A stretch of DNA of 36,890 nucleotides from positions 1-36,890 of the forward strand of contig JALVEX010000118.1 in the NCBI GenBank assembly GCA_027030435.1, in the 5' to 3' direction. This DNA is from Paracoccaceae bacterium (lineage in GTDB: Bacteria > Pseudomonadota > Alphaproteobacteria > Rhodobacterales > Rhodobacteraceae). The notes under the pieces were generated by a model. That model did no database searches and was not told the origin of the DNA. It saw only the letters and a list, made by a program, of their open reading frames with translations. The translations under genes were made by a program, and so were the position numbers. Positions 1 through 36,890 of this stretch are shown piece after piece. Numbering within the stretch: position 1 is the first letter of the stretch; every line of letters starts with the position of its first letter.

Positions 1-77
1 GCAGGGGCCGGCAACCGCAAGCCGTGGCGCGAATGCTCCGGCACGCTTCATGCGGCCGCCCCTCAAGGCGTGGCCCA

Positions 78-1343
78 ATGATAATAATGAAAGGGTCATA
101 CGTGACCAAATTTGCAGATCTGGGCCTTTCGCCCAAAATCCTGAAATCCGTCGAGCAGGCGGGCTACGAAACCCCCTCCCCCATTCAGGCGCAGGCAATC
201 CCGCTGGCGCTCGCGGGCCACGATATCCTCGGCCTCGCCCAGACGGGCACCGGCAAGACAGCCGCCTTCGGCCTGCCGCTGATCGAAAATCTCCTGGCCT
301 CGGGCAAGCGCCCGGCGCCGAAAACGGCGCGCGCGCTCATTCTGGCGCCCACCCGCGAACTGGTGAACCAGATCGCCGACAACCTTCGCCAGTATGTGAA
401 GGGCACGCCGCTCAGGGTAACAACCGTTGTCGGCGGCGTTTCCATCAATCGCCAGATCAAGGAGCTTTCGCGCGGCACGGATATCCTCGTGGCCACGCCG
501 GGACGGCTCATCGATCTGATCGAGCGGCGCGCCGTCGATCTCGGCCAGAGCCGCTATCTGGTGCTGGATGAAGCCGATCAGATGCTTGATCTGGGCTTCA
601 TCCATGCCCTGCGCCGCATCGCGCCGCTTCTGGGCACGCCCCGCCAGACGATGCTGTTTTCGGCCACCATGCCAAAGCAGATGAACGAGCTTTCCTCGGC
701 CTATCTCACCAACCCAAAACGCATCCAGGTGGCCACGCCGGGCAAGGCCGCCGACAAGGTGCGCCAATCGCTCCATTTTTCCCCTCAGGGCGAAAAGACG
801 GAGCTTCTGAAGGATTACCTCGACGCCTCCCCCGATGGCCTTGCGCTGGTATTCGCGCGCACCAAGCACGGGGCGGAGAAGCTGAAGAAGCATCTCGAGG
901 CATGCGGCTATGATGCCGTCTCGATCCACGGCAACAAATCCCAGGGCCAGCGCGAGCGCGCCATCCGCGCCTTCAAATCGGGCCAGGCCCGGGTGCTGGT
1001 GGCCACCGACGTTGCGGCGCGCGGGATCGACATCCCTGATGTCAGCCATGTCTACAATTACGATCTGCCGGAGGTGCCGGAAAACTACGTGCACCGCATC
1101 GGCCGCACCGCGCGCGCCGGCAAGGGGGGCGAGGCGATCGCTTTCGTCTCGGCCACAGAGATCGGCTACCTGCGCCAGATCCAGAAGCTGATGAAGCTCG
1201 ATATCCCCGTTGCCGGCGGCGAACGTCCGGCCGAGGAAAAGCCCGCCCCGCGCGGGCAGGGCGGTGGGCGGCGCCGGGGCGGCGGCGGCGGCAAGAGCCG
1301 CGGCTGGAAGGGCAGCCGCAACCGGCGGCGCTCGGCAGCCTGA
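78..1343 (+). CDS. DEAD-box ATP-dependent RNA helicase (RhlE-like) with Arg/Gly-rich C-terminal tail
   Basis: Ordered helicase motifs are present in the translation: AQTGTGKT (motif I), PTRELV (Ia), VLDEADQML (DEAD box), FSATMP (SAT), HRIGRTARAG (VI). The C-terminus is GGGRRRGGGGGKSRG. The start is set at ATG 78 rather than the ORF-track start at 24, so the exact start is uncertain. Confidence 0.9.
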   Translation: MIIMKGSYVTKFADLGLSPKILKSVEQAGYETPSPIQAQAIPLALAGHDILGLAQTGTGKTAAFGLPLIENLLASGKRPAPKTARALILAPTRELVNQIADNLRQYVKGTPLRVTTVVGGVSINRQIKELSRGTDILVATPGRLIDLIERRAVDLGQSRYLVLDEADQMLDLGFIHALRRIAPLLGTPRQTMLFSATMPKQMNELSSAYLTNPKRIQVATPGKAADKVRQSLHFSPQGEKTELLKDYLDASPDGLALVFARTKHGAEKLKKHLEACGYDAVSIHGNKSQGQRERAIRAFKSGQARVLVATDVAARGIDIPDVSHVYNYDLPEVPENYVHRIGRTARAGKGGEAIAFVSATEIGYLRQIQKLMKLDIPVAGGERPAEEKPAPRGQGGGRRRGGGGGKSRGWKGSRNRRRSAA

Positions 1344-1371
1344 ACCGGCAAAGGATCACTATCGAACAGCG

Positions 1372-1405
1372 AAAGGCCCGGCAGCATCACTGCCGGGCCT
1401 TTTTC
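1372..1405. terminator. Bidirectional rho-independent terminator between the convergent helicase and usp genes
   Basis: An 11-bp perfect stem, aggcccggcag (1374-1384) / ctgccgggcct (1390-1400), has a 5-nt loop. It is flanked by an A-run on the left and a T-run (1400-1404) on the right. Confidence 0.65.
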
Positions 1406-1437
1406 GATTCCTGCCTGTCACGGCACAGGCCTGCCGC

Positions 1438-2286
1438 TCAGCGGAAAAGCATCACCGGCAGCTGGCATCCCTGCACCATGGCGGTGGTGGTGGAGCCTAT
1501 GATCATGCTGCGGATGCGTGAATGGCCATAGGCCCCCATCACCAGGAGGCCCGTTTGCCGCGCCTTTGTCTGCTCGCAGATCACCTTTTCGGGCTGGCCC
1601 GTGACGATCTCGGCCACCACTTCGAATCCGGCTTCCCGCAACATCGCTTCCGCCCCTTCGAGCATCTCGCGCAGATCCGGCGTTTCTTCACCGATGGTCA
1701 GCAAGTGGCATTTCAGCCCTCTGAAAACGGGGCTCTTGGTAATATGCTCCAGCGCCCGCACGGCCGACGGCCCGCCATCGAAGGCCAGCGTGAAGCGCTC
1801 GATCTGGTGGAAGGCCCGCGCCGCCACCAGAACCGGCCGCTCGCTCGCGCGCACCACGCGTTCGAGATTGCTGCCGAGATGGAGCTTCGCGAAATCCGCC
1901 GCCTCGCCCCGCTTGCCGATCACGATCAGATCCGCCCCGCGCTCCAGGAGCGCCAGTTCCTCCACCAGATCGCCGTGGCGCAGCACCGTCACCACCTTCT
2001 CGACACCATCTTCTCTGAGGCTTGCCGCGCCATCTTCGAGGATCGCCCGTCCCCGCTTGAGGCTGAGCTTCGCCTGCTGCTCGTCAAGCTCAGCCAGCTC
2101 CTGCATGAGCTTCGTGCGCGCGCCAAGCCCGATGCTGCCTGAAAGATCGCCGCGCCGGGCTTCCCGCCGCCCGATCACATGCAGCAGCACCACCTCCGCG
2201 CCCATCCGCCGCGCAACCCATGCCGCGTGATCGCAGACGCTCCCGGAATAGACCGAGCCATCCACCAGTGCGATGATCCTTGCCAT
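1438..2286 (-). CDS. Universal stress protein, tandem UspA domains
   Basis: The 282-aa product has two Usp-like halves, each ending in the ATP-binding-type motif G-x2-G-x9-GS (VIGKRGEAADFAKLHLGSNLERVV and VMGAYGHSRIRSMIIGSTTTAMV). Confidence 0.8.
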   Translation of the reverse strand: MARIIALVDGSVYSGSVCDHAAWVARRMGAEVVLLHVIGRREARRGDLSGSIGLGARTKLMQELAELDEQQAKLSLKRGRAILEDGAASLREDGVEKVVTVLRHGDLVEELALLERGADLIVIGKRGEAADFAKLHLGSNLERVVRASERPVLVAARAFHQIERFTLAFDGGPSAVRALEHITKSPVFRGLKCHLLTIGEETPDLREMLEGAEAMLREAGFEVVAEIVTGQPEKVICEQTKARQTGLLVMGAYGHSRIRSMIIGSTTTAMVQGCQLPVMLFR

Positions 2287-2298
2287 GCGCTTTTCCTC

Positions 2299-3789
2299 CT
2301 AATGGCCGAACAGACGCTCGATGGCATCCGGTTTGTCGTGAATGGCGAGCTTGTCCACGATGGTTTCGCTGGCCTTGTTGAGCCCCACGATATCCACCTC
2401 GGCGCCCTCGCGGCGAAATTTCAGCACCGCCTTGTCCAGCGCGCCCACGGCGGAAATATCCCAGATATGCGCATGGCTCACATCGATCACCACGCGATCG
2501 AGCGCCTCGTGAAAATCGAAGGATTTGAGGAAATCGGGCGCGGAGGCGAAGAAGAGCTGGCCGAACACATGATAGCTGCGCGCGCGGCCATCCTCGGAAA
2601 GCTCGGAAGTGACGCGGAAGATCTGCGCGATCTTGCCGGCAAAGAAGATGCCGGAAAGCAGCACGCCGGTGAGCACCCCGATCGCCAGATTGTGGGTGAA
2701 GACGGTAGCGGCCACCGTGGCCAGCATGACGATGGTTGAGCTCTGCGGATGGTGCCTGATCTCGCGGATCGACGACCAGCTGAAGGTGCCGATCGAAACC
2801 ATGATCATGATCGCCACCAGCGCCGGCATCGGGATCCGCGCCACCCAATCGCCGAGCCCCACGATCAGGATCAGCAGGAAAACCCCGGCGGCGAAGGTGG
2901 AAAGCCGTCCGCGGCCGCCCGATTTCACGTTGATCATGGATTGGCCGATCATGGCGCAGCCGGCCATTCCGCCGATGAAGCCGGTGGCGGTGTTGGCAAT
3001 CCCCTGGCCCACGCATTCGCGGTTCTTGTCGCTGTCGGTATCGGTGAGATCATCGATGATCTGGGCCGTCATCAGGCTTTCCAGAAGCCCCACCGCCGCC
3101 ACCGCCGCCGATACCGGGAAGATGATCCTGAGCGTCTCCAGATCGAGCGGGATGTCGGGGAAGAGGAATACGGGCAGGGTATCGGGCAATTCGCCCATGT
3201 CGCCCACATTGCGCACATCGAAGCCAAACCAGATCGTCAGCCCCGTCAGCACGATGATGGTGACAAGGGGCGAGGGGATGGCAGTGGTAACATGGGGAAA
3301 AAGATAGATGATCGCGAGCCCGGCGGCGACCATGGCGTAGGTTTCCCAAGTCACACCCGTAAGCTCGGGCAGCTGGGCCATGAAGATCAGGATCGCGAGC
3401 GCATTGACGAAGCCCGTCATCACCGATTTCGATACAAAACGCATCACATCGCCGAGCCTGAGGAAGCCGGCGATCACCTGAAGGATGCCGGCAAGCACCG
3501 TAGCCGCGAGCAGATATTCAAGCCCGTGCGCCTTCACCAGCCCCCCCATCAGCACCGCAGTGGCAGCGGTGGCGGCCGAGATCATCGCCGGCCGCCCGCC
3601 GGTGATCGCCGTGATCACCGCGATCGAGAAGGAGGCATAGAGCCCCACCTTGGGATCCACCCCGGCGATGATCGAAAAGGATATCGCCTCGGGGATCAGC
3701 GCCAGCGCCACCACGAGCCCGGCCAGGAGATCGGCGCGCGGGCTGATCAGCCACTCGCGGCGCAGGGTGATGATGAGATCGGTTTTCAC
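2299..3789 (-). CDS. SulP family inorganic anion transporter with C-terminal STAS domain
   Basis: The 496-aa product is a polytopic membrane protein with SulP-like N-terminal segments ([26 protein letters not shown]). Its soluble C-terminal STAS-like part includes [15 protein letters not shown] and [14 protein letters not shown]. Confidence 0.85.
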
Positions 3790-3975
3790 GTTCGGCCTCC
3801 GACAAATTCTTCAAGCCGCCCGCTATAGAGGCGATAGGCTGGCTTGGCCAGAGGGAAGGATACTGTCAGGATTGGTGCGTCGGTATTGGCCGATGCGCGA
3901 AACATCGCATCCGCCATGGCCACAGGCCAGCCCGGTGCAGGAAACCACGCACCGTGGCCAGCGCCACGAGGATGC

Positions 3976-4746
3976 TCATGCCCTCTGCTCGGCGTTCGGA
4001 TTGTAGCCGCTGGCGCTTTCCAGAAGGTGGCGCGTGTAGGGGTGCTCGGCACGCATGGCGCGCATCTCCTCCACGCTCAGCATCTCGACGATCTCACCGT
4101 TCTGCATCACCGCCGTGGCCTCGCACATATGCGCGATCACCGCGAGATCATGGCTGACCATGAGATAGGTCAGCCCGTGCTCCTCGCGCAGATCGGTAAG
4201 GAGATTGAGCACCTCGGCCTGCACGCTCACGTCGAGCGCCGAGGTGGGCTCGTCGAGCAGCAGCACGGAAGGCTCGGGCGCCAGCGCGCGCGCGATCGCC
4301 ACCCGCTGGCGCTGGCCGCCCGAAAGCTGGTGGGGATAGCGGAAGCGGTAGCTCGGCCCGAGGCCGACATCGGCGAGAAGCGCATTCACCCGCCTGTCGA
4401 TATCGGAGAATCCGTGCAGCTTCAGCACTTCGGAGAGCACCTGATCCACCGAGTGGCGCGGGTGCAGGCTGGCGTAGGGATCCTGAAACACCATCTGCAC
4501 CTCCTTGTAGAAGGCGCGATCGCGTTTCTCCCCGAGCTTTCGCTCCCCCACAACCATCTCGCCCGACCAGTTGGGCACAAGCCCCATCAGCGCGCGCAGG
4601 ATGGTGGATTTGCCCGAGCCCGATTCCCCCACCAGCCCGAAGCTCGCGCCCGAGGGAACTTCGAATGTGGCATTCTTCACCGCATCGACGCGATCCTCGC
4701 CCTCTCCGAACCACACGCAAAGATCCCTGAATGCAAGCCTGCTCAT
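3976..4746 (-). CDS. Peptide/nickel-type ABC transporter ATP-binding protein (DppF/OppF-like)
   Basis: Walker [10 protein letters not shown], signature LSGGQRQR, Walker [12 protein letters not shown] and H-loop VSHDL are present. Its start overlaps the upstream gene's stop by 4 nt. Confidence 0.85.
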
Positions 4747-5609
4747 TGGCGTCCGCTCACGCTTGGGGCGTCCAGCCAGGCCGGATCGCGTTTCAGAACT
4801 TCAAGATGATGGCGCGGCTCGTCAAGCCGCGGCAGCGAGCCGAGCAATCCGCGGGTGTAGGGATGGCGCGCCTCGTGCAGGCGATCGGCATCGCAGACCT
4901 CGACGATCTTGCCGGCATACATGATCAGCACCCGATCGCAGAAGCTCGCCACGAGATTGAGATCGTGGCTGATGAAGATCAGCCCCATGCCGCGCTCGCG
5001 CACCAGGCGATCCATGATCGAGAGCACCTGCGTCTGCACGCTCACGTCAAGCGCCGAAGTGGGCTCGTCGGCAATCAGGATATCGGGCTCGGTGACCATC
5101 ATCATGGCGATCATGATGCGCTGGCCCATCCCGCCCGACATCTCGTGCGGATAGGCCCGCATCACCCGCTCGGGATCCCGGATCGAGACGGCTTCCAGCA
5201 TCTCGATCGCCTTTTCATATGCCGCCCGCTTGCCGGCGCCGGTGTGAAAGCGGTAGATTTCCATGATCTGATCGCCGATGCGCATCACCGGGTTGAGCGA
5301 GAATTTCGGATCCTGCATCACCATGGAAATGCGCTGTCCGCGGATCTTCTGCATCTCGCGTTCGGAAAGCTTCAGCAGATCGGTGCCTTCCAGCTCCAGT
5401 TTCCCGGCCTCCACCCTTCCGGGCGGGCGGATGAGGCGCAGGATGGCGCGCCCCGTCATCGATTTGCCGGAGCCCGATTCCCCCACGATCCCGAGGCGCT
5501 CGCGCCCCAGCGTGAAGGAAATGCCGCGCACCGCCTGAAAATCCCCCTGCCGGGTTGGGAAGGTGACGGTGAGATCTTCGATATCGAGAAGAGGTTTTTC
5601 AGACATCAC
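4743..5609 (-). CDS. Peptide/nickel-type ABC transporter ATP-binding protein (DppD/OppD-like)
   Basis: Walker [10 protein letters not shown], signature MSGGMGQR, Walker [12 protein letters not shown] and H-loop ISHDL are present. It has 4-nt overlaps with both neighbouring genes. Confidence 0.85.
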   Translation of the reverse strand: MMSEKPLLDIEDLTVTFPTRQGDFQAVRGISFTLGRERLGIVGESGSGKSMTGRAILRLIRPPGRVEAGKLELEGTDLLKLSEREMQKIRGQRISMVMQDPKFSLNPVMRIGDQIMEIYRFHTGAGKRAAYEKAIEMLEAVSIRDPERVMRAYPHEMSGGMGQRIMIAMMMVTEPDILIADEPTSALDVSVQTQVLSIMDRLVRERGMGLIFISHDLNLVASFCDRVLIMYAGKIVEVCDADRLHEARHPYTRGLLGSLPRLDEPRHHLEVLKRDPAWLDAPSVSGRQ

Positions 5610-6535
5610 CCGGCATCCTTCGGATCAAGCACATCGCGCAGGCCGTCCCCCAGGAGATTGAAGGCGAGCGACACGATGAAGATGGCGAGCCCCGGCATGG
5701 TGGCCACCCACCAGTGATCCAGGATGAAACGCCGCCCCTCGGCCACCATGGCGCCCCACTCGGGGCTCGGGGGCTGGGCGCCAAGGCCGAGGAAGCCGAG
5801 GCCGGCGGCGGTGAGGATCACGCCCGCCATGTCAAGCGTGACGCGCACGATCAGCGAGCTGATGCACAGGGGCCAGATGTGTTTCGTGATGATGCGCATC
5901 GGCCCCGCGCCCTGAAGGCGTATCGCCGCGATATAATCGGAATTGCGGATGGTGAGGGTTTCTGCCCGCGCCAGGCGCGCATAGGGCGGCCAGGCGGTGA
6001 TCGAGATCGCCAGCACTGCGTTCTCGATGCCTGCGCCCAGCGCCGCCACGAAGGCAAGCGCCAGCACGAGGCGGGGGAAGGCGAGGAAAATGTCGGTGAG
6101 GCGCATCAGAACCGCATCCACGATCCCGCCCGCATAGCCCGCAACGGTGCCCACCAGCAGCCCCACGATCGGGGCGATCAGCGCCACGAGCGTGACGATA
6201 TAGAGCGTGATGCGCGAGCCGTAGATGAGGCGCGAGAGGATGTCGCGCCCGAGGCTGTCGGTGCCGAGGAGATGGCCTTCGCTCAAGGGCGGCTTGAGCC
6301 TGCCCGCAAGATCCTGGGCCAGCGGATCATGGGGCGCAATCCAGGGGGCGAAGGCGGCGATCAGCACCAGCAGGATCAGGATCATCAGGCCCACCATGGC
6401 CATCGTGTTGGAGCGGAACTTGAGCCAGCCGGAATAAAACGCCACGCAGCGCGCATGGAAGCGCGAGGTCGGCGTATCGGTGAGGAGCCAGCCGCGAAAG
6501 CCGAGGCGGGGATCGTTCAGGCTGTCTGACATCAT
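5606..6535 (-). CDS. ABC transporter permease (DppC/OppC-like)
   Basis: This multi-pass membrane protein carries the EAA-type loop region (YIAAIRLQGAGPMRIITKHIWP) typical of BPD-type permeases. Confidence 0.85.
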   Translation of the reverse strand: MMSDSLNDPRLGFRGWLLTDTPTSRFHARCVAFYSGWLKFRSNTMAMVGLMILILLVLIAAFAPWIAPHDPLAQDLAGRLKPPLSEGHLLGTDSLGRDILSRLIYGSRITLYIVTLVALIAPIVGLLVGTVAGYAGGIVDAVLMRLTDIFLAFPRLVLALAFVAALGAGIENAVLAISITAWPPYARLARAETLTIRNSDYIAAIRLQGAGPMRIITKHIWPLCISSLIVRVTLDMAGVILTAAGLGFLGLGAQPPSPEWGAMVAEGRRFILDHWWVATMPGLAIFIVSLAFNLLGDGLRDVLDPKDAG

Positions 6536-7593
6536 TTCGCCCTCGGATCGAAGACCTGGTAGAGAAGGTCGGAGAAGATATTGAGCAGAACGAAGATCAG
6601 CCCCACCACGACCGTTCCGCCAAGAACGGCGTTCATGTCGGCTGACAAGAGGGCGGTGGTGATATAGGAGCCAAGCCCCGGCCAGGCGAAAATGGTTTCG
6701 GTCAGCACCGCGCCTTCAAGAAGGTTGGCGTAGGAAAGGGCGATCACGGTGATGAGCTGCACGCGGATATTGCCGAAGGCGTGTTTCCAGATCACGCGGC
6801 GCTCGGGCAGGCCCTTCACGCGCGCGGTGGTGATGTATTCCGCCGAAAGCTGCTCGAGCATGAAGCTGCGGGTCATGCGGCTGATATAAGCCATGGAGTA
6901 GTAGCCCAGAATGGAAGCGGGCAGGATGATGTGGCTGAAGGCGTTTTTGAACACGTCCCAGTTGCCGGCAAGGAGGCTGTCCAGCAGGATCATGCCGGTG
7001 CGCTCGGGCACCATGCCCTCCCAGATGATATCGAGCCGCCCCGGCCCGCCGACCCAGTTGAGTATGCCGTAGAAGATCAGAAGGCCCATGAGGCCGAGCC
7101 AGAAGATGGGCATGGAATAGCCGATCAGCGCCACCACGCGGGCGGTCTGATCGATCCAGGAGCCGCGCTTCACCGCCGCCATCACGCCAAGCGGCACACC
7201 GATCACCACCCCGAACAGCACGCCCAGCGTTGCCAGTTCGAAGGTGGCGGGAAAGACGCGCCGGATATCCTCGGCCACGGGGCGGGCATTGAGGAGCGAC
7301 ATGCCGAAATCCCCGTGCAGCACATCCCATATGTAATAGCCGAACTGCACGAGAAGGGGTCTGTCGAGCCCCATGTCGTGATAGACCTGCTGATAGACCT
7401 CATTGGTGGCCCGCTCGCCCACCACCGCCAGCACAGGATCCACGGGCATCACCCGCCCGATGATGAAGGTAATGAACATCAGCCCCAGCATGGTGATGAC
7501 AACCGAGCCGAGAACGCGTGCGATCTTCCAGAGGATCCGTTGGAAACGGGGCAGCCTGTGCCGCCCCGCTCCCCTGTTTTCGGCCAGTGCCAT
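6532..7593 (-). CDS. ABC transporter permease (DppB/OppB-like)
   Basis: This multi-pass membrane protein has the EAA-type loop EYITTARVKGLPERRVIWKHAFGN. Its start abuts the stop of the binding-protein gene. Confidence 0.85.
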   Translation of the reverse strand: MALAENRGAGRHRLPRFQRILWKIARVLGSVVITMLGLMFITFIIGRVMPVDPVLAVVGERATNEVYQQVYHDMGLDRPLLVQFGYYIWDVLHGDFGMSLLNARPVAEDIRRVFPATFELATLGVLFGVVIGVPLGVMAAVKRGSWIDQTARVVALIGYSMPIFWLGLMGLLIFYGILNWVGGPGRLDIIWEGMVPERTGMILLDSLLAGNWDVFKNAFSHIILPASILGYYSMAYISRMTRSFMLEQLSAEYITTARVKGLPERRVIWKHAFGNIRVQLITVIALSYANLLEGAVLTETIFAWPGLGSYITTALLSADMNAVLGGTVVVGLIFVLLNIFSDLLYQVFDPRAK

Positions 7594-9192
7594 CTACTTC
7601 GTCACCGGCCAGTAGGAAACGGCGGTGATGGCGCCGCCGAGATTGAGGTTCTTCACGTTGTCGCGCCGCCCCGTCTGCTCGATCTTCTGGAACATGATCC
7701 CGAAGGGCGATTTCTGGCGGAACTCGGCCTGGATATCGCGATACATCTGCGCGCGCACATCGCGATCCTTCTCGATCACCGCGGCTTCCACCTTGGGGGT
7801 GAGGCCATCGGTATCCCAGGCATTGCGCCAGGCGAGAAGGCCGGTGAGCTTGGCTTCATCGCGGTTGTCGGGGTTATAGGCGAAGGTGCCGGCATTGGTG
7901 TGGGGATCGGGGTAGTCCGGGCCCCAGGCGCCGATATACATGTCGAGATCACGCGCACGATACCGCCCGAGGATCTGCTTGCCGGTGCCCACGGTGAGCT
8001 TCAGCGTGATGCCGGCCTGAGCGAAGGTGTTCTGCAGCGATTGCGCGATTTCGAGCCGATCCTGGGCTTCGCGCACCCCGGCCTCGATCTCGAACGGGCC
8101 GACACCGGCCTTCTTCAGAAGCTCCTTCGCCTTCTCGATGTTGAGGCTGAAGGGATTTTCATCCACCGCGCCGAGATATGTCGCGGGGAGGAAATTCTGA
8201 TGGATCACATACTGGCCCTTGAGGAAACTGTCCTGCATGCCCTGGTAATCGATCAGATACTTGATCGCCTGGCGCACCTCGGGCTTCGAAAGGATCGGGT
8301 GCTTCTGGTTGACGGAAATATACATGATCCGCCCGCGCAGCTCGCTGTCGATCGCAACGCCCGGCGTGCCCTCGAGCCCCTGCACGTCCTGCGGGTTGAG
8401 ATCGCGGGCCACATCGATATCGCCGCGCTCAAGAAGCAGGCGCTGGGTGGCGCTTTCGGGCACATGGCGCACGATCACCCTTTCCATGGCAGGCTTCGGG
8501 CCCCACCACTCGGGATTGACCACGAGGCTCACGGATTCATTGGGCTTCCATGCCACCAGCTTGTAGGGGCCGGAGCCTGCGCTGTTGGTCTTGAGCCAGG
8601 CATTGCCCATGTCGCCGTCAACTTCGTGCTTCATCACCTCTTCCTTGTCGAGGATGCCGCCGATGGTGGCGGTGAGGCAGTTCAGCACGAAGGAGGTGGC
8701 ATATTGCTTGTCGGTGGTGAGGCTGACCTTGTTGCCATCCACGACCTTGATCATCTCATCCACGTTCTCCGGCGTGAAGCCGAATTGCGTGAGGATGAAG
8801 CTCGGGGTCTTGTTGAGCTTCACCGCCCGCTGAAGCGACCACGCCGCATCCTCGGCGCGGATCGGATTGCCGGAGGCAAACTTGCGCCCCTGCGCGATGG
8901 TGAAGGTGATGGTCTTGCCGTCATCGGAAACTTCCCAGCTTTCGGCGATATCCGGGCCATAACCGGCATCCAGATTCATCGGATCGAAATTGACGAGCTT
9001 GGAGTAGATGTTGCGGCTCACGTCGGAACCGGCGAATTCGAAGCTTTCGGCCGGATCGAGGGTGGTGATATCGTCAATCTGGTTGGCGATCACCAGCACG
9101 TTGGGCGGGGTTTCGGCCACGCCCGGCACCGGGGCAAACCCCACCGCGAGCGCCATCACGGCCGCGGTTGTTATCTTTTTCATGAAACTCAT
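7594..9192 (-). CDS. ABC transporter substrate-binding protein, family 5 (peptide/nickel type)
   Basis: The 532-aa product has an N-terminal signal peptide (MKKITTAAVMALAVGFAPVPGVA). Size and sequence style match DppA/OppA-like binding proteins, and it is the first transporter gene of the operon. Confidence 0.85.
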   Translation of the reverse strand: MSFMKKITTAAVMALAVGFAPVPGVAETPPNVLVIANQIDDITTLDPAESFEFAGSDVSRNIYSKLVNFDPMNLDAGYGPDIAESWEVSDDGKTITFTIAQGRKFASGNPIRAEDAAWSLQRAVKLNKTPSFILTQFGFTPENVDEMIKVVDGNKVSLTTDKQYATSFVLNCLTATIGGILDKEEVMKHEVDGDMGNAWLKTNSAGSGPYKLVAWKPNESVSLVVNPEWWGPKPAMERVIVRHVPESATQRLLLERGDIDVARDLNPQDVQGLEGTPGVAIDSELRGRIMYISVNQKHPILSKPEVRQAIKYLIDYQGMQDSFLKGQYVIHQNFLPATYLGAVDENPFSLNIEKAKELLKKAGVGPFEIEAGVREAQDRLEIAQSLQNTFAQAGITLKLTVGTGKQILGRYRARDLDMYIGAWGPDYPDPHTNAGTFAYNPDNRDEAKLTGLLAWRNAWDTDGLTPKVEAAVIEKDRDVRAQMYRDIQAEFRQKSPFGIMFQKIEQTGRRDNVKNLNLGGAITAVSYWPVTK

Positions 9193-9236
9193 GATCTTCC
9201 TCCTCTCTGTTGGCTATTATTTGACCACTTATACAA

Positions 9237-10307
9237 TTATTGCGCCGCTCCCCAAGTCTTTTCGAGCACGCGAAGCCAATTGCCGTGACAGAGCTTTTCC
9301 ATCAGGGCATCATCGTAGCCATGATCGCGCATGGCCCGGCGCAGGGCCGGCAGGCCGGCAACATCGCCAACGGCCTCGGGAATCATCGCGCCATCGAAAT
9401 CCGAACCGAAACCGACCCTCTCCTCCCCAAGCCGCCCTATAAGGTAATCGAGGTGGCGCAGCATCACATCGAGCGGCACATCGGCGCGCATCTGGCCATC
9501 GGGGCGGAGGAAGGCGGCGGCGAAATTGAGGCCCACCATGCCATCGCTCTCGGCAATCGCATCAAGCTGCCAATCGGTGAGGTTGCGCGCATGGGGGCAG
9601 ATGGCATGGGCGTTGGAATGGGTGGCCACGAGGGGCGCTTCGCTGATGGCGGCAACATCGCGAAAGCCCGCAGCATTGATATGCGAAAGATCGATCATCA
9701 CGCCCAGTTCGTTGCACCGGCGGATCAGGCGCTTGCCGGCCTCCGTAAGCCCCGGCCCGGTATCGGGCGAAGCTGGGAACGCGAACGGGACGCCATGGCC
9801 AAAGATCGTCGGCCGGCTCCAGACAGGCCCGAGCGAGCGCAGCCCGGCCGCATGGAGCACATCGAGCGTATGGAGATCGGCATCGATCGCCTCGGCGCCC
9901 TCCATATGCATGATCGCCGCCAACTCCCCGCTGGAAAGGCAGGCACGAAGATCGCTGACGTTCCGGCAGATTTTCAAGGCACCCATCCTCTCGAGATGCA
10001 GAAGGATGCCGATTTCCTCGAAAATCGCTTCGAGTGCCGATTCGCGGTCCAGCGCCGGCGGCAGAGGAAGATCATAACGCGGCCTGCGCATCGCCTGCAT
10101 CACGCCTTCCTCATCCTCTCCGGGCGATGGCGCATAAAGCGCAAAGAACCCGCCGCCAAACCCTCCCGCCCTTGCCCGTGGCAGATCGATATGGCCGCCG
10201 CACCCTTCGATGAAACCACGCACCGCCGCCTTGCCGCCCGCATTGAGGAGCTGCAACAGCACATCGTTGTGGCCATCCAAAATGGCAGGCGCCCTGTCTT
10301 CCTGCAT
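9237..10307 (-). CDS. Membrane (renal-type) dipeptidase, peptidase family M19
   Basis: M19 hallmark blocks are present: DGHNDVLLQL near the N-terminus, ATHSNAHA, and GFGSDFDG. Confidence 0.8.
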   Translation of the reverse strand: MQEDRAPAILDGHNDVLLQLLNAGGKAAVRGFIEGCGGHIDLPRARAGGFGGGFFALYAPSPGEDEEGVMQAMRRPRYDLPLPPALDRESALEAIFEEIGILLHLERMGALKICRNVSDLRACLSSGELAAIMHMEGAEAIDADLHTLDVLHAAGLRSLGPVWSRPTIFGHGVPFAFPASPDTGPGLTEAGKRLIRRCNELGVMIDLSHINAAGFRDVAAISEAPLVATHSNAHAICPHARNLTDWQLDAIAESDGMVGLNFAAAFLRPDGQMRADVPLDVMLRHLDYLIGRLGEERVGFGSDFDGAMIPEAVGDVAGLPALRRAMRDHGYDDALMEKLCHGNWLRVLEKTWGAAQ

Positions 10308-10477
10308 ACCTTCTCCCTTCAGCCGGATATCTCGCCCGGCAATTCTCCGCGTGCCATGATGCCCCCGATCACCGCAGGAAACCAGAGCCGAATTCCGCCA
10401 CCCGTTTCAGCCCCCCCTTCCGCGCCGGGCGATTTTTCATATAATCGCGGCAATGAACAATACGGGCAGGTATTCCA

Positions 10478-11770
10478 GTGCGTTTCAATATCCTCATGCT
10501 TGCAGCCCTGGCAATGATATCGGGCATGGTTACAGGCGCATTTGCCGCGCCGGAGATCTCACCCCGGCCAGTGGCAAGGCCCGCCTTCCCCCCCGGCATC
10601 GCGGGAATCGAGGGTAGCATCGTGGAAATCAGGGCAAGGAGGAGCAATCTGGCCTTTGACAATTGGATCGCTGGCTTTCGCCGCCGGGCACTTTCCCAAG
10701 GGATCAGCCCCGCCGTTTTCGATCGCGCCTTTCGCAACGTGCAATACAATACCTACGTGATCGAAAAGGATCGCAACCAATCGGAATTCACCAAACAGAT
10801 CTGGGACTATCTGGACAGCGCTGCATCCAAGAGCCGCATCAGGAACGGGCGCGCCGCCCTCAAGAGGCACAACCGCCTGCTGGAGCGCATCGAAAGGCGC
10901 TATGGCGTGGACAAGGAGATCGTGACGGCGATCTGGGGCCTTGAAAGCGCCTATGGAACCCACCGCGGCGATATTCCGGTCATCGAAGCCCTGGCAACGC
11001 TCGCTTTCGATGGCCGGCGCGGGCGCTTCTTCGAAGGCCAGCTCATCGCCGCCCTGAAGATCCTGCAAGCCGGTGACGTGACGCCCGCGCGGATGAAGGG
11101 CTCCTGGGCCGGCGCCATGGGCCACACCCAGTTCATCCCGACGAGCTACCTTGCCTTCGCTGTCGATTTCACCGGCGACGGCAAACGCGATATCTGGTCC
11201 GACGATCCGGCCGACGCCCTCGCGTCCACCGCCGCCTACCTCGCCCGCCACGGCTGGAAGAAGGGCCAGCCCTGGGGCATCGAAGTCCGCCTTCCCAAGG
11301 GCTTCGATTACCGCCTTTCAGGCGAGCGCATCAGGAAGCCTGTCTCGGAATGGATGGCCCTTGGCGTGCGCGATGCCAGCGGCCGCAAGATCCCCGAACA
11401 CGGCCCCGCCTCGATCCTTCTGCCGGCTGGCGCGCAGGGCGCGGCATTCATGATCTTCGAAAATTTCCACGTGATCGAGCGCTACAACACCGCCGATGCC
11501 TATGTGATCGCCGTCGGCCATCTTGCCGACCGCCTCCGGGGCGGCCCCGCGATCCGCCATGAATGGCCACGGGAAGACAGGCCTCTGAGCTTCACCGAAA
11601 AGAAGGAAATGCAGCGCCTCCTCACTGCCGCCGGCTTCGATACGGACGGCGCGGACGGCATCATCGGCCCGAAGACGATTGCCGCCGTCCGCTCCTTTCA
11701 GGCCACCATCGGCATGGTGCCCGATGGCTATGCAAGCTATACTATCCTGAAGCGCCTGCGTGCCCGCTGA
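10478..11770 (+). CDS. Lytic murein transglycosylase (MltB family) with C-terminal peptidoglycan-binding domain
   Basis: A signal peptide follows the GTG start (MRFNILMLAALAMISGMVTGAFA). The catalytic-Glu block WGLESAYG and MGHTQFIPTSY are present. The C-terminal PG_binding_1-like repeat reads LLTAAGFDTDGADGIIGPKTIAAVRSFQ. Confidence 0.8.
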   Translation: MRFNILMLAALAMISGMVTGAFAAPEISPRPVARPAFPPGIAGIEGSIVEIRARRSNLAFDNWIAGFRRRALSQGISPAVFDRAFRNVQYNTYVIEKDRNQSEFTKQIWDYLDSAASKSRIRNGRAALKRHNRLLERIERRYGVDKEIVTAIWGLESAYGTHRGDIPVIEALATLAFDGRRGRFFEGQLIAALKILQAGDVTPARMKGSWAGAMGHTQFIPTSYLAFAVDFTGDGKRDIWSDDPADALASTAAYLARHGWKKGQPWGIEVRLPKGFDYRLSGERIRKPVSEWMALGVRDASGRKIPEHGPASILLPAGAQGAAFMIFENFHVIERYNTADAYVIAVGHLADRLRGGPAIRHEWPREDRPLSFTEKKEMQRLLTAAGFDTDGADGIIGPKTIAAVRSFQATIGMVPDGYASYTILKRLRAR

Positions 11771-11847
11771 GCCCTTTCCTTCATCTTGGACGAAATACTC
11801 CGGGGTGAATTGCCCGGCACGGGCAAGAGGGGCAGCGCCCCTTCAAC

Positions 11848-12708
11848 TCAGCCCCGCCGCCGCACGCCCAGCTTCAGCATGAGATAGCGGTTGTATTTCT
11901 CAAAGGCCTCTGCCGTTCGCGTCCGCTGATTGAAGCGCTGATCGAGCCGTGCGCGCTTGCGCTCGCTCAGCAGCAGCCGCATGGCACGGTGCAAGGCCCA
12001 GCGCAGCTTCGGACGGCTGCGGGCGAGTTCCTCGTCCACCCGCCCGATCCCGTAGCCGAGAACATTGAAGAACCCCTGCTCCAGTTCCACCGAAGGTGCG
12101 ACGGACGCGGTGATGTCTTTTTCATGCAGAATCTCCAGCGGCATCGCCTCCAGTGTCGAAAGAAACCGGCGGACATGATGCCCGCCCCCCACCGTGGCTT
12201 TCGTTCCCCCCGCCGAAAAGGCATCCGAGCGGAAACAATCGGCGATGATGATCTCTCCACCGTCTTTCAGCAATGCTGAGGATTTCTCCAGCGCGATGGC
12301 AACCGGAATATACTGGAAGCTCTCGGAAAACAGGCAGATATCGAATCCGCCCTCGCCCTCGAAATCCTCGAAGCGGCATTCATGCACGCGCGCGCCGGGT
12401 GCGTTCTCGCGGCAGCGGGAGGCAAGGAATGCACTCGGCACCACGATTTCCACTTCATGGTCGAGCGCCAGCAGCTTCTTTGCCGTCTCCCCCGCGCCGC
12501 CGCCGATATCGAGGATGCGCAGCCGCCCCTCCGGAAGCAGGCGAAACAGCTTCTCCGTATAGGCATCCTGGGCGCGGCGCAGGTTGGCGGCCGTCACCTC
12601 AAGGCCGTCCCACAGGCCGTAGTGGAGATTTTCGGCACCCGTCAGCCACTTGATGAAGGCGAGCCCCACATCGAGCCCCACCGCACGGGTATCCGGTTTT
12701 CTCGCCAT
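11848..12708 (-). CDS. Class I SAM-dependent methyltransferase
   Basis: SAM-binding motif I (ILDIGGGAGETA) is present, and the downstream acidic residue and loop pattern is typical of the Rossmann methyltransferase fold. The substrate is unknown. Confidence 0.7.
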   Translation of the reverse strand: MARKPDTRAVGLDVGLAFIKWLTGAENLHYGLWDGLEVTAANLRRAQDAYTEKLFRLLPEGRLRILDIGGGAGETAKKLLALDHEVEIVVPSAFLASRCRENAPGARVHECRFEDFEGEGGFDICLFSESFQYIPVAIALEKSSALLKDGGEIIIADCFRSDAFSAGGTKATVGGGHHVRRFLSTLEAMPLEILHEKDITASVAPSVELEQGFFNVLGYGIGRVDEELARSRPKLRWALHRAMRLLLSERKRARLDQRFNQRTRTAEAFEKYNRYLMLKLGVRRRG

Positions 12709-12759
12709 GCTCTCACCTCCTCGAACACTGCGGAGGCCTTAGCAACATGGCGCGGGAAA

Positions 12760-13254
12760 TTAAAGATGCGAAAGATGCGGGGCGAATTCCTCGAACACGG
12801 TGCGATAGACATCCCGCTTGAAGGGAACGATCCGCCCGATCAGCTCATCTGGCGCCATCCAGCGCCAGGCGGAGAACTCGGGATGGGCGGTTCGGATGTC
12901 AATCGCGCTGTCATCGCCAAGAAAGCGCATGAGATACCACAACTGACGCTGGCCTCTGTAGCGCCCCTTCCAGATGCGCGGCACGAGATCGGGCGGCAGA
13001 TCATAGGTGAGCCAATCGCGAGACCGGGCCTCGATGCGCACGAGATCGGGGCTCACCCCGGTTTCCTCCTCAAGCTCGCGCAGCGCGGCGGCCTCCGGCG
13101 CCTCGCCCTCGTCGATCCCGCCCTGGGGCATCTGCCAGGCATCGCCAGGGTTGTCGAGCCGCTGGCCGGCAAACACAAGTCCTTGCGGATCGGCAAGCAC
13201 GATCCCAACGTTGCGCCGATAGGGAAGGCGTGAAAGATCCGGCTGTTCCGTCAT
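12760..13254 (-). CDS. rppH: RNA pyrophosphohydrolase (Nudix hydrolase RppH)
   Basis: The product has the Nudix box [23 protein letters not shown], the RppH-like N-terminus YRRNVGIVL, and WRWM in the C-terminal half. The start is placed at the internal ATG (MTEQPD...). Confidence 0.85.
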
Positions 13255-13313
13255 CCTGCCGTGTCCTGCTCTGCGAAGGAGGCGGGCCGCCCGGCGCGGG
13301 CGGCCCGGCCATA

Positions 13314-14657
13314 TCATTCCTGAGGTTTCAAGACCTTGAGACCATGCAGAAGATCAACTGCGTAGGAAAGCTGGAAATCCTCCTCTCGCAGCTTGGCGGC
13401 AGCTTCCGCGGCAGCCGCCTCCTCCTCGAGCTGGCGACGCTCTTCCTCGCTCATGGAATCATTTTCCAGCACCCCGCGAAGATCCGCCTCGCTGCGCAGC
13501 TTCGGCCCCTTGGGCTGATCCGCCTCGGCGGTCTTGTCTTCAGGCTTGCGCGGTGGCTGGAGCACGACGATATCCGGGATCACGCCAAGCGCCTGAATGG
13601 AACGGCCCGATGGGGTGTAATAACGTGCGGTTGTGAGGCGCATCGCGCCGCCGTTCTTCAGCGGCATGACTGTCTGGACGGAGCCCTTGCCGAAGCTCTT
13701 CGTGCCCACGACAACCGCGCGGCGGTGATCCTTGAGCGCCCCGGCCACGATCTCGGACGCCGAGGCAGAGCCCCCATTGATGATGACGACGATCGGCTTG
13801 CCCTGGGCCAGATCGCCCGGCGTGGCATTCCAGCGATCGCCATCCTCCGGGTTGCGCCCGCGGGTGGAAACGATCTCGCCCTTGTCGAGGAAGGCATCGG
13901 CCACCTTGATTGCCTGGTTGAGCAGACCGCCAGGGTTGTTGCGCAGATCGATCACGAAGCCTTCCACATTCTCGATCCCGCCAAGCTCCTCGATGGATTT
14001 GCGAATACCTTCCTGGAGATTGGGATAAGTCTGATCGTTGAAGGTGGTGATCCTGAGCACCACCGTCTTGCCTTCGGTGCGGGCCTTCACGGCCGTGAGC
14101 TTGATCGTGTCGCGCACCAGCGTGACATCAAACGGCTCTTCCTCGCCCTTGCGCACGATGGTGATGACGATCTCCGAACCCACCGGCCCGCGCATAAGCT
14201 CAACCGCCTTGTCGAGCGTGAGGCCGAGCAGGCTTTCCCCGTTCACATGGGTGATGAAATCTCCCGATTTGATGCCCGCCTTCGCGGCCGGCGTGCCATC
14301 GATCGGCGAAACCACCTTGACGAAACCATCCTCCATGGTGACCTCGATCCCGAGCCCGCCGAACTGGCCCCGAGTCTGGACCTGCATGTCATCGAAATCC
14401 TTGGGGGGGACATAGCTCGAATGGGGATCGAGGGAAGTCAGCATGCCGTTGATCGCTGCTTCGATCAGCTTTTCCTCATCCACCGGCTCCACGTAATTGG
14501 CCCGGATGCGCTCGAATATGTCGCCAAACAGATCGAGCTGCTCATAGACATTCGTGGTGCGCTCGGCTTCCTGTGCGATCAGGGGTGCCGCGATCTGGGT
14601 TGTCATGATCGCGCCGGCAAGCGTGCCGCCGATTATCGCCATAAGGGATTTCTTCAT
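13314..14657 (-). CDS. ctpA: Carboxy-terminal processing protease (S41 family) with PDZ domain
   Basis: S41 blocks are present: GGLGIEV (PDZ), [22 protein letters not shown] (catalytic Ser) and [10 protein letters not shown] (catalytic Lys). The start is placed at MKKSLMA (signal/anchor). Confidence 0.85.
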
Positions 14658-15838
14658 TGCGTCCGTTCCTTGTCCAATACGAACCACTCTTCGGGGTTCA
14701 CGGGCTCCCTGCCCTTTCTCAATTCAAGATAGAGCGTCTGTGAACGCTCCGGCGCGGAAGCGCTCACCTCCGCCTGCCCCTGCCCGGCAACCGGATCCTC
14801 GCCTCCTGGCCCCATCAGCCCGAGCGGCGCACCGGCCTCCACGACCTGGCCTGTTTCTCCGAATACCTGATTAAGCCCTGCAAGCACCAGAAGATAGCCC
14901 CCGGAAGGCTCAAGGATGATTACATTTCCGTAATCAAGAAGCGGGCCGCGGTAGCGGATCGTTGCAGCCGATGGCGAGATTACGAGAGCATTTTCCCGCG
15001 CTGCGATCACAAGCCCCGGGCGGCGGATACCTGCGGCATCGGCTTCGTTGTAGCCGTGCAGAAGCGTGCCGGCAACCGGGAGAGGAAGCAGGCCGCGCAG
15101 GGATTCGAAATCCACCGGCTCCAGCACTGCCCCGAGCGGCCCCTGACTCTGCAACAGGCCTTCCGCAAAGGCCGTGAGGGTCTGGCTGCTTTCGATGAGG
15201 AGCGCCGTTTTCACCGGATCATCGGCAAAGCGGCGTGGCAGATCGCGCCGCTGCGAAACGGCGCGGGAAAGGGCAATGCGCGCCTTATGGACTTCCTGCA
15301 AGCCTTGCCGAAGCTTCTCCGCCGAGCTTTCCTGAACGGCTTTCAGAAGGCGCAGTTCGTCAAGCTCGGCCTTCAGTTCGCCAGCCCTCTGCCGCAGCGC
15401 CGGGGTCAGTTCGGCAACGAGCATCCCGGCGCGCGCCGTGGCAACTGCCCCCTCGGGATGCAGCAGCAGAGCGGGGCGGGGGGTTGCCTCGATCTGCTGG
15501 AGCGCAGCTAGAAGGGCCGATATATCTGCGGAGCGGGCTTCCAGCTTCATGCGGATCGCGGCTTCCCGGATGGCGGCGCGGCGCAGGCCTTCGCGCATGG
15601 CCTGAAGGCCATCCTCATAGGCGCGTATGGTGCGCGTGAGGGCCTTGATCCTGTCGCGCGCGCTCTCTGCCTCTGCGAGATCCGCAGCCGCTTCCTCGAG
15701 CTTGCGGGCCGCCGCCTGCGCCGCGCGCGCGATCTCCTCGCCGCCGCCTGCCGCCAAAGCAGAGCGCAGCGGGGCCGCGGTAGCAATGACAAGAGCCAGC
15801 GCACAAAGCGCCCCCCGTGCCGCCCGGCCCGCTCTCAT
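14654..15838 (-). CDS. EnvC-like murein hydrolase activator (coiled coil plus degenerate LytM/M23 domain)
   Basis: The product has a signal peptide and a long Ala/Glu/Arg-rich coiled-coil region. Its C-terminal LytM-like domain lacks the metal-binding histidines: RRPGLVIAA stands where HxxxD is expected, and TLYLELRKGREPVNP where HLHFE is expected, as in E. coli EnvC. Confidence 0.7.
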   Translation of the reverse strand: MRAGRAARGALCALALVIATAAPLRSALAAGGGEEIARAAQAAARKLEEAAADLAEAESARDRIKALTRTIRAYEDGLQAMREGLRRAAIREAAIRMKLEARSADISALLAALQQIEATPRPALLLHPEGAVATARAGMLVAELTPALRQRAGELKAELDELRLLKAVQESSAEKLRQGLQEVHKARIALSRAVSQRRDLPRRFADDPVKTALLIESSQTLTAFAEGLLQSQGPLGAVLEPVDFESLRGLLPLPVAGTLLHGYNEADAAGIRRPGLVIAARENALVISPSAATIRYRGPLLDYGNVIILEPSGGYLLVLAGLNQVFGETGQVVEAGAPLGLMGPGGEDPVAGQGQAEVSASAPERSQTLYLELRKGREPVNPEEWFVLDKERTQ

Positions 15839-17352
15839 TCGATCAGGCTCCTGCCTGTCATTTCGGGAGGCGCTTCGAGCCCCATGAGATCAAGGAGCGT
15901 CGGTGCAAGATCGCTGAGCCGCCCATCGCGCAGCTGCGCCCCCGAGGGTCCGCCGACAAGGATCACCGGCACCGGATTGGTGGTGTGGGAAGTGTGGGGC
16001 CCGCCGGTGACGGGATCGAGCATCATCTCGCAATTTCCATGATCGGCTGTGACGATCATCGCGCCCCCGGCCTCTTCAAGTGCTTCGAGCGCGCGGCCAA
16101 GCCCGTGATCCACCGCCTCCACCGCCTTGATCGCAGCGGGAAGATCGCCGGTATGGCCGACCATATCGGGATTTGCGTAATTCACCACGATCAGATCATA
16201 CCCCTTGCCGATCGCCTCCACCAGATGATCGGTGACCTCGGGCGCCGACATCTCGGGCTGCAGATCGTAGGTCGCCACCTTGGGGCTTGGCGCCATATAG
16301 CGATCCTCGCCCTTCTCGGGCTCTTCCTTGCCGCCATTGAGGAAGAAGGTCACATGCGGGTATTTCTCCGTCTCGGCGAGGCGGAACTGGCGCAGGCCGT
16401 GCTTCGCCACCCAAGCGCCGAGCGTGTTTTCAAGATTGCGCTTGGGGAAGACCGTGCGCATGTATTCATTGTGCCGGTCTGAATATTCGACCATCCCAAG
16501 AAGCGCAGAGAGCTTTGGCCGGCCGCTCACATCGAAGCAGTCGAAGCCGGGCTCGCCGATGGCGCGCAGGATCTCGCGGGCACGGTCAGAGCGGAAATTG
16601 AGCATGAAAAAGCCATCGCCATCGCGCATGCCCGGGTAATCCCCGATCACCGTGGGCGTGATGAATTCATCCGTTTCGCTGCGTGCATAGGCAGCTTCAA
16701 TGGCAGAGAGCGGATCCTCCGCCTTCAGCCCATCCCCCTTCACGATCGCCCGCCAGGCCTTCTCGACCCGCTCCCAGCGGTTATCGCGGTCCATGGCAAA
16801 GTAGCGGCCGATCACGGTGGCCACCCGCGCGCCCTCGGGGAGACGATCGAGAAGTTCGCGCATGAAATGGGCGGCGGATTTGGGCGCCACGTCGCGCCCG
16901 TCCGTGATCGCATGGATCCAGACGGGCACCCCGGCTTCGCGGACAGCCCTTGCCGCAGCGATTATGTGATCGAGATGGCCGTGCACCCCGCCATCGGAAA
17001 CCACGCCGAAGAGATGCGCTGCCCCGCCCGCAGCCTTCACGGCGGCGATGAAATCGCGAAGGGCCTCGTTGCGGAAGAAGGAGCCATCCTCGATCGCGAG
17101 ATCGATCATGCCCAGATCCATCGGCACGATGCGCCCGGCGCCGATATTCATGTGGCCGACTTCCGAATTGCCCATCTGCCCGCGCGGCAGCCCCACATCG
17201 CGCCCATGGGTGACAAGCGTCGCATTCGGGCAGCTGGCCATGATGCGATCGAAATGCGGGGTATTCGCAAGCGCGGGCGCGTTTGCCTCGCTGTCGGCCC
17301 GCAGGCCCCAACCATCGAGAATGCACAGAACGACAGGTTTGCGGTTTGTCAT
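15835..17352 (-). CDS. gpmI: 2,3-bisphosphoglycerate-independent phosphoglycerate mutase
   Basis: The 505-aa product has ILDGWG near the N-terminus, the catalytic-Ser block MGNSEVGHMNIGAGR, and GHTG plus TADHGN in the C-terminal phosphatase domain. Confidence 0.92.
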   Translation of the reverse strand: MTNRKPVVLCILDGWGLRADSEANAPALANTPHFDRIMASCPNATLVTHGRDVGLPRGQMGNSEVGHMNIGAGRIVPMDLGMIDLAIEDGSFFRNEALRDFIAAVKAAGGAAHLFGVVSDGGVHGHLDHIIAAARAVREAGVPVWIHAITDGRDVAPKSAAHFMRELLDRLPEGARVATVIGRYFAMDRDNRWERVEKAWRAIVKGDGLKAEDPLSAIEAAYARSETDEFITPTVIGDYPGMRDGDGFFMLNFRSDRAREILRAIGEPGFDCFDVSGRPKLSALLGMVEYSDRHNEYMRTVFPKRNLENTLGAWVAKHGLRQFRLAETEKYPHVTFFLNGGKEEPEKGEDRYMAPSPKVATYDLQPEMSAPEVTDHLVEAIGKGYDLIVVNYANPDMVGHTGDLPAAIKAVEAVDHGLGRALEALEEAGGAMIVTADHGNCEMMLDPVTGGPHTSHTTNPVPVILVGGPSGAQLRDGRLSDLAPTLLDLMGLEAPPEMTGRSLIE

Positions 17353-17356
17353 CGGA

Positions 17357-17410
17357 TGCCCTTTTGCGGATCGCGCAGCCCGTATCTATGCCCCCGCCCG
17401 CAAAAGGGCA
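17357..17410. repeat. 13-bp perfect inverted repeat in the rlmH-gpmI spacer
   Basis: tgcccttttgcgg (17357-17369) is the exact reverse complement of ccgcaaaagggca (17398-17410), with a 28-nt spacer. The repeat lies between the rlmH stop (17422) and the gpmI start (17352). Confidence 0.6.
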
Positions 17411-17421
17411 AGCAGACGCCT

Positions 17422-17892
17422 TCAGGCGCGGTGATAGGGCGCGCCCGCCAGAATGGAGGAAGCGCGATAGAGCTGTTCGCTCAGCATCACCCGCGCCAGC
17501 ATGTGCGGCCAGACCATACTTCCGAACGATAGCCTGAAATTCGCCTTGTCGCGCAGTTCGGGCAGGAGCCCGTCGGCACCGCCGATGAGAAAGGCGAGAT
17601 CGCCGCGCCCCTCGTCGCGCCAGCCGGCGATGCGCCCGGCGAAATCGGGCGAGGAGAGCAGCTTGCCGCGTTCGTCCAAAGCGCAGATCACGGCGCCCTT
17701 GGGTATCACCCGCCCAAGCAGCTCCGCTTCCTCGCGCATTCCGCCCCCCTTGCGTGCCTCCACCTCATGCACCGCGACAGGCCCGAGGCCGAGCGCGCGC
17801 CCGCTGCGTTCGAAACGGTGCAGGTAATCCTCGATCAATTCCCGCTCCGGGCCGCCCCTGAGGCGCCCCACGGCGCAGATATGCAGCCGCAT
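17422..17892 (-). CDS. rlmH: 23S rRNA (pseudouridine1915-N3)-methyltransferase
   Basis: The 156-aa SPOUT-type protein has an RlmH-like sequence (LDERGKLLSSPDFA and SFGSMVWPHMLARVMLSEQLYRA). It sits directly downstream of rsfS, as in most bacteria. Confidence 0.9.
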   Translation of the reverse strand: MRLHICAVGRLRGGPERELIEDYLHRFERSGRALGLGPVAVHEVEARKGGGMREEAELLGRVIPKGAVICALDERGKLLSSPDFAGRIAGWRDEGRGDLAFLIGGADGLLPELRDKANFRLSFGSMVWPHMLARVMLSEQLYRASSILAGAPYHRA

Positions 17893-17895
17893 CCC

Positions 17896-18291
17896 TCAGG
17901 CGGAGGCGCCGGGCGCACCCGATTGCCACATCTTTTCAAGCTGATAGAAAGCCCGCACTTCCGGGCGGAAAACATGCACGATCACATCGCCCGCATCGAT
18001 CAGCACCCAATCGCCCTGATCCTGGCCCTCCACCTTGCAGCGGTAGCCAAGAAGCTCCTTCAGGCGATCCACGAGCTTTTCCGATATGGCGGAAACCTGA
18101 CGCGTGGAGCGGCCAGAGCAGATCACCATGTAATCGGCGATCTCCGATTTTCCGTGCAGATCGATGGTGACGGCATCTTCCGCCTTGTCACTTTCCAGGG
18201 ATTTCAGAATGCGCTTCAGCAGCTTCTCGCTGGAAACATCCACTGGCGCGCCCGCTCCGGCAACGCCAGGCATGGCCTCTTGTGCGGCCAT
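17896..18291 (-). CDS. rsfS: Ribosome silencing factor
   Basis: The RsfS core is present (ILKSLESDKAEDAVTIDLHGKSEIADYMVICSGRSTRQV and WVLIDAGDVIVHVFRPEVRAFYQLEKMW). The start is uncertain: ATGs at 18393, 18291 and 18273 are all in frame. Confidence 0.8.
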   Translation of the reverse strand: MAAQEAMPGVAGAGAPVDVSSEKLLKRILKSLESDKAEDAVTIDLHGKSEIADYMVICSGRSTRQVSAISEKLVDRLKELLGYRCKVEGQDQGDWVLIDAGDVIVHVFRPEVRAFYQLEKMWQSGAPGASA

Positions 18292-18842
18292 ATCGGCTGA
18301 GTGAGACAGGGTTTTCCCTCCTTCATAGCACACCGGAAAATCGCCCCGGTGCAGGCCTGAACTGAAAATAGCATCGGCTCGCGGAAATCTCAATCACGCC
18401 GGAAGATACCAAAATGACATTCCAATCAGCACGTCGTGTTTTCATCCCTGCCCAGCATGGTTCGGCCACGGAAGCGGGGATCATCACCCGCCCCTTTCCC
18501 ATCCCGCCATGATCCTGCCTCCGATCCGCCGATACAGCCGATCCAATCTGTACAGGCATGCCGGATATTTCAGCGCCCTGCGAGGCCCAGCCTGCCGCGG
18601 GATCATGAGCGAGCGCGGCGCGGGCAGGCATGGCCGCCCAGCGCCTGAGGATATCGATCCGTTTGCCTTGCCCCAGCGCGATGCAGATAGTAAATCGCTT
18701 GCATGATTCTTGTTTTCGACATGGATGACCGCGCGCGCCTGCCCTGGCGATTCTTCGGCGCGTCTCTCTCTGTGCTGGCCCGCCCGTGAGGCGCGGCCCC
18801 CTGAATCCATCCGCACAGCCTGACAATCACGGGAGAGGACCA

Positions 18843-20249
18843 ATGACCGCCCCGAAAACGCTTTATGACAAGATATGGGATGCCCATCTCGTCGAGGAAT
18901 CCGAAGATGGCACCAGCCTGATCTACATCGACCGTCACCTCGTGCATGAGGTTACCAGCCCGCAGGCCTTCGAAGGGCTGCGCATGGCCGGCCGCAAGGT
19001 GCGTGCGCCGGAGAAGACCATCGCCGTGCCCGATCACAACGTGCCCACCACGCCCGACCGCGAGAAAGGTATCGAAAACGAGGAAAGCCGCATCCAGGTG
19101 GAGGCGCTGGACAGGAACGCGCGCGAATTCGGCATCCACTACTATCCGGTCAATGACATCCGCCAGGGAATCGTGCATATCGTCGGCCCCGAACAGGGCT
19201 GGACGCTTCCTGGCATGACTGTCGTCTGCGGCGACAGCCACACCGCCACCCACGGCGCCTTCGGAGCCCTCGCCCATGGGATCGGCACCTCGGAGGTGGA
19301 GCATGTGCTCGCCACCCAGACCCTGATCCAGAAGAAATCGAAGAACATGAAGGTGGAGATCACGGGCAGGCTCCAGCCCGGCGTTACCGCCAAGGATGTG
19401 ACCCTTGCCATCATTGGCGCCACCGGCACAGCGGGCGGCACCGGCCATGTGATCGAATATTGCGGCGACGTGATCCGCGATCTTTCCATGGAAGGGCGCA
19501 TGACGGTCTGCAACATGGCGATCGAAGGCGGCGCCCGCGCCGGGCTGATCGCGCCCGACGAAAAGACATTCGAATACATCAAGGGCCGCCCCCACGCCCC
19601 GAAGGGCGCGCAATGGGAAGCGGCGATGGCCTGGTGGCAGACGCTGTTTACCGATGAGGATGCGGAATTCGACAAGGTGGTGACACTGAAAGGCGAGGAT
19701 ATCGCGCCCGTCGTCACCTGGGGCACGAGCCCCGAGGATGTGCTGCCGATCACCGCCGAGGTGCCCGATCCCGAGAGCTTCGAGGGCGGCAAGGTGGATG
19801 CCGCACGCCGGGCGCTTGAATACATGGGGCTGAAGCCGGGCCAGAAGCTCACCGATATCGAGATCGATACCGTATTCATCGGCTCCTGCACCAACGGGCG
19901 CATCGAGGATCTGCGCGCCGCGGCCGAGATCCTGAAGGGGAAGAAGATCAAGGAAGGCATCCGCGCCATGGTGGTGCCAGGCTCGGGGCTGGTGCGTGCC
20001 CAGGCCGAGGAGGAGGGGCTGGCGCAGATCTTCATAGATGCCGGTTTCGAATGGCGCCTCGCGGGCTGCTCCATGTGCCTTGCCATGAACCCCGATCAGC
20101 TTTCCCCCGGCGAGCGCTGCGCCGCCACCTCTAACCGTAATTTCGAGGGCCGGCAGGGGAAGGGCGGGCGCACCCATCTGATGAGCCCCGCCATGGCCGC
20201 CGCCGCGGCAATCACCGGCCGGCTCACCGACGTGCGCGAATTGATGTAA
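18843..20249 (+). CDS. leuC: 3-isopropylmalate dehydratase large subunit
   Basis: Aconitase-family blocks are present: [35 protein letters not shown] and [10 protein letters not shown]. The start is set at ATG 18843 ([15 protein letters not shown]), preceded by gggagagg. Confidence 0.95.
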
Positions 20250-20260
20250 GGATTGCAAAG

Positions 20261-20866
20261 ATGGAAAAGTTCACCACCCTCACCGGCGTTGCCGCCCCGC
20301 TGCCGCTGATCAATGTCGATACCGACATGATCATCCCCAAGCAGTTCCTGAAAACCATCAAGCGGTCGGGGCTCGGAAAGAACCTGTTTGACGAGATGCG
20401 CTATCTCGAGGACGGCAGCGAAAACCCGGATTTCGTGCTGAACAAGCCCGCCTACCGCAATGCCGAAATCCTGATCGCAGGCGAGAATTTCGGCTGCGGC
20501 TCCTCGCGCGAACATGCCCCCTGGGCACTCTTGGATTTCGGCATCCGCTGCATCATCGCGCCGAGCTTTGCCGACATCTTCTACAACAACTGCTTCAAGA
20601 ACGGCATCCTGCCGATCGTGCTTCCTCAGGAGCAGGTTGACGAATTGATGCGCGAAGCCGAAAAGGGCGAGAATGCGCGCATGACGGTGGATCTCGAGAA
20701 TCAGGAAATAACCACCTCGGAGGGCAAGACCTTCCGATTCGAGATCGATTCCTTCAAGAAACATTGCCTGCTCGAAGGGCTGGATGATATCGCGCTCACC
20801 ATGGCCAGGATCGACTCGATCGCCGAATATGAACGCAAGATGGCGCTTGAAAGGCCTTGGGTCTAG
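20261..20866 (+). CDS. leuD: 3-isopropylmalate dehydratase small subunit
   Basis: The LeuD signature [17 protein letters not shown] is present, and the gene starts 11 nt downstream of leuC. Confidence 0.95.
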
Positions 20867-20905
20867 ACCATTAGCGTTTCCAGGAAAACCCAGCACAAGA
20901 TGTTG

Positions 20906-20933
20906 AGAGGCCCGATTTTCCGGGCCTCTTTTT
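20906..20933 (+). terminator. Rho-independent terminator after leuD
   Basis: A 9-bp stem, agaggcccg (20906-20914) / cgggcctct (20921-20929), has a 6-nt loop and is followed by a T-run (20929-20933). Confidence 0.7.
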
Positions 20934-21096
20934 ACTGAAAAATTGATGCAAAGTCGCACCAGTTTGAACACGAAAATGCCCAAATGGTCACGTCTTTATT
21001 AACTCCGAAAAAAGGGTGTCATAGACAGGAAGCTCCCTATAGTGGATTGATTTTCTGTCTATACAACTATAGGTTTAGTAGTGAAGGGTCGGGGCC

Positions 21097-22047
21097 ATGG
21101 GCAAAATGAAAATGGCCCATCATCAAAAGATGGGACGCATGGGTAACGATATCGACATGGACGAACGGGAGAAAACTGTTCTGGATTGGTTTGAAGGCAA
21201 GGGAGAGAAGATCTCCCGCCTGGCCGGCGCCGTCATCCGGGCATTGCTCGTCGTTCTTCTGGTTTCCATTCCTTCCGTGCTTCTGCCCGGCGTCAGCACC
21301 GACACCGCACAGATGGTCGCTCTGATCGCGATCTTCGCGGCTGCGCTCACGATTTTCGAATATGCCTCCACATATCCCAGCCTCGTTGAGTTCCGCGATG
21401 CTCCGCCTTTCAACCGGGTGCGTTTCGTTTCCCTGTTCATCACGGTCTTCCTGCTGACGGTAATCGTGCGCGGCACCATCGAGCCCACCACGCTCACCCG
21501 ATTCGTGACGGCCGTGGGCAGCCTCATAGGCCAGGCAATCGATTTTCCCTACAGCCCGGTGCGCCTGATCGTGCTGATGCTGCCGGAAAATACCTCCGTC
21601 GAACACATGATCCTGATCCGCACCGCGGCTGGCATCAGCTACCTGATCTCACTGCTCACGCTGGCGATCTTCCTCATCCTGATCCGCATTCAGGGATGGC
21701 CGAATTCCGGCAAGCCTTTCAATGTCTGGGTCAACATGCCGACATTCGATCCCACTGCCGGGGGGGATGTGGTGGCACGGCTGATCAGGGATGCAAGACT
21801 CAACATCATCCTCGGCTTCCTCCTGCCCTTCCTCATCCCGGCAACGGTAAAGGCTGCATCAAGCGTATTCGTGCCCTTTACCCTTGACTCCCCGCAAACT
21901 CTGATCTGGACAATGTCGGCATGGGCATTTCTTCCGGCAAGCCTGTTCATGCGAGGCATGGCCATGGGCCGCGTCGCCGACATGATCAAGGAAAAGCGCC
22001 GCTTCGAAAACGGCGAATACGGGCAGGATGGCCTGCAGCCTGCCTGA
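21097..22047 (+). CDS. Hypothetical polytopic membrane protein
   Basis: The 316-aa ORF has several long hydrophobic segments (AVIRALLVVLLVSIPSVLLPGV, MVALIAIFAAALTIF, FVSLFITVFLLTVIV, ISYLISLLTLAIFLILI, NIILGFLLPFLIP). I recognise no family. The exact start among the N-terminal Met codons is uncertain. Confidence 0.55.
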   Translation: MGKMKMAHHQKMGRMGNDIDMDEREKTVLDWFEGKGEKISRLAGAVIRALLVVLLVSIPSVLLPGVSTDTAQMVALIAIFAAALTIFEYASTYPSLVEFRDAPPFNRVRFVSLFITVFLLTVIVRGTIEPTTLTRFVTAVGSLIGQAIDFPYSPVRLIVLMLPENTSVEHMILIRTAAGISYLISLLTLAIFLILIRIQGWPNSGKPFNVWVNMPTFDPTAGGDVVARLIRDARLNIILGFLLPFLIPATVKAASSVFVPFTLDSPQTLIWTMSAWAFLPASLFMRGMAMGRVADMIKEKRRFENGEYGQDGLQPA

Positions 22048-23231
22048 ACGCACTCATCCTTTGGGCAGGCCTGCTCACATGGGCCTGCCTGCCCGCATTA
22101 GCCGCCAGCGAAAAACCGATCCGCATTGCAACCTTCAATACCGGGCTCTCCGCCAAAGGCCCCGGGCTCCTGCTGCGCGATATCATGAAGGGCAAGGATC
22201 CCCGTGTCCGTGAAATCGTCCGCGTGATCGCTGAAGCCTCGCCTGATGCCATCCTGCTGACGAATTTTGACTGGGATCTGGAAAACCGGGCCCTCTCGGC
22301 CCTTTCGATGCGCCTCGGCGATGCCGGCATCTCCTATCAATACCTCTTCGCCTTCAGGCCGAATACAGGTCTGCGCAGCGGCCTTGATCTCGACGGAGAC
22401 GGCCGCACCAATGGACCGGGGGATGCCCAGGGCTTTGGCCGCTTCACGGGTGAGGGCGGCATGGCCATCCTCTCGCGGCTGCCGATCCGGGCCGATCTGG
22501 CGGAAGATCATTCCGCTTTCCTGTGGAAGGATCTGCCCTTCGCCGAGGTGCCCCGAAAGGGGGGCAGGCCCTTTCCATCACCCGAGGCCCGCGAGATCCA
22601 GCGCCTTTCCAGCACCGGGCACTGGGTCGTTCCCGTCGTCCTGCCTGATGGGCGCCTTCTGCGCCTCATGGCCTTTCACGCCACGCCGCCCGTCTTCGAT
22701 GGCTCTGAAGATCTGAACGGCCTGCGCAATGCCGACGAGATCCGCTTCTGGCGGCACTATCTCGATGGCCGGATTCCCGGCGCAGGAAACGCCGGCGCCA
22801 GCCCCCCCTTCGTGATCCTGGGCGACGCCAATCTCGATCCCGCGGATGGCCCCGGACGCCATGAGGCCATAATGGCCCTCCTCTCCGACCCCCGCCTCTG
22901 CGATCCTGCCCCGGCAAGCGGCGAAAGCGCGGCACTTTCGCGCCGGCAGGGGGGTGTAAACCGCGCTCACAAGGGCGATCCCCGCCATGATACGGGCGAT
23001 CTTCGCGATGATCCCGGCCCCGGCAACCTGCGGCTCGATTATCTTCTCCCCTCGGCCGATCTCGCAATCCGGGGGAGCGGGATGATCTGGCCGGATGCGG
23101 CCGCTTTCCAGGATCGCTCGCGCCACGCACTCATATGGGTAGATCTCGGTATTGCCGCAGGCGATGGGGCAAGCGGCGCGGCGGGCATATCGCGCGATAC
23201 ATGCGCCTCACAGGGCGCAGGCGGGCAATAA
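21921..23231 (+). CDS. Endonuclease/exonuclease/phosphatase (EEP) family protein, probably exported
   Basis: A signal-like segment [21 protein letters not shown] is followed by [38 protein letters not shown] and DYLLPS, which resemble the EEP fold blocks. The only canonical in-frame start is ATG 21921, which overlaps the upstream gene by 127 nt, so the true start is uncertain. Confidence 0.65.
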
Positions 23232-23304
23232 TCCCGTAGCTGCGCTTGACCCTCCCCCGCGAGGCGGCTACCCCATGCCCGACAGATCAAACCCGGAGAA
23301 CCCC

Positions 23305-24411
23305 ATGGCAAACCCTTCGCTTCTCATCCTTCCCGGCGATGGCATCGGCCCCGAGATCATGGCCGAAGTGCACAAGATCATCGAATGGTTCGGCGCAAAA
23401 CGAGGCCTTCGCTTCGATGTCAGCGAAGATCTTGTCGGGGGGGCCGCCTACGATGCTCACGGCGTGCCGCTCACCGATGAAACCATGGCGAAGGCGCAGG
23501 AAGTTGATGCCGTGCTTCTCGGCGCCGTGGGCGGCCCGGCCTATGACGATCTCGATTTCTCGGTCAAGCCCGAGCGGGGGCTTTTGCGCCTGCGCAAGGA
23601 GATGGATCTCTTCGCCAACCTGCGCCCGGCGCAGTGCTTCGATGCGTTGGCCGATTTCTCGACCCTGAAGCCCGATGTGATTTCGGGCCTCGACATCATG
23701 ATCGTGCGCGAGCTGACATCCGGCAGCTATTTCGGAGAGCCGCGCGGCATCTTCGAGGAAAACGGCGAGCGGGTGGGCATCAACACCCAGCGCTATACCG
23801 AGGGCGAGATCGATCGGGTCGCCCGCGCCGCCTTCGATCTCGCGCGCAAGCGGGATCGGCGCGTGTGCTCGATGGAGAAGGCCAATGTGATGGAAAGCGG
23901 CATCCTGTGGCGCGAGGTGGTGCAGGCGGTGCGCGATGCCGATTATCCCGATATCGAGCTTTCGCACATGTATGCCGATGCCGGCGCGATGCAGCTCGTG
24001 CGCGATCCGAAGCAATTCGATGTGATCGTGACCGACAACCTCTTCGGCGATCTCCTTTCCGATGTTGCCGCCATGCTCACCGGATCGCTCGGGATGCTGC
24101 CCTCGGCAAGCCTCGGCGCGCCGATGGAAAACGGCCGGCCCAAGGCGCTCTACGAGCCTGTCCATGGCTCCGCCCCCGATATCGCCGGCCAGGGCAAGGC
24201 CAATCCCTGCGCCTGCATCCTCAGCTTCGCCATGGCGCTGCGCTATTCATTCGACCAGGGGGAAGAAGCGGATCGGCTGGAATCGGCGGTGGAAAACGTG
24301 CTCTCCAAGGGGCTGCGCACACCCGATCTGATGCAGAAGGAAGGGGCGAAGCCGGTCACCACATCAGAGATGGGTGATGCCGTCGTCGCAGCTCTTGAAG
24401 AAAGCCTCTGA
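23305..24411 (+). CDS. leuB: 3-isopropylmalate dehydrogenase
   Basis: LeuB blocks are present: [41 protein letters not shown] and [18 protein letters not shown]. The start is set at ATG 23305, preceded by ggagaa. Confidence 0.95.
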
Positions 24412-24507
24412 GGGAGAGAACGAGGGTAGCGCCGAACGCGCACGCTGAAACGGCTCAAAACCCTCTTGCAAAATCCAAAGACTCGGTATACCCGCCTTCC
24501 ACAGGTC

Positions 24508-24584
24508 CGGAGTGTAGCTCAGTCTGGTAGAGCACTGCCTTCGGGAGGCAGGGGCCGGAGGTTCGAATCCTCTCACTCCGACCA
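24508..24584 (+). tRNA. tRNA-Pro (anticodon CGG)
   Basis: A hand-folded cloverleaf works throughout. The acceptor is CGGAGTG/CACTCCG, the D arm is GCTC-AGTCTGGTA-GAGC, and the anticodon arm is CTGCC-TTCGGGA-GGCAG with anticodon CGG. The T arm is GGAGG-TTCGAAT-CCTCT, followed by discriminator A and an encoded CCA. Total length is 77 nt. Confidence 0.9.
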
Positions 24585-24930
24585 ATAAATCAAATCCTTG
24601 TCGCGCCCGTTTCCGGCTCTCTTGGCCGAGTATCTTGGCGCTCGCCAGGATTTTTGGTCATCTTCTCTCTCATCCCTCCGTCATGAGATTCCCCTGCCGC
24701 CATCTGGAAATCCGGTTAAGGAAGCAGAAACATGGCCACCAGTGCCAAGATGGATGCTTCGAAGGAGAGGGGAATTGTATTGCGAGGTACCCGGATGCGG
24801 GGATACAAACATGGGACACGGACCAATGAAAACCCTCATTTCCTTTGTGAAGTGATTGAGGATTCGGCTCAACGTTGCGTCAGGGGGGCAGGCGACTTTC
24901 CGATGCCGGGGACGGGAGGAGTTTGATACT

Positions 24931-25524
24931 ATGGATACAATGAAGAGCAAGGCCTTTCCTGTTTTCTTTTCCGTGGCCAGCGCAGACATCGAGTTCGCCG
25001 AGCGCGTGTGGGAGCCACTCCCAGACGACTGGGTTTATCTTTACTCAAAAACCGGCGAAGAGGCTGCGCACGTGTGGGACGAGATATCGGAGCGCGAATT
25101 GCCCCGCGCCAAGATTCTCGTCATTTTCTGGTCGCGAAACTATCTGAAGGCGCAAGGCTGCATCCGTGAGATCAAGCAGGCCGCAGGGCTTGTTGATTCT
25201 GGGCTTCTGCGGCCTCTGGTCCTGCGCCTTGACGACTGCCCGATCAGCTGGACCGAAGAGTTTCCGGAAGCTGACAAGGCCACCTTCGAGGCCCTGGGCA
25301 AAGCGCTGAACTACCGCACCTCTCACCCAGGCATCTCGGTTGATCACGCACGCGAGCTCGTGGCCCGGGTCGCTGAGCCGCTCCTGTCGTCCGATACCCA
25401 CGGCTGCCGCGACCTGAACTTCTGCGGGCGATGCGGGCCGGCCTTCAGATGCCCGATGACAGGTTTCGGTTTTACCCTGCCGCATGGGTTTCGGGGTTCA
25501 ACGGCGTTGGTCGCGAAACTCTGA
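24931..25524 (+). CDS. TIR-like domain protein; the last ~45 codons look out of frame, so it may be the N-terminal part of a frameshifted TIR-STAND-TPR gene
   Basis: An SD-like gggagga (24914-24920) precedes ATG 24931. TIR-type blocks are FPVFFSVASADIEFAERV (betaA plus following helix) and ILVIFWSRNYLKAQGCIREI (25114-25173), which resembles the 'vvvlS.nY..S.WC..El' block. Glu80 (25168-25170) is at the catalytic-Glu position. The tail after about 25390 (SSDTHGCRDLNFCGRCGPAFRCPMTGFGF...) is Cys/Gly/Arg-rich and does not look protein-like. Confidence 0.65.
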   Translation: MDTMKSKAFPVFFSVASADIEFAERVWEPLPDDWVYLYSKTGEEAAHVWDEISERELPRAKILVIFWSRNYLKAQGCIREIKQAAGLVDSGLLRPLVLRLDDCPISWTEEFPEADKATFEALGKALNYRTSHPGISVDHARELVARVAEPLLSSDTHGCRDLNFCGRCGPAFRCPMTGFGFTLPHGFRGSTALVAKL

Positions 25525-27527
25525 TAAGAGATTACAATCGCGACTTTACTCCCAATGGGCATGCGATCACGCTCGAGGTGAACGAAGCCACCCTTCCTCG
25601 CGATCTCTTGCTCCGAATCGAAAGCGAGGCCTTCGGGGCAGATATTGATGCGTTGACGCAGCTTAAGGAGGCCACGTTTGAAAGCGAAACAGGCACGGTC
25701 GCCGAAGCCATCGAACGGGTCGTGGAGGCGGGGAACTATGTTATCCTCAGGCATTCGCGAATCGTCGAGGAGCGTGTCGACCTGCCCGAGTGGCTCGACG
25801 AAGTGGTGAATTCTCTTGAGCCTGCCACACGAAGCAAACTGTTCATCATCTCCCAGGTTCCGCTGCTCAAAGAGCGGCGCATTCGCTGCAAGGACCGGAT
25901 GGAAAGCCAGCGGGTTCCGACAATCGACGAACATGTGCTGCGCGAATACTGCTTGCAGCTCGTCGGTCATTTCGACCCTCATCCGGAGCGGTGGAGCGAA
26001 GACGACGTCGAAAGGATCGTCGCTGCTGCAGGCGGAAACATCGGTTTTCTTGTTACCCTGGTTCGCGTCGCCTCGCGGATTGAGGACATGGACCAGCTGG
26101 ATGCCCTGATCGCTGCCGAAGGGGCGCAGATGGTCGAACAGATGACCGTCTATGCGCGCTGGGCATTTTCGCAACTTCGCGAATTCCCGGAGGAACAACG
26201 TACCCTCGCTTTCCTCAACGATGTCTCGCCCTGTGATCTGATCGACCTGGAGAAGGTCGTGAAACCCCGATCGGATAGGCCGATGATGCGTGTCCTGGGC
26301 AAGCTTCTCGAGCTTGGGCTGGTCGAGCGGGAAGGCGAAAACCTCTATCGCCTGACACCGCTTCTTTCGCACCGTTTAGAGCGCGATCTTGTCGGGCCGG
26401 AACTGACGCAATGGAAACGGCGGGCCCTTGAAGACTTCGTGAAGTCCCCCCCCAAAGTCGAAACGACCGAGCATGAATTCCTGCGAATCGAAACCCGCAT
26501 TCAGGCGGCAATGCTGACGGGAGAGGAAAAACTCCCGAACAGTGTGGCAAAGTTCGTCTCCGCCGCGCATTGGTTTCAAGCGGGGATCCGGCTCTATCAC
26601 GCCAACCGGCGCGAGTTGGCCTGGAGACTGCTGAAAAAGGCTTACACGCATAGGTCCGAATTCACGCAATCAACGCGCGTGGAAATCATGCGCTACTATG
26701 CCCTCAGCGCAATACGCATGAGGAAATTCGAGGATGCAGATGCCGTGATCCAGCTGCTGGACAATGACCACCGCACGAAGGCACTGGCAGCGTTCCTCTG
26801 CGGCAACCTGGAAGAATTCAAGAGCCGAGATCGCCGATATGATCGGAGGGATCACCTGTTTGAAGCCATTCGGCAATATGAAACAGCGCTCAAGTTGAAC
26901 GCTGGAAAAGATTCCCGGCTTGAGCACACCTATCGTCCTCTGATCAGCTGCATTCTGCACACTACGAAGCCCGACTTCGAGAAAGCCGAGCGTTATGCTC
27001 TGGAATACGTCAAGCTGCGCCGCACTGTATTCAGCCTGATGGCACTGGCGCGCGTGTATCTGCATTGGAGATACCGGGAGGATGCATATGGCCGGGAAGT
27101 GCCGGAGGACATCGAACGCCTCTATCACCACGCTCTCGACGATCTGTCGAACCACCCGGGCGTCAACAGCGCGCATTTCGAGATCCGCGCTGAGGAGGCG
27201 GAGTTTGAAGGCGATTTCGCCGGGGCACTCGAATTCATGGATGAGGCGGTTGCCGCAGATCCGCGCCCGTTGCTGAGGATGTCGCGTTGGAACCTCATGG
27301 CGCGCAGTGGTGATGCCAACATCGCGCAGCAGGTGCTTGACGAGATGCGGCAGGCAAAGGACGAGGACGACTTCAGAGGAAACTGGTCGGTCTATCTCCC
27401 CGCGCTCGCCGAGATCTATGCCCGAGCCCTGAAAACAGCGGGGAAGCCGCTTGGTTTGCTCAATCAGTTCGCCGTCGGCTTGCAGGATAGGGAAATCAGC
27501 AGAATCATTGGCAGAATCCGAACTTGA
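25431..27527 (+). CDS. STAND (NB-ARC/AAA_16-like) NTPase-fold protein with C-terminal TPR-like repeats; NLR-like
   Basis: The blocks occur in STAND order. They are the P-loop-like VSGFNGVGRETL (25494-25520 core), SKLFIISQVP (25833-25862), the GLPL-like GGNIGFL (26031-26051), and the winged-helix-like LGKLLELGLVEREGENLYRLTPLLSHRL. These are followed by about 330 aa of helical TPR-like repeats (e.g. FEDADAVIQLL, LFEAIRQYETALKLN, EGDFAGALEFMDEAVAADP). The reading frame is actually open from 25377, upstream of the first ATG. Confidence 0.75.
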   Translation: MRAGLQMPDDRFRFYPAAWVSGFNGVGRETLIRDYNRDFTPNGHAITLEVNEATLPRDLLLRIESEAFGADIDALTQLKEATFESETGTVAEAIERVVEAGNYVILRHSRIVEERVDLPEWLDEVVNSLEPATRSKLFIISQVPLLKERRIRCKDRMESQRVPTIDEHVLREYCLQLVGHFDPHPERWSEDDVERIVAAAGGNIGFLVTLVRVASRIEDMDQLDALIAAEGAQMVEQMTVYARWAFSQLREFPEEQRTLAFLNDVSPCDLIDLEKVVKPRSDRPMMRVLGKLLELGLVEREGENLYRLTPLLSHRLERDLVGPELTQWKRRALEDFVKSPPKVETTEHEFLRIETRIQAAMLTGEEKLPNSVAKFVSAAHWFQAGIRLYHANRRELAWRLLKKAYTHRSEFTQSTRVEIMRYYALSAIRMRKFEDADAVIQLLDNDHRTKALAAFLCGNLEEFKSRDRRYDRRDHLFEAIRQYETALKLNAGKDSRLEHTYRPLISCILHTTKPDFEKAERYALEYVKLRRTVFSLMALARVYLHWRYREDAYGREVPEDIERLYHHALDDLSNHPGVNSAHFEIRAEEAEFEGDFAGALEFMDEAVAADPRPLLRMSRWNLMARSGDANIAQQVLDEMRQAKDEDDFRGNWSVYLPALAEIYARALKTAGKPLGLLNQFAVGLQDREISRIIGRIRT

Positions 27528-27659
27528 GTCCGTGGTTTTGAGCGGGCTTGCCGGATAAGGCACAGCCAGAAGGCGGCCCACAAATGGCTTGGCGGAACCA
27601 CGAAAGGGGCGAAAATCGCTTCTTCGTTGTGCTCTGCGCAAGGGTTGATCGGCTCGCCC

Positions 27660-28502
27660 CTATGCCGGGTCAGCGATTACCTCCTGCTGTTGCTCGCCCA
27701 GCCCCTCGATCCCGAGGTGCACTACGTCGCCCGGCTTGAGGAAGCGCGGCGGCTTCTTACCCATGCCGACACCGGGCGGCGTACCTGTCGAGATGATGTC
27801 GCCCGGATGGAGCGTGAAGAAGCGGCTGAGATAGGAAACGATATGCGCCACGCCGAAAACCATCGTCGCTGTCGATCCGTCCTGCATGATCTCACCGTTC
27901 ACCTCGAGCCACAGCCTGAGATTCTGCACATCTTTCACCTCGTCGGGCGTGACCAGCCACGGGCCGATCTGGCCGAAATTATCGCAGCTCTTGCCCTTGG
28001 TCCACTGGCCTTCATGCCGGATCTGGAAATCGCGCTCCGAGACATCATTGACCACGCAAAAGCCGGCCACATGATCCATCGCTTCGGCTTCATCGATGTA
28101 TTTTCCCGGCTTGCCGATAATGATGCCAAGCTCCACTTCCCAATCGGTCCTGGTCGAGCCGCGGGGAATGATGATCGGATCATCGGGGCCGCAGATCGCG
28201 CTGGTGGCCTTCATGAAGAGCACCGGCTCAGAGGGGATCGCCATGCCGGTTTCTGCGGCGTGGTCGGAATAGTTCAGCCCGATGCACATGAATTTTCCAG
28301 TGCCCCCCACACAAGGGCCCAGGCGCGGGTTGCCCTCGACCAGAGGCAGCGAGGCAACATCAAGCGTGCCAAGCGTTTCCAGATCGGCGAGCACCGTGCC
28401 CGCGAGATCATCGATCACGCCCGAAAGATCGCGCAGATTTCCATTCGCGTCGATCATGCCGGGCTTTTCAGCCCCCCGTTCGCCGTATCTTGCCAGTTTC
28501 AT
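27660..28502 (-). CDS. Fumarylacetoacetate hydrolase (FAH) family protein
   Basis: The product has a FAH-family style: MKLARYG...GMIDANGNLRDLS at the N-terminus, then CIGLNYSDHAAE, EVELGIIIGK, VNDVSERDFQ, KGKSCDNF and GDIISTGTPPGVG. The start is set at the internal ATG 28502. Confidence 0.85.
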   Translation of the reverse strand: MKLARYGERGAEKPGMIDANGNLRDLSGVIDDLAGTVLADLETLGTLDVASLPLVEGNPRLGPCVGGTGKFMCIGLNYSDHAAETGMAIPSEPVLFMKATSAICGPDDPIIIPRGSTRTDWEVELGIIIGKPGKYIDEAEAMDHVAGFCVVNDVSERDFQIRHEGQWTKGKSCDNFGQIGPWLVTPDEVKDVQNLRLWLEVNGEIMQDGSTATMVFGVAHIVSYLSRFFTLHPGDIISTGTPPGVGMGKKPPRFLKPGDVVHLGIEGLGEQQQEVIADPA

Positions 28503-29047
28503 CGTCGTCTTCCTGCATCCTCCGGCCGCCGTCAATGATACGTGTCGCCCGGTGGCAAATCCGGCCCATTGGCGCGGCATTGGGGTATAGTAGCCTCCCC
28601 GACTGAAGCATTTCCCTGCTCGACGGCGGCGTTCATGGCCGCACCATCGTATTCATTGCATATCTTATTCAGACTTTCCATCGACATGCGCCGTCATGAA
28701 ACGGCCCGTTCGCCATCCTGCTCCTGCATCGGGGATGTCATGAATTCTTTGTGTCTGGTCCGGCCCAATTCTCCTCGAAGGTATCGCGTTCTGCCATGAT
28801 CACCGGCCAAGGGGTGAATTTACGATGTTTTTCGGCCACGCGCAAAGTGCGGCTCGATGCCTCCCAGGTGGCGCCGGCAAGCCAAAAAGATACTTGCTTG
28901 TCATGTTGACTGCCCCTGTCCTCAAATCGGCCAAAGATAACACGATTTATTTCTCAATAGTTCCTATGGGCTCACAACCTAATGTTACTGTTCGTATGGC
29001 TTTTTTCGCGCTAGGCTGCCTCAACCCCCAGCAAAAGGAGCGCCCTC

Positions 29048-29311
29048 ATGGAATACGCACGTCTTGACGCCATCAGGTTCGGTCTCGCCGCCGGAATAAC
29101 CGTTTTCCTGTTCGGCCTGTTCTTCTTCCTGCTCAGCTTGCTGACAGGCGGCATGATGATGATGCGCATGGGGATGGGGGTGGAATTCGGTGGTATGGCC
29201 GGAGGGGCCGGCATGATGTTTGGCGGCTTCCTGATGAGCGGGCTGTTTTCCGGGATCATTACCGGGATCTTTGCAGGGGTGATGGCGGCCATCTACAACC
29301 GCCTGCTCTGA
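29048..29311 (+). CDS. Small hydrophobic Met/Gly-rich membrane protein (hypothetical)
   Basis: An SD aaaggag (29034-29040) lies 7 nt before ATG 29048. The 87-aa product has two or three hydrophobic segments and a central GGMMMMRMGMGVEFGGMAGGAGMMFGG stretch. Confidence 0.5.
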   Translation: MEYARLDAIRFGLAAGITVFLFGLFFFLLSLLTGGMMMMRMGMGVEFGGMAGGAGMMFGGFLMSGLFSGIITGIFAGVMAAIYNRLL

Positions 29312-29316
29312 TCATC

Positions 29317-29814
29317 TCAATGCGCCGCCGCGTATCCGGCTGCGGCCCAGGCCTGCTGACCAGGCATTTCCACTGCGCAGGGGCGCACGGAGCGCAGGCG
29401 CGCAAGCGCCGCTCCGGGGGCCTCGCCCGCCTCGCACATCAGCCGCATCAGCGCCATCCCCGAACGTCCGCAGCCGGCCCAGCAATGGGCGAAAACCTTT
29501 CCGCCGGCCCTCAGCACCCGATGCGCCTCGCGCGAGGCTTCCGCCCAGAGCGCCGCATGCTCCGGCCCCGGGGCGCCGAAATTGGCGATCGGCAGATGCC
29601 GCCAGCCCACATCCGCAAGGGCAAGATCATCGCCGAGCCGCCCGGCTCCTGCCATCTCGAGCTCCTCCTCTGCCGTGAGGCTCAGCACCAGATCGGCCGG
29701 CCAGCGCAGCAGCGCCGTGAGATCGGCCTGATAGCCGCGCACCCGCCCCGGCATCGGCCCGATGCCGATCATCCCCTTTTCCAGGGCAAGCTCGCCCGCC
29801 GGATATGATGCCAT
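29317..29814 (-). CDS. Dual-specificity / protein-tyrosine phosphatase family protein
   Basis: The Cys-based phosphatase signature HCX5R(S/T) is present as VFAHCWAGCGRSG. Confidence 0.75.
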   Translation of the reverse strand: MASYPAGELALEKGMIGIGPMPGRVRGYQADLTALLRWPADLVLSLTAEEELEMAGAGRLGDDLALADVGWRHLPIANFGAPGPEHAALWAEASREAHRVLRAGGKVFAHCWAGCGRSGMALMRLMCEAGEAPGAALARLRSVRPCAVEMPGQQAWAAAGYAAAH

Positions 29815-29918
29815 TTCGCCGCTCCTCTGCCTGCCACCCTACCCTTGCGCTTTACGGCGGGCAACACTCCCCCTAACCTGTTGCGGATCCCGAATCCGCA
29901 GCGCAGCCAGAGGCGAGC

Positions 29919-31760
29919 ATGAGCGAAGAACAAAAAACCGGCTATCAGGTTCTTGCCCGCAAGTATCGCCCCGAAACCTTCGCCGATCTCGTCGGCCAGG
30001 ATGCCATGGTGCGCACCCTGAAAAACGCCTTCGCCGCCGATCGCATCGCCCAGGCCTTCATTCTCACGGGCATCCGCGGCACCGGCAAGACAACAACCGC
30101 GCGCATCATCGCCAAGGGGCTCAACTGCACCGGCCCCGATGGCCAAGGCGGCCCCACGACCGAGCCCTGCGGCCAGTGCGAGGCCTGCCGCGCGATAAGC
30201 GCCGGCCAGCATGTGGACGTGATCGAGATGGACGGCGCCTCGCAGACCCGGATCGACGATATCCGCTCCAACGTGCTCGAAAGCGTCCATTACGCGCCCA
30301 CCTCGGCACGCTACAAGATCTACATCATCGACGAGGTGCACATGCTCTCCACCTCGGCCTTCAACGCGCTTCTGAAAACGCTCGAAGAGCCGCCGCCGCA
30401 TGTGAAATTCATCTTCGCCACCACCGAGATCCGCAAGGTGCCCGTGACGGTGCTTTCGCGCTGCCAGCGCTTCGATCTGCGCCGCATCGAACCGGAAGAG
30501 ATGATCGCGCTGCTGCGCCGGATCGCCGATGCGGAGGGCGCCAGCATCACTGACGAGGCGCTCGCGCTCATCACCCGCGCCGCCGAGGGCTCGGCACGAG
30601 ATGCCACATCGCTTCTCGATCAGGCGATCAGCCACGGCGCGGGCGAAACCACCGCCAAGCAGGTGCGCGCCATGCTCGGGCTCGCCGATCGCGGCCGGGT
30701 GCTCGATCTCTTCGACATGATCCTAAAGGGCGATGCCGCCGGCGCGCTTGGCGAGCTTGGCGCGCAATATGCCGATGGCGCCGATCCCTTGGTGGTGCTG
30801 CGCGATCTGGCCGAAATCGCGCATTGGGTTTCGGTGGTGAAGATCACTCCCGATGCGGCCGATGATCCCACCATCGCACCGGAAGAGCGCGCCCGCGGTC
30901 AGACGATGGCCGAAAGCGTGCCCATGCGGGTGCTCTCGCGGATGTGGCAGATGCTTCTGAAGGCGCTGGAAGAAGTGGCCCAGGCCCCGAGCAGCATGAT
31001 GGCCGCGGAAATGGCGGTGATACGGCTGACCCATGTGGCCGACCTCCCGAGCCCGGATGAGCTTGTGAAAAAGCTCGCTGCCGCCCCTGCGCCAGCCCCG
31101 GCACCCGCTGCGCCCCCGCCGCGGCCCTCCCCGCCGCCAGCGGGGGGATCGGATGGGGCACGGGCGGCGGCACCCGGCGAACCCGGCCCTGCCAGACCCA
31201 CACAACATCGCGTCTCCGAAACCGGCGGCAGCGGCCCCACGGCCATGACCGCCACCGCCCCCGCGCAGACGCCCGACAGCCTTGCCGCCCGCTATCCGAC
31301 CTTTGAAGACGTGATCGCCCTCATCCGCGCGATGCGCGACATGAAACTTCTGTTTGACGTGGAAAGCGGTGTCAGGCTCGTGAGCTACGCGCCCGGGCGC
31401 ATCGAATTCGAGCCAGCCCCCGGCGCGCCCGCCGATCTTGCCCAGAGGCTCGGGCGCCAGCTCGCGGCCTGGACAGGTGCCCGCTGGGGTGTTTCGGTGG
31501 TGAGTGGCGGCGGCGGCGCAACTATCGCAGACAGGATGCGGAAAGAGGAGGAAGCTCTAAGGGCCCGGGCCGCTTCTCATCCCCATGTCAAAGCGGTTCT
31601 CGATATCTTTCCCGGCGCAGAAATCCGGAAAGTGCGCACAAGGGGAGAGCTGATTGCATCGGCTTCCGCAGGCGCGCTTCCCGGCGCTCAGAGTGAAAGC
31701 GATGGCGAAACACAGGAGAGCGGCGACGATGAGGCGTGGGATCCCTTCGAACATGATTGA
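29919..31760 (+). CDS. dnaX: DNA polymerase III subunit gamma/tau
   Basis: The product has YRPETFADLVGQ, Walker A GIRGTGKTTTARI, a Zn module CGQCEACRAI, Walker B IYIIDEVHML and sensor SRCQRFDL. A Pro/Ala-rich linker is followed by a tau C-terminal domain. Confidence 0.95.
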   Translation: MSEEQKTGYQVLARKYRPETFADLVGQDAMVRTLKNAFAADRIAQAFILTGIRGTGKTTTARIIAKGLNCTGPDGQGGPTTEPCGQCEACRAISAGQHVDVIEMDGASQTRIDDIRSNVLESVHYAPTSARYKIYIIDEVHMLSTSAFNALLKTLEEPPPHVKFIFATTEIRKVPVTVLSRCQRFDLRRIEPEEMIALLRRIADAEGASITDEALALITRAAEGSARDATSLLDQAISHGAGETTAKQVRAMLGLADRGRVLDLFDMILKGDAAGALGELGAQYADGADPLVVLRDLAEIAHWVSVVKITPDAADDPTIAPEERARGQTMAESVPMRVLSRMWQMLLKALEEVAQAPSSMMAAEMAVIRLTHVADLPSPDELVKKLAAAPAPAPAPAAPPPRPSPPPAGGSDGARAAAPGEPGPARPTQHRVSETGGSGPTAMTATAPAQTPDSLAARYPTFEDVIALIRAMRDMKLLFDVESGVRLVSYAPGRIEFEPAPGAPADLAQRLGRQLAAWTGARWGVSVVSGGGGATIADRMRKEEEALRARAASHPHVKAVLDIFPGAEIRKVRTRGELIASASAGALPGAQSESDGETQESGDDEAWDPFEHD

Positions 31761-31859
31761 AGGGTGTTCCGCCCCGGTGCGGCCGTATTCAGGCCTCCCT
31801 TGTGCCCCGGCGGATGCACGCGTATTTATCGGGTTCATTGGTAACAGGAGTTTGGCGAT

Positions 31860-32204
31860 ATGCTGAAAGGTTTGGGCGGGCTTGGTGACATGGCCAAGAT
31901 GATGAAAGCCGCCAAGGAAATGCAGGAAAAGATGGCCGCGCTCCAGGAAGAGCTCGAGCGGATCACCGTCACAGGCGAATCCGGGGCCGGGCTGGTGCGG
32001 GCCACGGCCACGGCAAAGGGCGTGCTGACCGGCCTCGAGATAGATCCTTCCATCTTCAACCCTGATGAAAAGGAGGTCGTGGAAGATCTGATCCTGGCGG
32101 CAATCAAGGATGCGCAGGCCCGCGCCCAGGAGCGCCACCGCGAAGAGGTGCGCAAGATCACCGAAAGCATGGGCCTGCCGCCCGACATGGAACTCCCGAT
32201 CTAG
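31860..32204 (+). CDS. ybaB: YbaB/EbfC family nucleoid-associated protein
   Basis: The 114-aa product has the typical MMKAAKEMQEKMAALQEEL N-terminus and LILAAIKDAQ. It sits between dnaX and recR, the conserved position. Confidence 0.9.
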   Translation: MLKGLGGLGDMAKMMKAAKEMQEKMAALQEELERITVTGESGAGLVRATATAKGVLTGLEIDPSIFNPDEKEVVEDLILAAIKDAQARAQERHREEVRKITESMGLPPDMELPI

Positions 32205-32207
32205 GCC

Positions 32208-32585
32208 ATGTGGATGCTGGACTATGGCCCAGAACAGGCGAGCCGGCTGCCGCTCACGCCTGAAAATGCACGCATCATCGTGGCGCGTGCGCGCCAGGCC
32301 ATCATCCTGCGCATCCCGCTCTCGCTTGCCAGTGCCGGCGTCTTCCTGACCCTCGCCATGAGGAGCCAGGGGATCGTGGTGATGGTCTGGCACTTCTTCT
32401 TCGCGCTTTCACTGTTGGCCGTGGGGCTCTCCGTCTTTTCCTTCATCCGCCATGTGCAAACCCTGCGCCGGCTGCCCGGTGATCTCGAGAAGGCGATCGC
32501 GCTCGGCATCCCGGCGCGGCGTTTCTGGGAAGAGCATGCCGGCCTGTTTCCGTTCAGGCTTTCCGGCGGCTCGAAAAACGAATGA
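32208..32585 (+). CDS. Hypothetical small membrane protein
   Basis: The 125-aa ORF has two hydrophobic helices ([14 protein letters not shown] and [22 protein letters not shown]). Its stop overlaps the recR start (ATGA at 32582-32585). No clear SD is visible. Confidence 0.45.
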
Positions 32586-33181
32586 CGAATTCTACCGACG
32601 ATCTCGAAATCCTGATCGAGCTGATGGCGCGCCTCCCCGGGCTGGGCCCCCGCTCGGCCCGCCGGGCGGTTCTGAAGATGGTGCAGAAACGCGCGCTCCT
32701 CCTCGCCCCCCTCGCCGAAGCCATGCAGGCCGTGGCCGAAAGCGCGCGGGAATGCCTGACATGCGGCAACATCTCCACCGCCGAAACCTGCCCCATCTGC
32801 GCAGATCCGCGCAGGGCCACGGGCGAGATCTGCGTTGTCGAGGACGTGGCCGATCTCTGGGCCATGGAGCGCAGCCTTGCCTTCAGGGGGCGCTATCACG
32901 TGCTTGGCGGCACATTGAGCGCCCTTGATGCGGTAGGCCCGGAGGATCTGCGCATTCCCCGCCTGCTGGAGCGCATCCGCGAAGAAGGGATCAGCGAGGT
33001 GATTCTTGCGCTCAATGCCACCGTGGAGGGCCAGACGACAGCCCATTACATCGCCGAGAGCCTGGAAGGGCGCGGCGTGAAGATCACTTCCCTTGCCCAG
33101 GGCGTGCCGATCGGGGGCGAGCTCGATTATCTCGATGACGGCACGATCACCGCCGCTCTGCGCGCCCGCAAGAGCCTCTGA
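32582..33181 (+). CDS. recR: Recombination mediator protein RecR
   Basis: The product has the helix-hairpin-helix N-terminus [11 protein letters not shown], the C4 zinc finger [16 protein letters not shown], and Toprim blocks [10 protein letters not shown] and [19 protein letters not shown]. Confidence 0.95.
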
Positions 33182-33184
33182 AGC

Positions 33185-33499
33185 TCAGCGCCCGAGGCGC
33201 TCCTTCACATCACGGGCGAAATCCTCGTAGCGACGCAGGGATTTCACATCCACCTCCACATGATGGCCCATCTTCTGCATGATCGGCAGATCGAAAAGGA
33301 TCTGATCCAGCATGTCGGGAGATTCGACATCAACGATCGCAAGCACCTTGCGCTCGCCGACCACCTTCCACAGATCGACAACGATTCCCGCCTTCTTAGC
33401 GCCAAGCGCCGCATCCGCCTCCTCGGCCCAGACCTCGAAAAGCCCCTGCTGGCCCATCTGGCCATCGTAATTTACCGTAAAATCAAGCTTGTAGAGCAT
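33185..33499 (-). CDS. Muconolactone delta-isomerase-like small protein
   Basis: The 104-aa product has a ferredoxin-like pattern resembling the MIase family (MLYKLDFTV, DLWKVVGERKVLAIVDVESPDMLDQILFDLPI, VEVDVKSL). The assignment is made by eye only. Confidence 0.55.
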   Translation of the reverse strand: MLYKLDFTVNYDGQMGQQGLFEVWAEEADAALGAKKAGIVVDLWKVVGERKVLAIVDVESPDMLDQILFDLPIMQKMGHHVEVDVKSLRRYEDFARDVKERLGR

Positions 33500-33535
33500 C
33501 CTTTTTCTCCCGTTCTGCCGGTTTCAATGATAATT

Positions 33536-33931
33536 TCAATGATAGCGTCCGTGGCGCTGGAGCACTTCGATCTGGTAACCGTCCGGATCCTGCACGAAGA
33601 AAAAACGCGCCAGACGGGTGCCATCGCGTTCGAATTCCACGATCTTGCGCGGCGCCAGCCCCTCGGCCTCGAAGCGCGCATGCTCGGCATCGAGATCGGC
33701 AACGCTGAAGGCGATATGGCCATAGCCATCGCCCAGATCGTAGGGCTCGCTGCGGCCCTTGTTGATCGTCAGCTCCAGCTCGAAATCGGATTCATCGTTG
33801 CGAAGATAGATCAGCACGAAATCATCGAATTCGAGCCTGTCGGCCACTTCGAGCCCGAAGGCCTTCTTGTAGAAGGCAACCGAACGCGCCTCATCAAGAA
33901 CCCGGATCATCATGTGAATGGCCTTGGCCAT
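33536..33931 (-). CDS. VOC family protein / lactoylglutathione lyase-like (glyoxalase I)
   Basis: The product has HMMIRVLDEARSVAFYKKAFGLE, LELTINKG, GYGHIAFSVADLD and FFVQDPDGYQIEVLQ. The start is set at the internal ATG 33931, preceded by aggagga. Confidence 0.8.
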   Translation of the reverse strand: MAKAIHMMIRVLDEARSVAFYKKAFGLEVADRLEFDDFVLIYLRNDESDFELELTINKGRSEPYDLGDGYGHIAFSVADLDAEHARFEAEGLAPRKIVEFERDGTRLARFFFVQDPDGYQIEVLQRHGRYH

Positions 33932-34019
33932 CGGGCATCCTCCTGTTGCTCTGCGCTTCCCCGCAATGACCACATAGCACGAAATTTCCCGGCCCGGCAC
34001 CCGATTGCTCATGCGTAAA

Positions 34020-34052
34020 TGAAAAACCCCGGCGCATGACTGCGCCGGGGTT
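34020..34052 (-). terminator. Rho-independent terminator of the DUF1013 gene
   Basis: A 12-bp perfect stem, aaccccggcgca (34025-34036) / tgcgccggggtt (34041-34052), has a 4-nt loop. On the minus strand it is followed by a T-run (the complement of the A-run at 34022-34026). Confidence 0.75.
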
Positions 34053-34077
34053 CGGAATGCCGGAGCCATGTGCAGGC

Positions 34078-34836
34078 TTACTTTTCCTTCTCTCCCTCTT
34101 CCCCATCGTCTTTGCTCTCGGGAAGATTGAAGAGGCTGTCCGCATCGGGGAGATCCTCCTCGGCAGCAGCTTCGGGCTCATCGGAAAGGCTGAAAGTTTC
34201 AAGGCCTGCGATTGCCGTCGGGATCTTCGGCTCGGGCTCCATGCCAAGCGATTGCTCGGTGCTGACGAGCTTGCGCCGTTCCTCGTCGCTCATCACTCCG
34301 CCCTCCTTGGCCTTGCGCGCATTGGCCTTCTGCACGGCCGCGTCAAGCTCGCTCTGCTTGCAAAGGCCGAGCGCAACGGGATCGATCGGCTGGAGATTGG
34401 CGATGTTCCAGTGCGTGCGCTCGCGGATCGATTGGATCGTGGGCTTGGTGGTGCCGATCAGCCTGGAGATCTGGCCGTCGGTCAGCTCGGGGTGGAACTT
34501 CACCAGCCAGAGGATTGCGGCAGGGCGATCCTGGCGTTTGGAAAGCGGCGTGTAGCGCGGCCCACGGCGCTTTTCCTCGCCCACCGCGGCCGGGTTGAAC
34601 TTGAGCTTCAGCTTGTGGGTCGGATCCTTCTCGCCCTTTTCGATCTCCTCGGCCGTAAGCTGATTGTTGGCGATGGGATCAAAGCCCTTCACGCCCGCAG
34701 CCACATCGCCATCGGCGATCCCCTGAACCTCAAGCTCGTGCAGCCCGCAGAAATCACCGATCTGCTTGAATGTGAGCGTGGTATTTTCCACCAGCCACAC
34801 AGCCGTGGCCTTGGGCATCAGCGGTTTGTCTGCCAT
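34078..34836 (-). CDS. DUF1013-family protein (alphaproteobacterial cell-cycle regulator TrcR-like)
   Basis: From MADKPLMPKATAVWLVENTTLTFKQIGDFCGLHELEVQGIADG the sequence shows two repeated HTH-like modules (the second is ILWLVKFHPELTDGQISRLIGTTKPTIQSIRERTHWN) and an acidic tail. I recognise this pattern as the DUF1013 family, from memory only. The start is at ATG 34836, preceded by ggagaaag. Confidence 0.65.
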   Translation of the reverse strand: MADKPLMPKATAVWLVENTTLTFKQIGDFCGLHELEVQGIADGDVAAGVKGFDPIANNQLTAEEIEKGEKDPTHKLKLKFNPAAVGEEKRRGPRYTPLSKRQDRPAAILWLVKFHPELTDGQISRLIGTTKPTIQSIRERTHWNIANLQPIDPVALGLCKQSELDAAVQKANARKAKEGGVMSDEERRKLVSTEQSLGMEPEPKIPTAIAGLETFSLSDEPEAAAEEDLPDADSLFNLPESKDDGEEGEKEK

Positions 34837-34969
34837 CGTCTTTCTCCTTCGATCCCGATCCCGACAATGCTTCTTCCCGGCCCCGCGGGGCTGCCCACTT
34901 GGGGCGGGTTCTCGTTGTCGGGGAACTTGCAGGCTATATAGTGGCCCGGAAGGAAAGAGGAAAGAGAAA

Positions 34970-35608
34970 ATGCACATGCTGCGTCTGGCCCTGCTGATCC
35001 TGCTCGTTCCGGCGGCTGCGCTGGCCAAGGGGGAGAAAGGCGGTGATTTCGATTACTATGTTCTCTCGCTCAGCTGGTCGCCCAGCTGGTGCGCGCTCGA
35101 GGGCCGTTCCCGAAACGCGCGGCAATGCACAACCGGAAGCGGATACGGCTGGGTGCTGCACGGACTCTGGCCGCAGTATGAAAACGGCTGGCCGAGCCAT
35201 TGCCTGACCAGCGCGCGAGATCCATCGCGCCGTGAAACCCGCGCCATGGCCGACATCATGGGCTCGCCCGGTGCTGCCTGGCATCAATGGAAGAAACACG
35301 GCCGCTGCTCGGGCTTGCCCCCGGAGGATTATTTCGCCAGGGTACGCGCGGCCTATGCAGCCATCAAGCGCCCCGAGATCCTGCGCAAGCTGCGCCATCC
35401 GGTGCGCCTGCCGGCATCCGTGATCGAAGAGGCCTTTCTTGAGGCGAACCCGGATCTCGAGCCCGACATGATCACGATCACCTGCAGGGAAGGCCGGATT
35501 CAGGAGGCGCGCATCTGTCTCACAAAGGATCTCGAACCGCGCCGCTGTGGGGCAGATGTGAGCCGGGATTGCAGGCTGGAGAACGCCCTGCTGGCGCCGG
35601 TCCGTTAA
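34970..35608 (+). CDS. Ribonuclease T2 family protein, secreted/periplasmic
   Basis: A signal peptide (MHMLRLALLILLVPAAALA) is followed by FDYYVLSLSWSPSWC, the CAS I block VLHGLWPQ and the CAS II-like WHQWKKHGRC. Confidence 0.8.
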   Translation: MHMLRLALLILLVPAAALAKGEKGGDFDYYVLSLSWSPSWCALEGRSRNARQCTTGSGYGWVLHGLWPQYENGWPSHCLTSARDPSRRETRAMADIMGSPGAAWHQWKKHGRCSGLPPEDYFARVRAAYAAIKRPEILRKLRHPVRLPASVIEEAFLEANPDLEPDMITITCREGRIQEARICLTKDLEPRRCGADVSRDCRLENALLAPVR

Positions 35609-35793
35609 TGTCAGAAGCCCGGAAAACCGCATAACGCGAAGGTGATGCGAGCGAAAGTGCCGGAAGTGTTTCCGTTTTCTTGCAGCACGCGTGCATATGA
35701 AAAGGATCTGCCCGCGCCCGAGAGCGCTCTTCGATACACCTGTCAGGACGTGAACAGATCAAGCGAAGAGCGAATCTGGAAATCGGGCTTGGT

Positions 35794-36294
35794 TCAGGCC
35801 GGGGGAAACTTCTTTTCCTCTTCCGGCACCGGTGGGATCATGTCTTCCAGCGGGGGGATCTTGTGATCGGCGGCGACGGGGATTGCGTCTTCCTCCGGCT
35901 CTGGGCGATTTTCGCAGATCCAGCGCTTCGCCTCTTCCAGTTCGGACAGGCTGAAAAGCCGCACGCGACCCCGCAGAAGGGGCGCAAACAGCTTGACCCC
36001 TAGGCGGATCCATTCGACATCGGTAACAACAGCAATGCGCGCGAAATCGGCCAGATGCAGGAGGCCGAGCCTTGCATCATCCCAGGCGGCACCGGCAGTG
36101 AACCCCTTGAAATCCTCGCCGATCACATAGAGCAGCTTGACCTTGCCCTCCCGTTCGATGCGCTCTTCCACAAGCGGGATCAGCGTTTTCTCATAGGCCT
36201 CGCGATCGATCAGACCATGCGCCTCGATGGCGACCACATCGGCGGGGAAACCCTCGAGGATCTCGAACCGGCCCTTCTCTGGCTGCGCGCTCAT
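35794..36294 (-). CDS. STAS/SpoIIAA-like (DUF3478-type) protein with Pro/Glu-rich tail
   Basis: The pattern VVAIEAHGLIDREAYEKTLIPLVEERI...KVKLLYVIGEDFKGFTAGAAWDDARLG...FARIAVVTDVEWIR resembles SpoIIAA-like family proteins. The assignment is made by eye only. Confidence 0.55.
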   Translation of the reverse strand: MSAQPEKGRFEILEGFPADVVAIEAHGLIDREAYEKTLIPLVEERIEREGKVKLLYVIGEDFKGFTAGAAWDDARLGLLHLADFARIAVVTDVEWIRLGVKLFAPLLRGRVRLFSLSELEEAKRWICENRPEPEEDAIPVAADHKIPPLEDMIPPVPEEEKKFPPA

Positions 36295-36436
36295 GGCTGT
36301 ATCCTTTTCTGCTTTTGAGAAATGCTGCTGCAAGGGATATGAAAATCCGGCACCCGGTTTTCAAGCCGGCGGGGCTTGTGGCACGCAATGGATGCCTCCG
36401 GCGGGGATATTTGCGGACCAGTGATGAAGCACGGGT

Positions 36437-36890
36437 TCAGGAGACCCGCAGCACGATCTTGCCGATGTGTTCGCCCGATTCCATGCGGCTGTGGGCTTTT
36501 GCCGCATCTTCGAGGAGATATTCGCGATCGATCACCGGCGCTATGCGGCCTTTTTCCAGGAGCGGCCAAACATTATCGAGAAGTTCTTTTGCAATGCGTG
36601 CCTTGGCCAGATCGGATTGCGGGCGCAGCGTGCTGCCGGTGATCGTCAGGCGGCGCATCATCAGGGGGGCGAAATTGATCTCGGCCTTCGGGCCCTCGAG
36701 GAAAGCGATCTGCACGAGGCAGCCATCATCGGCGAGAGCTTTCAGATTGCGCCTGATGTAATCGCCGCCGACCATGTCGAGGATAACATCGGCGCCGCCC
36801 TCGGGGAGCAGCACTTCGGTGAAATCCTCTTCCCGGTAGTTGATCGCGCGCTCCGCACCGAGATCCTCGCACACCCGGCATTTGCGGGGC
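36437..36890 (-). CDS. NAD(P)H:quinone oxidoreductase / zinc-type alcohol dehydrogenase superfamily, C-terminal part (truncated by window end)
   Basis: The C-terminal Rossmann half ends in SGEHIGKIVLRVS, typical of Qor-like MDR enzymes. The frame remains open to the window edge. Confidence 0.7.
   Translation of the reverse strand, partial: PRKCRVCEDLGAERAINYREEDFTEVLLPEGGADVILDMVGGDYIRRNLKALADDGCLVQIAFLEGPKAEINFAPLMMRRLTITGSTLRPQSDLAKARIAKELLDNVWPLLEKGRIAPVIDREYLLEDAAKAHSRMESGEHIGKIVLRVS

Follow-up and report, generated by a model that had tools for sequence, protein, structure and literature searches.

A single TIR-NOD-TPR gene interrupted by one missing base: a probable NLR-like anti-phage gene next to tRNA-Pro in an alphaproteobacterial contig

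Two overlapping open reading frames located directly 3′ of a tRNA-Pro gene are the halves of one TIR-NOD-TPR gene, and not two genes. They lie in a stretch of 36,890 nucleotides from a Paracoccaceae bacterium (assembly GCA_027030435.1, contig JALVEX010000118.1), which is referred to below as the window. In the interpretation that we favour, with a probability of roughly 0.6, positions 24931 to 27527 correspond to a stand-alone NLR-like anti-phage gene that was acquired horizontally and is inactivated in this copy. By analogy with Avs proteins and plant TNLs, the intact product would act as an abortive-infection NADase sensor, with a NOD that is probably independent of ATP hydrolysis. The features on which this interpretation is based are listed in Table 1.

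Table 1. Coordinates of the tRNA-Pro gene, the reconstructed gene and its motifs in the window.
Feature	Position	Strand	Basis
tRNA-Pro (anticodon CGG)	24508..24584	+	ARAGORN; Rfam 67.6 bits
GGGAGGAG resembling a Shine-Dalgarno sequence, then the start codon (ATG) of the reconstructed gene	24914..24933	+	direct reading; homologue N-termini align here
Complete TIR-NOD-TPR gene, 865 aa after one-base repair	24931..27527	+	homologues, DNA alignment, reconstruction
TIR domain, frame 1, ending at the frameshift	24931..25395	+	Pfam TIR_2; family profile; full-length model
Putative catalytic Glu codon GAG (Glu80; E77 in P0002), motif GC[IV]RE[IL]	25168..25170	+	family conservation
Frameshift site, 1 nt missing (GAT-ACC vs GATCACC), His codon of the SDHPRL linker	25395..25396	+	DNA alignment; reconstruction
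Out-of-frame tail of ORF A (…THGCRDLNFCGRC…*), not genuine protein	25396..25524	+	homologues use frame 3 here
NOD module, NB-ARC-like (NBD, helical domain, winged helix), frame 3	25398..26393	+	AF2 model; Foldseek
P-loop GFNGVGRET	25494..25520	+	strand-loop-helix in AF2 models; family conservation
Strand β3 YVILRH, structural Walker B position	25737..25754	+	alignment to 'IFFLDDG' of PDB 9m0n
Strand β4 KLFIISQVP, sensor-1/RNBS-B position	25836..25862	+	secondary-structure order in AF2 models
GGNIGFL, GLPL-like helical-domain motif (inferred correspondence)	26031..26051	+	position in AF2 model
LYRLTPLL on the winged helix, MHD position (inferred correspondence)	26343..26366	+	AF2 model; family conservation
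C-terminal all-α TPR-like solenoid, presumed sensor, up to the stop codon	26394..27527	+	AF2 helix pairs; Foldseek
In-frame insertion of ~27 nt (SRDRRYDRR), missing from the closest homologues	26823..26849	+	homologue comparison

Gene structure

ORF A starts at the ATG at 24931, within an open reading frame listed as 24856-25524, and ORF B extends over 25431-27527 (698 aa). The two share 94 nt, which they read in different frames. Re-reading of the sequence placed the peptides quoted in the original prediction, and the Glu80 codon, exactly where that prediction had located them. However, it had also described the locus as a split, two-ORF module and taken the split as the mark of a non-textbook system, and this part does not hold. 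In about 100 homologues the whole protein is a single chain of 840-870 aa. DNA alignment with the intact homologue genes L003 and L001 shows that the window is one base short between 25395 and 25396. Addition of a C at this point yields one 865-aa ORF with no further stop or defect, and the repaired protein shares 81% identity with the intact homologue P0002 (856 aa), at a dN/dS of 0.08. The split arrangement is thus not a design feature. What looks like a two-gene system on this contig is a single broken gene, whose two ORFs ought to be merged in automated annotation and in motif reading. Programmed frameshifting was rejected because reading of the sequence revealed no slippery site at the frameshift position and because every homologue is encoded in one frame.

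The copy present in the window is most likely a very recent pseudogene. The dN/dS ratio is 0.08 overall and ranges from 0.05 to 0.10 across the three domains. Two other copies of the family are disrupted as well, L093 by a stop codon within the P-loop and L091 by an IS1595/PemK insertion. Such repeated inactivation by distinct lesions is as expected for a costly abortive-infection gene.

Alternatively, the frameshift could be an assembly or sequencing artefact, in which case the gene would be intact in the organism and encode a working TIR-NOD-TPR defence protein. That the lesion is the sole one in 2.6 kb, in an ORF of full length once repaired and with so low a dN/dS, would fit this explanation, as would the origin of the sequence, a metagenome-type contig that is the only one on which the called protein was found. 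Nevertheless we consider an artefact rather unlikely. The missing base falls outside any homopolymer, indels are few elsewhere on the contig (8 gap openings in 11 kb when compared with a 94%-identical relative), and the disruptions of L091 and L093, each of a different kind, are genuine.

Domain architecture

The TIR-type core proposed for the first ORF was borne out by the Pfam search, in which ORF A narrowly passed the TIR_2 gathering score of 28 (29.4 bits, E = 1.2e-6). PF13676 is present in many homologues, the family profile matches the Cat1 TIR and RPS4 TIR chains in the PDB, and Foldseek matched the full-length model to the TNL RPP1. The putative catalytic Glu, carried by helix αC in the sequence GCIREI, is identical in 100/100 homologues, and all distant relatives whose TIR region is intact retain it. 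Its position and its conservation agree with those of the catalytic Glu in the WC..EL-type motif of TIR enzymes.

The second half of the gene behaves differently in profile searches. No significant match to ORF B was found in Pfam, PADLOC or NCBIfam. The Pfam NB-ARC, NACHT and AAA_16 models gave no match even at E ≤ 1, the best hit being AAA_17 (E = 0.17). PADLOC-DB 2.0, including AVAST types 1-5, returned 0 matches when queried with the two window ORFs and four full-length homologues, and NCBIfam likewise gave no match to the ORFs or to full-length homologues. The NOD of this family is thus missed by current PADLOC, Pfam and NCBIfam models.

Structure prediction was more informative. The AF2 models have pLDDT values of 89 and 91, the latter (91.4) being that of the NOD model. 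In Foldseek searches, the NOD matched the wheat G10 resistosome (2e-8), Roq1, CED-4, RPP1, sso1545 and Cdc6/ORC, with E values from 2e-8 to 1e-5 and TM scores of up to 0.57. The C-terminal region (~370 aa) is modelled as helix pairs that form an all-α TPR-like solenoid. It was matched to the STAND-TPR protein 6mfv, to APC/C TPR subunits and to CTPR proteins, and homologues carry Pfam TPR_1/TPR_2 matches. Since the AlphaFold models match plant NLR resistosomes, CED-4, Avs3, MalT and Cdc6/ORC, the middle region is predicted to be a NOD of the NB-ARC-like kind, with a TPR solenoid after it. The architecture proposed in the original prediction, TIR followed by STAND/NB-ARC and TPR-like repeats, is accordingly recovered at the level of the predicted fold, with Avs5 among the further matches. 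At the profile level, TIR_2 was recovered but neither the NB-ARC-like NOD nor any PADLOC defence model.

NTPase motifs of the NOD

The NTPase motifs are indeed degenerate, as had been noticed from the sequence, and the replacements extend across the family. The P-loop departs from the Walker A consensus GxxxxGK[ST] by an Arg in place of the Lys in 100/100 family members. The residue that follows, at the Mg-binding Ser/Thr position, is Glu in the window and E, T or Q in the family. The Walker B consensus hhhhD[DE] is likewise absent, the two acidic residues being replaced by RH (R in 98/100 and H in 96/100). The segment SKLFIISQVP, which had been proposed as Walker B, is strand β4, and the Walker B position is occupied by NYVILRH on β3. 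In β4 the Ser is found in 100/100 and the Gln in 96/100 members, without the 'TTR'-type Arg. Judging from their positions in the models, GGNIGFL may correspond to GLPL and LYRLTPLL to MHD. In the former G366 is conserved in 100/100 and G369 in 96/100 members. In the latter the MHD-position His is lost, with T in 95/100 and P in 100/100.

Given that the ATP- and Mg-contacting residues are replaced family-wide, the NOD is probably an assembly scaffold that is independent of ATP hydrolysis, and perhaps of nucleotide. A Walker A with Arg could nonetheless bind nucleotide, which makes independence of nucleotide the more tentative part. In EfAvs5, mutation of the Walker A K or of the Walker B D abolishes defence (PMC11897194), while KpAvs8 provides a precedent for degenerate motifs (PMC13581612). 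The loss of canonical ATP-contacting residues throughout a family offers a natural test of a nucleotide-free NLR oligomerisation switch. A charge swap between position 193 and Walker B (R/K with DD as opposed to E with RH) was also considered and was rejected, as many relatives pair R/K at 193 with R/K at 271.

Distribution and genomic context

The family is small and occurs mainly in Alphaproteobacteria, with an intact homologue (P0011) in R. capsulatus. It is also rare, with 75 cluster representatives among 1.84 billion. ARAGORN and Rfam both placed a tRNA-Pro(CGG) 5′ of the module, as predicted. The same tRNA-Pro lies downstream of leuB in about 50 of 80 relatives, and the sequence that follows it differs in every relative examined. 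The tRNA-Pro is thus the border between a conserved leuB side and a variable side. The TIR-NOD-TPR gene itself was found downstream of leuB in none of the 80 leuB loci of these relatives, so that it is not a universally conserved core gene at this position. Its GC content is 54-61%, compared with 63-70% in the flanks, and homology to other loci ends at the ORF ends. No conserved neighbour, partner or effector gene was found across nine family contexts. These features agree with the description of the locus as a self-contained accessory module. That the gene is horizontally acquired cargo inserted directly 3′ of the tRNA-Pro forms part of the favoured interpretation and is held at the same, moderate probability.

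Neither a repeated 3′ end of the tRNA-Pro nor direct repeats (att) flanking the gene were found, and there was no integrase that would mark an island at the tRNA. No family match was obtained in phage collections by tblastn or in a scan of IMG/VR, and a Foldseek search of BFVD returned nothing specific. On plasmids, only remote matches were detected, on a Ralstonia megaplasmid. The neighbourhoods of the homologues support the proposed link with defence. One homologue sits among HipA/AbiEii/GmrSD, another adjoins a type I RM system, an AAA_15 ATPase and a resolvase, and a third is near EcoRII/Vsr/Dcm. One more lies inside a mobile element. Against the link, roughly half of the examined contexts are of an ordinary housekeeping kind.

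Proposed mechanism and alternatives

The mechanism that we propose is modelled on Avs, Avs5 and plant TNLs. The TPR solenoid would bind a phage-derived protein, and this binding would relieve autoinhibition and allow the NOD to drive oligomerisation. Active NADase sites, built around the invariant Glu, could then arise in the clustered TIR domains, and the resulting depletion of NAD+ would abort the infection. Because no effector gene is conserved beside the family, this outcome is favoured over signalling by a second messenger.

A Thoeris-like TIR, which would not deplete NAD+ but make a messenger of the cADPR or ADPR type for an effector whose gene lies elsewhere, is accordingly improbable. 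Bacterial TIRs often do make signals (10.64898/2025.12.03.692087), and the very basic NOD pocket (R28, R107/H108, R161) could bind a phosphorylated ligand. However, the Thoeris arrangement of a ThsB TIR beside its cognate effector was not observed, no gene of any kind being conserved alongside in the nine contexts, and stand-alone and Avs-type TIRs are treated as likely NAD+ depleters (10.64898/2025.12.03.692087).

We consider it still more doubtful that the protein is a non-immune STAND regulator or scaffold, comparable to MalT and other non-defence STAND clades, with a TIR domain that serves for protein interaction. Non-defence STAND clades are intermingled with those that act in defence (PMC13581612), several contexts are of the housekeeping type and the ATP-binding residues are lost, all of which would be compatible with such a role. 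Against it stand an invariant putative catalytic Glu kept under purifying selection, the lack of a DNA-binding or other output domain, the sporadic distribution of the gene and its absence from relatives, its association with defence islands and mobile elements, and the repeated pseudogenisation of its copies.

Finally, a functional split, in which a free TIR protein and a NOD-TPR protein translated separately from the ATG at 25431 would form a two-component system, is very improbable: the break does lie in the predicted loop between TIR and NOD, an in-frame ATG is found 36 nt downstream of it, and E. coli systems of the TIR-II type are reported to carry their TIR and TPR parts on either one or two proteins (PMC11350192), but the ~100 intact full-length homologues are single-chain and the few shorter ones examined are disrupted copies, ORF A carries a 43-codon out-of-frame tail, no Shine-Dalgarno sequence was read before ATG 25431 (for this part, P0001, the gene caller took a GTG start further downstream), and the break lacks a slippery site for programmed frameshifting.

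Relation to known systems

The single-chain TIR-NOD-TPR product has the Avs-type layout, with an N-terminal effector, a STAND core and a C-terminal repeat sensor in a stand-alone gene. Like Avs/AVAST proteins (TIR-bearing Avs, or the NADase-type Avs5 with its SIR2-NOD-sensor order), it combines effector, NOD and α-repeat sensor in one chain, it is associated with defence islands, and NAD+ depletion would be its expected output. Foldseek matched the predicted fold of the family to both Avs3 (8dgc) and Avs5 (9nc9). However, no PADLOC AVAST match was obtained, and the protein has 865 aa, compared with ~2,000 aa for the matched Avs3 chains. Moreover, the ATP-binding Walker A K, Walker B D and 'TTR' Arg of EfAvs5 (PMC11897194) are all replaced in the window family.

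Plant TNLs (RPP1, Roq1, WRR4A) and the CED-4/Apaf-1 NB-ARC proteins provide the best fold matches (TM ~0.55). With the TNLs the family shares a TIR domain followed by an NB-ARC-like NOD, GLPL-like and MHD-position motifs in the same order, and the TIR catalytic Glu. It differs from them in its bacterial origin, in a sensor made of TPR and not of LRR + C-JID, and in the absence of a Pfam NB-ARC match, of the P-loop Lys, of the Walker B acids and of the MHD His.

PH0952 and MalT are canonical ATP-binding, MalT-type STANDs with regulatory functions and no known immune role. The STAND-TPR protein PH0952 (PDB 6MFV) was the top full-length structural match (E = 5.6e-11). As in MalT (8BOB), its NOD is followed by a TPR-type sensor; unlike the window family, neither has a TIR effector.

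Among E. coli systems, TIR-II is comparable in architecture, being also a single TIR + TPR protein. About 30% of its members also carry an ATPase domain, and experiments have shown that its defence requires the TIR active site (PMC11350192). TIR-II is reported to be abundant and to occur in phages, whereas the window family is rare and absent from phage collections.

Among relatives recognised by sequence, only PDB 9M0N (also 9UMD, 'Tetratricopeptide repeat protein', 824 aa) has a solved structure. The family profile aligns to it over the TIR domain and the first half of the NBD (E = 4e-10). The two resemble each other in length, in TIR-NOD-TPR order and in an Arg-bearing P-loop, GLIGVGRRS in 9M0N. 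However, 9M0N keeps an 'LDD' Walker B where the window family has 'LRH', and the TPR parts align weakly. Sequence homology and the shared GxxGxGR P-loop place the window family in a 9M0N-type GxGR P-loop superfamily. Of 33 superfamily sequences in an alignment that includes 9m0n, P0277 alone lacks the P-loop Arg and has Lys there; among 30 relatives of 9m0n, 28 have R and 2 have K at the Walker A position. A search with the N-terminal 310 aa of 9M0N recovered relatives of at most 61% identity in Bacillus, Klebsiella, Nonlabens and Leptonema, and not the 9M0N protein itself. No paper citing the PDB id 9M0N was found.

A bolder interpretation, which we regard as possible but doubtful, is that this superfamily constitutes a separate NLR-like lineage. 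In its mainly alphaproteobacterial clade, the canonical residues are exchanged for the equally invariant R, RH, SQ and LTP. The nucleotide switch would have become either an assembly module constitutively free of nucleotide, or a basic pocket that works without Mg and senses a different phosphorylated ligand, for instance a nucleotide alarmone or a product of the TIR. If so, the family would be a natural, conserved NTPase-dead NLR.

The view that the system is NLR-like without being a textbook member holds as far as the degenerate motifs and the lack of a PADLOC model are concerned. Its distance from described families was overstated, as TIR-bearing Avs and NLR-like single proteins are known and the structure of a homologue, 9M0N, has been solved. 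If the family is active, the known defence repertoire of Alphaproteobacteria would gain a compact TIR-NLR-like gene (~855 aa) for which there was no model before. The literature found under 'TIR-NLR' concerned plants only. The BcTir/BcTpr preprint was set aside, as the system that it describes is a different one, made of two genes. The family may already figure, unnamed, among the 589 prokaryotic STAND clades of Lee et al. 2026 (PMC13581612).

A single TIR-NOD-TPR gene broken by a frameshift

The locus next to tRNA-Pro carries one gene and not the two separate same-strand ORFs, ORF A and ORF B, of the original prediction. A search with ORF B retrieved ~120 homologues, nearly all of which are single chains of 840-870 aa that carry TIR_2 at the N-terminus; P0002 (856 aa, 80% identical) is the closest. 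Alignment of the window DNA with the genes of P0002 (locus L003) and P0003 (locus L001) revealed exactly one gap in the window, GAT-ACC against GATCACC, within the codon for His in the conserved linker SDHPRL. Insertion of one C yielded an 865-aa ORF with no further stop and 81% identity to P0002. Hence ORF A ends in 43 codons of out-of-frame noise, and its overlap with ORF B is an artefact of the frameshift. No Shine-Dalgarno sequence was found ahead of ATG 25431, nor a slippery site for programmed frameshifting at the window frameshift. The coding sequence is under purifying selection, with dN/dS values of 0.05 (TIR), 0.10 (NOD) and 0.09 (TPR). The gap is more likely a true inactivating mutation of very recent date than an assembly error, since the rest of the contig aligns cleanly (11 kb with 8 gap openings against the 94%-identical Albidovulum MAG contig) and the missing base lies outside any homopolymer. 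The peptides and coordinates quoted in the prediction, including the Glu80 codon, were all correct on re-reading.

The sequence ahead of the TIR gene showed no sigma-70-like promoter. The terminator-like hairpin ~50 nt past tRNA-Pro would insulate it from leuB/tRNA read-through.

Coordinates of features in the window
Feature	Position	Remarks
leuB	23152-24411	Pfam Iso_dh
tRNA-Pro(CGG)	24508-24584	~100 nt past leuB
Hairpin + TTTTGG	24632-24660	terminator-like
GGGAGGAG	24914-24921	upstream of ORF A's ATG 24931
ORF A	24931-25524	frame 1, ATG start
Glu80 codon	25168-25170	GAG
Missing base	between 25395 and 25396	frameshift
ORF B	25431-27527	frame 3, 698 aa
In-frame insertion	26823-26849	~27 nt, SRDRRYDRR
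FAA_hydrolase, DSP-like ORF, dnaX	27660-31760	downstream of TIR gene
Low-GC patch	28600-29200	GC 52-54%
Small Gly/Met-rich ORF	29048-29311	membrane-like
165-aa ORF	29317-29814	minus strand, GC ~70%

Domain organization

The TIR domain, with Glu80 at the putative catalytic position, was confirmed: ORF A scores just above the Pfam TIR_2 threshold, and all 100 of 100 family sequences have the Glu. The βA motif FFSVSS.D and the block FWS..Y…GC[VI]RE[IL] are conserved in the family, and its profile also matched the TIR chains of Cat1 and RPS4.

The STAND/NB-ARC and TPR assignment of the second ORF was borne out by predicted structures; the middle region itself has no match among Pfam, PADLOC or NCBIfam models. 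AlphaFold2 models were built for full-length P0002 (100-sequence alignment; pLDDT 89, pTM 0.83) and for ORF B residues 1-321 (pLDDT 91.4). The full-length model matches the STAND-TPR protein 6MFV (E = 5.6e-11), and also Avs3, the TNL RPP1, MalT, SAMD9, Cdc6 and Avs5. The NOD-only model matches the wheat G10, Roq1, RPP1, Sr35, ZAR1 and WRR4A resistosomes as well as CED-4, archaeal ATPase sso1545 and Cdc6/ORC (TM up to 0.57). Because the models match these known structures, the middle region is assigned, at the level of predicted fold, as an NB-ARC-like NOD comprising NBD, helical domain and winged helix. The C-terminal ~370 residues form a helix-pair solenoid that matches TPR proteins in structure comparison, and homologues give Pfam TPR hits. 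The in-frame insertion at a helix end of the TPR region is missing from the closest homologues, P0002, P0003 and P0011.

Degenerate NTPase motifs

Motifs were placed from the strand order of the model (β1 with the P-loop, then β2, β3, β4 and β5) and from the profile alignment to 9m0n, the PDB structure of a homologous 'Tetratricopeptide repeat protein', whose IFFLDDG aligned opposite YVILRH of the window. By both lines SKLFIISQVP of the prediction is β4 and not Walker B. That the NTPase motifs are degenerate held true, with family-wide replacements at all four positions below.

NTPase motif positions in the window gene and its family
Motif	Window	Family	Canonical
Walker A	GFNGVGRET	R 100/100, next residue E/T/Q	GxxxxGK[ST]
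Walker B (β3)	YVILRH	R 98/100, H 96/100	hhhhD[DE]
Sensor-1 (β4)	LFIISQ.P	S 100/100, Q 96/100	'TTR'-type Arg
MHD position	YRLTP	T 95/100, P 100/100	MHD with His

The pattern G..G.GR[RK][ST] occurs in almost all relatives down to ~21% identity and in almost all 9m0n relatives; the DD of Walker B is kept only in the most distant branches, 9m0n among them. In EfAvs5, K379, S380, D426 and the 'TTR' Arg contact ATP and Mg2+, and K379A (Walker A) or D426A (Walker B) each abolishes defence (PMC11897194). KpAvs8 is a published example with degenerate motifs (PMC13581612). That the replacement residues are so strongly conserved argues for a NOD pocket that still matters; it may be empty, nucleotide-bound without Mg2+, or occupied by another ligand. 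The NOD appears NTPase-dead yet conserved, and its motifs suggest that it may be ATP-independent.

Genomic setting

The host is a Rhodobacteraceae/Paracoccaceae bacterium, matched best by an Albidovulum sp. MAG. Within 10 kb of leuB, TIR and NOD-TPR homologues are absent from all 80 relatives' loci examined. The tRNA-Pro is kept after leuB in ~50 of the 80, and the sequence beyond it differs in each. The downstream window genes (FAH hydrolase, DSP-phosphatase-like ORF, dnaX) are unlinked to leuB in 80/80, which places a synteny breakpoint at or just after tRNA-Pro. GC content is 54-61% over ~24400-29200 compared to 63-70% in the flanks, similarity to other loci is limited to the ORF itself, and no att repeat or integrase was found in the window.

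The closest relative, an Albidovulum sp. MAG contig (WFVA01000120.1; 94% nt identity over window 13314-24407), has ~1.5 kb between leuB and tRNA-Pro (L004:11105-12720) that is missing from the window; this contig terminates 2 nt beyond tRNA-Pro, which suggests that the DNA there varies between strains. In Tropicibacter sp. R16_0 (L067), 46 nt from the 3' part of tRNA-Pro (12832-12908) recur 7 kb downstream (19889-19934), an attL/attR signature of island integration at tRNA-Pro in this relative. Within the window, the small Gly/Met-rich ORF follows the low-GC patch, and the 165-aa ORF gives sub-threshold DSP-PTPase matches, one of them to the 'polymorphic toxin system' phosphatase Tc-R-P (26.2 bits; cut-off 27).

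Nine homologue contexts were compared, several of them defence islands. The R. capsulatus homologue lies among three HipA/HTH pairs, AbiEii and GmrSD, and that of Rhizobium sp. CB3060 directly past a type I RM system and an AAA_15 ATPase, ahead of a resolvase. Another sits within a mobile element (serine recombinase, ParB, Toprim, transposase), one is 6 kb from EcoRII/Vsr/Dcm and one adjoins a Peptidase_M78 gene; the remainder are lone inserts amid housekeeping genes. No neighbour recurs from one context to another, so the gene stands alone. As proposed, the locus is accessory and self-contained.

The family is rare: a search of 1.84 billion cluster representatives gave only 75 matches at E ≤ 1e-3. 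Nearly every full-length hit begins to match around residue 165-210, so these hits give no indication of effector swapping. No member was found in phage and IMG/VR collections, nor in the plasmid collection apart from remote Ralstonia hits.

Relation to known systems and mode of action

Single-chain STAND sensors with TIR are an established kind, known from the Avs proteins and E. coli TIR-II (PMC11350192); 589 STAND clades have been described, 198 of them defence-associated (PMC13581612). The module is closer to described families than the prediction implied: the split is a frameshift, and a solved structure exists for a homologous protein (9M0N/9UMD), for which our literature search found no describing paper. 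PADLOC-DB 2.0, Pfam and NCBIfam, the libraries searched, miss the family, whose single deviation of interest is the conserved, apparently NTPase-dead NOD.

If the protein works like Avs, Avs5 and TNLs, its TPR sensor would bind a phage protein, the NOD would oligomerise, and the TIR domains would cluster and cleave NAD+, aborting infection. The lack of a linked effector favours NAD+ depletion over signalling, and a recent TIR survey likewise treats stand-alone and Avs-type TIRs as likely NAD+ depleters (10.64898/2025.12.03.692087).

Broken copies

The window copy is itself broken, and two others have been disrupted independently. The gene of P0066 (L093:180-2747) has an in-frame stop codon exactly within the P-loop (GFNGVGRE*LIRD), so that the gene caller gives ORFs of 187 and 662 aa, resembling the window split. 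In that of P0075 (L091:137-5965 / L092), ~3.2 kb of inserted DNA separates the TIR part from the remainder; the insert contains genes for an IS1595-family transposase, a PemK toxin and a DUF5343 protein. Such repeated loss is in keeping with a costly abortive-infection gene.

For P0004 (Rhizobium sp.; 810 aa), nucleotide homology to the window gene begins 87 nt ahead of the start codon given in the annotation (L084:9914-10001), and the annotation is probably N-terminally truncated. A remote homologue on the Ralstonia solanacearum megaplasmid CP022795.1 (L094:8001-10667; 27.6% identity over TIR and NBD) is flanked by two IS5/IS1182 transposase genes; since its annotated CDS begins ~470 nt past the start of the protein match, its TIR part may be unannotated or damaged.
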